This document shows, one piece after another, positions 1 through 64,000 of a stretch of 64,000 nucleotides of DNA. The DNA lies in the NCBI GenBank assembly GCA_030841105.1, contig JAVEDE010000012.1, forward strand, positions 7,079-71,078, written 5' to 3'. The stretch's first letter is position 1, and the number at the start of each line of letters is the position of its first letter. Origin of the DNA: Pyrinomonadaceae bacterium (GTDB taxonomy: Bacteria > Acidobacteriota > Blastocatellia > Pyrinomonadales > Pyrinomonadaceae). The notes beneath the pieces are model-generated. The model ran no database searches. It was not told the origin of the DNA and saw only the letters and a list, made by a program, of their open reading frames with translations. A program made the position numbers and the translations under genes.

Positions 1-2
1 AA

Positions 3-87
3 CGAGTGACAAGTGACAAGATGGAAGACAAGTTTAAGAAAAGGTTTCTGCTTTAACTTGTCACTCGTCACCTGTCACCTGTCACTG
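3..87. repeat. Heptad-repeat inverted arms (TGACAAG-type left arm 3-20, CTYGTCA x4 right arm 57-87)
   Basis: Left arm is gagtgac aagtgac aag. Right arm is cttgtca ctcgtca cctgtca cctgtca ctg. The arms are complementary. The left arm is probably truncated by the window edge. Confidence 0.85.
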
Positions 88-100
88 CTTTAGAGAGGTA

Positions 101-1384
101 ATGACGATGAATCGAAGGTTCTTTTTGAAGTCGGGGGGCATCGCGTTGGCGAGCGTCGGGTTGGTGGGCGCGTCGCCGTCGTTTTTGCAGCGCGTGGCGG
201 CGGCGCAGGGGTTGCAGGCGGGCAGCAGCGGCGGGCGTCGCAAAACTCTGATCGCGATCTTTCAGCGCGGCGCGGTGGACGGCCTCAACATGGTCGTGCC
301 GCACGGCGAGAAAAATTATTACGCGCTGCGCCCCTCCATCGCTGTCGCGCAGCCGGGCAAAGGCGCGGCGGGCGAGTCGGCCGTAGACCTCGACGGCTTC
401 TTCGGCCTGCATCCCGCGCTCGCAGGGTTCAAGCCGATGTGGGACGCGAAGCGACTCGCCATCGTCCATGCCGCCGGGTCGCCCGACAACACGCGCTCGC
501 ACTTCGACGCGCAGGACTACATGGAGGCGGGCACGCCCGGCGTCAAGTCCACGCCCGACGGCTGGCTCAATCGTTACTTGCAGGCGCGCCTTGATCCCAA
601 AGCCTCGCCGTTTCGCGGCGTCTCGATGACGCAGAACTTGCCGCGCGTGATGCAGGGTCGCGCGCCCGCGCTCGCCATCTCCAACCTCAACGACTTCTCG
701 ATCCGCGCCGGGCAATCTTCGCAGAGCGTGCAGGGCGGCTTCGAGGACATCTACGAGCAGGCGGCGGGCGACGCGCTTCAAGGCACGGGCAAGGAGACGT
801 TCGAGGCCATCGCCTTTTTGAAACAGGTCAACCCCGCGCAGTACAAACCGGAGAACGGCGCGCAATACCCGCGCACGCAGTTCGGCAACTCTCTGTTGCA
901 GATCGCCCAACTCGTCAAGGCGGGCGTCGGCCTCGAAGTCGCCTTCACGGACGTGGGCGGTTGGGACACGCACGTCAATGAAGGCGGCGCGCGCGGCCAA
1001 CTCGCGTTGCGATTGACTGAATTCGGCAACGGCATCAACGCGCTCTACACAGACCTCGGCGCGCGCCGGATGGACGACGTAGTGATCCTCACGATGTCGG
1101 AGTTCGGCCGCACCGTGCGTGAGAACGGCAACCGCGGCACAGATCACGGCCACGCCAACGCCATGTTCATCATCGGCGGCGCGACGCGCGGCGGCAAAGT
1201 TTACGGCCAGTGGCCGGGACTCGACACAGACAAACTCTACGACGGGCGCGACCTCGCCCTGACGACCGACTTCCGCGACGTGTTCGGCGAAGTCGCGCAG
1301 AAACATCTGGGCAACGCCGACCTCAAAAAAGTCTTCCCCGGTTATGCCACGAGCGCGGCGAAGTTTCGCGGCGTGCTCGGCTAA
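101..1384 (+). CDS. DUF1501 domain-containing protein (sulfatase-like, Tat signal)
   Basis: 427-aa ORF with a twin-arginine signal (MNRRFFLKSGGIALASVGL). Conserved blocks are HFDAQDYME, GGWDTH and SEFGRTVRENGNRGTDHGH. A GAGAGG RBS lies at 93-98. Confidence 0.85.
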   Translation: MTMNRRFFLKSGGIALASVGLVGASPSFLQRVAAAQGLQAGSSGGRRKTLIAIFQRGAVDGLNMVVPHGEKNYYALRPSIAVAQPGKGAAGESAVDLDGFFGLHPALAGFKPMWDAKRLAIVHAAGSPDNTRSHFDAQDYMEAGTPGVKSTPDGWLNRYLQARLDPKASPFRGVSMTQNLPRVMQGRAPALAISNLNDFSIRAGQSSQSVQGGFEDIYEQAAGDALQGTGKETFEAIAFLKQVNPAQYKPENGAQYPRTQFGNSLLQIAQLVKAGVGLEVAFTDVGGWDTHVNEGGARGQLALRLTEFGNGINALYTDLGARRMDDVVILTMSEFGRTVRENGNRGTDHGHANAMFIIGGATRGGKVYGQWPGLDTDKLYDGRDLALTTDFRDVFGEVAQKHLGNADLKKVFPGYATSAAKFRGVLG

Positions 1385-1457
1385 ACAATAGCCGCGAAGC
1401 GGCGGCCGGTAGTAGCTCCGCGCGTCAGGGCGGGAATCAAGTTAAGTTCAAAAGTTT

Positions 1458-1516
1458 GAAGCCCCGTCAGGGTGACACAAGCACGCGTTGCATTGTGTCG
1501 CCCCTGACGGGGCTTC
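1458..1516 (+). terminator. Long hairpin downstream of the DUF1501 gene
   Basis: gaagccccgtcagggtgacacaa ... ttgtgtcgcccctgacggggcttc is a near-perfect ~23-bp stem, followed by gttatta. Confidence 0.5.
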
Positions 1517-1732
1517 GTTATTATCTTTGCGCCTGATCCACGCGCTTAAGCATGGGGCTATTAACTGTCCTCTCTTCGGGGCTACTATCGGTCGCCCCCT
1601 GCGGATACTCTGTGTCGCCGCGGCGAGTTCTTAATATCTCTCGCTTCAAGTTGCCAACGCCGTTTCGACGCAGAAATGGGCAACAAGGGCGAAACGGGCG
1701 GCAAGGGGGAAACATGCGCGACGCTCGTCGTT

Positions 1733-4700
1733 TCAACGGAGCGGCCAGCCGCCGTGCGCTTCAATCGCGGCGTCAATCCCGGACATCAGGCGCATGGTTT
1801 CGGCGAGCGCGGCGAGCAGCCGTTGATAGTGCGCGAGGTCTTCGTAAGCGAGCGCGCGCCCCTTGCGATCCTTGAGCCACTTGTGCGCGACCTGATAGCC
1901 GCCGACGTGGAAGTCCCAGACCTCCTGCGGGACGTTCGCGAAATATTGTTCGTGGTTGATCCAGACGCGCCCCACGCCCTCGCCGCCCTCGCCGTCTGCG
2001 GTGTAACGCAAAGCCTCGACGACGTTCGTGCCGCTCGCGGGAAACGAGGCGAGGTCGGGGGCGCGTTCTTCCAGCAGGTGCAGGCGGACGAGGCGCGCGC
2101 CGTGCGCGCACAGGCGACGGAAGAGTTCGGGCTGCGAGGTGAGCGGAAGACGTGGGAAGTCCGTCTTCAAAAACTCGCCGTAGCGTTCGCGGTAGGCGGG
2201 CGAGTGGAAGACTGCGTACATGTAGGCGAACACGTCTTCGGGGGCGAAGGTGCGCGCTAGGGGGTCGCCCGCGCCGCCGGGGACGAAAGAGAGGCCGAGT
2301 CGCTGCTCTAACTCTGCGACGAACTGCGGCGCGAGGTTCGGGCGACGCCCGCCGGGCGCGTCGCTTGATTCCGCGAAATCAAACAGAGTGGATTTCTTAG
2401 CTTCGTCGTAAAGGTAGAGCGGGAAGAGATAGTTGACTTCTTTCAACGAGACGGTGTGATGTTGGATGAGTTGCGAGGTGCAAAAGACGTGCTCCCAGCC
2501 GCGCCCGATCTCAATCGAGCGCGTGGTGCTGAGACCGAGATTCGCCCCGGCCAGCATGTGACGCATAACTTCCGGGCGCGGCCAATCAACCATCGTCTGC
2601 GTGTAATAAATCCAGCGTTCGTCGAACGGCCGGTAGAGAATTTTCTTCAAGTGCGCTTCGTGATGCTTGTCTGAGGCGATGGCTTTGCGCGCGTCGGGCA
2701 GCTTCCATCCGCGCGAATCTCCGGCTGCGTATTTGGCCGCTCCTTTCCCCGTAAAGTATTTGGCGCGGATGGTCTCGTCGGCGGTGTCGAGGTTGCCGAA
2801 GTCGGCGATGCGTCCGAGCAAAGCGTCGGCTTCGATGTCGGTGACGAAGCCGTCGCGCGCGGTGATGATCCCTGCGGAGTTGACGGGGAAGATGTCCGGC
2901 ACGCGCCAGCCCTGTTCGTACTCGTCGGCATGACCTGACAGCCGCGGCGTGAATAAGTAGAAAGGCGACTGCGGCTGAAACTCGACCCACGGCGTCGTGC
3001 TCAGTTCGTGTTGCCAGAGCCAGTTGTATTTTCCGCCCGTGAGCGTGCGTGCGCCGTCAGCGTTCTCTTCGTAGACTTCACGCGCGCCCCACAGGTGTGC
3101 GTGGCGCATGATGGCGGGCTGCTGGTTCAACTTCTTCTTCGCCGACGCGCGCTTGACGAAGATGCCGATGGCGACGCCCTGCTGGATGGCGAAGACGTTC
3201 TCGTCCTTCGAGCCGTCGGGCGCGCGTTCTTTCTTCTTGCTGTTGCCGTGCAGATCGAGCACGTAGATGTCGTCAAACGTCTCCATCAAACTCCGGCGCA
3301 TCCCGCGAAACGTCGGGTTGTCGAGATAGCCGTGATTGGTAATGAAGGCGAGCACGCCGTAGCCCGTCTCTTCGATGCGCGTTTGCGCGAAGCGTATGAA
3401 CTTAACGTAGTCGTCTTGCAGCCAGTGCTTGCGCTCGCTGAGCGGTTGGCCGTCAACGGTCTTGTAAGCGTCAACCAGTTTAGCCATCCCTTCCGACATG
3501 TTTGCGGAGAGACCGGAATAGGGCGGGTTGCCGAGGATGACCATGACGGGCGCTTCCTGCTTGACGCGGCTCGCGGCGTTGGCTTCCTCGGCCAGCCATT
3601 GCGTGAAGAGCGGCAGGCGGCCGACCTCGTGCCCCTCCGCGAGCGTGTTCGTCAGGTAGACGCGCAGTCGTTCGTCCGTGTTGAACTCGTAGCCCGTCTC
3701 AGCCAGTTGCAGCCCCAGCTTCATGTGCGCCACCGCGTAGGGAGCCATCAGCAACTCGAACCCGCAGAGGCGCGGCAACAGGTGCTCCGAGACGTAGCTC
3801 GACCACATGCCGCGGTTGTTTTCAAATGACTCGTAGATGTGACTCACGACGCCGTGGAGAAACGTGCCCGTGCCCGTCGCCGGATCGAGGATCAAGACTT
3901 TGTGGACTTCGTCCGCGCGCCCGCCACCCGCCGCCTTGAACTTGATCTTGCTTGAGTCGGCCAGCCCGTCGCGCAGGCGGAAGTCGGTCTTCAAAATGTG
4001 ATCTACGCTGCGGACGATGTAAGAGACGACCGGCTCGGGCGTGTAGTAGACGCCGCGCGCTTCGCGCATCGCCGGATCGTAGGCGGCGAGGAAGGTTTCG
4101 TAGAAATGCACCACGGGGTCTTCGCGTCGCGTCGCGCGCCCGAAGTCGCGTAGGATGTCTGCGATCTTCGTGCGGTTCAAGACTTCCGCCAGATCGTCCA
4201 CCGCCCACGCGATGCGCGGGTCTAAGTCAATGCCCGCGATGTGGTCGAACAGCTTGCGTAGGAAGGGGTTTGTCTTCGGCAGGTCGTGCGCGGCGGCGCG
4301 GCGTGTGAAGGGCGCGTCCCCGCGCGCGTTGCAGCGCGCCGCGAAGAGGCCGTAGCAGATGGTCTGCGCGTACATGTCCGCGAACTGCTCCCCGGTGAGA
4401 TCGTGTATGAGCACGTCGCGGAAGCCTTTGAGTTGATTGTGCAGCGGGTCGGGCGTGTCGCCGTTTGTATCTTCGTCGCCGAGCGCGCGCTCGATGGTGT
4501 CGCGGATGAGTCGCGCAACGGCGGCCATGCGCTCGGCCAACTCTTTCGCGCTGTTAACCGTCTCCACACGCGCGTTGAGGAACGCCGACAGCAGTTGCGT
4601 GACGTGCGCCTCGCCTTCGGGTTCGACCCGCAACTTGCCGTTCGCGCCGACGCGCGCGAGCCGCGCCGTCTGCCGCAACTCGTCGCGCACGTACCAGCGA

Positions 4701-5011
4701 AATTCCAGATAGTCCGTCAGGATCAGGTTGCCGAGACTCTCGCGGTAGCGTCTCATCTGCTCGCTCTTCTGTTCGCGTTCGAGCGAGACGCCCACGTCTT
4801 TGGCTTCGATGTAACCGAGCGGCGTCTGCCCGCGCGTGACGATGTAGTCGGGCGCGCCGCACCGCTGCCGCTTCGGCTCGTTGGTCGCCATTACTTTGTC
4901 GTCCAGCGATTCGACGAGAGACTTGAGCGCGGGGCGGTAGGTGTGTTCGGTGGCGTTGCCCGCGAGCAACGCCTGTTCAATCGCTGCGAGATAAGACGAA
5001 ATGGGAGGCAT
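1733..5011 (-). CDS. Type IIG-like restriction-modification enzyme (N-terminal PD-(D/E)xK-like nuclease, N6-adenine methyltransferase, C-terminal specificity region)
   Basis: 1092-aa ORF. N-terminal GAPDYIV..GYIEAKD is nuclease-like. LDPATGTGTFL is SAM motif I. GNPPYSG is the NPPY catalytic motif. The long C-terminal region resembles the type ISP/IIG target-recognition part. Confidence 0.75.
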   Translation of the reverse strand: MPPISSYLAAIEQALLAGNATEHTYRPALKSLVESLDDKVMATNEPKRQRCGAPDYIVTRGQTPLGYIEAKDVGVSLEREQKSEQMRRYRESLGNLILTDYLEFRWYVRDELRQTARLARVGANGKLRVEPEGEAHVTQLLSAFLNARVETVNSAKELAERMAAVARLIRDTIERALGDEDTNGDTPDPLHNQLKGFRDVLIHDLTGEQFADMYAQTICYGLFAARCNARGDAPFTRRAAAHDLPKTNPFLRKLFDHIAGIDLDPRIAWAVDDLAEVLNRTKIADILRDFGRATRREDPVVHFYETFLAAYDPAMREARGVYYTPEPVVSYIVRSVDHILKTDFRLRDGLADSSKIKFKAAGGGRADEVHKVLILDPATGTGTFLHGVVSHIYESFENNRGMWSSYVSEHLLPRLCGFELLMAPYAVAHMKLGLQLAETGYEFNTDERLRVYLTNTLAEGHEVGRLPLFTQWLAEEANAASRVKQEAPVMVILGNPPYSGLSANMSEGMAKLVDAYKTVDGQPLSERKHWLQDDYVKFIRFAQTRIEETGYGVLAFITNHGYLDNPTFRGMRRSLMETFDDIYVLDLHGNSKKKERAPDGSKDENVFAIQQGVAIGIFVKRASAKKKLNQQPAIMRHAHLWGAREVYEENADGARTLTGGKYNWLWQHELSTTPWVEFQPQSPFYLFTPRLSGHADEYEQGWRVPDIFPVNSAGIITARDGFVTDIEADALLGRIADFGNLDTADETIRAKYFTGKGAAKYAAGDSRGWKLPDARKAIASDKHHEAHLKKILYRPFDERWIYYTQTMVDWPRPEVMRHMLAGANLGLSTTRSIEIGRGWEHVFCTSQLIQHHTVSLKEVNYLFPLYLYDEAKKSTLFDFAESSDAPGGRRPNLAPQFVAELEQRLGLSFVPGGAGDPLARTFAPEDVFAYMYAVFHSPAYRERYGEFLKTDFPRLPLTSQPELFRRLCAHGARLVRLHLLEERAPDLASFPASGTNVVEALRYTADGEGGEGVGRVWINHEQYFANVPQEVWDFHVGGYQVAHKWLKDRKGRALAYEDLAHYQRLLAALAETMRLMSGIDAAIEAHGGWPLR

Positions 5012-5151
5012 GTTCTGCTCGTTAATCAGTCTGCGCGAAATCGTGACGGCTGATGTCGGGTTGCGTGGAGAGTATAAACCACGCGCGGGCGTAAGCGCGC
5101 GTTGGTCGTCCGTCAGTCTCGCGCGCTAGTCGTCCCTCAGGGTCGCGCTGG

Positions 5152-6012
5152 TTGTCCGTCAATCTCCGCTCGCATAAGATGAGTTTCAGACTGACGCGAG
5201 ACGAGTTTGCGATTGACGCCAGACGAGTTTGCGACCGACGCGTGGCCGACCTGTTCCAACCGACGATCCTGCGCTACGACGCGCTGCCTTCGACCAACAC
5301 GGAGGCGGCGGGACAGGCCGCGCGCGGCGCGCCCGAAGGCTTGTGCGTCGTGGCGCGCGAGCAGACGCGCGGGCGCGGGCGGCAGGAGCGCGTGTGGGCG
5401 TCGCCGCCCGATGCGGGACTCTATTTCAGCATCGTCCTGCGCCCGCGCCTGAAGCTCGAAGCGTGGCCGCTCCTGACGCTCGCCGCCGCCCTCGCCGTGC
5501 GCGACGCGCTCGCGGAGGCGTGCCGACTTGAGACGGACATCAAGTGGCCGAACGACATCCTCGCCGGGGGGCAGAAACTCTGCGGCATACTTGCCGAGAC
5601 CGTCGAGACCGCGACGGGGCGCGCGTGCGTCCTCGGCATCGGCATCAACTTGAGCGAGCGCGCCTACCCGGAAGAGTTGCGCGAGCGCGCCACGTCGGTC
5701 GAAGCCGCGACGGGCGCGCCGGTTGATCTCGAAGACGTGCTCGCCGCGCTCGTCCGCTGTCTCGCGCGCCGCTACGCGCAACTCCACGCGCCTGCGGGCG
5801 AGGCGTCCGTCGTGCTCGATTGGTCGGCCAACTCCACTTACGCCGAGGGCAAGCGCGTGCGCGTCCACGCCGCGACGGAAGTTTTCGACGGCACGACGCG
5901 CGGCCTTGAGCCGGACGGCGCGTTGCGGGTTCAGACAGCGACGGGCGACTTCAAGATCGTGCGCGCGGGCGACGTGCATGCGCTGCGCGCGGAAACGATG
6001 AACGATCAATGA
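5152..6012 (+). CDS. birA: Biotin--[acetyl-CoA-carboxylase] ligase
   Basis: Motifs GRGRQERVW, KWPNDIL and KLCGILAE. There is no N-terminal HTH, so this is a class I BirA. An alternative start is the ATG at 5179. Confidence 0.85.
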   Translation: MSVNLRSHKMSFRLTRDEFAIDARRVCDRRVADLFQPTILRYDALPSTNTEAAGQAARGAPEGLCVVAREQTRGRGRQERVWASPPDAGLYFSIVLRPRLKLEAWPLLTLAAALAVRDALAEACRLETDIKWPNDILAGGQKLCGILAETVETATGRACVLGIGINLSERAYPEELRERATSVEAATGAPVDLEDVLAALVRCLARRYAQLHAPAGEASVVLDWSANSTYAEGKRVRVHAATEVFDGTTRGLEPDGALRVQTATGDFKIVRAGDVHALRAETMNDQ

Positions 6013-6101
6013 TGAGCGATGAGGTGGGAATGTTGAACGATGAATGATGAAGTGGGAATGTTGAAGGACGAGTGATGAAGTAGGAATGTTGAACGATGAA
6101 T
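5989..6101. repeat. GATGA-type heptad array running into three tandem 28-bp (4 x 7) units
   Basis: acgatga acgatca atgatga gcgatga is followed by three 28-bp units at 6018-6045, 6046-6073 and 6074-6101 (gatgaRgtRggaatgttgaaS...). The array spans the birA stop (6010-6012) and the next ORF's ATG (6096). Confidence 0.9.
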
Positions 6102-7472
6102 GAACAACAAAGTGCGTCTGCCGCTTCCTCGTGCGCCGTGCCCACCTCGTCGTTTGTCTCAAGGCGCATCGTCCTGTCAACCTTCGGTTCGTTCGGCGAC
6201 ATTCATCCTTACGTCGCGCTCGCATTGGAGTTGAAGGCGCGCGGCCACCGGCCGGTCATCGCCACGTCGGAGATTTACCGTGAGAAGACCGACGCGCTCG
6301 GCCTCGAACTCCATCCGGTGCGCCCGGTCGTGCCGTCTTACGACGAGCCGGATGTGATCGCTCCCCTGATCGAAAAGATGATGGACGCGCGCACGGGGAC
6401 GGAGGAGGTGTTCAAAACTTTCATCATCCCGCACCTGCGCGACACCTACGACGACCTGCTCGCGGCGGTGCGCGGAGCAGACTTGTTCGTGACGCACCCG
6501 CTCACCATTCCGGGGCCGTCGGTGGCCGAACGCACGGGCGTCCGTTGGGTGTCGAGCGTGCTCGCGCCCGGCTCGATGCTCTCGATTTACGACCCTCCCG
6601 TGCCGCCGCAATTCCCCCCGCTTCACCGCGTGATGATGCTCCACCCCGCCGTCGGGCGCGCGTTGATGAGCCTCGGCAAATGGAAGTGGGGCGCGATGTG
6701 GAAGGCGCTCAACCGGCTGCGCGCGGACGTAGGTCTCGCGCCGTCGAACGCGCACCCGCTCTTCGAGGGACAGCACTCGCCGACGCTCGTCCTCGCGCTC
6801 TTCTCGCGCGTGCTGGCCGACCCGCAGCCCGACTGGCCGCCCCGCACGCTCGTCACCGGCTTCCCCTTCTACGACCGGCGCGACCGCGCGGGCGACGACG
6901 TTGACACCGCCTCCGAAGGCAACAACCTCTCGCCCGCGCTCGCAGACTTTCTCGACGCGGGAGAGCCGCCCGTCATCTTCACACTCGGCTCGTCGGCCAT
7001 CTGGGTGGCGAAGGATTTTTACCGCGAGTCAATCGCCGCTGCCCGCGCGCTCGGCCGCCGCGCGCTCTTGCTCATCGGCCACGAACGCAACCGTCCGGCC
7101 GAGCCACTGCCCGCGGGCGTCGCCGCGTTCGAGTACGCGCCTTACGGCGAAGTGCTGCCGCGCGCGTGCGTCGTCGTGCATCAGGGCGGCGTCGGCACGA
7201 CGGGGCAGGCGTTGCGTGCCGGACGCCCCGCGCTCGTCGTCCCTTTCAGCCACGATCAGTTCGACAACGGCGCGCGCGTCGCGCGTCTGGGGTGCGGGCG
7301 CATGCTCGCGCGCGGGCGATACAACGCCGCGAGCGCGACGCGCGAGTTGCGTGCTATCTTGGACAACGAAACTTATCACATGGCCGCGACGGAAATCGGC
7401 CGCCGCGTGCAGGCCGAAGACGGCACGCGCGCCGCCTGCGACGCGATTGAAGAAGTGCTCGGCCGCGCATGA
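6096..7472 (+). CDS. Glycosyltransferase family 1 (UDP-glycosyltransferase/MGT-like)
   Basis: N-terminal STFGSFGDIHPYVALALELKARGH. C-terminal nucleotide-sugar signature HQGGVGTTGQALRAGRPALVVPFSHDQFDNG. Confidence 0.8.
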   Translation: MNEQQSASAASSCAVPTSSFVSRRIVLSTFGSFGDIHPYVALALELKARGHRPVIATSEIYREKTDALGLELHPVRPVVPSYDEPDVIAPLIEKMMDARTGTEEVFKTFIIPHLRDTYDDLLAAVRGADLFVTHPLTIPGPSVAERTGVRWVSSVLAPGSMLSIYDPPVPPQFPPLHRVMMLHPAVGRALMSLGKWKWGAMWKALNRLRADVGLAPSNAHPLFEGQHSPTLVLALFSRVLADPQPDWPPRTLVTGFPFYDRRDRAGDDVDTASEGNNLSPALADFLDAGEPPVIFTLGSSAIWVAKDFYRESIAAARALGRRALLLIGHERNRPAEPLPAGVAAFEYAPYGEVLPRACVVVHQGGVGTTGQALRAGRPALVVPFSHDQFDNGARVARLGCGRMLARGRYNAASATRELRAILDNETYHMAATEIGRRVQAEDGTRAACDAIEEVLGRA

Positions 7473-7524
7473 TGAAAGGTGCTCGGCCGCGCATGATGCG
7501 ACGTGCCCGGCCGCGCTTGACGCG
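7453..7524. repeat. Three tandem 24-bp units duplicating the 3' end (with stop codon) of the glycosyltransferase gene
   Basis: aagtgctcggccgcgcatgatgaa / aggtgctcggccgcgcatgatgcg / acgtgcccggccgcgcttgacgcg. Each unit keeps an in-frame TGA. Confidence 0.85.
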
Positions 7525-7550
7525 AGGCGCGCGACGGGTGACGCAGGGTG

Positions 7551-7650
7551 TGAGTGACGAATGACGCAGCGCATGCGATGAACAACGCGGGACGGGCGTG
7601 ACGAATGATGCGGCGCGTGCGACGAATGACGCCCGGCGCGCGGACGGGCT
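7551..7650. repeat. Two ~46-bp direct repeats (gtgacgaatgaYgcRgcgcRtgcga...)
   Basis: Both copies were read directly from the intergenic sequence between the GT1 and GNAT genes. Confidence 0.7.
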
Positions 7651-7691
7651 AATATCTCCCGTCCGGCAAAGGCCGCGAAGGTTGGTGCGCG

Positions 7692-8264
7692 ATGGAACAG
7701 ACGCCTTTCACCACGCTCGAATCCGCGCGACTCGTCCTGCGTCGTTTGTGCGACGCAGACCTCACGCCGCTCGTCGCCTATCTCAACGATCCGCTCGTGG
7801 CGCGTTATCAAACGTGGGAGTCGTACACGGAAGAGGGCGCGCGCGAGTTGATCGAAGGGCAGCAGCATCTCACGCCCGGCGTGCCGGGACGCTGGTTCAA
7901 CTTCGCGCTTGAAGTGAGAGAGACGGGCGCGCTCGCCGGACACGTCGCGCTGTGCGTGCGCGCTGACGACGCGCGACAGGCGGAGATCGGCTTCACGCTC
8001 GCGCGCCCGTTTCAAGGCAAAGGTCTGGCTGCCGAGGCCGCGCGCCGCGTGCTCGCTTACGCGTTCGGAGAACTCCGGCTGCACCGCGTCGTGGCGATCA
8101 CGGACACTGAAAACGCGAGTTCCATCGCGCTCCTCGAACGACTGGGGATGCGTCGGGAAGGGCACTTCATCCAGAACATCCGGTTCAAAGGAAAGTGGGG
8201 CGACGAGTATCAATACGCGATCTTGCGCGATGAATGGACGCGACAGCAGCAGCATGACGAGTGA
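7692..8264 (+). CDS. GNAT family N-acetyltransferase (RimJ/RimL-like)
   Basis: 190 aa with the acetyl-CoA binding block FQGKGLAAEAARRVLAYAF and a typical C-terminal YAILRDEW. Confidence 0.85.
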   Translation: MEQTPFTTLESARLVLRRLCDADLTPLVAYLNDPLVARYQTWESYTEEGARELIEGQQHLTPGVPGRWFNFALEVRETGALAGHVALCVRADDARQAEIGFTLARPFQGKGLAAEAARRVLAYAFGELRLHRVVAITDTENASSIALLERLGMRREGHFIQNIRFKGKWGDEYQYAILRDEWTRQQQHDE

Positions 8265-8311
8265 CGCCCTCCGCGTCGGTCAACAAGCCGGGCGGTTCAT
8301 CTCGACACTTA

Positions 8312-8362
8312 TTACTTGTCACTTGATTGCTTGTCACTCGTCACTTGTCACTCGTCACTTTT
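8312..8362. repeat. CTYGTCA heptad array immediately upstream of coaX
   Basis: cttgtca cttgatt gcttgtca ctcgtca cttgtca ctcgtca ctttta. The array ends ~10 nt before the ATG at 8369. Confidence 0.9.
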
Positions 8363-8368
8363 AACAAC

Positions 8369-9151
8369 ATGCTTCTAGTCATTGATGTCGGAAACACCAA
8401 CACTTCGCTCGGCGTCTACGACGGCGAGCGGCTCGTCACGCACTGGCGTCTGACGACCGAGCGCGGGCGCACGGTGGACGAGTACGGCGTGCTCGCGCGC
8501 AACTTGTTCGCGCTGGCGGGGCTGGACTTCAAGGCCATCAACGCGGTCGCCGCCGCTTCGGTCGTGCCGCAGTTGAACTTCACGGTCAAGCGCATGGCCG
8601 AGGAATACTTTCACCTCTCGCCGCTCTTCATAGATCACACCACGCACACAGGGATGGAGATACTCTACCGGCCGCCCTCGGACGTGGGCGCGGATCGCAT
8701 CGTGGACGCCGTGGCCGCGCGCCACAAGTACGGCGCGCCGGTCATCGTCGTGGACTTCGGCACGGCGACCACGTTCAACGCCGTCAACGCGGCCGGACAG
8801 TATCTCGGCGGCGTCATCACGCCCGGCATCCAAATCTCTTCGGACGCACTCTTCGCGCGCGCCGCGCGCCTGCCGCGCGTCGAGATCAAACGACCGCAGG
8901 CCGTCATCGGCGCGACGACGAACGACGCGATCCAGTCGGGTCTCTATTACGGCTACGTCGGCCTCGTGGACGGCATCCTCCGGCGCATGCGCGAGGAACT
9001 CGGCGGCGACGTGCGCGTGGTCGCCACGGGCGGTCTCGCCCCGCTCATCGCCACCGGCTCCGAACTCATCGAAACCGTTGACGACACGCTCACGCTCGAA
9101 GGGCTGAGATTGATCTACGAAGGAACGAAGGAAGTGACGAGTGACAAGTGA
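8369..9151 (+). CDS. coaX: Type III pantothenate kinase
   Basis: MLLVIDVGNTNT start, plus the DFGTATTF and VATGGLA motifs. The ORF track starts at 8327, but those 14 codons are encoded by the heptad array. Confidence 0.9.
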   Translation: MLLVIDVGNTNTSLGVYDGERLVTHWRLTTERGRTVDEYGVLARNLFALAGLDFKAINAVAAASVVPQLNFTVKRMAEEYFHLSPLFIDHTTHTGMEILYRPPSDVGADRIVDAVAARHKYGAPVIVVDFGTATTFNAVNAAGQYLGGVITPGIQISSDALFARAARLPRVEIKRPQAVIGATTNDAIQSGLYYGYVGLVDGILRRMREELGGDVRVVATGGLAPLIATGSELIETVDDTLTLEGLRLIYEGTKEVTSDK

Positions 9152-9293
9152 CAAGAGAAGAAAGTCAATCGTGAATCGTCAATCGTGAAGAGAGAAGACC
9201 TGCTTTCTACTATTCACGATTGACGATTTACGATTCACTGCTCTATCTCGTCACTTGTCACTCGTCACTTGTCACTCGTCACTCGTCACTTGT
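9131..9293. repeat. Nested heptad-repeat double hairpin (outer TGACRAG/CTYGTCA arms, inner GTSAATC arms)
   Basis: Outer left arm 9131-9155, inner left 9164-9190, inner right 9212-9238, outer right 9247-9293. All arms have period 7 and are mutually complementary. Confidence 0.9.
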
Positions 9294-9297
9294 TCGC

Positions 9298-10077
9298 ATG
9301 AACTACTTTAATTACTTTACCGAGATCGAAGACGCCTTCAGTCGTCGCAGGGGCAAGCACCTGTTCGTGAGTCCGCTGGACTGGTCTTTGATGGAGACGT
9401 GGAAGGACAGGGGCATTCCTTTGCACATCGTCTTGCGGGGCATCGAGCAGTCGTTCGATTCCTACGAGTCGAAGCCGAGACGGCGTAGTGTGAAGTCGCT
9501 CTTTTACTGTCAGGAAGAGGTCGAGGCGCAGTATGCAGAGTGGCTGGAATCGCGTCTGGGCGCGACCGACGTTGTTACTAACACGACTGACGCGGACTCG
9601 ACGGGAGAGATTGCGGCGAAAGATAAACGCGCCGCTACGGCGGCGACGGGCAACGGCGCGCTGCCGTTCCCGCGCGAAGTGATCGCGGGGCATCTGGCGG
9701 AGGCGCGCGCGCGTTTGGAGCGCGCCCGCGTCGAGCAGGAGTCGCGCGGTGGCGGCGCGGGCGAGTTGTGCGAAGCGCTCACACGCGCCGCCGCGCGGCT
9801 GTCCGAGTTGGAAAAAGATTTCGCGGCGGCTGCGCGCCCGGACGCCGAACAACTCGAAGGCTCGCTCGGCGATCTGGAAAACCTTCTGGATCGCGCCGTG
9901 CGCGCAGACCTGTCGCCCGCTCGACTCGAAGCGCGACGCGCCGAAGCCGCCGCACAACTCGAACCCTATCGCAAGCGCATGGAGCGCGCCGCCTACGAGC
10001 AGACGCTCGACAGCCTGCTCGCCAAACTCCTGCGCGAAGAGTGCGGCCTGCCCCGGCTCAGTTTGTTCTACCTTTGA
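9298..10077 (+). CDS. Conserved hypothetical protein
   Basis: High GC3 ORF. The ATG at 9298 (MNYFNYFTEIEDAF...) follows the heptad array. The C-terminal half is Ala/Arg/Glu-rich and helical. I recognise no family. Confidence 0.6.
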   Translation: MNYFNYFTEIEDAFSRRRGKHLFVSPLDWSLMETWKDRGIPLHIVLRGIEQSFDSYESKPRRRSVKSLFYCQEEVEAQYAEWLESRLGATDVVTNTTDADSTGEIAAKDKRAATAATGNGALPFPREVIAGHLAEARARLERARVEQESRGGGAGELCEALTRAAARLSELEKDFAAAARPDAEQLEGSLGDLENLLDRAVRADLSPARLEARRAEAAAQLEPYRKRMERAAYEQTLDSLLAKLLREECGLPRLSLFYL

Positions 10078-10169
10078 GCGGGGATAAATCTCTGGGCGCA
10101 ACAATGAATCTCTGAGCGCAGCGATAAACTTCTGCGCCGCACAATTAACTCCGAACGAACTCCTGGCAC

Positions 10170-11582
10170 GTGATGAAGAAACAACACCGCAGGCCGCGCC
10201 GCGAGTCGCCGCCCACAACAACAGCCGAAGGGAAGTTGAGCGCGGGCGCTCCGGTCGAAGTCGAGATCGAGCGCATCGTGCCGGGCGGCGCGGGGCTTGG
10301 GCACGCCGACGGCTACACGCTCTTCGTTCAACTTGCCGCGCCCGGCGACCGCGTGCGTGCGCGCGTCGAACGCGTGCGCGGTAAAGTTGCTTTCGCGTCG
10401 GTTGTTGAAGTCATCACGCCGTCGCCCGCGCGCGTCGAACCACCCTGCCCCTACTTCGGACGCTGCGGCGGCTGCGACTTCCAGCAGTTGACCTACGAGG
10501 CGCAACTCGCGGCCAAGGTCGAGATCATACGCGACTGCCTGCGCCGCATCGCGCGCGTCGAACCGCCCGCCGACATCCCAATCACGCCCTCGCCCGCCGT
10601 CTGGCGCTACCGCTCACGCGCGCGCTGGCAGCACGACCCCGTGCGGCAGTTCCTCGGCTACTACGAACTCGCCTCGCACCGCGTCTGCGACGTGACGGAA
10701 TGCCCCGTCGTCCTCCCCGAAGTGCAGGACAAACTCTCGCACCTGCGCGCGACGCTCGCCGCGGGCGGCGACTTTGACGAGACGGAAGAGTTTCAGGCCG
10801 TGGCGGGCGACGACGGCGTCTCGCTCCTCCCGCCGCTTGAGACAGACGACGCGCGCGAACGCTTCCGCGACCTCGCGGGCGAGCGTTATCACTTCGACGC
10901 CGACTGCTTCTTCCAGATCAACCATGCCCTCCTCGAACCGCTCCTCGCCGAAGCCCTCAAGGGCACGGCGGCCGAACCGGACACAACAAGCGAACCAGAC
11001 ACAACGGGCGAGTCGAACACAAAGGGTGAGTCAGACATGACGGGCGAGTCGGGCGAGTCAGTCATGACGGGCGAGTTGGGTGAGACTGGCGCGACGGGCG
11101 GCGAGTCGAACGCGACGGGCGAGACGGCCGTTGACCTCTACTGCGGCGTCGGCCTCTTCACCCTTCCGCTCGCGCGCCGCTTCGCACGCGTCGCCGCCGT
11201 CGAAGGCAACGCGGCGGCCACCGGGTTCGCCCGACGCAACCTCGCCGCCGCCGGACTCACTAACGCCTCCGTCCACACCGCGCGCGTCGGCGAATGGCTC
11301 GCCGCCCACGCGCCAAGTCTCCCGCCCGTTGACTTCCTCCTCCTCGACCCGCCCCGCGCGGGCGCAGAACCCGAAGCCCTCGCGGGCATACTCCTCCTCC
11401 GCCCGCGCCGCATCGCCTACGTCTCCTGCGACCCCGCCACCCTCGCGCGCGACCTCCGCACCCTCTTCGACGCGGGCTACACCCTCGATTCCATCCACGC
11501 CTTCGACATGTTCCCCCAGACACACCACGTCGAAACGGTCGTCCATCTCACGGCGTCGGCTATTACAAACAGAAGTCAGTGA
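10170..11582 (+). CDS. 23S rRNA (uracil-5-)-methyltransferase RlmD/RumA family, with a low-complexity insertion
   Basis: TRAM-like N-terminus and Fe-S cysteines CPYFGRCGGCDFQQL. SAM motifs DLYCGVGLF and LDPPRAG. Catalytic YVSCDPATLARD. Confidence 0.85.
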   Translation: MMKKQHRRPRRESPPTTTAEGKLSAGAPVEVEIERIVPGGAGLGHADGYTLFVQLAAPGDRVRARVERVRGKVAFASVVEVITPSPARVEPPCPYFGRCGGCDFQQLTYEAQLAAKVEIIRDCLRRIARVEPPADIPITPSPAVWRYRSRARWQHDPVRQFLGYYELASHRVCDVTECPVVLPEVQDKLSHLRATLAAGGDFDETEEFQAVAGDDGVSLLPPLETDDARERFRDLAGERYHFDADCFFQINHALLEPLLAEALKGTAAEPDTTSEPDTTGESNTKGESDMTGESGESVMTGELGETGATGGESNATGETAVDLYCGVGLFTLPLARRFARVAAVEGNAAATGFARRNLAAAGLTNASVHTARVGEWLAAHAPSLPPVDFLLLDPPRAGAEPEALAGILLLRPRRIAYVSCDPATLARDLRTLFDAGYTLDSIHAFDMFPQTHHVETVVHLTASAITNRSQ

Positions 11583-11590
11583 AAATATAT

Positions 11591-11640
11591 AGAAGTGAGC
11601 AGCCGTCTACTTCATTGGAAGTAACCGGCTGCTCACTTCT
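11591..11640. terminator. Bidirectional hairpin between convergent genes
   Basis: agaagtgagcagccg ... cggctgctcacttct is a perfect 15-bp stem with a 20-nt loop. Confidence 0.6.
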
Positions 11641-11741
11641 TCGTGCGGGATGGCGGTTAAGTCTGTGCGTGCTCGCAGTCTTGCCGATTGTCGTGGCGAA
11701 CAGGAGACAGCGAGCGGCGGCGTCATTTGGTGTCGCTCAGA

Positions 11742-12749
11742 TCAGACCTTGTTGAGCACGTCAGCAAATTTCTTCGTTACCAGATCAAACCCCGTCGCGT
11801 TGGGGTGCAATTCGTTCGCCCAATGCTTCTTGTACGTGCTGTCGTGATTCAACGTGCCGCGTAGATCGAGGTAGTGTACGTGTGCGAACTCCGGGAGCGC
11901 GCTCACGGCTCTAAGCATCGCATTGAAGCGGTCAATGAGTTGCACGATCACCTGTGTGTTCTTCGTCAGATCGTCGTGTCCTTTTTTCTGGAAAGCGGGC
12001 TTCAACCAAGGCCCCGGCAATTTCCACCAGCCTCCCGCGAAACCCCGGCCATCGGGAACCGGATAGTCGTAGCCGTGTGTGATGATGGGAATCGCACGGC
12101 CGAGGTAGGATCTGGCGATGACTGTGAGACTGCTGAGGATGCTTGCATACGCTTGCTTCAAGCGCACGTCTATGACGCCGCGAAGGATGTCCTCGTTTAA
12201 GGGCGGCAGCTTTGATGTCGCATGGTTGAGGAGGATGGCGAACTCATCTCCGGCAATGTCGTTGCCACCGCCCGACAACAGAATGGCGCGCGGCACTTTG
12301 GCCTCGCGGAGCAATTTCTCCAGACGGCGCGCGAACTCCTCGAATTGCCCTCTGGAATGCGCCATGTCTTCAACACAGTCTCCCATGTGTGCCACGGACT
12401 CGACATCGTAGAGATACTTATCTTCGAGCAGCCGCAGCACGTCCTGCATGGGATAGTCGAACCACGAGTCGCCTTCGGCGATCAGCACCCCGACAGATGT
12501 CCTCGCGCCAAACAAGGCTCGCGTCGTCTCCGGGATGAAAGCCGCCGTGTTGAGTCCGCGTGCGTCCGCGTCGAGTCCGCGGGGGCTTGCGGCCAGTTCC
12601 TTTTCAATCGCCGCACGCTGGCGACGCTGTTTCGCGCGGAACTCGATCACCTCTTCCGCAGCGCTTTGCCCACCGGCTATCGCGGCGCGAAGGTTGACGT
12701 CTGTTCGCGCCGGATCACGTTTCGTTGCAGTCTTCTTCTTTGTTGCCAA
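11742..12749 (-). CDS. SGNH/GDSL hydrolase family protein
   Basis: Block I EGDSWFDYP and block III LSGGGNDI. 335 aa. Confidence 0.75.
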   Translation of the reverse strand: MATKKKTATKRDPARTDVNLRAAIAGGQSAAEEVIEFRAKQRRQRAAIEKELAASPRGLDADARGLNTAAFIPETTRALFGARTSVGVLIAEGDSWFDYPMQDVLRLLEDKYLYDVESVAHMGDCVEDMAHSRGQFEEFARRLEKLLREAKVPRAILLSGGGNDIAGDEFAILLNHATSKLPPLNEDILRGVIDVRLKQAYASILSSLTVIARSYLGRAIPIITHGYDYPVPDGRGFAGGWWKLPGPWLKPAFQKKGHDDLTKNTQVIVQLIDRFNAMLRAVSALPEFAHVHYLDLRGTLNHDSTYKKHWANELHPNATGFDLVTKKFADVLNKV

Positions 12750-13114
12750 GTTTCCTCCTTATCTCAACGCTCTACAGGAAATGTCTTCAGCCATGCTTCG
12801 AGTGCGCCAAGGTTCGCGCCTAACTTCGGGCAATAATATAGGTGACTCACCTCCGTGTAAATTTGATAAAAGCTGCTTGAGATGATTCGAGAGACAGGGG
12901 TTGTCAAAAGGTGACGCCGCAAGTGGTAATCGTGCCGGTTCGTCGCCGTGTGAATCAACAATATTTATTGCCCTCATGATCTGAAATGAGTCCCGGTGAC
13001 TAAAAACGTGTGCGACGGAGAGAGGTTCTTGAGGTAAACTGGCACACCGTCGCCTCGCCGGAAATCGCCTCGTAGTGGACGCTGGTAGGGAATACTCGGC
13101 TCAGAGAATTCAGG

Positions 13115-15061
13115 ATGGCGAAAGAGATAAGATCGGCCGCGCTGCGTTACGGGTTGGCGTTGGGGGCATTCGCGCTGCTCCTGATGTTGTCCTTCGGACT
13201 CCAGAAGGTGTTCAAGTTGAGGCTCGACGTGACGCCTCTGGTCATCGCCTTGATGATCGCCAGCGCGTGGTATCTGGGGCGAGGGCCGGGGCTTCTCGTC
13301 GCCTTCGCGTTCGAGATCACGTTGGACTACTTCGCGGGCGTGCCGCTGACGGGCAGAGCCGCGTTCGTGGTCTTCAACCGGCTCGTCCTCTTCGTGAGTC
13401 TGGTGCTGTTCGCGAGTTCGCGGCGCGGCGCTGAGAAGCGTCTGCGCGAACAGCGCGAGTGGTTGCAGGTCTCGCTGTCGAGCATCGGCGACGCCGTGAT
13501 CGCGACCGACATCAAAGGCTCGATCAACTTCATCAACCCAACGGCCGAAGCTCTCACGGGCTGGACGACGCGCAGCGGCGCGGGGCGGCCGCTCGGCGAA
13601 GTATTCAACATCGTCAACGAGGAGACGCGCGAGCCGGTGGAAAGCCCGTTCGAGGCCATCGTGCGCGAAGGCGTCGTCGTCGGGCTTGCCAATCACACCA
13701 CGCTCGTCGCCAGAGACGGCCGGGAAATTCCGATTGAAGATAGCGGCGCACCGATCAAGGATCAGAGCGGGCGCATCATCGGCGTGATCATCGTCTTCCA
13801 CGACGTGAGCGAGCGCAGGCGCGCGGCGCGCGAGCGCGAGCAGTTGCTCGAAAGTGAACGCGCGGCGCGCGGCGCGGCCGAAACCTCCGCCCGTCTCAAG
13901 GACGAATTCCTCTCCACCGTCTCGCACGAACTGCGCACGCCCCTCACCTCGATCCTCGGCTGGGCGGCGCTCTTCAATTCCGGCATCCTCGACGAAGAGA
14001 GCGTCCGCAAGGCGATGCAGGTCATCGAGCATAACGCGCGCGCGCAGACGCGGATCGTTGACGACATCCTCGACGTGTCGCACATCATCGCCGGTAAATT
14101 GAAAGTGAACCGCGCGCCGCTCGCGCTCGCCCCCGTCGTGCAGTCCGCGGTGGACACCTTGCAGCCCGCAGCGGCCGCCAAAGAGATCACACTGGCGGTC
14201 GCGCTCGAACACACGGCGGGCGTGATCCTCGGCGACGCGGAACGCTTGCAGCAGATCATCTGGAATCTGGTCGCGAACGCGATCAAGTTCACGCCCGCGG
14301 GGGGGCTGATCGAAGTGAGCATGGCGCGCGTCGAGTCGAGCCTTGAGGTGCGCGTGCGTGATGACGGCATCGGCATTGACGCGCAGTTCGTCCCTTACGT
14401 CTTCGAGCGGTTCAGGCAGGCCGACTCGTCAACGACGCGTTCCTACGGCGGGTTGGGCTTGGGTCTCGCCATCGTGCGCCATCTGGTCGAACTGCACGGC
14501 GGCACGGTTGCGGCCGAAAGCGACGGCGCGGGCACGGGCGCAACGTTCATCGTGCGGCTGCCGCTGGCAACTGCAAACGAGGGGACGGCCGCTGCGGCGC
14601 AACTTCCGGGCGACTCCGCGGCCGCGCTGTCTCTGCCGCGAGCGGCGTTTGACGTGAGGGGCGACTCGGAGTTGGTGGGCTTGCGCGTGCTTGTGGTTGA
14701 CGACGAGCCGGACACGCTTGAGATTTTATGCGCGGTCTTGAATCAATACGGGGCGCACGTGCGCGCCGCCGGTTCGAGCACGGACGCGTTGAGAGCGTTG
14801 TCGGGGTGGAAGCCGAACGTGCTGGTTTCCGATCTCGGCATGCCGGGCGAAGACGGCTTCGCGCTCATCGGCAAGGTGCGCGCGCTCGCGCCGGAGCACG
14901 GGGGCGACATCCCCGCCGCCGCGCTGACGGCTTACGTCAGAGACGAAGACCGTCGCCGCGCGCTCGCCGCGGGCTACCAGACGCACATCCCCAAACCCGT
15001 CGATCCGTCGCACCTCGTGTCGGCCGTGGCGGGACTGATGAAGTTGACGAAGCGAGTTTAA
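13115..15061 (+). CDS. Hybrid sensor histidine kinase/response regulator with PAS domain
   Basis: N-terminal TM segments and a PAS domain ([20 protein letters not shown]). H-box SHELRTPL and G-box [11 protein letters not shown]-terminal receiver domain (VLVVDDEPD ... DLGMPGEDG). Confidence 0.9.
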
Positions 15062-15110
15062 GTTGACGAAGCGAGTTTAACCGGCGGCACAGACCAAAGG
15101 CTGAAACAAC

Positions 15111-17912
15111 TTGCCACACACGGCGACGGCTTCTCACAGGCCGTCTTTCAATCCTCACCCGCTCGCACTGTTGGCGGCCTCGTTCGCCGCCGGGATACTG
15201 CTCGCGCGCTTTATTGCGCCGCCGCTTTTCAACTCCATACTTGCAAGCGCACTCATAACACTGCTCGCGCTCGTCGCCTTCAAACTCAAACGACCCGCGC
15301 TCGCGACGACGTGCACGCTGCTCGCGTTCGCAGCGGTCGGCGCGACCTTCGCCGAAGTTGAGCGGCGCGGCGTCGGCGCGGAGCGCGTGCGGCGTCTGTA
15401 CGAAGATGGGCGCGTCGCTTCGGGCGACCCGGTGGAGATCACCGGGGTCGTCGCACGCGCGCCGGAGTTCGCGCCGGACGGTTTTTATCTCGCGCTCGGC
15501 GTAGAGCGTCTCAGCGCGCGCGGGGCGGAGCGCGCAGCGTCGGGCGCGGTTGAGTTGTTCGCGCCCGTGCGCGACGCGCGAACGAGAGAGAGGTACGCGG
15601 AATTGGAGTTGCGACGCGGCGCGCGCGTGCGCGTGCTGGTCGCGCTCGAACGCGCGGAGGAGTTTCGCAATCCGGGCGGCACGTCGCTCACGGAATTTTT
15701 GGAACGGCGCGGGGTGGACGCGCGGGGCACGCTCAAAAGCCCGCTGCTCTTGGAGCGACTCGACGACGAACGCGTGCCGCTCTTGCTCGTGTGGCTCGAA
15801 GCGTGGCGCGAGCATCTGCGCGGGCGCATGTCGGAACTTTTTTCGGCGGAGACGGCGGGCGTCTTGCAGGCCGCGCTGCTGGGCAACCGGCACGGCCTGA
15901 CGCGCGCGAGCGCCGAGCGTTTTCGCGAAGGCGGCACGTTTCACGTCCTCGTGATCAGCGGTTTGCACATCAGTTTCGTCGGCGGACTCGTGCTGCTGTT
16001 GATGCGGCGCGTGACGGGGCGACGCGCCTTGCAGTTCGCAGTGCCGTGCGTCGTGCTGTGGCTCTACACGCTGGCGGTCGGCGCGGAGTCGTCGGTGGTG
16101 CGCGCGGCTTTGATGTTCACGGTGGTCGCGCTCGCGCCCGTCGTCGGCCGGCGCGGGGCGACGCTGAACGCGCTCGGCGGCGCGGCGCTCGCGCTGCTCG
16201 CCTACCGACCGGCGGAGCTTTTCGATCCGTCGTTCCAACTCACGTTCCTGTCGGTGCTCGGCATCGTCGCGCTCGGCTGGCCGCTCCTCGAACGACTGCG
16301 CGCGGTCGGCAGTTGGCATCCGACACGCGCCACGCCGCGCCCGCCCGCGTGCCCGCGCTGGTTTCGCGCGCTCGGCGAGACTTTGTTCTGGAGCGAGCGC
16401 GCATGGCGACATGACGCGGCGCGAAACGTCTACAACTATCGCCTCTTCAAGACGGGCGCGGCCGCGCAGTTGGAGCGTTGGCGCGTGCAGTGGTTGGCGC
16501 GTTACGCCTGCGGCGCGATGGTCGTCTCGGCGAGCGTGCAGGTGTTGTTGCTGCCGTTGTTCGTCGTCTACTTTCATCGCGTGTCGGCGGCGTCGGTGTT
16601 GCTGAACGTCTTCGTCGGCGTGTTGATGGCCGCCGTCTCGCTCGGCTCGCTGGCGGCATTGATGATCGCGTCTGTCAGTGCGAGTGCGGCGCGGCCGCTC
16701 GTGTGGCTGGTGGAGCAGATGAACTGGCTGATGACGCACGGCGTTGACCCGTTCGCACGCGCGGGCGTGGCGTCGCTCAGGCTGCCGGAATACACGGGGC
16801 GCGCCGCCGCGATCTACGTTTTGTACTACGTGCCGCTCGCCCTCTTGCTCGTCAGCCTCGCGCGCTGGCAACCTGTGCCACCGCCGACGGGCGTGTCACC
16901 ACCAAAAGAAGTGACAGGACGCACGCGGCGACCGGAAGAAGTGTCGGGACGCGCACGGCGACGCCTCGCGCGGCGGTTCGCGTGGGTGACTGCGACGTTC
17001 TGCCTGTCGCTCGTCGTGCTGCACCCGCTCAGCGCGGGGCGACCCGACGGGCGTCTGCGTCTCGACCTGCTCGACGTGGGGCAGGGCGACGCCGCGCTCC
17101 TGACGTTCCCGAACGGCGCGACGCTGTTGGTTGACGCGGGCGGCCGCGCTGATTTCGGCGCACGCGGGGGAGAAGTTGAGGGCGACGCTGCTACGACGAC
17201 GGCGGCGGCGCGGTTCGAGCGCGACGCGCGCGGCATCGGCGAAGCGGTCGTGTCTGAATACCTCTGGTGGCGCGGGCGGGCGCAGGTTGATTACATACTC
17301 GCCACCCACGCGCACGCCGATCACATGAGCGGCTTGAACGACATCGCGCATAACTTCAAAGTGCGCGCCGCTCTCTTCGGTCGCGCCGACGCGGGCGGGG
17401 CGGAGTACGCGCGCCTCGCCGGGACGCTCCGCGGCGAGCGCATCCCCTTCGAACTCGTCGGACGCGGCGACCGACTCAAGTTCGGCGCGGCCACGGTGGA
17501 TGTGCTCTGGCCGCCGCGCGCGGGCGAAGAGACCGGGGTGTTGTCGGAGAATAACGACTCGCTCGTGCTGCGCGTGCGCTACGGCTCGCGCGCGTTCCTC
17601 TTGACGGGCGACGTCGAACGCGACGCAGAGGCCGCGCTCGTCGCCGCGGGCGACGAACTGCGCAGCGACGTGGTGAAGATCGCGCACCACGGCAGCCGCA
17701 CCTCTTCCACGGAATCCTTCGTCAAGGCCGTGCGCCCCTCAGTCGCCGTCGTCTCGGTCGGCCTCGCCTCGCCCTTCGGCCACCCGGACAACAACGTCTT
17801 GGAACGCTGGCGCGCGTCCGGCGCACAAGTCCTACAGACCGGCCGCAGCGGCACGATCACCATCAGCACCGACGGCTCAGACTTGAAGGTCGAAACTTTT
17901 GTGCGTGAATGA
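15111..17912 (+). CDS. comEC: DNA internalization-related competence protein ComEC/Rec2
   Basis: 933 aa, polytopic. Competence domain (FHVLVISGLHISF). C-terminal metallo-beta-lactamase domain (DVGQGDAALL, HAHADHMSG, IAHHGS). TTG start. Confidence 0.9.
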   Translation: MPHTATASHRPSFNPHPLALLAASFAAGILLARFIAPPLFNSILASALITLLALVAFKLKRPALATTCTLLAFAAVGATFAEVERRGVGAERVRRLYEDGRVASGDPVEITGVVARAPEFAPDGFYLALGVERLSARGAERAASGAVELFAPVRDARTRERYAELELRRGARVRVLVALERAEEFRNPGGTSLTEFLERRGVDARGTLKSPLLLERLDDERVPLLLVWLEAWREHLRGRMSELFSAETAGVLQAALLGNRHGLTRASAERFREGGTFHVLVISGLHISFVGGLVLLLMRRVTGRRALQFAVPCVVLWLYTLAVGAESSVVRAALMFTVVALAPVVGRRGATLNALGGAALALLAYRPAELFDPSFQLTFLSVLGIVALGWPLLERLRAVGSWHPTRATPRPPACPRWFRALGETLFWSERAWRHDAARNVYNYRLFKTGAAAQLERWRVQWLARYACGAMVVSASVQVLLLPLFVVYFHRVSAASVLLNVFVGVLMAAVSLGSLAALMIASVSASAARPLVWLVEQMNWLMTHGVDPFARAGVASLRLPEYTGRAAAIYVLYYVPLALLLVSLARWQPVPPPTGVSPPKEVTGRTRRPEEVSGRARRRLARRFAWVTATFCLSLVVLHPLSAGRPDGRLRLDLLDVGQGDAALLTFPNGATLLVDAGGRADFGARGGEVEGDAATTTAAARFERDARGIGEAVVSEYLWWRGRAQVDYILATHAHADHMSGLNDIAHNFKVRAALFGRADAGGAEYARLAGTLRGERIPFELVGRGDRLKFGAATVDVLWPPRAGEETGVLSENNDSLVLRVRYGSRAFLLTGDVERDAEAALVAAGDELRSDVVKIAHHGSRTSSTESFVKAVRPSVAVVSVGLASPFGHPDNNVLERWRASGAQVLQTGRSGTITISTDGSDLKVETFVRE

Positions 17913-17913
17913 G

Positions 17914-18034
17914 CAAAGGGGAAAGGGGAAAGGTAAAAGGGGAAAGGTAAAAGGTAAAAGGCGAGAATATAGAACCGCGTGGCTGACACGCGCTCGTCAC
18001 CTTTCCCCCTTACCCTTTACCCCTTCCCCTTTCG
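17914..18034. repeat. AAAGGNN heptad hairpin downstream of comEC
   Basis: Left arm is aaagggg aaagggg aaaggta aaagggg aaaggta aaaggta aaaggcg (17915-17963). The complementary right arm is cctttcc cccttac cctttac cccttcc cctttcg (18000-18034). Confidence 0.9.
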
Positions 18035-18161
18035 TTCGGGTGACAGGGAAACTTTGTGCGTGTAAATTGTTTGAGCCATCCGGCGGCGGGTGTGCGGCGC
18101 GTTGGTTGCGGCCGGGCGCGGCGGAAGAATTACGAATCAATCAATGCAGGGAGTTGTAAGC

Positions 18162-18536
18162 ATGGCAGAATCCGGGACGGCGAACGCGTCGCCGCTTTAT
18201 GACGAACGCCCGTGGGGGTCGTTTACGGTGCTCGACGAGGGCGAGGACTTCAAGGTCAAGCGCATCGAAGTCTTGGCCGGGAAGCGGCTGAGCTACCAGA
18301 AGCACGCGCAGCGCGCCGAGCACTGGATGGTGGTGGCGGGCGCGGGGCTGGTGACTTTAAACGACGAAGAGATCACGCTGCGGACGGGCGACACCATAGA
18401 CATTCCCGTCGAGGCGAAGCACCGCATCGAAAATCCCGGCTCGGAGAAATTGATCTTCATCGAAATCCAACGCGGCTCATATCTCGGCGAGGACGACATC
18501 GTGCGCTTCAGCGACGACTTCGGCCGGACGGGATGA
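18162..18536 (+). CDS. Cupin domain protein (mannose-6-phosphate isomerase type II C-terminal-like)
   Basis: ERPWGSFTVL..KVKRIEVLAGKRLSYQKHAQRAEHWMVVAG..H is a cupin motif. Other possible starts are 18144 and 18090. Confidence 0.75.
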   Translation: MAESGTANASPLYDERPWGSFTVLDEGEDFKVKRIEVLAGKRLSYQKHAQRAEHWMVVAGAGLVTLNDEEITLRTGDTIDIPVEAKHRIENPGSEKLIFIEIQRGSYLGEDDIVRFSDDFGRTG

Positions 18537-18548
18537 GATAAGTTTCAA

Positions 18549-18992
18549 TCAGTTGACGGTAACGAAGGCGCGCAGAGCCTCGAAGCGTCGCTCGCTGATG
18601 CCGCGCACGATGATGAGGTGTTCGACGCGTCGAAACGCCCCGTGGCGTTCGCGATGTGCGATGATGCGCGCGGCCAGCCCTTCGCCGATGCCGGGCAGCC
18701 GTTCCAACTCTTCGCGCGTGGCGGTGTTGATGTTGACGGGCGGCGGCGTCGTGGTTTGTGTGGAGGGCGCGAGTCCACTTGTTGTGAGACCGCTTACAAC
18801 TCCGGCGCGACGGGGCAACTTAACACACGAAGCGGCACACGCGAGGATGAGCGCGTAGCAGAAAAATACGAGCGGGAAAAAGCGCGTGCGCCGCACTAAA
18901 GGGCGTTGATTGCGCGGTTCAAAGCGTTGAGCGTCCACGTCTTTAACGGCCTTTGAAACAGGAATGCGAAACTTTGCCGCGAAGATGTGCAA
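18549..18992 (-). CDS. comEA: ComEA family helix-hairpin-helix DNA-binding protein
   Basis: C-terminal VNINTATREELERLPGIGEGLAARIIAHRERHGAF and an N-terminal TM segment. The start is uncertain; a GTG at 18896 would give ~115 aa. Confidence 0.8.
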   Translation of the reverse strand: MHIFAAKFRIPVSKAVKDVDAQRFEPRNQRPLVRRTRFFPLVFFCYALILACAASCVKLPRRAGVVSGLTTSGLAPSTQTTTPPPVNINTATREELERLPGIGEGLAARIIAHRERHGAFRRVEHLIIVRGISERRFEALRAFVTVN

Positions 18993-19041
18993 AATGCTAG
19001 AAGTCTAAAGTTGTCAAGAACTTGTAACGCCGAAAAGCGTT

Positions 19042-19076
19042 TTTTCCACAGACTTTTCCACAGATTCTGTGGAAAA
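19042..19076. promoter_or_regulatory. Cluster of three perfect TTTTCCACA (DnaA-box-like) 9-mers
   Basis: ttttccaca at 19042-19050 and 19054-19062, and inverted tgtggaaaa at 19068-19076. All fit TTWTNCACA. Confidence 0.45.
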
Positions 19077-19204
19077 GTTGCCGGAATCATTTCGGAGTGT
19101 GAATTTCGGATCGCGGCTTCGTGATTGCGAAGTCCCTATCAAAGAATCACGCCTTTAATCAGCGCTCCGCACCACGCAGTCCACAAGCCGCATTTCGCAA
19201 TCCG

Positions 19205-21910
19205 TCAGCCCTCGTCGCGCAGTTGGTCGTCCCAGTGTGTGATGGTTTCGTAGGCGCGTCCCGTGATCGGGCGCGGGCGCGCGCCGTCGGCTTGGCCGAT
19301 GTAGCCCTCGCGCTCCATCGCGTCGAGGATGGCGGCGGCGCGGCCGTAGCCGATGCGCAGGCGTCGTTGGAGGACGGAAGTGGAAGCGCGCTTCATCTCC
19401 ACGCAAATGCGCAGGGCTTGCTCGAACAGTTCGTCGCGCTCGCCGCCCGCGCCATTCCCGCCGCCCGACTCTTCCTCCGATTGCGTGATCGTCTCATCGT
19501 AGAGCGGTTCGCCCTGCCCCTTGATGTGCGAGACGATGCGGCCGACTTCCGACTCGTCCAGATACGCGCCGTGGACGCGGATGAGCCGCGACGTTCCGGG
19601 CGGGAGGAACAGCATGTCGCCGCGCCCCAAGAGTTGCTCCGCGCCGTTGGCGTCAATGATCGTGCGCGAGTCAACTTTGGACGACGTGCGCAGGGCGATG
19701 CGCGAAGGGAAGTTGGCTTTGATGAGTCCGGTGATCACGTCAACGCTGGGTCGTTGCGTGGCGAGGACGAGATGGATGCCGACGGCGCGCGCCATCTGCG
19801 CGAGACGCGTGATGGCCTCTTCCACGTCGTGCCCGGCGGTCATCATCAGGTCTGCGAGTTCGTCCACGATGATGACGATGTAGGGCAGCGTCTTCCAAGG
19901 CTGCCCGTCGTCGTCGAAGTCTTCGACCATGTTGCGGCGCATGACTTCAACGTTGAAACCGTCAATGTTGCGCACGCCCCACTTGGCGAGTTCCTTGTAG
20001 CGCGCCTCCATCTGCGCGACCGCCCACTTCAAGGCGTTCGCGGCGCGCTTCGGGTCGGTGATGATCGGCGTCGCCAGATGCGGGATGTCTGCGTAGAGGC
20101 CGAGTTCGAGACGCTTCGGATCGATCATGATGAATTTGACTTCATCCGGGCGCGCCTTGTAGAGGATCGAGACGACGAGCGAGTTCAGACAGACGGACTT
20201 GCCCGTCCCCGTAGCTCCCGCGATCAAGAGGTGCGGCATGCGCGCGAGATCGGCGACGTAGTTTAAGCCGTCAATCGTCTTGCCGAGAGCGAGCGTTAGT
20301 TTGGAGTTCGATTCTTTGAAGTGGCGCGATTCGATCACCTCGCGGAGCATGATGTTGTCGCGCTGGTGATTGGGCACTTCGATGCCGACGTGCGCCTTGC
20401 CGGGCACGCGGTCAATGCGTATGGACTCGGCCTTCAAGGCGAGGCAGAGGTCGTCAACCAGTCCGGTGACGCGCGAATACTTGACGCCGGGGTCGGGTTT
20501 GAATTCGTAGGTCGTGACGACGGGGCCGGGGCAGATGTATTCGATCTTGCCCGTCACATTGAACTCCTTGCACTTCTCGGCGACGCGCGTGGCGAGATTG
20601 CGGAGTTCCTCGTCGGCCTGCTCGTGGCGCGGCGGCGGCGAGTTCAGGTAATCAAGGCTCGGCATGTTGTAACCGCTCATCGCCTCTGCATACTTCTCGG
20701 CGCGGCGGGCTTCGCGCGCGGCCTTGTCTTCCTTTTGCACGACCGGAGCGACTTCCTCTTCCGTGATCTCCGTGCGCACGACTTCGACGGAGGCGACCAT
20801 CCCCGCCAACTCTTCGTCGTCTTCTTCGACGAAGGCGTCCGGCGAGAAGTTCTTGCTGCTGCTAGTCTTCGCAGTCGTCTTGCGGACTGACGCGCCGCCG
20901 TTCGGCTGTGCGTTCGACTGCTGCGCGGAGGCATCGCCCGACACGAGCGCGCTGCCCAAACCGGCAAACTCCTCGAAGGCTTCGTCCAGATCGTCCTGCA
21001 TCGTCGTCGGCTGCGTCGCGCCCGCTTCGGCCGCGGCGTTGGCGGAGCGTTGGATGGCGACGTTGGCCGACGTGGCCTGCTGTGTGGTAGTCGTCGTGAC
21101 GTTGGAAGTCGCGGGCGCGTCCGTGTCGCGCATGAACTCGGCGACGCGTTCGGCGGCGGTCTTCTTCTCGCGCAGACGCTTCTCTTCAGCGGCGGCCTCT
21201 TCGTGGGCGGCGCGCGCGGCGCGTCTCTGTTCGGCGCGGCGGGCGGCCAACTCGCGCCGCTCCGTGCGCCACGACTGGAAGCGCGTCGAGAGCGACGAGA
21301 GGAAGGTTGAAGGATGACCGAAGGCGTCAACGGCGCGTTCGTAGGCGCGCGCGAAGGAGAAGTTGGTGGCGAGCAGCAGCCCGGTGGCGGCGAGCGCGAG
21401 CAGCAGCACGAGTGCGCCGACTCTGTTCAACGCGCCCGCGAGGTTGCCCCCGACGAACGCACCGATGAAACCGCCCGCGCGCACGCTCTGGTCAAAGAGT
21501 AGCGGCAGGTTGACGATGGCGAGAATGGCCGAAGTCGAAACCAGGAGCAGAACGAGTCCACCGACGAGTGAGACGGGCGCGTGGATGCGCCGCGTGCGAA
21601 AGCGATACCCCGCTGCTATGAAGAGCAGCAGCGGCAACAGGTACGAGGAGAGGCCGACCGATTGCAGCATGAAGGCGGCGACGTATGCGCCGACGGGGCC
21701 GACGAGGTTGCGCGTCTCCTCCTGCCCGGCGGAGTTCCAAGACGGATCGTTCGGGTTGAAGAAGACGAGGCAGAGCGTGAGCATCAGGCCGAGCGCGAAG
21801 AGCGCGATGGCGACGATCTCGTTGCGCCGCGAGTTGCGCTGCGGCGATTGCAGCGGCAGTGGCTGCGTCCGCGTATCCGTCTGTGTTGTTGCCATAGCTT
21901 TTAGTTTCAA
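19205..21910 (-). CDS. ftsK: DNA translocase FtsK
   Basis: N-terminal TM helices and a low-complexity linker. Walker A GATGTGKS and LATQRPSVDVITG. C-terminal gamma winged helix (SVLQRRLRIGYGRAAAILDAME). Confidence 0.95.
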   Translation of the reverse strand: MKLKAMATTQTDTRTQPLPLQSPQRNSRRNEIVAIALFALGLMLTLCLVFFNPNDPSWNSAGQEETRNLVGPVGAYVAAFMLQSVGLSSYLLPLLLFIAAGYRFRTRRIHAPVSLVGGLVLLLVSTSAILAIVNLPLLFDQSVRAGGFIGAFVGGNLAGALNRVGALVLLLALAATGLLLATNFSFARAYERAVDAFGHPSTFLSSLSTRFQSWRTERRELAARRAEQRRAARAAHEEAAAEEKRLREKKTAAERVAEFMRDTDAPATSNVTTTTTQQATSANVAIQRSANAAAEAGATQPTTMQDDLDEAFEEFAGLGSALVSGDASAQQSNAQPNGGASVRKTTAKTSSSKNFSPDAFVEEDDEELAGMVASVEVVRTEITEEEVAPVVQKEDKAAREARRAEKYAEAMSGYNMPSLDYLNSPPPRHEQADEELRNLATRVAEKCKEFNVTGKIEYICPGPVVTTYEFKPDPGVKYSRVTGLVDDLCLALKAESIRIDRVPGKAHVGIEVPNHQRDNIMLREVIESRHFKESNSKLTLALGKTIDGLNYVADLARMPHLLIAGATGTGKSVCLNSLVVSILYKARPDEVKFIMIDPKRLELGLYADIPHLATPIITDPKRAANALKWAVAQMEARYKELAKWGVRNIDGFNVEVMRRNMVEDFDDDGQPWKTLPYIVIIVDELADLMMTAGHDVEEAITRLAQMARAVGIHLVLATQRPSVDVITGLIKANFPSRIALRTSSKVDSRTIIDANGAEQLLGRGDMLFLPPGTSRLIRVHGAYLDESEVGRIVSHIKGQGEPLYDETITQSEEESGGGNGAGGERDELFEQALRICVEMKRASTSVLQRRLRIGYGRAAAILDAMEREGYIGQADGARPRPITGRAYETITHWDDQLRDEG

Positions 21911-21985
21911 GTTACAGGTTTCGAGTTTCAGGACTGACGGGTTTTTCGTTCTTCAACTTCAAACCTGCAATCCGAAACTCGGAAC
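21902..21985. repeat. Imperfect heptad inverted repeat (AGTTTCA / GAAAC-type) between the prfB stop and the ftsK start
   Basis: agtttca agttaca ggtttcg agtttca ... cttcaac ttcaaac ctgcaat ccgaaac tcggaac. cgagtttcagg pairs with ccgaaactcg. Confidence 0.7.
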
Positions 21986-21997
21986 TCTCCGTCCCGT

Positions 21998-23114
21998 TTA
22001 TGCCGCGCGGCGCGACAGGAGGTAAGCCTTGATGAAGTCGTCCAGATCGCCCGCGAGCACCGAGTCCACGTCGCCGCGTTCCAACTTCGTGCGCGCGTCT
22101 TTGACCAGACGGTAGGGCGCGAGCACGTAGTTTCTGATCTGCGAGCCGAAGGAGATGTCGGCCTTGTTCGCTTCGAGCGCGGCGGTTTCGGCCTGCCGCT
22201 TTGCCAGTTCGAGTTCGTAGAGCCGCGAGCGCAAGACCTGCATGGCGACGGCGCGGTTCTGGTGTTGCGAGCGTTGGTTCTGACACTGGACGACGATGTT
22301 GGTCGGCAGATGCGTGATGCGCACGGCCGAATCCGTCGTGTTGATGTGCTGGCCGCCCGCGCCGGTCGCGCGGTAAGTGTCAACGCGCAAGTCTTTCTCC
22401 TGAATCTCCACCTTGATGTTCTCGTCAACTTCCGGGTAGACGAAGAGCGACGCGAAACTGGTGTGACGCCGCGCCGCCTGATCGAAGGGCGAGATACGCA
22501 CCAGCCGGTGTACGCCCGCCTCGGCCGCGAGCAGCCCGTAGGCGTACTCGCCTTCGACGCGAAACGTGACGCCCTTGATCCCCGCCTCTTCGCCCGGCTG
22601 GTAGTCAATGATCTCTGTCTTGAACGCGCGCCGCTCCGCCCATTTCAGGTACATGCGCAGGAGCATCTCAGCCCAGTCCTGCGATTCCGTGCCGCCCGCG
22701 CCGGGGTGGACGGTGCAGATGGCGTTGCGCGCGTCGTTCTCGCCCGCGAGCAGCATCTCTGTCTCGGCCTCGCCGATCTCGCGTTCGAGGCGTTCGACGA
22801 GCGCGCGCAGTTCGCCCAAACTCTCTGCGTCCTCGCCGCCTTCCGTGAATTCAAAGAGCACGCCCGCGTCCTCGACCGCCGACTCGAAACTTTGCTGGCG
22901 ATTGATGACGCGTTCCAGACGGCTGCGCTGCTGCAACGCCCGCTGCGCCTCCTCCTGATCGTTCCAGAAGTCCTGCGCCGAAGCCTGCGCCTCGATGCGC
23001 TTCAACTCGTCCTGCTTCGCCGCGACATCAAAGAAACCTCCCGAGTTGCTCGACGCGCCCGCGCAGATCGTCGTAACTGCTCCGCAACTCTTGAACTGTT
23101 AAAGTCTCTAACAT
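21998..23114 (-). CDS. prfB: Peptide chain release factor 2, programmed +1 frameshift
   Basis: Frame 0 runs from ATG 23114 (MLETLTVQELRSSYDDLRGRVEQLGRFL) to TGA at 23030-23028. The +1 frame continues as DVAAKQDELKRIEAQ... The SPF (RISPFD) and GGQ (GAGGQHIN) motifs are present. The GGAGG RBS is at 23124-23120. Confidence 0.9.
23027..23042 (-). promoter_or_regulatory. prfB +1 frameshift site (SD-like GGGAGG, then CTT TGA T)
   Basis: The minus-strand sequence is ctc GGG AGG ttt CTT TGA t. Confidence 0.85.
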
Positions 23115-23129
23115 TAAACCTCCAAAATC

Positions 23130-23152
23130 AGTGACAGGTGACAAGTGACGAG
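23130..23152. repeat. CTYGTCA heptad array in the prfB leader (sense orientation on the minus strand)
   Basis: The minus strand reads ctcgtca cttgtca cctgtca ctg, followed by attttggaggtttaATG. Confidence 0.85.
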
Positions 23153-23206
23153 TTAATAACCAGCAAGTCGTGAATGGATCAATACAAGGTTTTCTCTATT
23201 TACCCT

Positions 23207-24823
23207 TCACTGTTTACTTGCTCTCGTCCTTCTGATCGTCGTGGCGATCAGCAAAATACTAAGGGCGGCGCAGAGGGCGACGAAGAGGTCGCCGCGGCGC
23301 GTGTAAAAAGTTTTGCCGCCGGTCGCGCGCGTGATCGTCCACGTGCGGACGGCGGGTTGAAAGCTGCCGGTCGCGTCGCCGACCACGCCGCGCGGCGAGA
23401 TGCGCGCGCTGATGCCGGTGTTCGTCACGCGCAACACGTCGCGCCGGTTTTCGACGGCGCGGAAGACGGCGTTGGCGAGGTGCTGGCGCAAGACCGGCGT
23501 CTCGCCGAGATAGCCGTCGTTGGAGATGTTGATGAGCACGTCTGCGCCTGCGTCCGTGAACCGTCGGGCGATTGAGGGAAAGGCCGACTCGAAACAGATA
23601 AAGACTCCCGCGCGCGTCTCGTCGCCGACGGGCAGCAGCGTGTAGTTCGTGCCCGGCGTAAACTCGCCGACGATGCCGCTCACCAGCCACGCGGGCGGAA
23701 ACCAGCGCGGCAAAGGCACGTACTCGCCGAACGGCAACAGGCGAATCTTATCATACTGCGCGACGAGCCGCCCCGCTTCATTCACCAGCACGGCCGAGTT
23801 GTACGCGCCGCCCGCGGGCGCGGGTTCGAGCGAGTTGAAGAGCACGCTCGCACGCTCGCGCCGCGCGAAGTCGCCGACGAGCGCACGAAACTCCCGGTCG
23901 TTCGCGTAGGCGAAGTTCATCGGCGACTCCGGCCAGACGACGAGGCGCGGCACGGCGAGCATGGCGCTGTTCCGCGCCTCGCGCGCGGCGTAGTCTCGCA
24001 CGTCAATCCCTGCATACCACCCCGGCAAATCTTTCGATGCCACGTTCAACGCGCCGTGGCTCATCTCAAGGTGTTGACTGACGAGCGCGGCCGTCTCTTC
24101 CGGCGACCGCCCGAAGTTCACGGACACGTTCGGCTGAACCGCGATGACAACGGCGTCGGGCGGCCGGTTCAATGGCGGCGCGGCCTCGCCCCGCGCGCTC
24201 AGCCAGATCGTGAGCGCGACGGCGACGGAAGTTAATCCGGCAACTGCCAGCGAGCGCGCGTCCCGTTTGAAGTACAAGAGCGTGAGCGCCGCGTTGATCG
24301 CGAGGATGCAAAAGCCGACGGCGTAGACGCCGCCCCACGTCGCCGTTTGAATCAGCGCGGGGTGGAAGGCTTGCGAGTAGCCGACGGCGTTCCAGAGTTG
24401 TCCGGTCAGGCCGAGTCGCGCCCACTCCGAAGCCGCCCACAGCGGCGGCGCGGCGACGAGCGCGTAGATGCCCCGACGCGCGCAGAGATGCGCGAGGGTG
24501 AGCGCGAAGGTTGCGGGGAAGAGTCCGACGATGAGGACGACGGGGACGAGCAGCGCGTAGGCCAGCGGCAGCGGCAGCCCGCCGTAGTGAATCATCGAGT
24601 GCGTGAGCCACCAGCAAGAGCCGTAGAAAAAGAGCGCGCCCGCGAGCCAGCCGAGCATGAAGGCTTGACGCGCCCGCTCCACCCGCGCGACGGCGACGAG
24701 CAGAGGGACGAGGCCGACCCAGGCGAGCGGCCACAAGTCGAAATCCGGGAACGAGAGGATCAGTAGGAACGCCGAGAGCAGGGCGAGCACCGCGTGACCG
24801 CGCGCAGGGACGAAGGCGCGCAC
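23207..24823 (-). CDS. lnt: Apolipoprotein N-acyltransferase
   Basis: Multi-TM N-terminal half and a CN-hydrolase triad context (VVWPES, YDKIRLLPFGEYVP, VFICFES). The ORF extends to 25036, but that part is AT-rich and non-coding-like. GTG 24823 was chosen and the start is uncertain. Confidence 0.8.
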   Translation of the reverse strand: MRAFVPARGHAVLALLSAFLLILSFPDFDLWPLAWVGLVPLLVAVARVERARQAFMLGWLAGALFFYGSCWWLTHSMIHYGGLPLPLAYALLVPVVLIVGLFPATFALTLAHLCARRGIYALVAAPPLWAASEWARLGLTGQLWNAVGYSQAFHPALIQTATWGGVYAVGFCILAINAALTLLYFKRDARSLAVAGLTSVAVALTIWLSARGEAAPPLNRPPDAVVIAVQPNVSVNFGRSPEETAALVSQHLEMSHGALNVASKDLPGWYAGIDVRDYAAREARNSAMLAVPRLVVWPESPMNFAYANDREFRALVGDFARRERASVLFNSLEPAPAGGAYNSAVLVNEAGRLVAQYDKIRLLPFGEYVPLPRWFPPAWLVSGIVGEFTPGTNYTLLPVGDETRAGVFICFESAFPSIARRFTDAGADVLINISNDGYLGETPVLRQHLANAVFRAVENRRDVLRVTNTGISARISPRGVVGDATGSFQPAVRTWTITRATGGKTFYTRRGDLFVALCAALSILLIATTIRRTRASKQ

Positions 24824-25043
24824 GCCCGCGCGAAACTTCGCGCGCCGGACGCCCGCCGCTGTAGTCGCCGCCGGCGCATCGAGGGAAACAACCTTCTGCA
24901 CGCAGGCGAGTTTAACAGAGACGACGCGCGGCGGGCACACACGACGCGCGGGAAACTTTCGGCGTCCGCGAAAATATTTTTCCGCACACACAAATTGGTC
25001 GGGCGGGTGCGGCAAAACGTTTACCGTTTGCGGCAAAAGAGCG

Positions 25044-25074
25044 GAAATTTGTCACCGACTCAGTGACAAATTTT
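25044..25074. promoter_or_regulatory. Perfect 11-bp inverted repeat AAATTTGTCAC-N7-GTGACAAATTT
   Basis: Read directly. It lies in an AT-rich stretch upstream of lnt. Confidence 0.35.
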
Positions 25075-25189
25075 GTCGTCCTGACGCGTGACGACTCTGC
25101 CGCAAGAGTGCGGCGACTTACGGCAGCCGCCGCGGCAAAACGCCCGCTAGGAGCAATAAGCGGCGAAAAAAGAGCCTGTAAAAAGCAGG

Positions 25190-25216
25190 AGAACCCGGTC
25201 ACCTGACCGGGTTCTT
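25190..25216 (-). terminator. Hairpin agaacccggtca/tgaccgggttct, followed on the minus strand by a T-run
   Basis: The minus strand reads caagaacccggtcaggtgaccgggttctcctgcttttt. It lies downstream of the 25390-25656 ORF. Confidence 0.45.
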
Positions 25217-25389
25217 GAAAGATATGTTTTAAGGGGATTGCTCGGCGGGCGGCTGGAGTAGCGGCAGGCCACTCTCAGAGAAGTGAAGGCGGCGGGGTCA
25301 CGATTTAACTTCTTTCGTGCTTGCCACTTCTCCATTTAGCACGTCGCGTGCCACAAAAACATGAACCGGGTCGGGCGTTGATTTTAAGG

Positions 25390-25656
25390 TCAGCGGGAAG
25401 GGGCGACGGGGGAGTTCTGCGTCTGGTTGACTGTCGCCTGCGGGCGACTGTCGGGGGCGTCTTTGTCATCAGCCATCCAGCGGCCGAGCATGATGCCGAG
25501 GGCGAAGAAGACCGCGGCGATGACGAGCGCGGCGAGCAGCAGGACGGCCGGACGCCGCTCGTCGTGCTGAAACTCCGCAAAGGCCGAGTGGCGCACCGTC
25601 GTCTGAGCGGCAGCGCGTTCGTCGTGCGAAGTTGTCCTCTGCCGTTCGGGTGACAT
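25390..25656 (-). CDS. Small single-pass membrane protein, hypothetical
   Basis: 88 aa with high GC3 and one TM (PAVLLLAALVIAAVFFALGIMLG). No clear RBS. Confidence 0.5.
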   Translation of the reverse strand: MSPERQRTTSHDERAAAQTTVRHSAFAEFQHDERRPAVLLLAALVIAAVFFALGIMLGRWMADDKDAPDSRPQATVNQTQNSPVAPSR

Positions 25657-25728
25657 GGAAAAACTCGCGCGCTGGAAAGAAGAAGGAGGGGGGAACTCGA
25701 ACAGCGGAAGGGCTGAGACTTGAACGCC

Positions 25729-26142
25729 TCACGCGACGGCTTCAACTTCCAGCCAATGCCCGCGCGCGCCCACGACGCGCACCCGCCCGCCGCGCGCGAT
25801 TCTAACACCACTCCGCGAACGCGCGCGCCACAATTCGCCGTCCACCAGCACCGCCCCCTCCGGCTCCAAAGCCTCCGCCACGACGCCGACCCGCCCCTCG
25901 ACATGAAGCGGCCTCCCCGCGCTTTTCTGATGACGCGACATCGCCGCCACCACCAACGCGATCAAGCACACGACGAGCAAAAGCGCGCCGACTAGTAAAA
26001 GGACGAAAGCAGGCGGATGAAGGAAACTGAAAAGGGCTGAGGAATGAGTGGTAAGGGATAAGACAAAGGACTGAGAGCAGAGGGATGAGGGATGAATGAA
26101 AGCACTCAAGAGATTGAGGGCTTCACTTAATTCATCCTTCAT
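25729..26142 (-). CDS. NfeD family protein (membrane anchor plus C-terminal OB-fold)
   Basis: TM segment FVLLLVGALLLVVCLIALVVAA. C-terminal GRVGVVAEALEPEGAVLVDGELWRARS...VRVVGARGHWLEVE. The first ~35 codons lie in the heptad-repeat region. Confidence 0.7.
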   Translation of the reverse strand: MKDELSEALNLLSAFIHPSSLCSQSFVLSLTTHSSALFSFLHPPAFVLLLVGALLLVVCLIALVVAAMSRHQKSAGRPLHVEGRVGVVAEALEPEGAVLVDGELWRARSRSGVRIARGGRVRVVGARGHWLEVEAVA

Positions 26143-26165
26143 CCCTCCGCCCCCATCCCTTCAAC
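26081..26165. repeat. GGGATGA / TCATCCC-type heptad inverted repeat across the TPR-gene stop and the nfeD start
   Basis: agggatg agggatg aatgaa ... attcatc cttcatc cctccgc ccccatc ccttcaa. Confidence 0.8.
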
Positions 26166-27889
26166 TATCTCGCTCCCGTCTCCAACTGGCGGTAGAGGGC
26201 GATGGCTTCCTGATTGTTGGGGTCGAGTTGCATGGCGGTGCGCGCGTGGGTCTTGGCCTGCGCGAGGTCGCCGCGTTCGAGGAAGATGCGCCCGAGGAGA
26301 ATGTGCGCGTCAATCAACTTGGCCTCCCAGAAGATCGCCGTCTTCAACGAACTGATCGCGCGGACGAGATCGCCGCGCCGCTGGTAGATGCGGCCGATCA
26401 GCAGGTGCGCTTCGGCATTCATCGGCTCGATCATCAAGACTCGGTTGAGTTCCGAGAGCACGTCGTCGTCGCGCCCGGCCGTGTAGTCTGCGCGCGCCTT
26501 GACGAGCAAGTCCTGCGTGGTGACGTTGGCGGTGTCAACTGCCGGGAGCGGCGCTTGCGCCTTGACCGCTTCGGCGATGTCGAACTGCTGGTTGAGGCGC
26601 ACGGGAACGCCCGCAATCGCCTGCGTCTTCTGCCAGTCGGTCTGCATCTTCGCGTAGGTCGTCGGCAGGTAGCGACGCGCCTCGTTGTCGGCGGCCGTCG
26701 TCATCTCCGCTGTTGCGCCGGACTTCTCCAACGCCTTCGCGTAGAGGAAGCGCGCCTCGCCGTCGCGCGGGTTCAACATGATGACCGAGCGGAGTTGCTC
26801 TGCGGCGTCGGCGTGGCGGTTCGAGAGAAAGAGCGCGTAGGCGTAGTTGTAGATCACCGACGCGTCTTCGGGGTCGGACTCTTTGGCGCGTTCGAGAAAC
26901 GTCTGCGCCTGTTTGATCAAGCGGTCGCGCTCCTCCGTAGACTTCTCGGAGAGCGCGGCCTGCACGGAGAGCGCGCCCGCATTGTTGTAGATGCCCGTGA
27001 GCGGCATGTCGGAGGCGACGGGCAAGAGCGCGCCGAGCGCGGTCTTCAGATCATTCAGACGCCAGTAACTCAAGGCGGCGTAGAAGGAGGCTTCGGCAAA
27101 GTGCGGGTCGCCTTTTTGCAGGCGCGAGAAATGTTCGGCGGCCTTCTTCCAGTCTTCCTGTTTGAAGTAGAGGTTGCCGAGTTCAAACGCGGCTTGCGGG
27201 TAGCTCGCGCCCGCGTTGGTTTTCGCGTACTCCTTCATCGCGTTCTGCAAATAGTTGGAACGCTTCTCGCGGTCGTCCGTCATCACGCCCTTGACGTAAC
27301 TCTCGAAGGCGCGCGGCGGAATCTTCGTCGCGCGCTCGACGATCTCGTTGCGCGAATAGGCGAGCGTGGAGTCGCGCTGGTGAAGAATCTGGTAGGCGAG
27401 GATGCCCTGCATCTTCTGCAAGTTGACGAGCGCGTCGCCGAAAATGTAGGGCGGCCAGATTTGCCCCTCGTTGACGCGCACGACGCGCGCGCTGACGCGC
27501 ACCTCCGTCGGCGTCTTCCCGTCGGGCGGCGTCACCACGTCGTATGTGCCGATCACGGCGAGCGTCGCCTTGGCCTTCATCGCGACATTGATCGCGGTGG
27601 CGCGCGAGGGCGTGGCCGTCAGCGGCAGGCGCAGGCGTTGGAAGACCAACTCGCGCTCGTCGGTCGAGATAGTGCGCAGCCCGTACATCTGCAAGAGGTC
27701 GGTCAGCGAGTCTGCGAAGCTCGTCCCGATCCAGTGATACTCGCGCTGGCTGGTCGTGTTCTCGAACGGCATAACGATGATCACGTCGCCGTTCTGCGCC
27801 GTCTGCGCGAGCGCGCCCGAAGCGACGAGAAAAAGGAGCGCGAGCGCGCAGGTGAGCGAGGTCAAACTTCTCTTTAGCATGTCGTTCAT
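26165..27889 (-). CDS. Tetratricopeptide repeat protein, secreted
   Basis: Signal peptide MNDMLKRSLTSLTCALALLFLVASGALA and multiple TPR-like A/Y/L repeats through the C-terminal two thirds. Confidence 0.8.
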   Translation of the reverse strand: MNDMLKRSLTSLTCALALLFLVASGALAQTAQNGDVIIVMPFENTTSQREYHWIGTSFADSLTDLLQMYGLRTISTDERELVFQRLRLPLTATPSRATAINVAMKAKATLAVIGTYDVVTPPDGKTPTEVRVSARVVRVNEGQIWPPYIFGDALVNLQKMQGILAYQILHQRDSTLAYSRNEIVERATKIPPRAFESYVKGVMTDDREKRSNYLQNAMKEYAKTNAGASYPQAAFELGNLYFKQEDWKKAAEHFSRLQKGDPHFAEASFYAALSYWRLNDLKTALGALLPVASDMPLTGIYNNAGALSVQAALSEKSTEERDRLIKQAQTFLERAKESDPEDASVIYNYAYALFLSNRHADAAEQLRSVIMLNPRDGEARFLYAKALEKSGATAEMTTAADNEARRYLPTTYAKMQTDWQKTQAIAGVPVRLNQQFDIAEAVKAQAPLPAVDTANVTTQDLLVKARADYTAGRDDDVLSELNRVLMIEPMNAEAHLLIGRIYQRRGDLVRAISSLKTAIFWEAKLIDAHILLGRIFLERGDLAQAKTHARTAMQLDPNNQEAIALYRQLETGAR

Positions 27890-27997
27890 TCCTAACTCGT
27901 AAAAACGTCGAGGCCGTCGGCGCGGTGACTGAACAAGCACGGCGCGCGACGGCCTCGGAATCCAGCGAGCGGCGCGACCCGTCGCGCTCCGGCTCTG

Positions 27998-28048
27998 AAA
28001 GTGGCGTCCCGTACGGGAGTCGAACCCGTGTCGCCGCCGTGAAAGGGC
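27998..28048 (-). repeat. att direct repeat: displaced 3' fragment of tRNA-Glu (anticodon loop to CCA)
   Basis: Identical to 35597-35647. Upstream of 28048 the tRNA 5' half is missing, so this is not a functional tRNA. Confidence 0.9.
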
Positions 28049-28120
28049 TTTCGTCCTAATTGTTCCTACGAAAACCCTTCTAAATCGGCTACCGTAACTT
28101 TCAAAAGAACATTTTCACGC

Positions 28121-28144
28121 TTCAACGTGTCCTTCAACGTGTCC
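28121..28144 (+). promoter_or_regulatory. Tandem 12-mers TTCAACGTGTCC x2 (candidate integrase arm-type sites)
   Basis: A perfect tandem copy. A related pair, GTGAACGTGTCC TTGAAAGTGTCC, lies at 35527-35550 at the other island end in the same orientation. Confidence 0.4.
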
Positions 28145-28165
28145 ATGATAATGGAGACACGAGCG

Positions 28166-29320
28166 ATGGCAAATGAGCGAAGCGGATACGTTTTCAAAGA
28201 CAAATCAGGCGCGTGGTATGCACGAACGACTATAACAGACCCTAGCGGCAAACGTCGAAATGTCAAAAGACGGGCAAAAGACAAGCAAGACGCTAAGCAG
28301 ATACTTAAAAGCATCCTGACAGAATTAGACGCAGAAGGTAGTAAATCAGTTGACTCGTCAAGGCTAACTTTCGACGATTTGGCGAACTTTTACGCGGCCA
28401 CCTTCTGCAAACCCGCCACATTTATTGACGGCAAAAAAACAGCAGGATTGCGAGACGTAGGACGAGCAAAAGGCTTCTTAGTTCGCTTTCGAGATTACTT
28501 TGGCAAGCGTTTGCTGCGAGATATTACGTACAGGGATATTTGCTCTTACAATGCAATGCGCTTGCAAATGCACACACACCATAAACGCTCGCCCACTATT
28601 GCGACCATGAATCGAGAGCTAGGCGTGTTGCGCCGAATCTTTAATATCGGTGTGCGCGAAGGCTGGCTATCAAAAAGCCCCTTCAATGGAGGCGAGTCGC
28701 TTATATCTCCTGCATCAGAGCGGAGACGTGAACGCATTCTTTCTTTGGAGGAAGAACAAAAGCTACTTGTTGCGTGTGAGCATCCGAATAGAAAACTCTT
28801 GAGAGTGTTGATTATCTGCTTGCTTGATACGGGCGCAAGAAAGTCCGAACTTGCAAAGCATTTACGATGGAGTGCGGTTTGTTTCGCTTCCCGCACAATT
28901 ACCATTGAAGGCACGACGACCAAAACTCTAAAGACAAGGCAACTGGCAATGACCGAGCGGATGTATCAAGAACTTTCAATGCTTTGGGAAGCATCCTCGA
29001 AAGCACTGCAAGAGAGAGTATTTGAGGGGTGGGTCAATGAACGATGGGCATTCGCTTTCGCGTGTAAGGAAGCCGGAATAGATTATGGTAGCCCGGAAGG
29101 AATAACCCTGCATTCGCTTCGTCACACAGCCGCTACGCGGCTTGTCAAAGGGCAGATGCCACTGCAAATGGTTGGTCGAATTCTAGGGCATTCTCAACCG
29201 CAAACAACCTACCGTTATCTTTCCGCCGATTCGGAAACTATCATCCAAGCGGCGGCAATATTAGAGGCTTTCCAGACACAGGCCAGCAAGCCTGTAGAAA
29301 ACTCAGAAGCAGTAAACTAA
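28166..29320 (+). CDS. Tyrosine-type site-specific recombinase/integrase
   Basis: Catalytic signature LLDTGARKSEL (R), HSLRHTAATRL (HxxR), LGHSQPQTTYRYL (H..Y). A SAM-like N-terminal domain is present. GGAG RBS before ATG 28166. Confidence 0.9.
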   Translation: MANERSGYVFKDKSGAWYARTTITDPSGKRRNVKRRAKDKQDAKQILKSILTELDAEGSKSVDSSRLTFDDLANFYAATFCKPATFIDGKKTAGLRDVGRAKGFLVRFRDYFGKRLLRDITYRDICSYNAMRLQMHTHHKRSPTIATMNRELGVLRRIFNIGVREGWLSKSPFNGGESLISPASERRRERILSLEEEQKLLVACEHPNRKLLRVLIICLLDTGARKSELAKHLRWSAVCFASRTITIEGTTTKTLKTRQLAMTERMYQELSMLWEASSKALQERVFEGWVNERWAFAFACKEAGIDYGSPEGITLHSLRHTAATRLVKGQMPLQMVGRILGHSQPQTTYRYLSADSETIIQAAAILEAFQTQASKPVENSEAVN

Positions 29321-29451
29321 TGTGAGAGAAGCAATCGGATGAGAAAAGCCGCTCGCAATATCGCGGGCGGCTTTATGCCCGCGCCTGTCCTCTTTTCAAA
29401 TAATGCGGCGGGAAAGGTGCTCCCACCGCTCTCTACTTCATGCCGCGTCAT

Positions 29452-29988
29452 TTATTTTGCGGTGCGTGGGCTGAGCGCAGAAACTATGTCATCCACTCTC
29501 TCAGGGTATGTTGCTTTGAGCTTCCTTAGAGCGTCTTTAATTATCCAATCAGTGTGAGGATTCTTCACCGATGCCCAAGCTCCGCAGACATTCAAGGTAA
29601 ACTCAGGGTGATAGTTGCCCGCGTTCCTCAGCACGTTAGCGACCGACTTCTTCACGTAAATACTTGCGTCGGCTTTGAGCCTTTCAAGCACGGGCAAAAC
29701 CTTCTCAGGCTCTTTACGAGCGACCCCCCTCAGTCCTTCGCTGGCGGCTCTCCTAATGTTCGGGTCGGCGTGGTCAGCCCAAAGAATCATTTCCTCGATA
29801 ATCTGGTCAGGCTGTTTCTTACCAACTTCGACAAGTATTGTGGCGGCGACTTCGCGCTCTTTCCAATCCGCGCTGCTGGCTAATCTCATTATCGCGGGGA
29901 ATGTCCGGCGCGGGTCAACGACCCCCTGCCGAACAATATCCGCCACGTCATATACTTTAGTGACCGTCGGTTTTGAATGAGTTGCCAT
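29452..29988 (-). CDS. HEAT-repeat protein (DNA alkylation repair AlkD-like family)
   Basis: Repeated helical HEAT-like units with DWKEREVAATIL, DPNIRRAASEGLR and YVKKSVANVLRN. Confidence 0.65.
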   Translation of the reverse strand: MATHSKPTVTKVYDVADIVRQGVVDPRRTFPAIMRLASSADWKEREVAATILVEVGKKQPDQIIEEMILWADHADPNIRRAASEGLRGVARKEPEKVLPVLERLKADASIYVKKSVANVLRNAGNYHPEFTLNVCGAWASVKNPHTDWIIKDALRKLKATYPERVDDIVSALSPRTAK

Positions 29989-30002
29989 TTCGCATCCGTA
30001 AC

Positions 30003-30311
30003 TCAGATGCCCCACTTATTTACAATCAGACCAATGATGAGACCGCCGACTGCTCCCAAGATGAGGATAGGAGCGTATGCCTTTGTAATGATGGCATCCG
30101 GCAGACTCAGCAGCACGCCGAAGATGAGACCCTGCGCCCAACCCGGCACGGGTAGCCGCGCCGCACCGATAACGAAGCCGATGGCGAAGCGGTTGAGGAA
30201 TGCCCCAAAGAGGGCGGCTCGCTTATCAGGGAAGGAGAGTGGGAGCATGGAGGCAACAGATAGTGCGCCATAGGCAAGACCGCAGATTGTACCGAGCAGG
30301 AGACGGGACAT
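30003..30311 (-). CDS. Small multi-pass membrane protein, hypothetical
   Basis: ~102 aa from MSRLLLGTICGLAYG with 3-4 hydrophobic segments. It lies 14 nt upstream of the HEAT gene start. Confidence 0.5.
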   Translation of the reverse strand: MSRLLLGTICGLAYGALSVASMLPLSFPDKRAALFGAFLNRFAIGFVIGAARLPVPGWAQGLIFGVLLSLPDAIITKAYAPILILGAVGGLIIGLIVNKWGI

Positions 30312-30632
30312 AAAGTGGAGGCCACAGATGGAGTAAGAGAGCGGGCAGATTAAAGCATAGCCGTCACTTTGCCAACAAGGGTAAGGCGGGTGATGAGATA
30401 CCAATAGTTCAAGTAAAACCCCTTTATAGGTCAAATACACGCAAACAAACGGGCATTCAGGGGCGATTAAAGCTCCCGAATGCCCGTTTTGCCTTTGGCT
30501 CTAAGTAAATATTTCTGCCGCCAAAATATTACCCATCAAGTTGGAAAAGAACTATTGACTTAACGGATTATGCCCCCGACAATTTATAGACAGGCAGGGA
30601 GTTTGTTAGAAGAAAGGGCTTGGTGGTCGTAC

Positions 30633-30857
30633 ATGAAAATTAAAATTGATGGGACTCGTAACGACAGGAGGAATGAGGAATGGTCATATCTCTGCTTTGA
30701 CGAAGAAACGGGAGAATTTTATATCGAATCTCATTGGGACTATGCTCTCCATTCCAATGGAGTGAGTAAAAGCACGCTTGCCGAGGCAAAACAAAGGGAC
30801 AAAACGCGGTATGATAAAGCCGTGAAAATCATCAAAGAAAAGCTCTTTACAGAATAG
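30633..30857 (+). CDS. Hypothetical small protein
   Basis: 74 aa from MKIKIDGTRN.... It has a plausible coding composition but I recognise no family. Confidence 0.35.
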   Translation: MKIKIDGTRNDRRNEEWSYLCFDEETGEFYIESHWDYALHSNGVSKSTLAEAKQRDKTRYDKAVKIIKEKLFTE

Positions 30858-31659
30858 TTTAGAGCCCCTCTTTACAGCCTAGCGGTGAAACCTATAAGCC
30901 CAATTTATACAATAATTAGCCGGATGTGCGCCGCCGAAGCACTCCCTAACCTCTTCAACCACAACAATTAGCCGCGAAAAGTGGTTTTATACAAACTAAA
31001 CTGCTGATAGCAAAGAGGTTAAGTCGCCTGTAGGGCTTGACAAAATGGGGTTTTCATGGGATACTGAGACCGTACAAGAGTTCTGCCGGGGTGACTATAA
31101 ATCTCCATCTTGTACCGTGTGTGGGTAGGGCTTGCTATACATGAAGTTGACAATGAGCGAATACGCTGAGACTCGCATTTAGCCGAAAAAGCTATCTCGA
31201 TAGAACAGAAGTTCTTTATGCGGTAAGAGAAACAACTTACCCTGCTCGTCAACCCTGCTTCTCGTGACGCACGTAATAATGACCCGTTCAGGCTCAGAAC
31301 ACCTGAATATACAGCGCGAGAGAACTAGCACGTAAACGAGTGACCGAAAGCTATACTGCATTCGTAAAACGTAAGACCTAAAGGGTAGGTCTACGTGTCT
31401 CTCGTTCCCTCTGCTTCCTGCACCTCAAAGCCTCTCAAAGCTTTACATAGTGTCTTAAGTGGGGGGCAAGTGGCGTAAGCCACGCGCAGCGTAGGCGAAG
31501 GCCGAAGCGAAGGGTGCGAAGCACCTGAACAATAACCAAACTAACAACTGTGAGACTGATTAAAACAGTAGATAGAGAACAATGAAGTAGTGTGTTTATA
31601 AATAACTTGAATTTATTGTTTGCGTCGGAAGAATGACCTTGTGTAGAGGACAAATATTT

Positions 31660-32100
31660 ATGACTACTGATTATGAGCAAGCTAAAGAAAAATTGTTTGA
31701 ATTGAGGCGTGAAGATGGGGGGCTGGCTAACGCCGTTCGTGCTGCGGTAGCGGCTGGCGATGCTGTGGAGGTCGCCAGATTGAAGCGCAGACAGGCAGAT
31801 TTGCCTTCCGAGCTTTATACGGCGGAGGTCATGCAACGTCAGGCTAACGTCGTCAGGCTGCGGGCGGAAGTTGCGGCGGTTCAGAACCGCGTTGACGCCG
31901 AGGGAGCGCGTAGTAAAGAGATAGACGCCCGCGTAGTTGCATCCCTGCGAGTTCTTGACGAAGAAAGGCAGCGTATCAATCAAGAGGCGATGGGCGCACT
32001 CACAGCAAAGTACGCTGCTCAAAACGATTTCCAAAAGCTGTATAGCGAACTTGTGGAGGCGCAAAGGGCACTTTCCGAATTGCTTAACAAAGCTGCCTAA
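31660..32100 (+). CDS. Hypothetical coiled-coil protein
   Basis: 146 aa, Ala/Glu/Arg-rich heptad-like helices. I prefer it to the overlapping minus-strand ORF, which looks like junk. Confidence 0.5.
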   Translation: MTTDYEQAKEKLFELRREDGGLANAVRAAVAAGDAVEVARLKRRQADLPSELYTAEVMQRQANVVRLRAEVAAVQNRVDAEGARSKEIDARVVASLRVLDEERQRINQEAMGALTAKYAAQNDFQKLYSELVEAQRALSELLNKAA

Positions 32101-32471
32101 CGCTTGATTAAATATGTCTCGCTACTTGTCAAGTTAGTGCCGCCCATTAGTAGAGGTTGAAGGCCATTAAGCGTTACTGAAAGCCGTTTTTGTGTGCAGC
32201 GTTAAGAAGGTGAGTGTTTGCGCGTAGAGGGTTTGCGGTTAGCAAAAATTAACAAGCCGTACTTTACCCACCCTATACCCCTACTTGGTGCTTCTCCTCC
32301 ATCTGTCACAGTTCATGGGAAAAGCTGGTAGCTTTTAGGCGGGCTACTGAGGATACGGGTAAGCCTATGCTGATTACTATTACGCCGCTAACAGGCGGCG
32401 AACCCCTTCGCATAATCTTGAAGTCTCCGCTTTATTGTGAAGGGGTAGATATTAAACGGGAGTAAAAAGAA

Positions 32472-32678
32472 ATGGAAGAAAAGAAAATTACAAGCGCAAT
32501 TAGTGAAAGGCAGTTCGCGGCGGCAGTTAATCTAAGTTACGCGAAGGTGAAGCAAATGCGACAGAGAGGTCTAATTACTCATTCCAGAGTCGGGCGCAGG
32601 ATTCTCTATAAGTTTCCCGACCACGTTGAACTATTTCTTAGTAACTACGAGCAAGCCGCTTGCATTCATTCTCTGTAA
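32472..32678 (+). CDS. Excisionase/AlpA-like helix-turn-helix DNA-binding protein
   Basis: 68 aa. ...SERQFAAAVNLSYAKVKQMRQRGLITHSRVGRRILYKFPD resembles the excisionase-family HTH (..G.lp..r.GrrilF). Confidence 0.6.
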   Translation: MEEKKITSAISERQFAAAVNLSYAKVKQMRQRGLITHSRVGRRILYKFPDHVELFLSNYEQAACIHSL

Positions 32679-32715
32679 ATAACGGTTTCGCAGAGATAAA
32701 TAAGAGTTAGTTATT

Positions 32716-33651
32716 CTAGTCTCTATCCAGATTTAGCATCGTATTACAAAACTCTGCACCATGAGTCTGACACCAACAACTACCAAGTCTCCATGCAGTA
32801 TCAAAATCAAAAATGGGATTTGCTGAAACGTCAACCGGCTTCCACAAGTCCTTCTTAGTACCATACGGGCAACCGCATGTTTGACGAGCATGTTCATCAG
32901 TAATACGTTCATAGAAGCGGCTAGAAACTAACAGGTCGTCTGCCTCTCCAATAGCCGCTAATTTTGCAGCCATATTTACGGGCTTACCTGCCCATACCTC
33001 ATTTTGACGGTCTGTGCGTTGACTAATACGCCTTAACCCAAGCCTTCTTACTAGAACTGTCTTTTGGTCTATACCAATATGTGCGCCGAGGTCTAAACCT
33101 GTCTTATCCTTCATCGTAGGTGCAAATACCTTCGCTGCAAATGTCTTGAAACTAACTGCTGCGGCGAGAGCACGGTACACCTGATTACGATTGAACATTG
33201 CGAAAACTCCATCACCTCTTACATCTATATATGGGGCTTCAAAAGTGTCAAACAATCGAACTGCCGTACCCGTGAAAAATTGATAAGCTTTAGCTGTGCT
33301 TCGGTCATGCGTAATTGCGCTCAATTGAGTTGAATTTTTCATGTCAACGAAAACGCATGTTAGGTCTTGAATCTTAAGCCACCGAGGAGCATCAAGTGGG
33401 ATAGTGTTCGTGTCCGGTATCTCATCCACGCTAATAACATCTACCCCTTCCTTGAATTCCGCAGTTTGCTTTTCAATAACTGAGAGATATTGTTCAGGGA
33501 GTTGTGAAGAGTTTATAACGTGTCGTTTGATAGGGGCAGGGTCTTTCCAAAATTTAATCATAAGCCACCAATCCTTGTGAGCGATAACAAATAGCGAGGT
33601 TATTAGCGGTTTATAGCACCCTTTAGTTTCAATTGCAATACCCAGTTTCAT
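32716..33651 (-). CDS. Class III nucleotidyl cyclase-fold protein (Pycsar PycC-like candidate) with Cys-rich C-terminal extension
   Basis: Cyclase homology motifs are CVFVDMKNSTQL (metal Asp), DVRGDGVFAMF (GDG metal Asp) and IGIDQKTVLV...EVWAGKPVNMAAKLAA. The tail reads CGCPYG...SCWCQTHGAEFC. An alternative start is 33561. Confidence 0.65.
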   Translation of the reverse strand: MKLGIAIETKGCYKPLITSLFVIAHKDWWLMIKFWKDPAPIKRHVINSSQLPEQYLSVIEKQTAEFKEGVDVISVDEIPDTNTIPLDAPRWLKIQDLTCVFVDMKNSTQLSAITHDRSTAKAYQFFTGTAVRLFDTFEAPYIDVRGDGVFAMFNRNQVYRALAAAVSFKTFAAKVFAPTMKDKTGLDLGAHIGIDQKTVLVRRLGLRRISQRTDRQNEVWAGKPVNMAAKLAAIGEADDLLVSSRFYERITDEHARQTCGCPYGTKKDLWKPVDVSANPIFDFDTAWRLGSCWCQTHGAEFCNTMLNLDRD

Positions 33652-33706
33652 TGATGCAACGAAAAAAGGAAAGTCACTTTAAGGGATTGATTACGTAAAG
33701 AGTGAT

Positions 33707-34363
33707 TTATGAATGAGGTTGCGAGGTTAAATCAGCTTTATTAACACTTACATCTTGGGTTGCTGTGTCTTTGGTCGCTTCAATACTTACTGGCTTTGAA
33801 GGTGATTTTCGGGGTGTTTTAGGCTTTATCTTGTTCTTCGGCCTAATAAACATAAACGCTATGACGGCAAGAATCGGCGTCAAAATTCCTGCTACAGCGA
33901 ACCAAATTGCATAGCTAAAATAGTTATATTTGCTGAGAGTTATTTGCGAGTTGATAGTAATTTGTTGTGCATAATCGAATTCTAGCCTCGGATTCTTTGA
34001 CTCAGGCTCTTCATAACGTGTGCGTAATTCAGTTAGATACTCGTCCGGAGTGTACTTAGCTATATGTCCATAGAACAAAAGATTATCGGTTTCATGCCTG
34101 TCGTCTTTAGGCTTTGATTGCAAAATTTTAGTCTTAGGTATTACAGACAGGAGCGCAGCTAAAGCTGATAAGACAACGAAGAAAATAAACGAATGTAGAT
34201 AAATGTAGAGCCAAAGTGCCAGCCCATTATCTTTACTTAGAATTAAAGTTAGAGCACCAAACAAAGCGGCAGCATCGGCTGCAATGATTGCAGCATTCTT
34301 AGTCTCAGCGAATTTTAACCATTCATTTACGTTGGCGAAAATTCCTTTGAGTCGTTCTTCCAC
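33707..34363 (-). CDS. 3-TM effector-like membrane protein (Pycsar effector/DUF5706- or SLATT-like candidate)
   Basis: EWLKFAETKNAAIIAADAAALFGAL (TM1), TM2, a soluble segment with NLLFYGHIAKYTPDEY, then TM3 and a Lys/Pro-rich tail. Confidence 0.6.
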   Translation of the reverse strand: MEERLKGIFANVNEWLKFAETKNAAIIAADAAALFGALTLILSKDNGLALWLYIYLHSFIFFVVLSALAALLSVIPKTKILQSKPKDDRHETDNLLFYGHIAKYTPDEYLTELRTRYEEPESKNPRLEFDYAQQITINSQITLSKYNYFSYAIWFAVAGILTPILAVIAFMFIRPKNKIKPKTPRKSPSKPVSIEATKDTATQDVSVNKADLTSQPHS

Positions 34364-34385
34364 TGGATTGTGCTCCGATTATCCG

Positions 34386-34634
34386 TTAGGGCTTCGTCAG
34401 TCTTTTACCACTTACGTTTTTCTTCTTTTCTAAGACTCGAACGATTAAGTCTGCTGGCTCGCACCCTATCGCCTCACACAGAGTCTCAATAGTGTCCAGC
34501 CCAATCATCTTCATATCACCACGCCACAACCGCGCAGCCGTTCCGGGCGGGACGTTCATTCGCTTCTGTAGCTGATAGGCAGTTGTAATGCCTCGCGCTT
34601 CTGCCGCTTCTCTTATCCTTAGTTCAACAACCAT
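34386..34634 (-). CDS. XRE family helix-turn-helix transcriptional regulator
   Basis: 82 aa. LRIREAAEARGITTAYQLQKRMNVPPGTAARLWRGD...LDTIETLCEAIGCEPADL is a Cro/C1-type HTH. Confidence 0.75.
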   Translation of the reverse strand: MVVELRIREAAEARGITTAYQLQKRMNVPPGTAARLWRGDMKMIGLDTIETLCEAIGCEPADLIVRVLEKKKNVSGKRLTKP

Positions 34635-34685
34635 AAAACGCAGCATAGCACAAAAAATATTCGCAGAAAAGATGTTATTCTCTTG

Positions 34686-34691
34686 TATAAT
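34686..34691 (+). promoter_or_regulatory. Candidate -10 hexamer TATAAT in the divergent XRE/SWIM intergenic region
   Basis: cttgTATAATatt lies ~38 nt upstream of ATG 34729. No good -35 is present. Confidence 0.25.
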
Positions 34692-34728
34692 ATTATCAAA
34701 TCTGCTACTATTCCTTTGACAGTCGGGA

Positions 34729-35064
34729 ATGCCGACAACCTCAAAACCGGAGACAAGAACAGTGATTGAACTCATCAGCGCAGACCAACTAGCCAAAGCC
34801 ACTGAGCGAGCCAAAGCGGGCAACCTCTTCGTCCAGCCTACAAGTTTCCTTCGGCAATATCGTGTAGTCAACCGCGACAACGGCAATCAGTATTACGTTG
34901 ATTTCTTCGTTCGTAACGGCAAGCGATACGGTCAGTGTACGTGCAAGGCTGGAATGAATAACAGGCAATGCAAACATTTGAGCGTGGCGGCGGGCTACCA
35001 CGTTATGAGAATGGCAGCGAAACGCGAAGCCGAAAGAATTGCTTTGATGCCGCAAGCAGCCTAA
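34729..35064 (+). CDS. SWIM zinc finger domain protein
   Basis: YYVDFFVRNGKRYGQCTCKAGMNNRQCKHLSVAAGYH fits the CxCx(n)CxH SWIM signature. Confidence 0.65.
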   Translation: MPTTSKPETRTVIELISADQLAKATERAKAGNLFVQPTSFLRQYRVVNRDNGNQYYVDFFVRNGKRYGQCTCKAGMNNRQCKHLSVAAGYHVMRMAAKREAERIALMPQAA

Positions 35065-35135
35065 GCAAACGGAGAGGTAAGTGCTGGAACACTTGCCTCT
35101 CCTACACCTACTTTCCCAAAACCGGAGAAAATCAG

Positions 35136-35447
35136 ATGCGAGCAGAAATTACCACTACAGCAATAACCAACACAACGCCACGCTTCCTACTTGGGAAAAT
35201 GGTAATGACTCAAGGCGCGGCGGCAGCTTTAGATGAAGCCGGACAGTCGCCCTTTGAATTTCTGAACCGTCACCAGCGTGGGGATTGGGGCGAAGTTTGC
35301 GATGAGGATAGGCAGGAGAATCAACTATCATTGCGGAAAGGCTTCCGACTGCTTAGCGTTTATCATACTAAGAGGGGCGTGAAGCTTTATGTAATAACGG
35401 AGTGGGACAGGTCGGTAACAACGCTGCTATTGAGCGAAGATTACTGA
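35136..35447 (+). CDS. Conserved hypothetical protein of a plasmid/ICE-associated family (..RHQRGDWGEV..ITEWDRSVTTLLLSEDY)
   Basis: 103 aa with a GGAGA RBS. From memory, the motif pattern occurs in small proteins on plasmids and ICEs. I recall no family name. Confidence 0.6.
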   Translation: MRAEITTTAITNTTPRFLLGKMVMTQGAAAALDEAGQSPFEFLNRHQRGDWGEVCDEDRQENQLSLRKGFRLLSVYHTKRGVKLYVITEWDRSVTTLLLSEDY

Positions 35448-35600
35448 GCGGAATACAATTCAGGCGAGCCGCTTCCTCTGAGGCGGCTTAATCCTTAAAT
35501 TCGATATGTTGGAAGGTCAAGAAGGTGTGAACGTGTCCTTGAAAGTGTCCATCAACGAAAACAGCCACCTACGTGGCGGCTGTAACCTGTTGATATAAAG

Positions 35601-35676
<76 letters not shown>

Positions 35677-35952
35677 TTTAGTTCATCTGAACAACGGTAA
35701 AACTAACTTACCCGAACACCTTAGCGGCTGTCAAACGCGACGCGCACGACGCGCGCGCGGCAGACACGTTGGATGCCGCGAAACGATGAAAAGTAGGCCA
35801 CGGGTGTGCTTTAAAATGGCGCGGCGGGCGCATGCATGTCCCGCTCGCGTCGCTCTAAAATTCCCGCGCCGCGCCCGCCGCCGTCGAATTTCGGCTACAA
35901 TCAGCGCGACGCAATTCAATCTAAAGACTGCCCCGCGGCAAACACCTTCGGG

Positions 35953-36798
35953 ATGAAAACTTCCTATCCGATTCTCGATCCGCACGCGCCGGAGACGCAC
36001 CGGACGCGCGGGCGTTGTGCGCTCGGCGTGATGATCAAAGCCCCGCGCGCGGGCGCGTCTAAGACGCGACTCGTGCCGCCGCTGACGCACGAAGAGGCGG
36101 CGCGGCTGAGCGTCGCGTTCCTCCGCGACACGGCTGCGAACATGGCGGACGCGTGCGCCGAAGATTCGGACGGCGAAGTTCACGCGGTCGCCGTCTACAC
36201 GCCCGCGGGCGCGGAAGACGAGTTCGACAAACTGCTGCCGCCCACATTCGCGCTGCTCGCGCAACGCGGCGACACCTTCGGCGCACGCCTCTTCAACGCC
36301 GCGTCCGATCTGCTCCGGCTCGGCTACGAGTCCTGCTGCCTGATTGATTCCGACAGCCCGACGCTCCCGCGCGCCCTGCTCACGGCGGCGCTGGCAGAAC
36401 TCCGACGCCCCGGCGACCGCCTCGTGCTCGGCCCGGCGGACGACGGCGGCTATTATTTGATCGGCATGAAGCGCGCGCGCGCGCGTCTCTTTGAAGAGAT
36501 CGCGTGGAGCACCGCTGATGTGTTAGCCCAGACCGTCGAGCGCGCGCGCGAAATCAAACTCGACGTGGGACTCCTGCCCGCTTGGTACGACGTGGACGAC
36601 GCTCAGACGCTCAGACGCCTCTGCGTCGAACTATTCGACGCGCCGAACAGTGACGACGACGCCGACGACGCGTGCGACGCGAGACTCGCGCCTTACCCCG
36701 CGCCGCACACACGCGCCGAACTCGCGCGCCTGCTCGAAGGCGAGGCGCGCGCGCGCCTTCTGGCGGAAGCCGCCGCGCGTGAGGGACACGTCGCATGA
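35953..36798 (+). CDS. DUF2064/TIGR04282-type glycosyltransferase-like protein
   Basis: CALGVMIKAPRAGASKTRLVPPLTHEEAARLSVAFLRDT, IDSDSPTLP and DGGYYLIG. Confidence 0.8.
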   Translation: MKTSYPILDPHAPETHRTRGRCALGVMIKAPRAGASKTRLVPPLTHEEAARLSVAFLRDTAANMADACAEDSDGEVHAVAVYTPAGAEDEFDKLLPPTFALLAQRGDTFGARLFNAASDLLRLGYESCCLIDSDSPTLPRALLTAALAELRRPGDRLVLGPADDGGYYLIGMKRARARLFEEIAWSTADVLAQTVERAREIKLDVGLLPAWYDVDDAQTLRRLCVELFDAPNSDDDADDACDARLAPYPAPHTRAELARLLEGEARARLLAEAAAREGHVA

Positions 36799-38186
36799 AA
36801 GAGACGCGCGCGAACTCCGCGATGCATCGCGCGGCTGTGATTCATCGCTCGGCGGTGTGGGTGAATGTGCTGCTCCTCGCGCTCGGCCTCGCGTCGCTCG
36901 CGCTCTACAGGTACGGCCTCGGCTTCGACAAAAGTCATAAACTACAGATCGTCTGGTTCATCAAAATCGCGCTGGCGCAGTGTGCGCTCTACGCGCTCGC
37001 GGCGTGGGTCGTGTGGCGCGCGGGCGCGCGGCGTTCGACGCTGCTGGTCGTCGTCATCTTCGCGGCATTGTTTCGTCTGAGCGTGTTGTTCGCGCCGCCG
37101 CTTTTGTCGGACGACATTTATCGTTACGTCTGGGACGGGCGCGTGCAGGCCGCGGGCATCAACCCTTACCGTTACGTCCCGGCCGACGACGCGCTCGCCG
37201 CTTTGCGCGACGCAAGTATCTACCCGAACATCAACCGGCGCGACTTCGCGCCGACCATCTACCCGCCGCTCGCGCAGTTGATCTTTTTCGTCGTGACGCG
37301 CGTGAGCGAATCGGTGTGGTGGATGAAGGTCGTGATGGTGTTGTTCGAGTCGGCCGGGTTGTGCGCGCTCGGCGCGCTGCTCGCTTCGTTCAAACTGCCG
37401 CCGCAGCGCGTACTGCTCGCCGCGTGGCATCCGCTCGCCGTGTGGGAGATTGCGGGCAGCGGACATCTGGACGCGCTCGTCATCTGCTTCGTCGCCTTCG
37501 CGTTGCTGGCGCGGCGCAAGGAGTGGGAGAGTTTCACGGGCGCGCTGCTGGCGTCGGCCGTGCTCGTCAAATTATTTCCACTCGTGCTGTTGCCCGCGTT
37601 CTATCGCAGGGGAAGTTGGCGGATGCCGCTGGCGTTCGTCGTCACGCTCGCGGCGGGTTACGCGCCGTATCTGTCGGTCGGCGCGCGGCGCGTGCTCGGT
37701 TATCTGCCGGGTTACACGGGCGAGGAGGGATTACAGAGCGGCGAGCGATTTTTTCTGCTGCAACTCACGCGTGCTCTCTTCGGCGAGTCGCGCTTCGCGT
37801 TCGCGGCTTACGTCGCGTTCGCGCTGTTAGTCATGGGCGCGCTCGCCGTTTGGTGTCTGCTCAAACGCGAACGCGACGGACGCGATTACGTGCGGCGCGC
37901 GGCCTTGCTGGCGACGGCGTTCACCGTCCTGTTGTCGCCGCATTACACTTGGTACTTCGCGTGGCTCGTCGTCTTCATGTGCGTCGCGGGCGCGCACACG
38001 CTTGCGCCGCTGCTGTGTCTGACGGCCGCATCGTTCATGCTCTACGGCACTTGGCTCGGCGACGCACCCGCCGACATGCTGCGGCTCAACGCGTCTATCT
38101 ATCTGCCGGCCGTCGTGCTCGTCGTCATCGCGTGTTATTGGCGGCGCGGCGCGAAGAGAGTTGATAACTTGCGCGCGGCGACTTGA
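36795..38186 (+). CDS. Polytopic membrane glycosyltransferase (GT87/DUF2029-like)
   Basis: Over 10 TM segments and a DDIYRYVWDGRVQAAGINPYRYVP loop. ATGA start/stop overlap with the upstream gene. Confidence 0.75.
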   Translation: MKETRANSAMHRAAVIHRSAVWVNVLLLALGLASLALYRYGLGFDKSHKLQIVWFIKIALAQCALYALAAWVVWRAGARRSTLLVVVIFAALFRLSVLFAPPLLSDDIYRYVWDGRVQAAGINPYRYVPADDALAALRDASIYPNINRRDFAPTIYPPLAQLIFFVVTRVSESVWWMKVVMVLFESAGLCALGALLASFKLPPQRVLLAAWHPLAVWEIAGSGHLDALVICFVAFALLARRKEWESFTGALLASAVLVKLFPLVLLPAFYRRGSWRMPLAFVVTLAAGYAPYLSVGARRVLGYLPGYTGEEGLQSGERFFLLQLTRALFGESRFAFAAYVAFALLVMGALAVWCLLKRERDGRDYVRRAALLATAFTVLLSPHYTWYFAWLVVFMCVAGAHTLAPLLCLTAASFMLYGTWLGDAPADMLRLNASIYLPAVVLVVIACYWRRGAKRVDNLRAAT

Positions 38187-38246
38187 AGTAGTTGGGGGCG
38201 GCGACGTGAAGCAGTTGCGGTAAACGAACGGGGAGGGGATGAGAAG

Positions 38247-39395
38247 TTGACGCGACAATTAAGCAACGGACGGCGCGCGCTGGTGACGGGCGGCGCGGGA
38301 CTCATCGGCTCGCACCTCGTCGATCTCTTGATCGGCGAGGGCTGGCGCGTGCGCATACTCGATAACCTTGAACCGAACACGCACCGCGAGGGACGCCCCG
38401 CGTGGATCAACGCGGCGGCCGAATTTGTCGAAGGCGACGTGCGCGACCGCGCGACCGTCGCCGCCGCGCTCGCGGGCGTCGAGGTCGTCTTTCATCAGGC
38501 GGCCTACGGCGGTTACATGCCGGAGATTTCAAAGTACGTGGGCGTCAACAGTTTCGGCACGGCGCAGTTGCTCGAAGTGATCCGCGACGAGAATCTGCCC
38601 GTCAGGAAAGTCGTCGTCGCCTCGTCGCAGGCGGTCTACAGCGAGGGCGCGGGGCTATGTCCGGGGGAGCACGGGTTGGTCTTTCCCGCGGTGCGACCCG
38701 TCGCCCAACTGCGCGCCGGAGACTTCGGCGTCCACTGTCCCATGTGCGACCGCGCGACCGTTCCTGCGCCCACGCCCGAACACGCGCCCATCGGCGGCGA
38801 GACCGTCTACGCCATCACGAAAGTTGATCAGGAGCGGCTCGTGCTGACGTGGGGGCGGCAGACGGGCGTGCCCACCGTCGCCCTGCGCTACTCCTGCACC
38901 TACGGGCCGCGCCAGTCCGTCTTCAACCCTTACACCGGCGTCATCGCCATCTTCTGCACGCGCCTCTTGAACGGACAGCCGCCCGTGCTCTACGAAGACG
39001 GCGAACAGACGCGCGACTTCTCGTTCGTCGAAGACATCGCGCGCGCGAACCTGCTCGCGGCGACGACAGACAAACTCGACGGCCTCGCCGTGAACGTCGG
39101 GAGCGGCGAGGCGACCAGCATCCGCGAGATCGCGCGCCTCGTCGCTGACGCGCTTGACGTGTCCGTCGAGCCAATCGCGCGCGGCGAGTTTCGCCCCGGC
39201 GAGATGCGACACCTCATCTCCGACACGACGCGCATCCGCGCCGCGGGCTACGAGCCGCAAGTTCCGCTCGCCGCGGGCATCCGCCGCTACATCGAATGGA
39301 TCGGCGGGCAGATGGACGTGCGCGACTACTTCGCCGCCGCCGAGACGCTGCTGCGCGCGAAAGGCATCGTGCATCGCGTGGGAGAGGAAAGTTGA
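38247..39395 (+). CDS. NAD-dependent epimerase/dehydratase (extended SDR)
   Basis: ALVTGGAGLIGSHLVDLL Rossmann motif and YAITK catalytic YxxxK. TTG start with a GGAGGGG RBS. Confidence 0.9.
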   Translation: MTRQLSNGRRALVTGGAGLIGSHLVDLLIGEGWRVRILDNLEPNTHREGRPAWINAAAEFVEGDVRDRATVAAALAGVEVVFHQAAYGGYMPEISKYVGVNSFGTAQLLEVIRDENLPVRKVVVASSQAVYSEGAGLCPGEHGLVFPAVRPVAQLRAGDFGVHCPMCDRATVPAPTPEHAPIGGETVYAITKVDQERLVLTWGRQTGVPTVALRYSCTYGPRQSVFNPYTGVIAIFCTRLLNGQPPVLYEDGEQTRDFSFVEDIARANLLAATTDKLDGLAVNVGSGEATSIREIARLVADALDVSVEPIARGEFRPGEMRHLISDTTRIRAAGYEPQVPLAAGIRRYIEWIGGQMDVRDYFAAAETLLRAKGIVHRVGEES

Positions 39396-39566
39396 TGAAA
39401 GATGAATGATGAACGATGAAGGGGAAGCCGCCCGTTGTCCGCCGTCAGTTGTCAGTTGCATGTGCCTTTCGCATGAGTCGCTAAAGATTGTCTTGAACAA
39501 CTGACGACGGACAACCGACGGCGGACAACTGACAGCTTTTACTTCATCGTTAGTTTTAGTTGACCG
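39394..39566. repeat. Composite heptad inverted repeat (GATGAAN x4, then CGTTGTC/CAACTGA-type arms)
   Basis: gatgaaA gatgaaT gatgaaC gatgaaG starts at the epimerase stop. cgttgtc cgccgtc agttgtc agttgca faces caactga cgacgga caaccga cggcgga caactga. acttcatcgtt closes the outer arm. Confidence 0.85.
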
Positions 39567-39627
39567 CAAGTGTGAAGGGAGTAGAATCCTGAGGCTCGTT
39601 GACATGCTTCGAGGAGACAAAACAAAT

Positions 39628-41253
39628 ATGCGTCTTGCGTTCAAGCTCGCGGTCGCCGGTTTATTCCTTTCGCTGTGTGCGTCGGCGTCGCTCGGACAGG
39701 TCTCTTGCCCGTTCGGCACGACCGACACCGACCGCCTCGCCAGATGCCTGCTCCGCCCCGTCCGGCGCGGCGGCAACCTCGGCCCCACGCCCGCCACGTT
39801 GCCCGCGCCGCTCGACGCGCTCATCGGCAAGCCCATGAACGTGAGCGCGGAGAAACTGCAAGCACACCTGCGCGCGCGCGGCATCAAAGAGGCCGACCTC
39901 GGCGGCGCGCTCGTCTTCCGCGGCGGTCGGTTCGTGAACGACCTGACGCGCGCGCGTTACTTCGTCTTCCACGACACGAGTTTCCCGGAAATCAACGCGG
40001 CCGATTTTCCCGCCGACATCAACGCCGCGTCGTGGCGTTTCAACCGCCTCTCCGTGTGGCTCGCGACGCCCACGCCGACGCACGTCTTCGTCAACCGCCT
40101 CGGCGAGTCAGCGACGAAAGCGAACTTCAGCCAGAACGTCAACGGGACGAAGTATGATTCGGGGCGCGACGCGCCGCCGGGCGCGGAGAGGAGTCGCCGC
40201 GCGGCGGCGCGCGCCGGGCAGTTCATACACATCGAGTTGGTGCAGCCGCGGCGCAAATCCAACCCCCGCACGTTCTTCGATCTCGGCCCGACTCCGGGCA
40301 TGACCGCGAAGCAACTCGACCGCCTCGCGCTGCTCTACGTCGCGGCCAGCGTGCGCGCGGGGCGTTGGCTGCTCCCGGCCTTCCACCTCGCCGTTGACAG
40401 CCCGCTGCGCGATGCGCACGACGATCCCCAAAACTTCGACCTCGACGTGTGGCTCGGCAACCTGCGCACGCTGCTGTCCGATGTCGAAGCGGCGTCCGTC
40501 GCTCCAGATGGGGGTGGAACGGACGCGCCGCTTGGCGGAAGCGTGTCGGCGGGCAGTCTCACCGCCGCCGACTTCAACTTGCCCGAACCGACCGCCGCGA
40601 CGCGCGGCGAACGTCTCACGCTCTGGTCAACTTTCTATCACGTCTTCCCGGCGCGCCAACTCGACGGCGGGCAGCCGCTCTTAGGGACAAACGGGCGCAG
40701 CCTCGGCGCGTCGGTCAGCGCGAGCGACTGGTGCAACGCGGCTCTGGAAGGGACGGTGGCGGTGTCGAACGGCGCGGGCGCGACCCGCACCTTCAACTTC
40801 TCCGACAGGGGCGGCGGGCGACAACTCGACTGCTCGCGCTTCTTTCCGAGCGTGGCGCGCGCGACGATCAACGCGCTCGCGCGCACGCGTTTCGAGATCG
40901 CACGCGGCGCGTTCGGCACGGGCGTGCGCGGCATGGCGCTCGTGCCGTATCGTTCCATCGCCGTGGACAACCGACAGCGGCCGATCCCTTTCGGCGCGGT
41001 CGTCTTCATCCCGCAGGCGCGCGGCAAAGAGATCTTGTTGCCGTCGGGCGCGACCGCGAGGCACGACGGCTACTTCTTCGCCGCCGACACGGGTGGCCTG
41101 ATCAAGCTGAATCACATAGACGTGTTCAGCGGCACGAACGCGCGCAACCCGTTCCCCGAATTTATCAAGAGCCGCGAGACCGGCACGTTCACGGCCTTCT
41201 TCATCAACGACCCGGCCATCACCGCGCGCCTGACGGCAGCGCACCGGCCGTAG
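39628..41253 (+). CDS. Secreted peptidoglycan-related protein with C-terminal 3D (MltA/RlpA-like) domain
   Basis: Signal peptide MRLAFKLAVAGLFLSLCASASLG. Amidase-like YFVFHDTS...FIHIELVQP. C-terminal ...YRSIAVD...IPFGAVVFIP...DGYFFAADTGGLIKLNHIDVFSG. Confidence 0.65.
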   Translation: MRLAFKLAVAGLFLSLCASASLGQVSCPFGTTDTDRLARCLLRPVRRGGNLGPTPATLPAPLDALIGKPMNVSAEKLQAHLRARGIKEADLGGALVFRGGRFVNDLTRARYFVFHDTSFPEINAADFPADINAASWRFNRLSVWLATPTPTHVFVNRLGESATKANFSQNVNGTKYDSGRDAPPGAERSRRAAARAGQFIHIELVQPRRKSNPRTFFDLGPTPGMTAKQLDRLALLYVAASVRAGRWLLPAFHLAVDSPLRDAHDDPQNFDLDVWLGNLRTLLSDVEAASVAPDGGGTDAPLGGSVSAGSLTAADFNLPEPTAATRGERLTLWSTFYHVFPARQLDGGQPLLGTNGRSLGASVSASDWCNAALEGTVAVSNGAGATRTFNFSDRGGGRQLDCSRFFPSVARATINALARTRFEIARGAFGTGVRGMALVPYRSIAVDNRQRPIPFGAVVFIPQARGKEILLPSGATARHDGYFFAADTGGLIKLNHIDVFSGTNARNPFPEFIKSRETGTFTAFFINDPAITARLTAAHRP

Positions 41254-41360
41254 CATCATCAGCGCGCCGCACCAACCGTCGCAGTTGACCGCGCCACGCA
41301 CCGGCCGTCGGAGTTGACTGCACAACACATCGGCCGTCGTAGTTGACCGTGCGGCACTGA
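41240..41360. repeat. Four ~29-bp tandem units (gcaccggccgtcgNagttgac...) beginning inside the 3' end of the upstream CDS
   Basis: gcaccggccgtag / gcaccaaccgtcgcagttgac / gcaccggccgtcggagttgac / catcggccgtcgtagttgac. These are followed by CGACTTC repeats at 41371-41417. Confidence 0.8.
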
Positions 41361-41367
41361 CAAGAGT

Positions 41368-42147
41368 TTGTCCGACTTCCATAGTTCGTCCGACTTCACT
41401 CGACTTCAAACGACTTCACACAACCTCGAAGTGACTACACGTGCCGCACACACGACCGCGCGCGTCTCCGTCGTCATCCCCGCCTTGAACGAGGAGGAGA
41501 CGATTGCGGCGGTCGTGCGCGAAGTGCCGCGCGCGATCGCGTCGGAGGTGATCGTGGTTGATAACGGGAGCGACGACCGCACGGCGGAGCGTGCGCGCGA
41601 GGCCGGGGCGCGCGTCGTCTCCGAGCCGCGGCGCGGTTACGGGCGCGCGTGTCGCGCGGGCGTCGAGGCGGTCGAGCCGTCGTGCGAGATCATAGTTTTT
41701 CTGGACGGCGACGGGAGCGATTGCCCGGAGTTGATGGATCGTCTGGTCGCGCCTATAGGAGCGGGCGCGCAGGATTTCGTCATCGGCTCGCGCACGCGCG
41801 GGCAACGCGAACGGGGCAGCATGAACTTCTCCCAACTCTTCGCCGGGCGCGCGGCGGGTCTCATCGTCGGCGCGCTCTACGGCGTGCGCTACACGGACAT
41901 GTGCCCGTTTCGCGCGATCAGGCGCGACGCGCTCGCGCGCCTCAAGATGCGCGAGGAGACTTACGGTTGGAATCTGGAGATGCAGATGCGCGCGGCGCGC
42001 GCCCGTTTGCGCGTGCTCGAAGTGCCGGTCGCGCATCGCCGTCGCGCGGGCGGCGAGTCGAAAGTGTCGGGCACTTTGCAAGGCACAATCCGCGCCGGGA
42101 CGCGCATCCTTTACACGGTCGCGCGCATCGCATGGGAGCGCACCTGA
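41368..42147 (+). CDS. Glycosyltransferase family 2 (dolichyl-phosphate sugar synthase-like)
   Basis: VSVVIPALNEEETI, VVDNGSDDRT and FLDGDGSD (DxD). The first 21 codons are repeat-encoded. An alternative GTG start is at 41431. Confidence 0.8.
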   Translation: MSDFHSSSDFTRLQTTSHNLEVTTRAAHTTARVSVVIPALNEEETIAAVVREVPRAIASEVIVVDNGSDDRTAERAREAGARVVSEPRRGYGRACRAGVEAVEPSCEIIVFLDGDGSDCPELMDRLVAPIGAGAQDFVIGSRTRGQRERGSMNFSQLFAGRAAGLIVGALYGVRYTDMCPFRAIRRDALARLKMREETYGWNLEMQMRAARARLRVLEVPVAHRRRAGGESKVSGTLQGTIRAGTRILYTVARIAWERT

Positions 42148-42189
42148 CAGGCCGCCCGGACACGACGACTAAGACAACCCAAGGCTTTT

Positions 42190-44076
42190 ATGAAATACAA
42201 CGGAACACTCGCCGCGCTCGTCCTCGCCTCGACGCTCGCGTTCGCGACGCCCGCGTTCGCGCAAGAGCCGACGCCCGCGACGCCCGCCGCTGCGGGCGCA
42301 GTCGAGCAGGCCGACGAACAGGCGGAACTTGAGCGGAAGGCTCTGGCCTTGCTCGAAGAAGTGATCGGCGAAACGTCCACTTTGAAACTCGTCGAGAATC
42401 GCATCCGCTTGCAGGCGGCCGCGGCGGAGATGCTCTGGCCGCGCAATCAGGAACGCGCCCGCGAGATTTTCAATGCGGCGGCAAACGACCTCGCCGCCGT
42501 CGCGGCAGGCATCGAGACGGACGACCCGCAGTATTACCACCTTACGAACGCGACCTCGCAGTTGCGCCAGCGGATGCTCGGCGTGATCGCCGAACGCGAC
42601 CCGAAACTCGCGCTCGAATTCCTGCGCGCGACGCGCCCGCCGCCTCCCCCCGCGCAATCAAACTCGAACTACCGCCAGCCCGATCAGGAACTCGCTCTCG
42701 AAGCGCAACTCGCGCAGCAGATCGCCGCGCGCGATCCGCAGCAAGCACTGCGCCTCGCCGAAGAAGTCTTGAGCCGCGGCCTCTCCTCGAACCTCATGCC
42801 GTTGCTCGATCAACTGCGCACGCGCGACCCGGAAGGCGCGTCGCGGCTCGCCGCAAGCATCGTCAGGAGACTCCGCACCGCGAACTTCGCCGCCGACTAC
42901 GAGGCGACCAACATCGCCAGCCATCTTTTGCTCTCGACGCGCCCGTCCGAGAACGTCAACATCAATGTCAACGACCAACAGCAGACGGCGATTGTCGCCG
43001 GACAGAACACGGCGCGGCGTCTACAGTTGGACGAACAGGCGCGGCGCGATCTCGTCGGCCTGCTCGCTAACGCGGCGGTCAACAGCGCGGGCAGCAGCGC
43101 GCGGCAGTCGGGTAACGTGGGCGGGTTGCTGTCCACGGTGCGGCAGTTGATGCCGGAAGTGGAACGCTACGCGCCCGCGCAGGTGGCGGGCGTGCGCCGT
43201 CGTCTGGAAGGCTACGAGCGTCGGGCGGAGGGCATCAGCGCGAGACGCGAGTTCCGGCAAATACCGGAGACGGCCACGCCGGACGCGCTCATCGAAGCGG
43301 CGGCGAAGGCCACGCCGGAGATGCGAGAGCAACTCTACCGCACGGCGGCGTGGAGGGCTTTCAATCAAGGCAACACGGAGCGCGCGCGGCAGATCGTCAA
43401 CAACCACATCGAGGGCGCAGGGCAGCGCGATCAGATGTTGAAGGAACTCGACCAGCAGTTGTTCTGGCGCGCCGCCTCGGAAGGCAAGATCGATCAGGCG
43501 CAGGCCGTGCTCGCCCGCATCAAGTCAACGGAAGAACGCGTCGGGATGTTGTTGCAACTGGCGCGCGTCACTTCGGGCAAGGGCAACACGACGGCCGCGG
43601 CCGGGTTTCTGGACGAGGCCTGGAACTTGATCGGCGGGCGCGCGAAAGGCCAGTCGCAGTTCGCCATGCAGTTGCAACTCGCCTACGACTACGCGCAGAT
43701 CGCGCCGCCGCGCGGCTTCGAGATCGTCGAGGCGAGCATCACGCATTTGAATGAACTTGTCGCGGCGGCGGCCGTGCTGGATGGCTTCGGGCAGGAGGCT
43801 TTCGCGCAGGACGAACTGAAAGGGCAGGACGGCTACGTGTGGGGTTCGCTTGCCACGCAATGCAACGAGGCGCTGGCCGCGCTCGCGCCGCTCGACTTCG
43901 ACCACACGCGTTCCGCCGCCGACCGCCTGCAACGCCCCGAGCTACGGCTCCCCGCGCGCCTCGCCGTCGCGCGCGCCATCCTCTTGAGAGAAACGCAGCG
44001 GAACAACTTCAACGGCCGCCCGATACAGGGTCGGCGCGGCGGGCGCGGCGGCTTCGTCATACTCAACGAAGACTAA
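42190..44076 (+). CDS. Secreted all-helical hypothetical protein
   Basis: Signal peptide MKYNGTLAALVLASTLAFATPAFAQ. 628 aa, high GC3, helical-repeat-like. I recognise no family. Confidence 0.65.
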   Translation: MKYNGTLAALVLASTLAFATPAFAQEPTPATPAAAGAVEQADEQAELERKALALLEEVIGETSTLKLVENRIRLQAAAAEMLWPRNQERAREIFNAAANDLAAVAAGIETDDPQYYHLTNATSQLRQRMLGVIAERDPKLALEFLRATRPPPPPAQSNSNYRQPDQELALEAQLAQQIAARDPQQALRLAEEVLSRGLSSNLMPLLDQLRTRDPEGASRLAASIVRRLRTANFAADYEATNIASHLLLSTRPSENVNINVNDQQQTAIVAGQNTARRLQLDEQARRDLVGLLANAAVNSAGSSARQSGNVGGLLSTVRQLMPEVERYAPAQVAGVRRRLEGYERRAEGISARREFRQIPETATPDALIEAAAKATPEMREQLYRTAAWRAFNQGNTERARQIVNNHIEGAGQRDQMLKELDQQLFWRAASEGKIDQAQAVLARIKSTEERVGMLLQLARVTSGKGNTTAAAGFLDEAWNLIGGRAKGQSQFAMQLQLAYDYAQIAPPRGFEIVEASITHLNELVAAAAVLDGFGQEAFAQDELKGQDGYVWGSLATQCNEALAALAPLDFDHTRSAADRLQRPELRLPARLAVARAILLRETQRNNFNGRPIQGRRGGRGGFVILNED

Positions 44077-44088
44077 CGCCACGTTTGA

Positions 44089-44928
44089 TTATTCCCGCGC
44101 GCGGAAGACGAGGAAGTAATCCATCCCGTCGGGCTTCACGAAGTCGTGTTGCTCGACGAGCGCGAAGCCCGCGCGTGCGGCTTCGGCGATCACCTTCTTG
44201 TCGTCCAGCCCGTGGTCGTCGCCCGCGCCGTTGCGGTCTATGACGCCGACAAGCGCGCCCGCGCTCAGCGAGCGTCGCAGGTTACGCATCAAGCGGATCG
44301 GCTCGGCGATCTCGTGGTAAGTTTTCAAGATGAGCACGGCGTCAACGCCTGCGGCGGGCAGCAGCGGGTCGTCTTCACGGCCGAGCACGGCGCGCACGTT
44401 CGCCAGCCCCTCACGCGCGGCGCGTTCCTCGATGTGCTTCAGATACTCGCGGTTGATCTCGACGGCATAGACAGACCCTTTCGCGCCGACACGCCGCGCG
44501 GCGCGCACCGTGAACCAGCCCGACCCCGCGCCGATGTCGGCCACGCGCGAGCCTTCCTTGATCTGCAAAATATCCATCACGCGGTTGATCTGTAGTTTCT
44601 CTTCGCGCTTCGCGTCCTCGAAGATCGAGAGGCTGCCCTTGTAAGGGTCGCTCGTCGGGCGGTCGAGTTTGTCTGCATCGCGCGCCGGAGTTTGCGCAGT
44701 CTTAGGTTGTTGCCCGGTCGTCGCCGAGAAATTGTCGAGGGCGACATCGAGAGTTCCACGCTCGAACTGCTGTGGAAGAGGCGTGCCGAGCGAACCGCCG
44801 AGCAAGGTGAAACTCGCCGCCGCGCAGATGAAGAGTTTGATCGTCAGCGACCACGGTTTGCGATCCACTCCCGCCTCCGCCGTCTCCGCGCGTGTCGAGT
44901 TTTCGTTATCGTCTATTTCGTCAGGCAT
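44089..44928 (-). CDS. Class I SAM-dependent methyltransferase with N-terminal membrane/signal anchor
   Basis: VADIGAGSGWFTVRAARRV (motif I), VYAVEIN and DAVLILKTYHE. Confidence 0.8.
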   Translation of the reverse strand: MPDEIDDNENSTRAETAEAGVDRKPWSLTIKLFICAAASFTLLGGSLGTPLPQQFERGTLDVALDNFSATTGQQPKTAQTPARDADKLDRPTSDPYKGSLSIFEDAKREEKLQINRVMDILQIKEGSRVADIGAGSGWFTVRAARRVGAKGSVYAVEINREYLKHIEERAAREGLANVRAVLGREDDPLLPAAGVDAVLILKTYHEIAEPIRLMRNLRRSLSAGALVGVIDRNGAGDDHGLDDKKVIAEAARAGFALVEQHDFVKPDGMDYFLVFRARE

Positions 44929-44952
44929 GACTTGTCAGATGAGCGGCCTGCT

Positions 44953-45816
44953 TCAAGCGGTTGCCGCTGCGCTCTCCTTGCGTGCGATGATCTGCGCGTA
45001 GCGCGCGACGGCCGCGAATTCGGGGCGCGCGCCGAGCGTCAGTTCAAACGAGAGCAGGCGCGCGTAAGCGTCCGGCGTATCGGAGAGCGCGGCGGGCAGG
45101 TAGTCAGCGACGACGCGCACGCCGCGTTCGGCGACGACACGCAGCCCCGCGCCCGTCGCCAACTCGCCGAGCGAGCGCGCGTCGAAAAGTCTGGCGGGGC
45201 CGCCGTAGAGAGATTCGTTGACCTGTTCGGCCGCGAGCGCGCGCTCCGCTTCGTCCAGGTCGTGCGCCTTCAAGACGGCGCGCATGGCCTCGCCCGCGCG
45301 GTTGCGCGCGACGAGCGAGACGAGGCCGCCCGGTTTGACGAGCGCGGCCAGCGAGAGCGCGGCGGCGCGCGGGTCGGAGACGTATTCGAGGACGTTGTGA
45401 CAGACGGCCGCGTCGAACGTCTGCGGCGCGAAAAGTTCGTGCGCGCGTTCGGCCGCGGACTGGTGGAAGGTGACGCGCGCAGCGTCGGGCGTTGTGGATG
45501 CGTCGAGCGTTGTGGATGCGTCTGGCGTTGCGGCGCGGGCGGCGTCGGCGGCGATGGCGAGCATCGTCGCGGAAGGGTCAACGACCGCGACGCGCCAGCC
45601 GAGCGCGGCGAAGCGCAACGCGAGCGCGCCCGTGCCGCCGCCGAGGTCGAGCGCGCGTCTCTCGCCCGTCGCGTCGAGTTTCGATTGCGGCGCGTTCGAC
45701 TCGTTGATGACGGAGAGAAAATTCTCCCAAGCGATGTCGAGACGCAGACGCCCTTCGACAGTCTGCAAGTAGGCGGCGTAGGCGGGCGCGCCCGATTCAA
45801 AGCGTGCGTCCGTCAT
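44953..45816 (-). CDS. Class I SAM-dependent methyltransferase (translationally coupled to selD)
   Basis: It starts at MTDARFESG. Motif I is [16 protein letters not shown], and CHNVLEYV is also present. Its ATG overlaps the selD TGA (ATGA at 45816-45813). Only the last 287 codons of the 543-aa ORF-track entry are used. Confidence 0.75.
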
Positions 45817-46841
45817 CTGACGACGAGGGAGTGCGCGCCGCGCGCGACGACGCGGCCGATGCGCGCGGCGTCCGGGTAGGTTTCGCGGAGGCGCGCGAGG
45901 AGCGCGTCGGCGTGCGCCGGGTTGATCGAGATCAAGAGGCCGCCCGCCGTCTGCGGGTCGAACATGAGACTCGCGAGCGGCCGGCTCACTTCGACGCCGA
46001 GTTCGATGTCGTCGCCGACGTACTGCCGGTTCGTCTTGTCGCCGCTCGTCAACAAGCCCTGCACCGCGAGTTCGTGCGCGCCCGCGATGAGAGGCACGCG
46101 CTCCGCCTCGATCTCGATGGTCACGCCGCTCCCGCGCGCCACCTCCCACGCGTGGCCGAGCAGCGCGAAGCCCGTCACGTCGGTCGCGGCGTGCGCGCCG
46201 AACTCCTGCATCAAGTCGGCCGCCTCGCGCCCCGCGAGTAGCATCGTCTGGAGCGACGCCTGCATCACCGCGCCGGTTGCCTTGCCGAACTTGATGCCGG
46301 TGGAGACGACGCCCGTGCCGATGGGCTTCGTCAGGATGAGCGCGTCGCCGGGGCGCGCTCCGCGGTTGGTGATGACGTGGCGCGGGTTGACGAGTCCGGT
46401 CACGGCGTAGCCGAACATGATCTGCGGATCGTCCACGCTGTGGCCGCCGACGAGCGCGACGCCGTGCGCGGTCAACACGTCGAGACCGCCGCGCATGATC
46501 TCGCCGAGGATCGAGAAGTCCAAGCCCTTTTTCGGGAAGCAGGTGACGGCGAGCGCGGTGATGGGGATGCCGCCCATCGCCCACACGTCGTTGATGGAGT
46601 TGAGCGCGCTGATGCGCCCGTAGTCGTACGGGTCGTCAACAATCGGCGTGAAGAAGTCTACGGTCTGGACGAGCGCGAGGTCTTCGGTCAGTTGATACAC
46701 TCCGGCGTCGTCCGCCGTCTCGATGCCGACCAGCAGATTAGGATGTTTCGGGATGTTCAGGCCGCTCAGAACCTGAGCGAGCGCGCCGGGCGCGAGCTTA
46801 GCCGCTCAACCGGCACAGTTGACCATTTCAGTCAGACGCAT
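45813..46841 (-). CDS. selD: Selenide, water dikinase (selenophosphate synthetase), selenocysteine-containing
   Basis: ATG 46841 with an [39 protein letters not shown]... has an in-frame TGA at 46808-46806 at the catalytic G-[C/U]-x-x-K position. It runs into the 295-aa ORF ([30 protein letters not shown]). Confidence 0.85.
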
Positions 46842-47151
46842 ACAGTTCGGCCTCCCCTCTTTAGAATCGCGGCAAAACTTAAACGGCCAAACGCGCGCCG
46901 CCTTAATCGCGTGGGTGAGGGAAAAGTGTCGGAGTTGGTGAAAAGATTAACACGAAGCACGGGAAAAAATCACGAGGCGCAGGGGAAAATTTAGGCGGAG
47001 AGCGGCGACGAAGATCAGCCGCGCGGTAACGAATGCAAGCCGCGCGGTAACAGTTGAAAGCCGCAACGCGGCGACAGGTAATAGCTCACGGCTTTCAACC
47101 TATCGCCGCCTCGCGATCTATCACTCTTGCCGCGTCGCGGCTTTCGACTCG

Positions 47152-50100
47152 TCATTCTCGTCCGGCTTCGGCGGGCGCGGGCTTCGGCCGGTCGTTGACG
47201 TTGAACTTGGTCGGGGCGAGCACGGCGCGCGCTTCGGGGTTGTAGTAGTCGTAGACCACGGACGCGGCTGACTTGGCGGCGAGTCCGTAGCGCGGGCGGA
47301 AGGTGAACTGAAACTTCGTGCCCCCGGCGCGCGGCCAGAGGTAGACGACGAGGCGGTCGGGCAGCACGTCGTAGTGGCTGAACTCCCAGCCAGACTCTTT
47401 CATCGCCAGTTCGAGCGAGGCGCGATCCACGTCCGCGCCCGGCGGCAGTCCGACTTCGGCGAGCAGCATCCCGTAGCCACGATGCCCGACGCGTTCGGCC
47501 GCGACGCGACAGGTCACTGTGTCGCCCGTCGCGGCGGCCGTCCGGTCGAAGCCGACGCTCAGGCGCAGGGCGCGCGAGTCTTGCGGCCGCGCGTGCGTGC
47601 CGTCAGCGTTGGCCGCCGCCCACGGTCGGTAATAAGTCGTGACGAGTTGCGCGGTGGCGGCGAGAAGACCCGCGCCCGCCACGCGTTTGATCTCGACGCG
47701 GTTTGCGCCAGCGGCGACGAAGCGCGAGAGGTCGAGCGAGATGGGGTTCGCCGGTTCGTGCGTCGCCGGTAGCGTCAGCGTACCCGCGCTCTGCCCGTTG
47801 ACGAAGACTTCGACTTTTTGCGCCGCGCCCGTTTCGGACTGCGACGTGGTGACAGCAACCTTGTCGCCGCGCGTTGCGCCCGCCGCGCCCGTCGTCGTGC
47901 CAGACACGCCCGCCGTCGAGAGCGCGTTCAACGCGTCGAGCACGTTGACCGTCGCCTGCGTCGAGAGCCACACGCCGTAGCGATCCTTGTTCTTCAACAG
48001 GAACAGCAGGCCGCGATCAATGAGTTCGTCGGAAGAACGCTTCTCCGTCTTCGCGTCGCCGCCGTTGCTGTTCGCGTCGCCGCTTGCGCCCTTCGCGCCG
48101 TCGCCTCCGGCCTTCGTGAGCGCCTGCACGGCGAGGGCGGTGGTTTCGATGCGCCCGGCGTTGCCCCAGCCGTAGAAGGGCGTGTTGGTTTCGAGATTCC
48201 AGTAAGAGCCGTCGGCCTCTTCGTGCGCGAGCGCGCGCAGGCGACCGAGCGTGCGCGTGATCTTGTCCGCCGACTCGCCGCCGTCAATCGCGGCGAGCGC
48301 GTAGGAGGCGACGAGATACGGCTCGTCCCACTCTCCGGCGCGCGGCGCGAGATAGTCGAGAGCGCGGCGAAGCGGGGTCGCGGGCGTCGTGTTTGAAAGT
48401 TTAGTTTGATCAACTGACGGGCGCGCGGCGTTCGCCTGTTGCATGGCGAGGACGCGCGCGACGTAGGCCGTGAGCATCGCGTTGCGGCGATCACTGTCCG
48501 CGCTCTTGTCCCAGGAGTAAGCCGTCCAACTGCCGTCGGCGTTCTGCTGCCGGACGAGCCAGTCGCGCGTGCCGGCGATGACGCTCTCGTCAACGGAGAT
48601 GAAGTCGCGCGCGTCGGTCAGGAAGCGCAGGGCATAGGCCGTGAGCGCGAGGTCGGGTTCGCCGCGCCCCCAGTAGGAGAAGCCGCCGCTGTCGGAGCGG
48701 TAGGAGAGCAAACGTTCATAGCCTTGCCGGACGTAGCGCGCGGCCTTCGCGGCGATGGGCGGGGCGTTCGCGCCGTCCATCGCGCCGCCTGCCGTGCCGC
48801 CCGCGCGCCGGTAGTGGCGCAGCACGAGCAGGCTCGGATAGGTGGAGGAGATCGTCTGTTCGCCGCAGCCGTAGGGGCGCGACATGATCGCCTCGACGCT
48901 CTCGATGGCGTGCGTCATGAGGTTCGGGTAAATCTTCAACTCGGCGCGCGCCGTGCGCGGCAGCGCGTCTGTGGGGACATTCACTTCGAGCAGCGACGCC
49001 CCGCGCAAAATTTGCGTCGCGGTCGCCGCAACCTCCTCGCCGTCGGGGTGGACGTGGACGGGCTTTTCGATCTGATCGCTCGCCTCCGTGCCGATGGCCG
49101 TGATGCGCTGCAAACCTTCTTTGACGGAGGCGACGGCGCGGAAGTCGAACGTCTCGCGCGCGGCATCGCCCGCCGGGACGGTCGCTTGTTTGTGTGCGGG
49201 ACTGAGCAGCGTGAACCAGTCTTCGGGCTTGATGTCGAGCGCGACCGACTGCGCGCGTTCGAGGTAGTTGCGCAGGACGACGGGCAGGCTGATCTCGTCG
49301 CCTTCCGTCAGGATGCGCGGCGGGTCGTGTTCGACGAAGAACGGCATGAAGGAGCGTATCTCGCGTTCGACCGTGCCGAGTTCGCCCGTCTCGGTCGAGC
49401 CGATGATGGACATCTTCCAAGTGGTGATGTTGTCGGCGAGTTTGAAGCGGAGTTCGGCACGCCCGCGCGCGTCGGTTTCGACGGCGGGCTGCCAGTACAA
49501 AGTTTCGGGAAAGTCCTTGCGCAAGCGCGGCGTGGAGATCGGCGGCTGCGGCATGGGCGAATTTCCTCCCAACAATTTTAAGCTCTGCCTCGTGATGTTG
49601 GTCTGGATTTTGTTGTCGGTTGAGTCAACCGCCGACCCCGCCGCCGTGACCGTGACCGTCTCCGACACGTTGCCCACTTCGAGGCTGAGGTTCAACGTGG
49701 CGAGCGTCGCCGACTGCACCGGCACGTCCATCGCGACCGCTTGCTTGAACGCCGCCGCGTCCACGCGCACGGTGTAGAGTCCGGCGGGCAAGTTGCGCAG
49801 GAGGTATTTGCCCTCCTCGTCCGTCGTGGTCGTGAACACGCGGTCGGTCTGATACTGAGACGTGGCCGTGACGGTCGCGTTGGGTATGACCGCGCCCGAC
49901 GAGTCGAGGATCGTGCCGCCGATAGCTCCCGTGTCGCCCGAAAACGTGACGGCGACGGGCGCGATTTGCGGCTTCGCGTCCTGCGCCGATTGGTCGGAGA
50001 CGATGCGTGAAAACTCCGCGACGTTGAAATCGTCTGGCGTCCCCGCCTTCCCGTCCGCGCCCGCGCTGCGCAGCGTGATGAACTCCAACTGCCGCGTGAC

Positions 50101-53100
50101 GGGCGTCGCGTTCGTCTTCCCCGAAGGCAGTTGGCCGCCGGTCTGAACCTGCACGCGGTCGGCATAGCGCGACTCTGTGCGGAAGGTGGCGTAATAGTCT
50201 CTGCCCCAAGGGTCTTTCAAGTCGGCCGCGCCGAGTCCGACGCGCCGGAGCACTTCGCGCAACGCGGCCTCGTCGCGCGGGAAGCGTCCCGTCGCCGTGA
50301 GGTAGGCGGCGACGGCTGCGTCCACTCGCGCGCGCGTCTCCGCGAAGTAGTCCGTCCACGTCGTCCAGACGGAGAAGTCGTCGCCCATGTTGTTGCTGTT
50401 CAGGATTGAGGTGAGACGACCGTCGGGGCCGCCACTCAAAATACTGATCGAGTAGTTCGTGCCGTTGATCTCGAAGACGAGGGCGTAAGGGTTGCCCCAG
50501 CGATCACGCAGCGCGTCGAGGTCGAACTTGTCGCGGGCGAGTTCGCCCCTGAGCGTGGCGGCGTCGCGGACGAAGCCGCCGGTGCGCCGGTGGTAGGCGA
50601 TGACGGCGCGGTTGATGGCCTCGCCCGCCGGGCGAAAGTATTGCCAGTTGAAACGCGCCGCCGTCCAGTCGTCGTCCGTGCCGTGCCGTTTGTCCGCGCC
50701 CGCGCTCCTGAACTCCAACACGTCTTCGGAGCGTGCGACGGAGAAGTCGAGGCGATAGGGCGTGCCCCACGGGTCGCGCAACTCTTCGAGCGCGATGCCC
50801 GCGTCCGCGAGCAGGCGGTGCAGAGTCGCCGCGTCAGAAGGGTGCTCCGCACGCTCGTCGTAACGCGCCTTGAGCGCGTCGCGCGTCGCGCGCAGCCCGG
50901 CCGTGGCGAGCGCGCCGAAGACCTGCGTCTGGTTCGTGTTGTAGTGGGAAGAACTGAAATAGTTCGGGCGGTAGTATTCGTACTCGCGTTGGAGGAGCAG
51001 GTCGGCCACGGCGTCCACGCCTTCGGGGAGCGCGCGCCCGGCGTCGAGTTGCTCGATGTCGCGCAGGCCGAGGCCGCCGATTGATTCGAGGCCGTACCAA
51101 AATTGGTAGAAGTAGTTCGAGAAGCCGTAGGACGAGGCGAACTCCTGCTCGGTGCGCGCGCGCTCCTCGACGGCCTTGTCGAAGACGACCACGCCGAGCG
51201 CGCTCTCCACGCTGCGCCCCGAGGCGTTGCGCACGCGCACGCCCGCCGACGCCTCTTCGCCCGGCTGGTAACTCGCCTGACTCATCCGCACGTCGAACTT
51301 CAACTCGCGGTTGCGCGGGTAGACGACGGCGCGCGAGCCGCGCCCGTAATCGTCGTCGTAATCGTCTTCGGGAAATTCGGTCGAGTAGGCGGCGAGCGTG
51401 ATGCGGTTTTGAAACTCCGGCCGGTAGGGCACTTCGACGACCGCGTTGCCGCCGCGCAAGCGCGCGCTCTCCGTCGCCACGACGCGGTTGTTGCTCACCA
51501 CGTCCAGCAGAATCTTCAAGTCCTTGCGGTTGGAACTGACGCGCGCCGTGATGCCTTCGCCCGCGCGGTAGATCGTCTTGTCCGTCTCGACGCGCACGAC
51601 CGTCTGCTTCACGCGCCAGAAACTTTCGACGTGCCTGCCCGTGCGCCCCTCGCGGTCGCGCGCCTCGAAGTTGACGTAGATGTAACTATCGTCATCTTCC
51701 GTTATCTCCGAGCCGACGACTTTGGCGACGCCGTAAGCGTTCGTCTTGACCAGAGCGGGGACGCGCACGCCGTCCTCGTCGGTTGACGTGCGTGTGAGTT
51801 TCAACTCACACGCGGCGGGCGTGCCGTCGGCGTAAGAGGTGGAGACGTAGAAGGCGAGCGGCAGCCCCACGGCCTGCCGGTAGTTGCCCTGCGTGATGTA
51901 GATGTGAATCGGCTCGCGCGTCAGGCGCACGCGGAAGCGTCGCTGCTCGGTGCGGTTGGTGGTCGGGTCTGTGACGTAGGCGGCGTAGTTGAGATCGTCG
52001 AAGCGTTGCCACGAATTGCTCGCCAGTTCCGCGAACTCCTGCGCGAAGTTGACGCGCACGCGGAAACTTCCGTCCGCCCCCAACTCGCCCTCGTACTTGT
52101 CGCCCTCCTCGATGTCGTACTTCTGCTCGCGGTAATTCCACGCGCGCTCCGTCTCGCGCACGACGCGCACGCGCCCGCGCTTGAGCGGCTGGCCGAACAG
52201 GTAATCGCCGCGCACTTCCACCAGCGCGCTCTCGCCCGGCAGGTAGTAGCCGCGATCCGGCGTCGCGCTCACAGAGAAGTTCGGCAACTCGTAGCGACTG
52301 ATCTTGACGCGCAGGTAAGTTGCTTCGTCATCCGAGCCGCTCTCGTCCGACTGAACCCTGACGTTGTAGTCGCCGAGCCGCGTGTTGTCTGGGATCGGCC
52401 AGTCGCAACTGGCGACGCCGAAGCGCGAGGTCTTGAGCGGCGCGGTGAAGACGGTCGTGCCTTCCGGGTCTTCGATCTTGAGCGTGGCCGCGGTGTCGGC
52501 GAGGGCGCGGCGGGTCGCGTGGTTCAAGAGGAGCGCGCGCAGGTGGAGCGTCTGGCCGGGCTGGTAGAGCGGCTTGTCGCTCGTCAGCAGGATGCGCGTC
52601 GTCTGGTTGAGACTAATGTCGTCTGAGGCGGTCTGGACGACATCGCCGCGCCGCGCCGTCACTTTGATCTCGCCCTCGTCCGTCTTGATGTGCTCAGGGA
52701 ACTTGAAGTCGAGCGTGGCGTAGCCGTCCTTGTCCGTCATGCCCGTCAACTTCAACGCGTTGCTTTCGTCTTCCTCGTCATCTTTGTCATCTTCGTCGAA
52801 GACAACTTCGGCCGCGATCTCGACGCCGCGCACCGGGCGCGACGAGAGCGGGTGCGTGGCGCGCACGCGCACGCGGTAAAGCTGTCCCTCGTTAGCCTTG
52901 CTCGCCGCCGCCACGCGCAACTCGAAAAGATCGGGCGTGATCTCGGAGAGCGAGATGATCCCTGCGGCGCGCGTTGTCGCCGTCGTCGCTGCCGCCGTGT
53001 CCGTCGCGGTCGTGACCTCGTAGCGCAGGCGATACCAGAGGAGCAGGCTGACGTCCGCGCCGGGGCGCGTGAGGTTCGAGACGGGCAGGAAGGCCGCGAC

Positions 53101-53385
53101 GACGTTCGCGCCGGGCTTCAACGTCTCGCGCCGCTGCGTGCGCGCGATTACTTTGTCGTGCGGGTCGAGCAGTTCGAGTGTGACGTGCGCGGGCGCACTG
53201 CGTCCGGTGTCGTTCTCGACGGCGAGAGAGACTTTACCTTGACCTTCGACGAGCGTGATTCTCGTCGTCGCCTCGTTGACGCGAAGCGCAAAGGTTTGGG
53301 TTACGGCGTTGACAAGTGTTGTGACTGCGAGGGCGCAGAGACACACCTGTAGACAGGGTAGAAGGGAGAGCCATCTACGGCGCAT
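47152..53385 (-). CDS. Alpha-2-macroglobulin family thioester protein, very large, with pseudopilin-like and CarboxypepD_reg-like inserts
   Basis: Signal peptide from ATG 53385 (MRRRWLSLLPCLQVCLCALAV) with a GGAGG RBS. MG-domain-like N-terminal repeats. Thioester motif YGCGEQ (CGEQ = 48856-48867). Terpenoid-cyclase-like TED (DGSWTAYSW, DGSYW). Confidence 0.9.
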   Translation of the reverse strand: MRRRWLSLLPCLQVCLCALAVTTLVNAVTQTFALRVNEATTRITLVEGQGKVSLAVENDTGRSAPAHVTLELLDPHDKVIARTQRRETLKPGANVVAAFLPVSNLTRPGADVSLLLWYRLRYEVTTATDTAAATTATTRAAGIISLSEITPDLFELRVAAASKANEGQLYRVRVRATHPLSSRPVRGVEIAAEVVFDEDDKDDEEDESNALKLTGMTDKDGYATLDFKFPEHIKTDEGEIKVTARRGDVVQTASDDISLNQTTRILLTSDKPLYQPGQTLHLRALLLNHATRRALADTAATLKIEDPEGTTVFTAPLKTSRFGVASCDWPIPDNTRLGDYNVRVQSDESGSDDEATYLRVKISRYELPNFSVSATPDRGYYLPGESALVEVRGDYLFGQPLKRGRVRVVRETERAWNYREQKYDIEEGDKYEGELGADGSFRVRVNFAQEFAELASNSWQRFDDLNYAAYVTDPTTNRTEQRRFRVRLTREPIHIYITQGNYRQAVGLPLAFYVSTSYADGTPAACELKLTRTSTDEDGVRVPALVKTNAYGVAKVVGSEITEDDDSYIYVNFEARDREGRTGRHVESFWRVKQTVVRVETDKTIYRAGEGITARVSSNRKDLKILLDVVSNNRVVATESARLRGGNAVVEVPYRPEFQNRITLAAYSTEFPEDDYDDDYGRGSRAVVYPRNRELKFDVRMSQASYQPGEEASAGVRVRNASGRSVESALGVVVFDKAVEERARTEQEFASSYGFSNYFYQFWYGLESIGGLGLRDIEQLDAGRALPEGVDAVADLLLQREYEYYRPNYFSSSHYNTNQTQVFGALATAGLRATRDALKARYDERAEHPSDAATLHRLLADAGIALEELRDPWGTPYRLDFSVARSEDVLEFRSAGADKRHGTDDDWTAARFNWQYFRPAGEAINRAVIAYHRRTGGFVRDAATLRGELARDKFDLDALRDRWGNPYALVFEINGTNYSISILSGGPDGRLTSILNSNNMGDDFSVWTTWTDYFAETRARVDAAVAAYLTATGRFPRDEAALREVLRRVGLGAADLKDPWGRDYYATFRTESRYADRVQVQTGGQLPSGKTNATPVTRQLEFITLRSAGADGKAGTPDDFNVAEFSRIVSDQSAQDAKPQIAPVAVTFSGDTGAIGGTILDSSGAVIPNATVTATSQYQTDRVFTTTTDEEGKYLLRNLPAGLYTVRVDAAAFKQAVAMDVPVQSATLATLNLSLEVGNVSETVTVTAAGSAVDSTDNKIQTNITRQSLKLLGGNSPMPQPPISTPRLRKDFPETLYWQPAVETDARGRAELRFKLADNITTWKMSIIGSTETGELGTVEREIRSFMPFFVEHDPPRILTEGDEISLPVVLRNYLERAQSVALDIKPEDWFTLLSPAHKQATVPAGDAARETFDFRAVASVKEGLQRITAIGTEASDQIEKPVHVHPDGEEVAATATQILRGASLLEVNVPTDALPRTARAELKIYPNLMTHAIESVEAIMSRPYGCGEQTISSTYPSLLVLRHYRRAGGTAGGAMDGANAPPIAAKAARYVRQGYERLLSYRSDSGGFSYWGRGEPDLALTAYALRFLTDARDFISVDESVIAGTRDWLVRQQNADGSWTAYSWDKSADSDRRNAMLTAYVARVLAMQQANAARPSVDQTKLSNTTPATPLRRALDYLAPRAGEWDEPYLVASYALAAIDGGESADKITRTLGRLRALAHEEADGSYWNLETNTPFYGWGNAGRIETTALAVQALTKAGGDGAKGASGDANSNGGDAKTEKRSSDELIDRGLLFLLKNKDRYGVWLSTQATVNVLDALNALSTAGVSGTTTGAAGATRGDKVAVTTSQSETGAAQKVEVFVNGQSAGTLTLPATHEPANPISLDLSRFVAAGANRVEIKRVAGAGLLAATAQLVTTYYRPWAAANADGTHARPQDSRALRLSVGFDRTAAATGDTVTCRVAAERVGHRGYGMLLAEVGLPPGADVDRASLELAMKESGWEFSHYDVLPDRLVVYLWPRAGGTKFQFTFRPRYGLAAKSAASVVYDYYNPEARAVLAPTKFNVNDRPKPAPAEAGRE

Positions 53386-53683
53386 GGGACACCTCCAAAT
53401 TGTGCGGCTGTGATGCGCGCCTCTCGCACAATGGTTGTTGCCCCGATCCAAAATAATATTTTTGGTGGGACGAAATTTTCGCAGCGCGCCTTCAAGCAAC
53501 CGCGCGCGAGCGGGCGAGCAACAAAGCGACAGCACACGGCTCGACTGTTTAGTCGCCACCACACGCACACGCAGTCTCAACGCGCGGGCAAAAAATAATT
53601 TCGCATCGCCCCGATCCTTTCGCGCCGCTTGCGGTAACAACAGACGGCCGAGAAGTTCTCGACGGAAACGAGCACCTCAGGTT

Positions 53684-54274
53684 TTGCCTGACACCGACAC
53701 AGACGAATCTCTACTCGCACGCGCACGTGCGGGCGACGAGGACGCGTTCCTCTCGATCTACACGCGCCATCGCGTGGCGATGTACCGCTTCGCCTGCCGC
53801 CTGCTCGGCGACGCGTCGGCCGCCGAAGACGTGACGCACGATTGTTTCCTGAGTCTCTTCCGACACCCGGAACGCTTCGACCCTGCGCGCGGCGCGTCGC
53901 TCCGCACCTATCTCTTCGCCGCCGTGCGCAACCTCTCTCTGAAACAGTTTCGGCGCGTGGCGCGCGAGACGTTGATTGACGAAGCGACGGACGAACAGTG
54001 CGCGCCCGTCGCCGAGCAGCCATTGAGCCGGATGCTCGAAGCCGAACTGTCGGCGGCGGTGCGCGCGGCCGTGGAGAGTCTCCCGGCGTTGCAGCGCGAG
54101 GTGTTGCTTTTGTTCGAGTTTGAAAATTTGAGTTTGCAGGAGATCGCCGTTGTGGTCGGCGCGGAAGTGAACACGGTGAAGTCGCGTCTGTCGCGCGCAC
54201 GCGCATCGTTGCGACGCGCGCTCGCCCCGCATCTCGCGGGGAACGCGGAGTTGATCGGGGCGTCGGAGAAGTAG
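53684..54274 (+). CDS. ECF (sigma-70 family group 4) RNA polymerase sigma factor
   Basis: Region 2 (DAFLSIYTRHRVAMYRFACRLLGD..AEDVTHDCFL) and region 4 (LPALQREVLLLFEFENLSLQEIAVVVGAEVNTVKSRLSRAR). TTG 53684 is the proposed start. The ORF-track N-terminal extension overlaps the A2M promoter region. Confidence 0.8.
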   Translation: MPDTDTDESLLARARAGDEDAFLSIYTRHRVAMYRFACRLLGDASAAEDVTHDCFLSLFRHPERFDPARGASLRTYLFAAVRNLSLKQFRRVARETLIDEATDEQCAPVAEQPLSRMLEAELSAAVRAAVESLPALQREVLLLFEFENLSLQEIAVVVGAEVNTVKSRLSRARASLRRALAPHLAGNAELIGASEK

Positions 54275-54276
54275 AG

Positions 54277-55677
54277 ATGAGCGAGAAGAAGTCGAATCAA
54301 GATGCAACGCGCGCGCCCGGACGCTCAGGCGTCGAACTCGATCCGCACGAGGCGTCGTTCGCGTGCGAGTCTCCGAACGCGTCGGCGTTGGACGGTGATT
54401 TGAAAGCGTTGCTTGACGGTTGGCAGTCTCCCCAAGTCGTGCCCGCGTCGCTCGACGCGCGCGTCCTTAATTCGTATCGCGAACTGTTGAAGGAGAATGA
54501 AATGAATTTCCAACGCCCCGGCGACGCGCTCGCGCCGCAGTACGCCCTCTTGCCCGCGACGGGCGCGCCCGCCGACTACCGGCTCACAATTTTGGAGGAG
54601 CGCGGACTCTTCTCGCGCCTGCTCGCCGAAGTGCGCGAGACGGCGCACGACGCCGAACTCACGCGCGCCGAATTTCGCCGCGACCCGTTCGGCTTCGCGC
54701 GTCGCATGGGCGCGGCCTATGCCGCGATGACGTGGCGCGCGCTCCGGCAGGAGAACACGGCTTACGGCGTCGTCGCCGCCTTCGTCGTCGTCCTCACGCT
54801 CGTCGGCGCGGTCGCCGCGCTCAATAATTTTCAAGCGACGCGCGGCGGCCTGTTGGCCGAACGACTGCGCGAAGATTTGATCTACCTCGGCAGCGTGACG
54901 GAGATTCCGAAGGCGCAGCCGAAGCCCGACGAAGGCGCGGCTGGCATGGCGAAGGGCGCGGGCGGCGGCGCGAAGCCGCAGCAGGAGAAGCCGGGCGGCG
55001 GCGGTGGCGGCGGTCGCCTCGAAGACAAACCGGCCGTCCACGGCAAACTGCCGCAGGCGACGCTCGACCCGCAAGTGCTCGCGCCCGACCCGAAGCCGCC
55101 CGCCATCCAGAACCCTTCGCTCCCGACGGCCGCGACCATCCGCGCAGACCCCGTGCTGTTCCCCAACGACCCGCGCGCGATCAACTACGGCGACCCGAAG
55201 TCTAAAGCGACCGAACTCTCTTCCGGTTCGGGGAGCGGCAACGGCATCGGCGAGGGCACGGGCGGTGGCGTGGGTGTAGGCAACGGCACGGGCTACGGGG
55301 CGGGCGAGGGCTACAACACGGGCGGCGGCGCGCCGAAACACGGCGGCGGAGGCCCCGGCGGCGGTGGCGGCGGCACGGACTACGCGCGCACTTTCCGCGT
55401 CAATGAGGTGACGCGCAAAGCGCACATCACGGCCAAGCCCGAACCGCTCTACACGGAAGAGGCGCGCAAGAATCAAGTGACCGGCACGGTGCGCCTGCGC
55501 CTCGTGCTCTCCGCTACGGGTCAAGTGACGAGCATCACGCCGCTCACCAAGCTGCCCGACGGGCTGACGGAGAAGGCGATTGAGGCCGCGCGCAAGATTG
55601 GCTTCACGCCCGCCGAGAAGGACGGTCGCAAAGTTTCCCAGTGGGTCGTCATCGAGTACAACTTCAACATCTACTAA
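54277..55677 (+). CDS. TonB C-terminal domain protein co-transcribed with the ECF sigma factor (possible anti-sigma/transducer)
   Basis: The ATG is 2 nt after the sigma stop. One TM (YGVVAAFVVVLTLVGAVAAL), a Gly/Pro-rich linker, and a C-terminal TonB_C-like domain (KPEPLYTEEARKNQVTGTVRLRLVL...GRKVSQWVVIEYNFNIY). Confidence 0.7.
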   Translation: MSEKKSNQDATRAPGRSGVELDPHEASFACESPNASALDGDLKALLDGWQSPQVVPASLDARVLNSYRELLKENEMNFQRPGDALAPQYALLPATGAPADYRLTILEERGLFSRLLAEVRETAHDAELTRAEFRRDPFGFARRMGAAYAAMTWRALRQENTAYGVVAAFVVVLTLVGAVAALNNFQATRGGLLAERLREDLIYLGSVTEIPKAQPKPDEGAAGMAKGAGGGAKPQQEKPGGGGGGGRLEDKPAVHGKLPQATLDPQVLAPDPKPPAIQNPSLPTAATIRADPVLFPNDPRAINYGDPKSKATELSSGSGSGNGIGEGTGGGVGVGNGTGYGAGEGYNTGGGAPKHGGGGPGGGGGGTDYARTFRVNEVTRKAHITAKPEPLYTEEARKNQVTGTVRLRLVLSATGQVTSITPLTKLPDGLTEKAIEAARKIGFTPAEKDGRKVSQWVVIEYNFNIY

Positions 55678-55695
55678 AGTCCATTCAGTGCGACG

Positions 55696-55744
55696 AACGA
55701 CGGCGGCGACTCAAGTTTTAACGAGTCGCCGCCGTCGTTTTTTA
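55696..55744 (+). terminator. Rho-independent terminator
   Basis: aacgacggcggcgactc aagttttaac gagtcgccgccgtcgtt, followed by ttttt. Confidence 0.75.
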
Positions 55745-55842
55745 ACGAGTCGCCGCCATCGGTGTTTCTCGCGCCGCGCCCGTTATATACTGTCGGCTTC
55801 CGACGCCTCGATCCGCGCCGACGCATAAACGAGAGAACGCCC

Positions 55843-57066
55843 GTGACCGAAACATCTCCCCGCACCATCGTCTGCCTCGCCAGTTATTTCAAGGGCGGGG
55901 AGTTCCTGCGCGAGTGCCGACGGCAGAACTGCCGCGTCGTCCTCGTCACGAAAGAGAAGTGGCGCACCGAAGCGTGGCCGCACGACTCGATTGACGAGTT
56001 CGTCACGCTGCCGAACGACGCCTCGCCCGATCACTTCATCTACGCCGTCACGCAAGTTGCGCGTCGTCATAAGGTGGCGCGCGTCGTCGCGCTCGAAGAG
56101 TTCGACGTGATCACGGCCGGGTTGATCCGCGAGCACCTGCGCCTGCCCGGTCTGACGAGCGCGGAGGCGCGCCTGTTCCGCGACAAGCTGGCGATGCGCG
56201 GTGCGGCCGAGGCCGCGCGCGTCCGCGTGCCGGAGTTCGTCCACGTGCTCAACTACGCGGAGTTGGACGAGTTCATGCGTCGCGTGCCGCCGCCGTGGGT
56301 CTTGAAGCCGCGCACGGACGTGTCGGCCATCGGCATCAAGAAGGTGGAGGACGCCGAACAGGTCTGGCGCGCGATTGACGCGCTCGACGCGCGCGAGCGG
56401 CTCAACGAGCAGTCGTCCTTTTACCTGCTCGAACGTTTCGTCGCGGGCGAGGTTTATCACGTTGACTCGATCATCTCCGGGGGCAAGGCGGTGTTCGCGG
56501 GCGTCAGCGTCTACGGGCGGCCGCCGATGAACGTCGCGCACGACGGCGGCGTCTTCATCTCGCACTCGCTCGAACGCACAAACCCGGATCGGCGGAAGCT
56601 GTTGGAGATCAACCGGCAGGTCGTCAAAGCGCTCGGCCTGCGCCGCGGCGCGACGCATGCGGAGTTCATCAAGAGCGCGGCGGACGGCCAGCTTTATTTT
56701 CTCGAAATCGCCGCGCGCGTCGGCGGCGCGTACATCGCCGAGTCGTTGGAGGCGGCCAGCGGTCTCAACATCTGGCGCGAGTGGGCGAAGCTCGAACTGA
56801 GCGACGACCTCACGCGCCCGTATGTCGCCGAACCCACGCGCGAAGAGTACGGCGGCATCGTGCTCTCGCTCGCGCGGCAGGAGTGGCCGGACACAGATCA
56901 TTACACGGACGCGGAGATCGTCTACCGCGTGCGTAAGGCCTACCACGTCGGCCTCGTCGTGCGCTCGCCCGAACTCGCCCGCGTGCGCGAGTTGCTGCAA
57001 ACTTACGCCTGCCGCTTCGCAGACGAGTTCATCGCCGTCGCGCCGCCGCTCGAACGCGCGGAATGA
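55843..57066 (+). CDS. ATP-grasp domain protein (paralog A)
   Basis: GTG 55843 (VTETSPRTIVCLASYFKG) aligns with the paralog's MTNQTRPLTVLCIASYEKG. ATP-grasp blocks are FRDKLAMR, WVLKPR and YFLEIAARVGGA. Confidence 0.8.
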   Translation: MTETSPRTIVCLASYFKGGEFLRECRRQNCRVVLVTKEKWRTEAWPHDSIDEFVTLPNDASPDHFIYAVTQVARRHKVARVVALEEFDVITAGLIREHLRLPGLTSAEARLFRDKLAMRGAAEAARVRVPEFVHVLNYAELDEFMRRVPPPWVLKPRTDVSAIGIKKVEDAEQVWRAIDALDARERLNEQSSFYLLERFVAGEVYHVDSIISGGKAVFAGVSVYGRPPMNVAHDGGVFISHSLERTNPDRRKLLEINRQVVKALGLRRGATHAEFIKSAADGQLYFLEIAARVGGAYIAESLEAASGLNIWREWAKLELSDDLTRPYVAEPTREEYGGIVLSLARQEWPDTDHYTDAEIVYRVRKAYHVGLVVRSPELARVRELLQTYACRFADEFIAVAPPLERAE

Positions 57067-57142
57067 GTTTGACGCGCGCTCGGCGTCAAACGTCGCCGAC
57101 CGGAGTTAAGTCCTCAACCACCTATCAGGAGTTAAACCTCAG

Positions 57143-58252
57143 ATGCGGAAAATCTTCCAAGCGGCAATCCTCTCGCTGCTCTTACTCGCTCTCGTCTTCA
57201 ACGCCGCCGCGCAAGTTCCGGCGACCGCGCAGACAGAAGCCGCGTGGGAAACTTACACCTTCGACGGCGAAGAGTTTTCCGTCGCGCTGCCGGAGATGCC
57301 CGTGCTCGATCATTCGGGACGTTACGTCAACGGATTCCCTGATAGAGACGGCACGGCGCGCAGCTACGGGGCATACCGCGACGACGTGGTCTACCTGATC
57401 CGCGCCTTCGACAAGCCGCGCGCGGGCGAAGACCTCGACTACTTCGCCGGAGATTACCTGCGTACATTCCCCTTAGCGCGTGAGATACCCGAATTCAAAG
57501 CGCAGCGCGAGTTGTCGCGCGGTAAGTTTCCCGGCCGTCAATACGCCATCGTCAACAACGTCTCGTCGTCGAGCTTGCCCGCCTCTTCGCTCTACGTTTT
57601 CCTGACCAAGCGGCACGCTTACGTCCTGCGCGCCGTCGGGGGCGACGACGATCATCCCGGCGTGCGACGCTTCATCAATTCATTTACGTTGTCGGATAAG
57701 CCCGCCGGGCGGCAGGTCTTGGACGAGAGTCTCTCGATGCCTTCACTCGCACCCGTCGCCGCAGCCGCGCCGTGGTCGCCGGACAAAAAGAGGCCGCCCG
57801 CAAGCGACCCGCAAACGGGCGGGAGCGCGCCGCAGGCGAGCGGCGTTGCACCACCGCGCGGCGAGAAGCCCGGCGTCGGCACGGGCATGGGCGTCGGCAT
57901 GGGCAGGGGCGAAGGCGGCAGCGGCGTGTCGAAACCCGTCAGTGGCGAAGTGGACTACACGCGCACCTTCCGCTCCAGCGAGGTGTCACGGAAGGCTCAG
58001 ATCATTCACAAGCCCGAACCGCGCTACACGGAAGAGGCGCGCAAGAATGAAGTGACCGGCACGGTGCGCCTGCGCCTCGTGGTCACGGCTGACGGGAAAG
58101 TCTCAAACATCGTGCCCTTGTCGCGCTTGCCCGACGGCCTGATTGTGACGGCGACCATCGCGGCCAAGCACATCAAGTTCATCCCGGCCGTCAAGGACGG
58201 GCGCAAAGTCTCGCAGTACGTCACCATCGAATACAACTTCCACATCTACTGA
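57143..58252 (+). CDS. Secreted TonB C-terminal domain protein (paralogous C-terminus to 54277-55677)
   Basis: Signal peptide MRKIFQAAILSLLLLALVFNAAAQ and a Gly-rich linker. The C-terminus, KPEPRYTEEARKNEVTGTVRLRLVV...GRKVSQYVTIEYNFHIY, is nearly identical in pattern to the upstream paralog. Confidence 0.7.
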   Translation: MRKIFQAAILSLLLLALVFNAAAQVPATAQTEAAWETYTFDGEEFSVALPEMPVLDHSGRYVNGFPDRDGTARSYGAYRDDVVYLIRAFDKPRAGEDLDYFAGDYLRTFPLAREIPEFKAQRELSRGKFPGRQYAIVNNVSSSSLPASSLYVFLTKRHAYVLRAVGGDDDHPGVRRFINSFTLSDKPAGRQVLDESLSMPSLAPVAAAAPWSPDKKRPPASDPQTGGSAPQASGVAPPRGEKPGVGTGMGVGMGRGEGGSGVSKPVSGEVDYTRTFRSSEVSRKAQIIHKPEPRYTEEARKNEVTGTVRLRLVVTADGKVSNIVPLSRLPDGLIVTATIAAKHIKFIPAVKDGRKVSQYVTIEYNFHIY

Positions 58253-58310
58253 GCGCGGCGCGAACGCGCAGGCACTTCAACACGGCGAATGCTTCGACCG
58301 GGAGACGACT

Positions 58311-59531
58311 CTAACTCGTCGGGCGGTCGCTCGGCGGGTGGACGGCGTGGAAGTCGCGGTAGAAACGCTCGGAGTAATCGGCCAACAGATGCTCGACGCG
58401 CGCCGGGTCGTGCGACATGACGATGAGGCCGACGTGCGACTCCTTGTTCATGCGCCAGACGATTTCGGGGTCGTCGTAGTTCGACGTGTCGGGGTAACGC
58501 TCGCGCGCGAGGGAGACGAGCAGCCCGGCGTAGTCTTCGCGGCGCGGCGGCAGTTCGTACCCGCCCGCGCGGCCGCCCGCGATCTCGATCCGCGCCCACT
58601 CGCGCCAGAGGTTGACGCCGGTCGCCGCCTCGACGAGTTCGACGATGTTCGCGCCGCCGACGCGCGCCGCCGTTTCGAGAAAGTAGAACTCGCCGTCCTC
58701 GCGCCCCTTGATGAATTCCGTGTGCGAGACGCCGTAGGGCAGGCGCATCGCGCGCAGCACGGCGCGGTTGATCTCCTGCAAGGCCGTTTCGTCCTCTGTG
58801 CCGCGCACGCAGGTGCGCGTGGTGAAGATGCCGCCGCCGTGCGCCACGTCGAGCGGCGGGTGGCCGTAGCGGTTGACGGCGGCGAAGAGGACTTCGGAGT
58901 CGTAGACGATGGAGTCCACGTGGTAGATGTCGCCGGGCACGTAGCGTTCGAGGACGTGGAAGCACTGTCGGTCGGCGAGCGCGTCGAGCGCAGGCCAGAG
59001 CTCGTCGGCCTCCCGGATCTTTTTGATGCCCGTGGCAGAAGCCTCGAAGCGCGGCTTCAAGAGCCACGGCGCGGGCACGCGGCGCATGTAATTGCGGAGG
59101 CGTTCGTAGTTGAGGGCGTGCTCGAATTCGGGCACGGCGATGCCCGCCTCCTGCGCCTGCATCCGCATGGCGAGCTTGTCGCGGAAGTAGCGCGTGGTGG
59201 TGTCGCCCATGCCGGGGACGCGCAGGTGTTCGCGCAAGGCGGCGGCAGTCTCCAAGTCGAAATCGTCGAGCGGGACGATGCGGTCAATCTCCTCTGTGCG
59301 CGCCACGTAAGAGACGCTCTTGATCACGTCTTCGAGAATCCACTTGTGATCGTTGTCGGGCATGTAGAAGATTTCGTCGAGACTCTCGCGCGGCCAGTCG
59401 GCGTCGCGGATGCTGTAGGACGTGAGCAGCAGGACGCGGCAACCCTGCCGCTTGCACTCGCGCATGAACTCCTGACCCTTTTCGTAACTGGCGATGCAGA
59501 GGACTGTGAGCGGGCGTGTCTGGTTCGTCAT
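58311..59531 (-). CDS. ATP-grasp domain protein (paralog B)
   Basis: 406 aa, collinear with 55843-57066 (FRDKLAMR, WLLKPR, YFLETAARVGGA). Confidence 0.85.
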   Translation of the reverse strand: MTNQTRPLTVLCIASYEKGQEFMRECKRQGCRVLLLTSYSIRDADWPRESLDEIFYMPDNDHKWILEDVIKSVSYVARTEEIDRIVPLDDFDLETAAALREHLRVPGMGDTTTRYFRDKLAMRMQAQEAGIAVPEFEHALNYERLRNYMRRVPAPWLLKPRFEASATGIKKIREADELWPALDALADRQCFHVLERYVPGDIYHVDSIVYDSEVLFAAVNRYGHPPLDVAHGGGIFTTRTCVRGTEDETALQEINRAVLRAMRLPYGVSHTEFIKGREDGEFYFLETAARVGGANIVELVEAATGVNLWREWARIEIAGGRAGGYELPPRREDYAGLLVSLARERYPDTSNYDDPEIVWRMNKESHVGLIVMSHDPARVEHLLADYSERFYRDFHAVHPPSDRPTS

Positions 59532-59548
59532 CTAACTTGCGAACTCCT

Positions 59549-59917
59549 TCAAGAATTCCAAAAATCGCTGGTGATGATGCGGCGCGCTTCTTCGAGTGAA
59601 AGGTCGCCGCGCGAGAGTTTGAAGGCGATGGTCTCTTCGTAATCCGTGATGCCGGCGCGCGTGCGCCGCGCGGCCTGTTCGGGGGTGAACCCCAGCAATT
59701 CGAGCGCTGCGGCCTGTCGCGGAGCGAAGCAACGCGCGGCGAGCCAGTCGTCAACTTCTTCCGCGTCGGTGAAGCCCGCGTCGAGCCACGCCTGCGCTGC
59801 CGTGTCGGGACTCGCGCCGCCGGGCAGCGCGTCGCCGCCGTGCCGGCGGAGCGTCTCGCCAATGAGCCGGATGAGCGCGGCGGGCGGTGTAGGAGGTGCG
59901 GCGTTGTCGTTCGTCAT
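59549..59917 (-). CDS. Hypothetical protein upstream of ATP-grasp B
   Basis: 122 aa with high GC3, 17 nt upstream of the ATP-grasp start. I recognise no family. Confidence 0.5.
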   Translation of the reverse strand: MTNDNAAPPTPPAALIRLIGETLRRHGGDALPGGASPDTAAQAWLDAGFTDAEEVDDWLAARCFAPRQAAALELLGFTPEQAARRTRAGITDYEETIAFKLSRGDLSLEEARRIITSDFWNS

Positions 59918-60108
59918 AAAAGTCTTTCCGTGTTCGCGCGAATAATTGCAGTCGGCTAATCTATAGCGCGGACGCGCCCGTTGCCAAGCGTGGGCGCGGG
60001 CTGTGACGCCGGGCGGGCGGGTCGGCGGGCGAGGGCACGCGCCGCGCGCTTCCTTTTACGCGGGGCGCGATTGCATAATGTCGCCACCGGGTTTGACAGT
60101 TTTTTCGA

Positions 60109-60768
60109 GTGACTATGACTTTCACCACCGTCGGCGTCGGGGGCTTTGCCTCGAACGCGGGCAAGACCACTTTGATGTGCGAACTGCTCCGGGCGTTACC
60201 GCCCGGTTGGGAGGCCATCAAGATCACGCGCGGTCATTATCGTTCGTGCGGCAAAGACCCGCACGCGTGCTGCGTCAGCCACCTGCTCGCGGATGAACCC
60301 GTGATTCGTTCGGGGCGCGCGGAGACTTACGCGGCGGGCAAAGATACGGGGCGATACTGGGACGCCGGGGCGTCGAACGTCCACTGGGTCGTGGTGACGG
60401 ACAAGCAGGTCGAGCGCGGCATCAAGTCTGCGTTGGAACGCGTGCGGACGACGGGCGTGCTCATCGAGGGCACGAGTTTCGTCCAGTTCGTCGCCGTTGA
60501 TTTGATGTTGATGGCGGCGCGCGCCGGGTCGGGCGCGGAGCGAATCAAGCCTTCGGCGCGTCGCGCGCTCGCCAAGACGGACGCGCTCTATCTATTCGAC
60601 GACGGCGCGGATGCAAACGACGCGCGCTCGCGTTTCGACGCGTGGCGCACGACGGCGGACGCGGCGGGCGAAAATTCGACGCGCGACATCCCGGTCTACA
60701 CGAGAGAAGATTTGCCGCGTCTGGTCGAGCGCGTGCGAGAGATTCAACGCGGCGTCGCTGCCGCCTGA
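60109..60768 (+). CDS. MobB-like P-loop NTPase
   Basis: Walker A GGFASNAGKTTL. AIKITRGHY..GKD and GKDTGRYWDAGA resemble the MobB IKH.HH / GKDS.R...AGA blocks. Confidence 0.5.
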   Translation: MTMTFTTVGVGGFASNAGKTTLMCELLRALPPGWEAIKITRGHYRSCGKDPHACCVSHLLADEPVIRSGRAETYAAGKDTGRYWDAGASNVHWVVVTDKQVERGIKSALERVRTTGVLIEGTSFVQFVAVDLMLMAARAGSGAERIKPSARRALAKTDALYLFDDGADANDARSRFDAWRTTADAAGENSTRDIPVYTREDLPRLVERVREIQRGVAAA

Positions 60769-60802
60769 AAGTTAAATTTCAACGAGCCGAGAGGAGAAAC
60801 TT

Positions 60803-60985
60803 ATGTCGGACAATGATCGCGAGAAGAAGGACGGCGAACGCAGGGACGGGGATCGCGCGGAGATGCACGAGGCCGTCGCGGAGCGCGCGGCGGGGCAGAA
60901 GCCCGCCGAGTTGCCGCGCGACAAGTCGAACCACTTGATCGGCGACGACGAGACGGCCGAGCAGTTGAAAGAAGACGCGAGCTAG
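60803..60985 (+). CDS. Small acidic hypothetical protein
   Basis: 60 aa with a strong GAGGAG RBS 7 nt upstream. Confidence 0.4.
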   Translation: MSDNDREKKDGERRDGDRAEMHEAVAERAAGQKPAELPRDKSNHLIGDDETAEQLKEDAS

Positions 60986-61047
60986 CACGCAGTTGAAAAG
61001 ATGCGACCGAAGACGCAGTTGAAAGAAGAGACGAGTTAAAAAATCGT

Positions 61048-61548
61048 ATGCCCGAAGGCCGCGCCTACATCCATCAACTGAATTGTTCCGACGGCGGCGT
61101 GCCGAAACTCCCGGTCGCGGAAGCGCAACTGACCGAGACCGGACTCGACCGCGACCGCCAGCGAGTCCCGTTCATTCACGGCGGGACGCAGCGCGCCCTC
61201 TGCCTCTACTCGCTCGAAGTGATTCAGGCGTTACAGGCCGAAGGCCATCCGATCTATCCGGGGTCAATCGGCGAGAACGTCACGGTCGCGGGTCTCGTCT
61301 GGTCGCAACTCGCGCCCGGTTGTCGTCTCGCTCTGGGCGACGAAGTGGTAATTGAAATCACCTCCTACGCCAACCCGTGCCGCACCATCCGCGCTTCATT
61401 TGACGGCGGCAAGTTTAAGCGCACCTCGCAGAAGCAGCACGCGGGCGAGTCGCGCCTCTACGCGCGCGTCATACGCACGGGGCGGCTCGCCGCCGGTCAA
61501 ACGGTGCGCTTGCTGTGCGGCGAAGGCGAGGCGGCCGGAGAGGCTTAA
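61048..61548 (+). CDS. MOSC domain-containing protein
   Basis: GSIGENVTVAGL...LALGDEVVIEITSYANPC is a typical MOSC beta-barrel signature with the conserved Cys. Confidence 0.8.
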   Translation: MPEGRAYIHQLNCSDGGVPKLPVAEAQLTETGLDRDRQRVPFIHGGTQRALCLYSLEVIQALQAEGHPIYPGSIGENVTVAGLVWSQLAPGCRLALGDEVVIEITSYANPCRTIRASFDGGKFKRTSQKQHAGESRLYARVIRTGRLAAGQTVRLLCGEGEAAGEA

Positions 61549-61560
61549 AGGTAATCGAAC

Positions 61561-62148
61561 GTGAACAGCAACAGCGCGCTCATCCTCGTTGACATCCAGA
61601 ACGACTTTTGTCCGGGCGGCTCGCTCGCCGTGAAAGAGGGCGACCGGATTGTGCCCGCGGTCAACGAACTGCAAAAGCGTTTCGCGCTTGTCGTCGCGAC
61701 GAAGGACTGGCATCCGGCGGGGCACTCTAGTTTCGAGACGCTCTGGCCGCCGCACTGCGTGCAGGAGACGGCGGGCGCGGAGTTCGTCGCGGCGTTGGAC
61801 ACGAGCCGCGTCGCGCGCGTCTTTTTGAAGGGCACGGACTTGGAGATTGATTCCTACAGCGGCTTCTTCGACAACGAGCACCTGCGCGCGACCGGACTCG
61901 GCGATTACTTGAAAGAGCGCGGCGTGACCGATGTCGTCGTAGTCGGACTCGCCACAGACTACTGCGTGAAGTTCACCGCGCTCGACGCCGTGATGCTCGG
62001 CTTCAACACGACGGTCGTCGCCGACGCCTGCCGCGGCGTTGAAGTGAACGAGGGCGACACGCGGCGCGCCTTCGCAGAGATGGCGGCGGCCGGGGTACAC
62101 ATCACGGAGAGCCGTCAATTGCTCGACGCGCGTGCGTCTGAAAGTTAA
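61561..62148 (+). CDS. pncA: Nicotinamidase/pyrazinamidase (isochorismatase family)
   Basis: ALILVDIQNDFCPGGSLAV, ATKDWHP and GLATDYCV (catalytic Cys). GTG start. Confidence 0.85.
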   Translation: MNSNSALILVDIQNDFCPGGSLAVKEGDRIVPAVNELQKRFALVVATKDWHPAGHSSFETLWPPHCVQETAGAEFVAALDTSRVARVFLKGTDLEIDSYSGFFDNEHLRATGLGDYLKERGVTDVVVVGLATDYCVKFTALDAVMLGFNTTVVADACRGVEVNEGDTRRAFAEMAAAGVHITESRQLLDARASES

Positions 62149-62202
62149 CCGCGCGTGTGAATTTTTAAGTTATCAACCCGAACGTCTAACAGGAGAAACT
62201 CG

Positions 62203-62496
62203 ATGCGACGCACATACACGATTCTCACCACGCTCGCCCTCATCACGCTCTTCGCCGGTTGCACCGCGGAGCGAGTGACCTCGCCCGCCAACGGCAACAA
62301 CGCGAACTCCGCGGGCGCGGCGAGCAACAGCAACGGCGCAGGCACGAGGGACGGCATCGGGCCGAGGGACACAGGCATCGGCGGCACGAGCGAGGGCAAC
62401 GCCAACTCTGCGGTCAAGGGCAACTCCAACGTCGAACCGACGGGCGTCAACAAGAACGCCGGGCGCGATACGCCAGCGAATGCCAACAAACCTTAA
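62203..62496 (+). CDS. Small lipoprotein, Asn/Gly/Ser-rich
   Basis: Lipobox LITLFAGC after a basic N-terminus. The mature part is low complexity. Confidence 0.55.
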   Translation: MRRTYTILTTLALITLFAGCTAERVTSPANGNNANSAGAASNSNGAGTRDGIGPRDTGIGGTSEGNANSAVKGNSNVEPTGVNKNAGRDTPANANKP

Positions 62497-62629
62497 CGCG
62501 CCCGCTCACACTGAGACGCGCCGCACGCTTCACGCGCACGCAGAGGCGGCGCGCTGCTACCGCGTCAAATAAAAGACGGCGGCCGGGAGATTCTCCCGGC
62601 CGCCGGCTGTGCGTTTAGCTTTAAAGCGC

Positions 62630-64000
62630 TTAGTGCTGAACGCCTTCGATGAAGGCTTTCAGGAGACGCGAGCGCGAGGGGTGGCGCAGTTTGCGTAGCG
62701 CTTTCGCCTCGATCTGGCGGATGCGTTCGCGCGTCACGCTGAAGTCTTTGCCCACCTCTTCGAGCGTGTGCTCCTCGCCGACGGGGCCGAGGCCGTAGCG
62801 CATCTTGATCACTTTCTCTTCACGCGGCGACAGGGTGGCGAGCACCTCGTCAGTGATCTCGCGCAAATTCGCCGCGACCACCGAGTCGGCCGGGTTGACG
62901 CGCCCCTTGTCTTCGATGAAGTCGCCGAGGTGCGAGTCTTCCTCTTCGCCGATGGGCGTTTCCAGAGAGATCGGCTGCTGCGCCAGTTTGAAGACGCTGC
63001 GCACCTTCGAGACGGGCATGTCAACCTTCTGCGCGATCTCCTCGCTCGTCGGCTCGCGCCCCAACTCCTGCACGAGAGCGCGACTGGTGCGGACGAGTTT
63101 GTTGATGGTCTCGATCATGTGGACGGGGATGCGGATCGTGCGCGCCTGATCCGCGATGGCGCGCGTGATGGCCTGTCGAATCCACCACGTCGCGTAGGTC
63201 GAGAACTTGTAGCCGCGCCGCCAGTCGAACTTCTCCACCCCGCGCATGAGTCCGATGTTGCCCTCTTGAATGAGGTCGAGGAACTGCAAGCCGCGGTTCG
63301 TGTACTTCTTCGCGATCGAGACGACGAGACGCAAATTCGCTTCCGTCAACTCGCTCTTGGCCTCGATGGTCTCGGCGACGCTGCGCGCGATGGACTGGTG
63401 CGAACGCTTGATCTCAAGGATGGGAACTTCGTGCTCGGCCTCGATCTCTTTGAGCCGCTTCTTGGCCGAAGAGATGTGCTTTTTGAAATCCTTCTCCTGC
63501 TCCGGCTTGATGCGCTTGGCGTGGAGCTTCTCGGTGTACTTCTCGATCTCGCGCTCGGCCGTGCGGATGTCTTTGTGGACGGCGGCGATGGCGTCAATGA
63601 GACGTTGGCGCGTCGCGTCTTTCAACGTGAGTTGCTTCATCTCCTGCGCGATCTCCAAGCGCGCGCCCGCCACCTTGCGACGCAGGCGCATCACTTTCTT
63701 GCTGCGCTTGCCGCGCGTCACCTGCTGCTCGGCGCGCAGTTTCTCCCAATCCTTCAAGCCACCTTGAAAGAGCACGTTGATCTTCTCGATGCCTTCGAGC
63801 GTCCAACGTTGATACTCTTCGGTCTTGTCTTCGAGGTCAGCCACGTCGGCCTGATCGGCGAACGCCACCACGTCGCGTATGCTGAGCATCCCGGCGTCAA
63901 TGTCCTCGCCGATCTGCAAGAGTTCTTTAAGCGCGATGGGCGAGCGCGCCAGCGACTTGTGCGTGCGGTTCTGGCCGCGTTCGATGCGCTTGGCGATGGA
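62630..64000 (-). CDS. rpoD: RNA polymerase sigma factor RpoD (5' end beyond the window)
   Basis: Regions 2.x ([52 protein letters not shown]), 3 and 4.2 ([29 protein letters not shown]). The frame stays open to nt 64000. Confidence 0.9.

Follow-up and report, generated by a model that had tools for sequence, protein, structure and literature searches.

Heptanucleotide tandem arrays lie directly upstream of four start codons in the window, by which we mean the whole 64,000-nucleotide stretch of Pyrinomonadaceae DNA that was analyzed. The four genes are a DUF1501 gene (PF07394), coaX (PF03309), a hypothetical gene, and prfB. A preliminary description had placed arrays of the unit CTYGTCA at these sites, with complementary arms upstream of two of them, and direct reading located all four arrays and both arms. 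The unit itself was revised. Half of the units at the first (DUF1501) and fourth (prfB) sites read CCTGTCA, so that GTCACYY fits better. When as many as 2 mismatches were allowed, the pattern GTCACYYGTCACYYGTCAC gave 14 matches in comparison with 0.02 expected from 100 shuffles, and TRF reported 2.3-7.7 copies at period 7.

The DUF1501 array ends 13 nt 5' of ATG 101, and the Shine-Dalgarno-like sequence GAGAGG lies between them. It pairs with the purine-rich arm at the window edge, which is present whole in the orthologous spacer of a related locus, L119. The coaX array, which direct reading places at 8312-8358 on the plus strand, ends 10 nt before ATG 8369; the remnant upstream of it includes the stop codon of a GNAT acetyltransferase gene (TGA 8262-8264). 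At the hypothetical gene the final GTCAC runs to 9289, ahead of an ATG at 9298. Here the coaX stop codon (TGA 9149-9151) forms part of the third unit of the outer 5' arm, and the last 9 residues of CoaX are unlike those of its relatives. The predicted fold leaves ∼3 units unpaired directly 5' of ATG 9298. The prfB array lies 15 nt upstream of ATG 23114 and precedes GGAGG. A Shine-Dalgarno sequence is thus present at DUF1501 and prfB and absent at coaX and the hypothetical gene. The leaders had been suggested to alternate between a hairpin and an open form. A hairpin is possible, on predicted folds, for 9120-9310 (-95.5 kcal/mol, z = -11) and for 1-110 (-35.4 kcal/mol, z = -3), while the fold at the prfB array gave z = +0.6.

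GTCACYY is only one of ∼10 heptamer families in the window, the others having been overlooked in the preliminary description, and altogether 9 array loci occur in ∼56 kb (Table 1). The array following the biotin-ligase gene overlaps the stop codon of that gene (TGA 6010-6012), and the first unit of the nested hairpin at 39393 holds the upstream stop codon (TGA 39393-39395). The latter composite recurs in another locus, L056, and the hairpin after the ComEC gene is kept in L119 with altered units. A scan of the whole window against Rfam gathering thresholds found tRNA-Glu only, with no match at the arrays. A sigma-70 promoter scan of positions 1-10500 returned 0 matches compared with 1.3 expected. 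A leaderless promoter, with TTGTCA as -35 and GTCACT as -10, was considered and rejected, since position -11 lacks an A and the spacing puts the -35-like hexamer too near.

Table 1. Heptamer arrays and hairpins in the window.
Coordinates	Strand	Feature	Units	Context
3-20	+	Purine-rich 5' arm	GAGTGAC AAGTGAC AAG	DUF1800 to DUF1501 spacer; arm cut by window edge
57-87	+	Pyrimidine-rich 3' arm	4 GTCACYY units: CTTGTCA CTCGTCA CCTGTCA CCTGTCA CTG	Pairs with 3-20
5994-6103	+	Purine-rich 28-nt (4x7) array	GATGAAT/GGGAATG...	Reaches next gene
8255-8266	+	Two-unit GTGACRR remnant	TGACGAGTGACG	
8306-8362	+	GTCACYY array, mostly unpaired	TRF 8306-8360, 7.7 copies, 5 exact, others degenerate	
9131-9155	+	Outer purine-rich 5' arm	(AAGTGAC)3.4	
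9167-9189	+	Inner 5' arm of nested hairpin	(AATCGTG)3.3	
9212-9238	+	Inner 3' arm of nested hairpin	(CACGATT)3.9	
9247-9293	+	Outer pyrimidine-rich 3' arm	6.3 GTCACYY units	
17915-18032		Hairpin	(AAAGGGG/AAAGGTA)n with (CCCCTTT/TACCTTT)n	Begins 2 nt past ComEC stop codon
21903-21986		Hairpin	(AGTTTCA)n with (TGAAACY)-like units	prfB to ftsK spacer, minus-strand genes
23130-23153	-	Solitary GTCACYY array without partner arm	3.4 units	
26066-26161		Hairpin	(GAGGGAT/GAATGAA) with (TTCATCC/ATCCCTC)	Convergent genes either side
39393-39551		Nested hairpin	Outer arms (GATGAAN)n..(TTCATCG), inner arms (GTCAGTT/GTCCGCC)n..(AACTGAC/GGCGGAC)n	

The survey was extended to 354 kb of acidobacterial loci. 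Genes in the related loci were obtained with a crude GC3-based caller, which reproduced the L119 annotation well but assigns start codons heuristically. Among non-redundant TRF arrays outside core coding sequence, 102 had a period of 7, 37 a period of 14 and 8 a period of 21, while any other period accounted for 12 or fewer. The arrays mostly form complementary pairs, with stems of 25-60 bp that extend across the whole spacer and loops of 15-40 nt. Minimum free energies for 54 array clusters ranged from -16 to -161 kcal/mol.

These hairpins have a near-strict polarity, in which a G/purine-rich 5' arm is followed by a C/pyrimidine-rich 3' arm. GTGAC preceded GTCAC in 46 pairs at 37 loci and the opposite order was found in 0. 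Complementary pairs built from other units were purine-first in 25 cases, pyrimidine-first in 2 and neutral in 10, with G exceeding C in the 5' arm of 34 pairs and C exceeding G in 2. Polarity was the same in tandem, convergent and divergent gene contexts. A palindrome of this kind is identical on both strands, with the purine arm first, so that a downstream gene on either strand sees the pyrimidine arm in sense. Hairpin polarity therefore accounts for the sense orientation upstream of start codons to which the preliminary description drew attention. Strand selection at the RNA level, acting through G-U as opposed to A-C mismatches, was examined and rejected, sense and antisense folds being of equal stability (12 vs 19, p = 0.40).

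The two ends of the hairpins meet the genes in different ways. At gene ends, the purine-rich 5' arm abuts or contains the upstream stop codon, and stop codons were found within array units. Stop-adjacent arrays of non-GTCAC units were purine-rich in the sense of the ending gene in 27 cases vs 4, and those of GTCAC type had the GTGACRR sense in 22/28 with 6 opposite, a feature overlooked previously. At gene starts, 24/25 GTCAC-type arrays lying within 40 nt of a heuristically assigned start codon in 35 acidobacterial loci were in GTCACYY sense, with a median gap of 9 nt. The strand and distance bias that had been proposed for the four genes thus extends to relatives, and the view that it is not random slippage noise is upheld by the same 24/25 arrays. 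For 14 of the 24 the gap to the ATG is at most 11 nt; it is usually occupied by a U-rich G(C/T)TTTT spacer that has no Shine-Dalgarno-like sequence. In the relatives generally, a Shine-Dalgarno sequence is mostly absent between the repeat and the start, starts again being heuristic.

Start codons are depleted from the 3' arms. ATG or GTG occurred in 1/37 of them compared with 6.0 +/- 1.9 expected from within-unit permutation (P = 0.005). Stop codons in the 5' arms were not in excess beyond base composition (29 observed, 26.6 expected). Since the stop content of the 5' arm is a composition effect, the main evidence for any filter imposed by translation is that ATG and GTG are depleted. A need for stops in all three frames was rejected as the driver of polarity for the same reason, composition accounting for the 5'-arm stops.

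An exact-sequence look-up of the window's coaX product gave no match, and comparisons were made with homologues. Arrays turn over fast among close relatives: they are gained and lost, and they differ in unit and in copy number. The prfB array was missing from all of ∼33 related prfB leaders (at least 76% identical), and among the leaders compared it was seen in this lineage only. In a 95%-identical relative the coaX leader carries a 22-nt repeat in place of the GTCACYY array, and (GTTTCAG)n..(CCTGAAA)n occupies the spacer on the 3' side of coaX. Strains with identical CoaX have 1 or 4 copies of the 22-nt leader unit. The DUF1501 leader of an 84% relative has a hairpin of another heptamer. Single "seed" units stand at the matching position in relatives, as with TCGTCACTTTATG before coaX in L121; TAAGTTTCAA stands 3' of the cupin gene in the window. 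The arrays of L119 and L120, which are independent assemblies, are identical. Array density differs strongly between relatives, and the spacers of Pyrinomonas methylaliphatogenes are short and array-free.

The preliminary description had suggested a shared cis element, and had called for a comparison of orthologous leaders. One sequence-specific element that regulates the four genes is not supported. The arrays are not kept in the orthologous prfB, coaX, hypothetical-gene and DUF1501 leaders compared, many unrelated heptamers obey the same boundary rule, and the orientation is explained by hairpin polarity. The arrays are best read as something other than a gene-specific regulatory site of four genes.

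On balance, we think it probable that the arrays are the pyrimidine arms of intergenic heptanucleotide hairpins, which belong to a lineage-specific STRR-like bloom filtered for compatibility with translation. Slippage in steps of 7 nt, together with copying between the arms of a palindrome, would create and lengthen the arrays, and whole elements may have been dispersed in some cases. Selection would then retain only the orientation that is harmless to translation. At gene ends, stop-rich purine units would be kept; at gene starts, the units kept would be those without start codons or Shine-Dalgarno-like sequence. A single polarity would put GTCACYY in sense before start codons on either strand. 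The RNA stems would probably have only generic roles, either as intercistronic structures for processing and stability or in stop-to-start coupling.

A small vocabulary of heptamers recurs among genomes, an observation that counts against this explanation. In four genomes, four loci that are not orthologous and have dissimilar flanks share the nested composite (AGTGACR)n(AATCGTR)n..., and GTCAC-type hairpins at unrelated loci have in common the inner stem AAGTTAAAG..CTTTAACTT and the G(C/T)TTTT-ATG junction. Slippage purely in situ does not predict the recurring vocabulary, the composite or the inner stem, which suggests dispersal or a sequence-specific constraint.

Dispersal leads to the possibility that the hairpins are small non-autonomous mobile elements, REP/REPIN- or MITE-like, spread by a hairpin-recognizing transposase or by gene conversion, so that the four sites are four insertions of one family. 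We regard this as unlikely. The segments between the arms of the nested composite are similar at its four loci in four genomes, where no flanks are shared, and the common inner stem is accompanied at unrelated loci by conserved outer flanks (AAAGCA before GTGAC, TGCTTT after GTCAC). Confinement of the prfB array to this lineage would fit an insertion, and the elements are abundant and strictly intergenic, as REPs are. Against this, many unrelated unit families have one architecture, which favors a shared process of origin over a multitude of mobile families. Copy number at one locus varies between near-identical strains, and the seed units noted above, in L121 and in the window, fit expansion in situ. 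Element length is variable, and no target-site duplications and no RAYT/IS200-like gene were noticed in the window.

REPs are conserved units of 20-40 nt, linked to RAYT, and within operons they stabilize the upstream mRNA. The hairpins resemble REP, BIME and REPIN sequences as abundant, strictly intergenic palindromes between a stop and the next start that can sit in operons. They differ in that REP-type elements are not tandem heptamers, and no fixed unit was seen here. Integron attC sites were also considered and rejected. Their polarity is opposite, with RYYYAAC first, and the flanking genes here are syntenic and housekeeping.

Proximity to start codons had led to the idea that the pyrimidine arrays are translation-initiation or post-transcriptional elements. 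It seems doubtful to us that they are such elements, that an unstructured, G-poor array replaces the Shine-Dalgarno sequence as a 30S landing or standby site acting via S1 or through phased binding of an OB-fold chaperone (cold-shock protein), or that the upstream complementary arm masks the array until the upstream cistron is translated. The sense orientation of 24/25 start-adjacent GTCAC-type arrays, and the ending of 14 of the 24 so close to the ATG, agree with such a role. At least 3 units are predicted to be unpaired before the start region at 9247-9293, 8306-8362 and 23130-23153. Upstream stop codons lie inside the 5' arm, so that a terminating ribosome would melt the base of the stem beside the downstream AUG, and the depletion of ATG and GTG from the 3' arm exceeds what composition predicts. 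Published analogues exist in the TAACTGA repeats (PMC4679880) and in heptamer repeats close to recF and recO in Nostoc.

Several results are nevertheless difficult to reconcile with a translation element. Orthologous leaders of essential genes do not conserve the arrays. Units differ widely in sequence between loci, which makes a sequence-specific binder unlikely. Polarity is also found between convergent genes, a context that lacks a start codon. The equal stability of sense and antisense RNA folds, determined in 31 tandem contexts, offers no hint that the transcribed strand is under selection, and a normal Shine-Dalgarno sequence lies downstream of the array at DUF1501 and prfB. As far as the sequences allow, the arrays may have a generic role in initiation, as pyrimidine leaders without a Shine-Dalgarno sequence, or may be bound by protein with low specificity.

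A stronger form of this idea, which we consider a long shot, is that the heptad hairpins are a genome-wide "stop-to-start clamp" peculiar to the lineage. The purine arm would hold the stop and the pyrimidine arm a non-Shine-Dalgarno landing site, and downstream translation would depend on upstream termination or on an S1/Csp chaperone. If this were true, the chaperone footprint of ∼7 nt would match the repeat period and pyrimidine units would be bound in register. Both the 7-nt period and the G-first/C-second polarity would in that case reflect functional design and not be a by-product.

A close precedent for start-codon proximity is provided by the TAACTGA repeats, which occur in marine Beggiatoaceae and in some members of the Cyanobacteria and Bacteroidetes. 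There 147/170 sets point to a start codon, and a post-transcriptional or translational role was proposed by MacGregor 2015 (PMC4679880). Both systems have heptamer repeats, almost always one-way, a few nt before the start codons of unrelated genes. The TAACTGA sets mostly lack a canonical ribosome-binding site; here one is missing at two of the four window genes and, with heuristic starts, mostly in relatives. One heptamer dominates among the TAACTGA repeats and related ones are rarely repeated, whereas ∼10 families coexist here. Inverted pairs number 1/170 in that system (PMC4679880), while most arrays here are an arm of a hairpin (46 pairs, 37 loci). Forward TAACTGA has two stop codons and GTCACYY has none.

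Strong stems also raise the question of transcription termination. It is very improbable, in our estimate, that the hairpins are primarily terminators (whether intrinsic and bidirectional, or shielding C-rich RNA from Rho) or that solitary arrays act as hypermutable "tuning knobs" or as phase-variation repeats altering the length of the leader. Inner and outer segments are A-rich 5' and T-rich 3', and the G-rich-first polarity leaves no unpaired C-rich RNA. Intrinsic termination was rejected all the same, as the full stems are not followed by a U tract: only 5/56 have at least 5 T in the next 10 nt. An intrinsic terminator has a short GC-rich stem and a loop of 3-8 nt, but loops here are 15-40 nt and the stems far longer. 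A terminator scan misses them; over positions 1-10500 it returned 15 matches compared with 9.9 expected, 0 of them at arrays. Hairpins also lie within conserved, probably co-transcribed pairs (DUF1800-DUF1501 and coaX-hypothetical gene) as well as between divergent genes.

The variation in copy number between strains would suit a tuning function, and there is a precedent in Haemophilus influenzae. The (ATCTTTC)n repeat in the hmw 5'-UTR forms, with a complementary G-rich segment, a long hairpin; RNase III processes this hairpin, which controls both expression and repeat dynamics (PMC12721329). It is a heptamer repeat, as here, that is transcribed in a leader and folded into a long hairpin, and it illustrates in detail how a leader of this type might operate. 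It differs in being a single adhesin contingency locus, phase-variable within populations, in which the pyrimidine repeat is the 5' arm. The genes concerned here (coaX, prfB, DUF1501 and the hypothetical gene) are housekeeping rather than contingency genes. Unlike phase-variable contingency SSRs, the four sites are not linked to surface, virulence or restriction genes.

The bloom that we favor has relatives among described repeats. Knowledge of STRR, TAACTGA, GGGAATC and other heptanucleotide repeats, in cyanobacteria and in a small number of further groups, goes back decades. The original STRR descriptions reportedly concerned Calothrix and Anabaena, and Mrazek 2007, as represented in papers that cite it, is said to have reported heptanucleotide "long SSRs" in bacteria. 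Resemblance to STRRs includes the 7-nt units, many unit sequences per genome, an intergenic position and complementary arrays that produce intercistronic hairpins. Heterocystous cyanobacteria were also among the matches of the GTCACYY scan, and other heptamer arrays occur there too. In the cyanobacterial hupS-hupL spacer, 7-bp STRR hairpins have been proposed to act in transcript stability or translational coupling (PMC2670836). The host here is a high-GC acidobacterium of the Pyrinomonadaceae, so we call the arrays STRR-like and not strict STRRs. Hairpin pairing is the rule here and the exception in STRRs. Polarity and contact with stops and starts are documented here; no statement of such polarity was found for STRRs.

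Heptameric repeats are over-represented in bacterial intergenic regions more generally (PMC4679880; PMC4692102). The G-rich heptamers GGGAATC of Xanthomonas and GGGGAYT of Nostoc were described by Rehm et al. 2015 (PMC4692102), and polymerase slippage has been proposed as their origin. These share with the present arrays an excess of period 7, a position nearer the end of the upstream ORF that is kept while length and sequence vary extensively among close relatives, and some inverted pairs. They were studied as G-quadruplex formers and had no orientation preference, whereas most arrays here are not G4-prone and their polarity is strong.

The arrays have practical consequences for the study of these genomes. 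Gene callers are misled by the TTG in CTTGTCA units, which produces false N-terminal extensions, and the arrays alter the C-termini of proteins. They are also likely break points in metagenome assembly. An abundant soil lineage, the Pyrinomonadaceae of the Acidobacteriota, is shown to carry a dense heptanucleotide bloom. Its clean rules, namely pairing, a G-rich stop side, a C-rich start side free of ATG and GTG, donated stops and rapid turnover, bring an old puzzle within reach of tests, the alternatives being translation-filtered slippage, coupling or standby elements, and mobile palindromes.

Tandem heptamer arrays were seen on reading at all four places named in the preliminary description, and a pattern scan with GTCACYYGTCACYYGTCAC, allowing up to 2 mismatches, returned 14 matches against 0.02 expected. 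The complementary arms described at two loci are real. The unit had been written CTYGTCA; the heptamer stands, and the exact unit is better written GTCACYY because every other heptamer on average reads CCTGTCA at sites 1 and 4 (50%). Pfam upheld the identities of DUF1501, type III pantothenate kinase (coaX) and RF-2 (prfB). A gene for a GNAT acetyltransferase precedes coaX, and lnt precedes prfB. CoaX shares 95% identity with a protein from a Pyrinomonadaceae MAG and 79% with its Pyrinomonas methylaliphatogenes counterpart. TTG triplets in CTTGTCA units at 8327 and 9220 create spurious upstream starts (ORFs 8327..9151 and 9220..10077), and automatic gene-calling software may extend N-termini too far upstream across such arrays.

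Heptamer arrays of the window and their complementary arms
Feature	Position	Strand	Sequence or copies	Remarks
GTCACYY array, site 1	57-87	+	CTTGTCA CTCGTCA CCTGTCA CCTGTCA CTG	ends 13 nt 5' of ATG 101 (DUF1501); direct reading
GTCACYY array, site 2	8312-8358 (TRF: 8306-8360)	+	7.7 copies (TRF)	ends 10 nt 5' of coaX ATG 8369
GTCACYY array, site 3	9247-9293	+	6.3 copies	ATG at 9298 (hypothetical gene)
GTCACYY array, site 4	23152-23130	-		15 nt 5' of prfB ATG 23114, GGAGG in between
Complementary arms	3-20 and 9131-9155			present on reading
Remnant of complementary arm	8255-8266		two units	
(AATCGTG)n + (CACGATT)n	9167-9238			
(AAAGGGG/AAAGGTA)n	17915-17961			complement 17999-18032
(AGTTTCA)n	21903			
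(GAGGGAT)n	26066			complement 26127
(GATGAAN)n + (GTCAGTT)n	39393-39458			complements 39497-39551
4x7 array	5994-6103			

When all spacers were examined by TRF and inspection, GTCACYY proved to be one of many array families in the window with a period of 7 (or 14, 21 or 28), and heptamer arrays form the longest inverted repeats of the entire window. Leaders capable of forming hairpins had been proposed, and the predicted folds agree: 9120-9310 forms a nested hairpin of ~140 nt (-95.5 kcal/mol, z = -11), and for 1-110 the value is -35.4 kcal/mol (z = -3). In the predicted folds the coaX leader pairs weakly and the prfB array not at all (z = +0.6). The remaining hairpins of the window were likewise confirmed. 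Spacer repeats with longer units of 21, 22, 24 and 29 nt lie at 5096-5242, 7455-7632, 10090-10160, 41268-41349 and 47008-47150, some as inverted sets (e.g. 47052-47077 with 47124-47149). They may be tied to the heptamer phenomenon (21 = 3x7) or represent separate families.

Paired arrays have a fixed polarity. Wherever both arms occur, the G/purine-rich GTGACRR arm is 5' and the C/pyrimidine-rich GTCACYY arm 3' (46 pairs in 37 loci, 0 reversed). Complementary pairs of other units are purine-first in 25 cases, pyrimidine-first in 2 and neutral in 10. The rule is most consistent when stated as GC skew: in these other-unit pairs the 5' arm is G>C 34 times and C>G twice, and its A versus T stands at 19 to 13. 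The clearest exception, 7845-8007 in L132, a locus from another genome, has (CTTTGTG)n 5' and (CAAAGTA)n 3'; its 5' arm is G>C yet T-rich, which suggests that GC skew rather than purine content underlies the rule. Polarity is kept between tandem, convergent and divergent genes alike. The arm-loop-arm order reads alike on both strands, therefore a downstream gene on either strand sees the pyrimidine-rich arm in sense. This polarity is the source of the sense orientation before start codons noticed earlier, and it is documented more cleanly here than in the literature found.

The suspected bias in strand and distance relative to start codons was borne out. GTCAC-type arrays within 40 nt of a start were pyrimidine-sense in 24/25 cases, with a median gap of 9 nt, and the junction was often G(C/T)TTTT-ATG without a Shine-Dalgarno-like sequence. 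ATG or GTG occurred in 1/37 3' arms, compared with 6.0 +/- 1.9 after within-unit permutation (P = 0.005). Arrays abutting or overlapping stop codons were purine-rich in the sense of the ending gene, both for non-GTCAC units (27 vs 4) and for the GTCAC type (22 vs 6). Stop codons in 5' arms showed no excess, their content being as predicted by base composition. Window genes with their stop codon inside a repeat unit are those for the GNAT acetyltransferase, CoaX and biotin ligase, and the gene that terminates at 39395. The 9 C-terminal residues of CoaX are array-encoded and for that reason unlike those of its relatives. Solitary arrays follow the same rule as paired ones, the pyrimidine type near starts (coaX, prfB, L085) and the purine type on stops (L019, L049, L052, L069). 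The bias is real and is possibly a generic leader effect; that it marks a translation or RNA-binding element seems improbable to us.

Judging from orthologous spacers, array positions tend to persist while sequences and copy numbers do not, which counts against a gene-specific regulatory site. Between DUF1800 and DUF1501, L119 and L120, which represent the 95% relative and were assembled independently (99.98% identical), have a like hairpin with altered yet complementary units (GTGACAG..CCTGTCAC); in L122, the 84% relative, the hairpin is built from another heptamer, AGCGATC..GCTGATC. The spacer between coaX and the hypothetical gene is 146 nt in the window, with a nested GTGAC/AATCGTG hairpin; 72 nt in L119, with (GTTTCAG)n..(CCTGAAA)n; 27 nt in L122, with a short array; and 26 nt in P. 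methylaliphatogenes, with no array. A 22-nt unit of the coaX leader, GAGGATRAAGNNGTCGTCATTTC, is present in 4 copies in L119 (9872-10012) and in 1 copy in strain L121 (60-200). This difference beside identical CoaX proteins is direct evidence that the repeat recently grew or shrank in situ. The single L121 copy ends ...GTCGTCACTTTATG, plausibly the seed of the coaX array in the window. The prfB array was present in 0 of ~33 related prfB leaders (>=76% identical), which mostly have a short spacer with GGAGG and in some cases other palindromes. The shared cis element first proposed is thus not supported as a gene-specific regulatory site.

The lnt-prfB spacer is especially prone to palindromic insertions. 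In L125, L127, L130, L135 and L142 it contains a dispersed palindrome of another kind, GTCAGAAGCCCGACCGTNAGGGAGGGC...GCCCTCCCTAACGGTCGGGCTTCTGAC, ~60-130 nt upstream of prfB, and another long one (TTTATTGTAGGGGCGGCACTCC...) is found in L144. Within prfB, the programmed +1 frameshift site GGGAGGTTTCTTTGATG at 23026-23042 (-), an internal Shine-Dalgarno plus CTT TGA, shows no variation among close relatives; ORF0 ends at its TGA.

Between DUF1501 and the biotin-ligase gene, the window has an insertion relative to L119, the closest relative: a gene for a Type ISP restriction-modification enzyme (1733-5011, -; PF18135 and PF02384). At the corresponding place L122 carries a split Type ISP system and a HicAB pair. 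The region 27998-35647 is an integrated defence island of 7.6 kb and low GC content (41-52% vs 63% elsewhere). Its ends are perfect 51-nt direct repeats (27998-28048 and 35597-35647) matching the 3' part of tRNA-Glu(ttc) (35601-35676, -), and it encodes a tyrosine integrase (28127-29320, PF00589) as well as PycTM, a Pycsar effector protein (33707-34363, -, PF18967).

Neither Rfam families nor promoter or terminator consensus sequences were found at the arrays. A U-rich tract followed the complete stem in only 5/56 cases, sense and antisense RNA folds were equally stable, and the gene contexts of the hairpins (31 tandem, 8 convergent, 9 divergent) showed no evident preference. These results do not fit a specialised terminator or riboregulator, and a terminator or tuning repeat is very unlikely; they fit DNA-level palindromes or generic RNA structures. 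Stems of 25-60 bp in probable polycistronic RNAs would, on general grounds, be likely targets of RNase III and obstacles to exonucleases.

The best explanation, which we regard as somewhat probable, is that these are hairpins like the short tandemly repeated repetitive (STRR) heptamers of cyanobacteria, which would arise by slippage and palindromic copying and would be filtered for compatibility with translation. Simple slippage does not fit every fact. The heptamer vocabulary is restricted and recurs across genomes; the window, L038, L115 and L041 all carry the nested composite (AGTGACR)n(AATCGTR)n..., with flanks lacking similarity; and GTCAC-type and AGTTTCA-type hairpins have a common inner stem, AAGTTAAAG..CTTTAACTT. 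Whole-element dispersal or some sequence-specific constraint is therefore possible, and a mobile palindrome, which these recurrences would suit, is a doubtful alternative to hairpins formed by slippage and copying.

Heptamer repeats have precedents elsewhere. Intergenic 7-bp STRR arrays of cyanobacteria form hairpins, with transcript stability or translational coupling proposed (PMC2670836), and in many bacteria no long SSRs are more over-represented than heptamers (PMC4679880, citing Mrazek 2007; PMC4692102). TAACTGA repeats of Beggiatoaceae lie in forward orientation directly 5' of starts without ribosome-binding sites (PMC4679880), recF/recO-proximal heptamer repeats influence expression in Nostoc, and the hmw heptamer repeat of H. 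influenzae forms a 5'-UTR hairpin cut by RNase III (PMC12721329). As no paper linking heptamer repeats to Acidobacteria was found in the literature searched, the arrays belong to a known, functionally unexplained kind for which this phylum is new.

Species-representative genomes scanned for three exact GTCACYY units gave at least 118 loci. Among the matches listed, ~35 were from Pyrinomonadaceae, Blastocatellia or other Acidobacteriota; the rest included Chloroflexota, heterocystous cyanobacteria and others, and these genomes hold further heptamer arrays as well. In an acidobacterial sample of 354 kb (35 loci; gene calling was GC3-based and reproduced the annotation of L119), there were 102 non-redundant TRF arrays of period 7 outside core coding sequence, 37 of period 14 and 8 of period 21, with at most 12 for any other period; 121 of the period-7n arrays were of non-GTCAC type. 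Because its loci were picked via prfB, a second sample is free of bias towards repeats. Period-7 enrichment there was patchy, with few loci rich (e.g. L151) and most poor; the more distant Acidobacteria in it showed none, and P. methylaliphatogenes spacers were short and array-free. Outside the phylum, GTCACYY matches plus several other heptamer arrays were seen in L010 (Oscillospiraceae), L047 (Verrucomicrobiae), L009 and L015 (Chloroflexota), and L028 and L039 (Bacteroidota), some of them as complementary pairs, for example AATTGAG/CTCAATT in L010 and TTGGATG/CATCCAA-like units in L047. Given the patchy enrichment in relatives and its absence from distant Acidobacteria and P. methylaliphatogenes, the heptamer arrays are a bloom specific to this lineage. 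From the arrays in other phyla, such blooms seem to have originated independently in scattered lineages.

What the first reader, a model, noticed from the sequence alone, without database searches (positions are those of the whole stretch)
32716..34634. XRE regulator, 3-TM protein and class III cyclase: a Pycsar-like abortive-infection cassette with atypical layout
Three co-oriented genes lie on the mobile island.
- A Cro/C1-type HTH (34634-34386).
- A 218-aa protein with three TM helices (34363-33707). Its N-terminus (FAETKNAAIIAADAAAL) and its NLLFYGHIAKYTPDEY segment resemble what I remember of the Pycsar effector (ex-DUF5706)/SLATT-type membrane effectors.
- A ~280-311-aa protein (33651-32716) carrying the class III cyclase catalytic pattern: FVDMKNST, GDGVFAMF and VN.AAKL.
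A cyclase paired with a membrane-disrupting effector is the logic of Pycsar (cCMP/cUMP) immunity. Three things differ from the canonical form as I recall it: the effector precedes the cyclase, a dedicated XRE gene leads the operon, and the cyclase has a Cys-rich tail. This is my best candidate in the window for a new or variant defence system.
Basis: partly seen in the sequence, partly recalled or inferred. Interest (0 to 1): 0.75.

Follow-up and report, generated by a model that had tools for sequence, protein, structure and literature searches.

The report
Ordinary clade-D Pycsar on tRNA-Glu island
This is a standard, already characterised type of anti-phage system (a cUMP-making Pycsar cyclase plus its three-helix membrane effector) carried as cargo on a small mobile island; the features that looked unusual are normal for its subfamily or belong to the island rather than to the system.

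Summary
The three ORFs exist as described, and the Pycsar assignment is correct.

- **Cyclase:** it matches the PADLOC PycC profile end to end (E 4e-111). It is 52% identical to AnPycC (PDB 8JSZ), the clade D uridylate cyclase shown experimentally to make cUMP.
- **TM protein:** it passes Pfam PycTM (55.6 bits; cut-off 27.2) and has three hydrophobic segments, the canonical PycTM form.

The "atypical layout" does not hold:

1. **Cys-rich tail:** this is the published clade D zinc ribbon. All four ligands are present.
2. **Gene order:** effector-before-cyclase occurs in 27 of the 45 closest related loci.
3. **XRE gene:** it is not a Pycsar component (0 of 66 related loci). It belongs to the backbone of a 7.6-kb integrative island at tRNA-Glu, bounded by perfect 51-nt direct repeats. 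Homologues at 77–90% identity sit in the same promoter module in other contigs. They are followed there by different defence cargo: Type I R-M, AIPR, GmrSD and a DpnI pair, plus an uncharacterised DUF4238 gene.

An orthologue with an in-frame stop shows the cyclase starts at Met31 and is 281 aa, not 311.

Verdict: a new member of a known kind, of low interest. The XRE-headed cargo slot is a modest side observation.

The parts
32716..33561 (-). pycC: clade D Pycsar uridylate cyclase, 281 aa from Met31. The mechanical ORF extends to 33651 (311 aa).
   Evidence: PADLOC PDLC00763 PycC E 4e-111, profile positions 2-266 of 268. PDB 8JSZ uridylate cyclase E 5e-82, 52% identity. Pfam Guanylate_cyc 23.6 bits, just above the 21.9 cut-off. 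For the start: L075 has TGA at codon 29, AAGGA lies 10 nt upstream of ATG 33561, and family conservation begins at residues 44-46.
32761..32877 (-). C-terminal zinc-binding ribbon of PycC. Ligands are C259, C261, C294 and H297 in 311-aa numbering (C229, C231, C264, H267 from Met31).
   Evidence: These align with AnPycC C221/C223/C260/H263. They are conserved in 41 of 42 close and 20 of 21 distant relatives. Their role is described in PMC11224242.
33202..33351 (-). Catalytic core of PycC. Metal-binding residues are D103 and D147. Pocket residues are F101, R145 and F150, equivalent to AnPycC F60, K104 and F109.
   Evidence: Residue mapping onto AnPycC. R at the K104 position is shared by 18 of 42 close relatives. 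Residue roles come from PMC11224242.
33707..34363 (-). pycTM: three-TM Pycsar effector, 218 aa, GTG start, with a basic ~45-aa C-terminal tail that aligns to none of the family profiles.
   Evidence: Pfam PF18967 PycTM E 8e-15, 55.6 bits against a 27.2 cut-off. PADLOC Effector 2TM PDLC00691 E 4e-49 and PycTM models down to 3e-31. Three hydrophobic segments, and a tail with 10 K/R against 4 D/E. The profile matches end at residues ~159-174. Family-conserved K22, P76, Q134 and K145 are present.
34386..34634 (-). XRE/Cro-C1 HTH gene, 82 aa. It is an island-backbone regulator and the first gene of the transcription unit that includes the Pycsar cargo.
   Evidence: Pfam HTH_26 E 9e-14. PHROG transcriptional repressor families. 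65 homologues at up to 95-100% identity. In seven sampled loci it is followed by non-Pycsar cargo, co-oriented and separated by gaps of 13-175 nt; in the eighth context (P0003) the neighbouring DpnI/methylase genes are convergent. Absent from 66 Pycsar loci.
34635..34728 (.). Conserved divergent promoter/operator region. It holds a sigma-70-like promoter for the XRE-Pycsar unit (-35 TTGATA at 34699, -10 TAACAT ending 34672) and a 10-bp palindrome, ATAATATTAT, over the -35.
   Evidence: This is the only sigma-70-like site on the minus strand upstream of the cassette. Palindrome. Long invariant blocks across 9 loci (alignment A3).
34729..35064 (+). Divergent 111-aa backbone gene with a Cys-rich CxC...CxH motif; function unknown.
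   Evidence: 60-81% aa identity to the gene in the same position in L069, L070 and L071. No Pfam, PHROG or PADLOC assignment.
35136..35447 (+). 103-aa backbone gene; function unknown. It occupies the position held by an ArdC-N gene in other islands.
   Evidence: 48-49% aa identity to the 106-aa genes of L070 and L072. ArdC-N sits at this position in L067, L069, L071 and L073.
35597..35676 (-). tRNA-Glu(UUC) gene, 35601-35676. Its 3' 47 nt lie inside the att direct repeat, 35597-35647.
   Evidence: ARAGORN. 51-nt perfect direct repeat.
27998..28048 (.). Distal att direct repeat: a duplicated 3' fragment of tRNA-Glu that marks the other island end.
   Evidence: 100% identical 51-nt repeat, 7599 nt from its partner. 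The GC drop starts here.
28127..29320 (+). Tyrosine integrase of the island.
   Evidence: Pfam Phage_integrase E 2e-21.
32472..32678 (+). Small HTH_17-type ORF, 68 aa, convergent with pycC. Probably the island excisionase or a regulator.
   Evidence: Pfam HTH_17 E 0.007, below the cut-off. PADLOC mad1 HTH E 2.5e-5. Weak evidence only.

Best explanation
The cassette is a canonical two-gene clade D Pycsar anti-phage system, pycTM followed by pycC. It is cargo on a 7.6-kb integrative island inserted in the 3' end of tRNA-Glu.

Mechanism, inferred from characterised homologues:
1. On phage infection the PycC homodimer cyclises UTP to 3',5'-cUMP. Its fold is stabilised by a C-terminal Cys3His zinc ribbon, and it uses two metal-binding Asp residues.
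2. cUMP activates the three-TM effector PycTM, which oligomerises in the inner membrane and compromises it.
3. The infected cell stops growing or dies before phage are released (abortive infection).

The XRE gene is not part of Pycsar. It is the conserved first gene of a cargo slot in a family of islands whose few named members are acidobacterial. It shares a conserved divergent promoter/operator region with two small backbone genes. Different defence systems are found directly downstream of it in different islands.

Transcription of the Pycsar genes most likely starts at the XRE promoter, so the XRE protein probably sets their basal expression by autorepression.

Shown here: family membership, residue conservation, island borders, backbone-versus-cargo structure, the start codon. 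Inferred: the nucleotide made, the effector's action, co-transcription and repression.
For: Cyclase:
- PADLOC PycC E 4e-111 over the full profile.
- PDB 8JSZ 'uridylate cyclase' E 5e-82, 52% identity. 8JSZ/AnPycC makes cUMP, needs its zinc ligands, and protects E. coli together with AnPycTM (PMC11224242).
- D103/D147, F101/F150 and the C259/C261/C294/H297 ligands are all conserved.

Effector:
- Pfam PycTM above cut-off, and PADLOC effector/PycTM models.
- Three TM segments, as described for PycTM.
- A PycTM-like ORF lies beside the cyclase in 56 of 66 related loci.

Integrity: against the 90%-identical orthologue L075, codon changes are 21 synonymous to 20 non-synonymous in pycTM and 16 to 5 in the XRE gene, with no frameshifts.

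Island: 51-nt direct repeats, tRNA-Glu, integrase and a GC drop.

XRE as backbone:
- 0 of 66 Pycsar loci have it, and no HTH family recurs in 62 upstream neighbours.
- Eight homologue contexts carry Type I R-M (four times), AIPR, DpnI with a methylase, DUF4238, and GmrSD.
- DNA homology to seven of these loci (the eighth returned no DNA) covers only the XRE gene, the intergenic region and, where the two share it, the divergent gene or genes (window 34415 to at most 35179). On the cargo side it ends at 34415-34449 in all seven.

Single transcription unit: the XRE-pycTM gap is 22 nt, the only sigma-70-like promoter is upstream of the XRE gene, and no terminator was predicted between the genes.
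Against: - No experiment supports any functional step here. The nucleotide product, phage protection and toxicity are all extrapolated.
- The pocket residue equivalent to AnPycC K104 is Arg. This is shared by 18 of 42 close relatives but has not been tested biochemically.
- AnPycC S195 and K246, which contact glycerol in the crystal, are Ala and Ile here.
- The pycTM-pycC spacer is unusually long: 145 nt to Met31, against -52 to about +195 nt in relatives. An internal promoter cannot be excluded.
- L075 and L076 show the XRE and Pycsar genes travelling together at about 90% identity next to a different divergent gene. The XRE-Pycsar linkage is therefore stable in at least one lineage and could be functionally adapted.
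- The promoter call is a consensus match in an AT-rich stretch.
Confidence: 0.82

Rival explanations
1. The XRE protein is a dedicated, co-evolved third component of a three-gene Pycsar variant. It would work like CapW/BrxR or RptR: it holds the toxic operon off until infection.
For: The gene is co-oriented, 22 nt upstream of pycTM, and lies behind the only predicted promoter. The XRE-PycTM-PycC arrangement recurs at about 90% identity in two other samples, beside a different divergent gene. Regulator-first defence operons are an established pattern (RptR, PMC12255303).
Against: None of 66 related Pycsar loci has a homologue, and no HTH family recurs among 62 upstream neighbours. Homologues at 77-90% identity head unrelated cargo in eight of eight sampled contexts. 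Homology with those loci ends inside the XRE 3' end. XRE relatives reach 80-95% identity, while the best Pycsar relative among GTDB species representatives is about 57%, which indicates separate histories.
Confidence: 0.12
2. The system is Pycsar-like but signals with a nucleotide other than cUMP (cCMP, or cGMP as in 'Pucsar'), because of the Lys-to-Arg change in the base pocket.
For: R145 replaces AnPycC K104, one of three residues shown to be needed for cUMP synthesis. Pycsar-related cyclases have diversified in nucleotide specificity through a few pocket residues (bioRxiv 10.64898/2026.08.12.744502).
Against: The protein is 52% identical to a proven cUMP synthase. F101 and F150 are conserved, and K and R alternate freely within the close family (23 K, 18 R), which suggests equivalence. 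Clades A-D are reported to make cUMP and only clade E makes cCMP. Pycsar-1 to Pycsar-3 models favour UTP. PDB hits at E<=1 are only AnPycC and BcPycC, both uridylate cyclases.
Confidence: 0.1
3. The cyclase is an ordinary class III signalling adenylate/guanylate cyclase, and the neighbouring membrane protein is unrelated to it.
For: The generic Pfam Guanylate_cyc hit barely passes its cut-off (23.6 against 21.9 bits). NCBIfam has no specific model for either protein.
Against: The PycC-specific profiles score about 350 bits higher than the generic family. The zinc ribbon specific to clade D PycC is present. The neighbour is a bona fide PycTM. The cyclase-PycTM pairing recurs in 56 of 66 loci across many phyla. 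The genes sit on a mobile island.
Confidence: 0.02
4. The cassette is a decaying, non-functional remnant carried passively by the island.
For: The pycTM-pycC spacer is long, at 145 nt. PycTM has an extra low-complexity tail. A misleading upstream ORF extension exists.
Against: Both ORFs are intact and keep all tested catalytic, zinc-binding and family-conserved residues. Comparison with L075 shows about as many synonymous as non-synonymous codon changes in pycTM, which implies purifying selection, and no frameshifts.
Confidence: 0.05

Closest known systems
Anabaena sp. Pycsar (AnPycC, PDB 8JSZ, plus AnPycTM): clade D, cUMP-signalling (Hou et al. 2024, PMC11224242)
   Same: 52% identity across the whole cyclase. 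Same metal-binding Asp pair, same F/F pocket residues, same Cys3His zinc ribbon, same length (~280 aa), and the same partner type, a short TM-only PycTM.
   Different: K104 is Arg here. S195 and K246 differ. The effector gene is upstream rather than downstream of the cyclase; the cyanobacterial loci in my set have it downstream. The PycTM has an extra basic tail of about 45 aa.
Pycsar in general: PycC plus PycTM or PycTIR (Tal et al. 2021, as summarised in PMC11224242 and bioRxiv 10.64898/2026.08.12.744502)
   Same: A two-gene cyclase-effector architecture with a 3TM 'pJV1-spdB3 family' effector and abortive-infection logic.
   Different: Nothing essential. The founding paper was not available to read, so the comparison with its figures is indirect.
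Pucsar: the cGMP-producing offshoot of Pycsar with PucTIR/PucTM effectors (bioRxiv 10.64898/2026.08.12.744502)
   Same: Same overall architecture and the same 3TM effector family. PucTM is reported to form a cylindrical hexamer, which suggests how PycTM may assemble.
   Different: The window cyclase groups by sequence with a proven uridylate cyclase, and the only other PDB match at E<=1 is BcPycC. The zinc ribbon is not mentioned for Pucsar (0 occurrences of 'zinc').
RptR, the 79-aa autorepressor encoded as the first gene of an E. coli defence island and often upstream of Type I R-M (PMC12255303); also C-proteins of Type II R-M and CapW/BrxR
   Same: A small DNA-binding protein encoded first in a defence operon, behind a promoter with short palindromes, and frequently followed by Type I R-M. 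Four of eight XRE contexts here have Type I R-M.
   Different: No detectable sequence relationship: the only PDB hit for the window XRE is ClgR at E 0.035. The window protein is a classical HTH_26 fold. Repression has not been shown here. This XRE is tied to a mobile-element backbone rather than to one defence family.
Defence-cargo hotspots of integrative elements (P4-like satellites and SXT ICE hotspots, from my own knowledge; pipolins, PMC11551731)
   Same: A conserved mobile-element backbone with a fixed position where different defence systems are swapped in.
   Different: The element family differs: its few named members are Pyrinomonadaceae or Acidobacteria, it integrates at a tRNA, and ArdC-N or small-gene modules sit next to the slot. 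The slot lies directly behind a conserved regulator and its promoter.

Membership tests
Pycsar system | A PycC-type class III nucleotide cyclase that matches PycC-specific profiles | tested here: met
   PADLOC PDLC00763 E 4e-111, profile positions 2-266 of 268. 12 PycC models hit in total.
Pycsar system | Catalytic metal-binding Asp pair (AnPycC D62/D106) | tested here: met
   D103 and D147 are present. They are conserved in 39 and 42 of 42 close relatives.
Pycsar system | Adjacent cyclic-nucleotide-activated effector (PycTM or PycTIR) in the same orientation | tested here: met
   Pfam PF18967 PycTM 55.6 bits against a 27.2 cut-off. PADLOC effector E 4e-49. The gene is immediately upstream on the same strand.
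Pycsar system | Synthesis of a cyclic pyrimidine mononucleotide (cUMP or cCMP) | not testable with these tools
   Inferred only, from 52% identity to AnPycC, which makes cUMP.
Pycsar system | Protection against phage by abortive infection | not testable with these tools
   Shown for AnPycsar in E. coli, not for this locus.
Clade D PycC (uridylate cyclase with zinc ribbon) | C-terminal zinc ribbon with ligands C-x-C ... C-x2-H | tested here: met
   C259, C261, C294 and H297 align with AnPycC C221, C223, C260 and H263.
Clade D PycC (uridylate cyclase with zinc ribbon) | UTP-pocket residues F60, K104 and F109 | tested here: inconclusive
   F101 and F150 are conserved. The K104 equivalent is R145, as in 18 of 42 close relatives (23 have K). 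The effect on specificity is unknown.
PycTM (pJV1-spdB3 family 3TM effector) | Three transmembrane helices, no soluble cNMP-binding domain, and family-conserved residues | tested here: met
   Three hydrophobic segments. Only PycTM passes a Pfam cut-off. K22, P76, Q134 and K145, each conserved in 84-95% of 56 homologues, are present.
Pucsar (cGMP branch) | Cyclase belongs to the Pucsar subclade, with purine-recognising pocket residues (PfPucC E118/K195) | not tested
   No PfPucC sequence was at hand. Indirectly unlikely: the best solved relative is a uridylate cyclase, and the only other PDB match at E<=1 is BcPycC.
   tblastn found the XRE in 0 of 66 loci. No HTH_3, HTH_26 or HTH_31 family recurs among 62 upstream neighbours. 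XRE homologues head other cargo in 8 of 8 sampled contexts.
RptR-type defence-island repressors | Sequence or structural homology to RptR | tested here: not met
   No RptR chain appears among PDB hits at E<=1; the only hit is ClgR at 0.035. I assumed the RptR crystal structure described in PMC12255303 is in the PDB copy searched and did not verify this. The resemblance is functional and positional only.
tRNA-targeting integrative genomic island | Direct repeats that duplicate the tRNA 3' end, a tyrosine integrase, and atypical composition | tested here: met
   51-nt perfect direct repeats. tRNA-Glu. Phage_integrase E 2e-21. GC 41-53% against about 65%.

The most novel reading that the evidence does not exclude
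The conserved XRE gene and its divergent promoter/operator form a portable 'expression head' for a defence-cargo slot in a family of integrative elements whose few named members are acidobacterial. Whatever system recombines in behind the XRE gene (Pycsar here; Type I R-M, AIPR, GmrSD, a DpnI pair and others elsewhere) would come under the same element-encoded repressor. This could allow timed or infection-responsive expression of toxic cargo. It would be a backbone-encoded counterpart of RptR, C-proteins or BrxR that is generic rather than system-specific.
Probability: 0.4. Interest if true: 0.45.

Novelty: new member of a known kind. Interest (0 to 1): 0.22.

Why it matters
For Pycsar biology it matters little. 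It adds one more clade D PycC-PycTM pair, in a high-GC genome that acquired it on a low-GC island. It confirms that the zinc ribbon and the effector-first order are family norms.

It is useful as a calibration point. A cassette that looked like a layout variant by eye resolves into a textbook system plus mobile-element backbone once related loci are compared.

The side observation may interest people who study how defence cargo is exchanged and regulated outside Proteobacteria. A conserved XRE/promoter module is followed by interchangeable defence systems, with the homology break at one position inside the 3' end of the XRE gene. It gives a concrete handle, the XRE gene, for mining further cargo, possibly including unknown systems, from soil metagenomes.

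Tried and rejected
- **Exact-sequence look-up of the PycTM protein:** not on record.
- **Founding Pycsar paper (Tal et al. 2021):** not held under its DOI or PMC id. The 'canonical' gene order was therefore assessed from my own census of 66 loci.
- **NCBIfam:** no specific model for any of the three proteins.
- **PDB sequence search with PycTM:** no hit even at E<=10.
- **PADLOC, PHROGs and Pfam on the other island ORFs:** no second defence system. There were only weak HEAT/DNA_alkylation and HTH_17/mad1 hits.
- **Host identity:** a flanking chromosomal protein was found only on an unnamed Logan contig from the same sample. The host stays undetermined. The XRE relatives that carry names are Pyrinomonadaceae or Acidobacteria.
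- **Conserved recombination signature at the backbone/cargo junction:** none found. Homology simply fades within the last ~15 codons of the XRE gene.
- **RptR homology for the XRE:** none found.
- **K104-to-R substitution as a sign of new specificity:** rejected as special to this locus, because 18 of 42 close relatives share it.
- **The 311-aa reading of the cyclase:** rejected because of the in-frame stop in L075.
- **Not run:** structure prediction, fold search and the large protein searches on the Pycsar genes. At 52% identity to a solved, characterised homologue they could not change the verdict.
Full report
**1. Observation**

- The 82-aa protein (34634-34386) is a Cro/C1-type HTH (Pfam HTH_26 E 9e-14, HTH_3 E 5e-5).
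- The 218-aa protein (34363-33707) has a GTG start preceded by GGAG. It has three hydrophobic segments, at about residues 23-44, 46-81 and 148-175, followed by a basic 45-aa tail.
- The 311-aa ORF (33651-32716) carries the quoted class III cyclase motifs.

The 'mobile island' is real and can be delimited:

- GC falls from about 65% to 41-53% between 28 and 36 kb.
- A perfect 51-nt direct repeat lies at 27998-28048 and 35597-35647. It duplicates the 3' part of a tRNA-Glu(UUC) gene at 35601-35676.
- A tyrosine integrase lies at 28127-29320.

The island is therefore about 7.6 kb. Metagenome contigs from the same sample (100% identical) break at this repeat.

**2. What the two core genes are**

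Cyclase:

- It matches the PADLOC PycC model PDLC00763 at E 4e-111 over positions 2-266 of 268, plus eleven other PycC models.
- The generic Pfam cyclase domain only just passes its cut-off (23.6 against 21.9 bits). This is why the protein looks like a plain class III cyclase on casual inspection.
- Against the PDB, the best hit is 8JSZ 'uridylate cyclase' at E 5e-82 over residues 53-310. The next is 7R65 (BcPycC) at E 1e-5.
- 8JSZ is AnPycC from Anabaena, a clade D PycC. Hou et al. 2024 show four things about it: it makes cUMP; its zinc ligands C221/C223/C260/H263 form a 'zinc-binding ribbon' conserved in clade D only; a triple alanine mutant of three of those ligands (C221A/C223A/C260A) abolishes cUMP synthesis and phage defence; and F60/K104/F109 line the UTP pocket (PMC11224242).

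I aligned the window protein with AnPycC and 63 relatives. It keeps:

- F101, D103, D147 and F150;
- all four zinc ligands: C259, C261, C294 and H297.

The K104 position is Arg, as in 18 of 42 close relatives; 23 have Lys. Overall identity to AnPycC is 52%.

TM protein:

- It passes Pfam PF18967 'Pycsar effector protein' (55.6 bits; cut-off 27.2).
- It matches PADLOC effector and PycTM models down to E 4e-49.
- A 2026 preprint describes PycTM as a 'pJV1-spdB3 family three-transmembrane (3TM)' protein. Three helices is therefore the standard form.
- The residues most conserved among 56 homologues (K22, P76, Q134, K145) are present.

**3. Start codon of the cyclase**

- L075 is a contig from another sample with 90.7% DNA identity across window 33505-34817. 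It has TGA at codon 29 of the long reading, immediately before Met31.
- ATG 33561 (Met31) has AAGGA 10 nt upstream.
- Family conservation starts at residues 44-46, and family ORFs are typically 265-299 aa.

The cyclase is therefore 281 aa (33561-32716), essentially the length of AnPycC (280 aa). This leaves a 145-nt spacer after pycTM, which is longer than in most relatives.

**4. The three 'atypical' features**

(a) *Cys-rich tail.* It is the published clade D zinc ribbon.

(b) *Effector before cyclase.* A scan of GTDB species representatives gave 66 loci with relatives of the cyclase, at 34-60% identity, spread over many phyla. An HMM iterated from the window PycTM finds a PycTM-like ORF beside the cyclase in 56 of them.

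| Set of loci | Effector upstream | Effector downstream | None found |
|---|---|---|---|
| 45 closest | 27 | 14 | 4 |
| All 66 | 28 | 28 | 10 |

The downstream cases are mainly cyanobacteria and a distant Dehalococcoidia/Caldilineaceae branch. Effector-first is thus the commonest order among the nearest relatives.

(c) *Leading XRE gene.*

- tblastn with the XRE protein hits none of the 66 loci.
- Pfam scans of the 62 genes immediately upstream of these operons show no recurrent HTH family. The most frequent family is a DNA methylase, in 4 of 62.
- By contrast the XRE protein has 65 homologues, many at 80-95% identity. The few that carry names are from Pyrinomonadaceae or Acidobacteria.

**5. 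What the XRE gene belongs to**

I looked at eight contigs that encode homologues with 77-90% identity. In each, the XRE gene is followed by different cargo:

- Type I R-M in four contigs (L067, L069, L071, L073);
- an AIPR abortive-infection protein (L068);
- a DpnI/methylase pair, which is convergent with the XRE gene (P0003 context);
- a DUF4238 protein (L070);
- a 166-aa protein plus GmrSD (L072).

In the seven co-oriented cases the gaps are 13-175 nt. In the six contexts where the contig extends upstream, the XRE gene faces a divergent small gene, followed by either an ArdC-N gene (four loci) or a ~106-aa gene (two loci).

DNA homology between the window and the seven loci that returned DNA (73-86% identity):

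- It starts at window 34415-34449 in all seven, just inside the 3' end of the XRE gene.
- It runs through the intergenic region and, where the two share it, the divergent gene or genes, to at most 35179.
- No conserved junction motif was found; similarity fades over the last ~15 codons.

The window's divergent 111-aa and 103-aa genes have counterparts in subsets of these loci.

The intergenic region is very conserved across nine loci. The conserved elements include the -35 TTGATA, a TAATAT -10 (TAACAT in the window), and a TGnTATGCT element 7 nt before the XRE ATG. The last of these might indicate a leaderless transcript. The only sigma-70-like promoter on the minus strand near the cassette is this one (34699-34672). 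A 10-bp palindrome overlaps its -35.

The simplest reading is that the XRE gene and promoter are island backbone that heads an exchangeable cargo slot, and Pycsar is the cargo here.

The slot-plus-Pycsar combination is not unique to this window. L075 and L076 carry a 95%-identical XRE, the same 22-nt gap and a 91%-identical 218-aa PycTM, next to a different divergent gene. Against L075, codon changes are 21 synonymous to 20 non-synonymous in pycTM and 16 to 5 in the XRE gene, with no frameshifts. This is consistent with purifying selection.

**6. Mechanism, with what is shown and what is inferred**

*Shown here:*
- family membership;
- conservation of catalytic, pocket and zinc residues;
- pairing of cyclase and effector;
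- island borders;
- the backbone/cargo structure.

*Inferred from AnPycsar and other characterised systems:*
- On infection it makes 3',5'-cUMP from UTP.
- cUMP activates PycTM, which oligomerises in the membrane. The related PucTM is a cylindrical hexamer.
- PycTM disrupts membrane integrity and causes abortive infection.

What triggers PycC on infection is unknown for the whole family.

*Inferred from anatomy:* XRE, pycTM and pycC are transcribed from the XRE promoter, and the XRE protein autorepresses it. The closest functional analogue is RptR, a 79-aa autorepressor encoded first in a defence island and often upstream of Type I R-M (PMC12255303). No sequence relationship to it was detected.

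**7. Rivals**

- *Dedicated XRE component of a three-gene variant:* disfavoured. The stable linkage in L075 and L076 keeps a small probability alive.
- *A different nucleotide product because of R145:* possible but unlikely, given the free K/R alternation in the family.
- *An ordinary signalling cyclase:* effectively refuted.
- *A decayed remnant:* disfavoured by intact residues and the substitution pattern.

**8. Novelty and score**

This is a new member of a known, experimentally characterised kind: clade D Pycsar with PycTM. None of the proposed deviations survives comparison with relatives and the literature. Interest is low.

The XRE-headed cargo slot is a modest, separate observation. 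Cargo hotspots on integrative elements are a known concept, and so are regulator-first defence operons. This particular element family and its fixed junction behind a conserved repressor gene have not, to my knowledge, been described. They could be mined for new cargo.

Noticed in passing
window 34415-35447; loci L067-L073, L075, L076: A conserved backbone module (XRE gene, divergent promoter region, a small divergent gene, then an ArdC-N or ~105-aa gene) heads a slot with interchangeable defence cargo. The cargo seen: Type I R-M four times, AIPR, DpnI with a methylase, DUF4238, GmrSD, and Pycsar. The DNA homology break is always at window 34415-34449.
   Followed up: yes
window 28124-28146 and 35530-35564: Tandem 12-nt motifs (AACGTGTCCxTx) lie just inside both island ends, in the same orientation. 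They may be arm-type integrase binding sites. The copy at 28124 overlaps the mechanical GTG start of the integrase ORF, so the true integrase start is probably further downstream.
   Followed up: no
L003, L004, L005, L007, L036, L037, L044 (gene between cyclase and PycTM): Seven related loci carry a second, different PycC-type cyclase (PADLOC PDLC02368, E down to 1e-87) between the clade D cyclase and the PycTM gene. They are therefore two-cyclase, one-effector operons. The 2026 Pucsar preprint already mentions multi-cyclase loci in its Pycsar-1 subclade.
   Followed up: partly
window 34640-34665: A conserved TGnTATGCT element, resembling an extended -10, ends 7 nt before the XRE ATG in all nine aligned loci, and no Shine-Dalgarno sequence precedes that ATG. 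The XRE mRNA may be leaderless, like lambda cI from P_RM.
   Followed up: no
window 29452-30440 (minus strand): Two overlapping island genes of unknown role: a 187-aa HEAT-repeat / DNA_alkylation-like protein (Pfam E 4e-8) and a 145-aa hydrophobic protein with no family. They could be further cargo. PADLOC gives only marginal HEAT hits.
   Followed up: partly
window 35626-35647; L074 and L077: Two short contigs from one public run (SRR24474201) are 100% identical to the window and end at or inside the att repeat. This fits an assembly break at the repeat, or a population mixed for presence of the island.
   Followed up: no
L067 14379-15717; L068 5954-8265: In two islands that share the XRE module, a TIR_2/Y4lF-domain protein sits next to a DUF4113 / UmuC-like (IMS) gene. 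This looks like another recurrent pair on these elements.
   Followed up: no
window 33562-33706: The pycTM-pycC spacer is 145 nt, unusually long for this family, where the genes usually overlap or lie within about 20 nt. It contains the spurious 30-codon extension of the cyclase ORF. Only its cyclase-proximal ~55 nt were compared with L075 in register, and those are well conserved. The scan found no sigma-70-like promoter in the spacer.
   Followed up: partly
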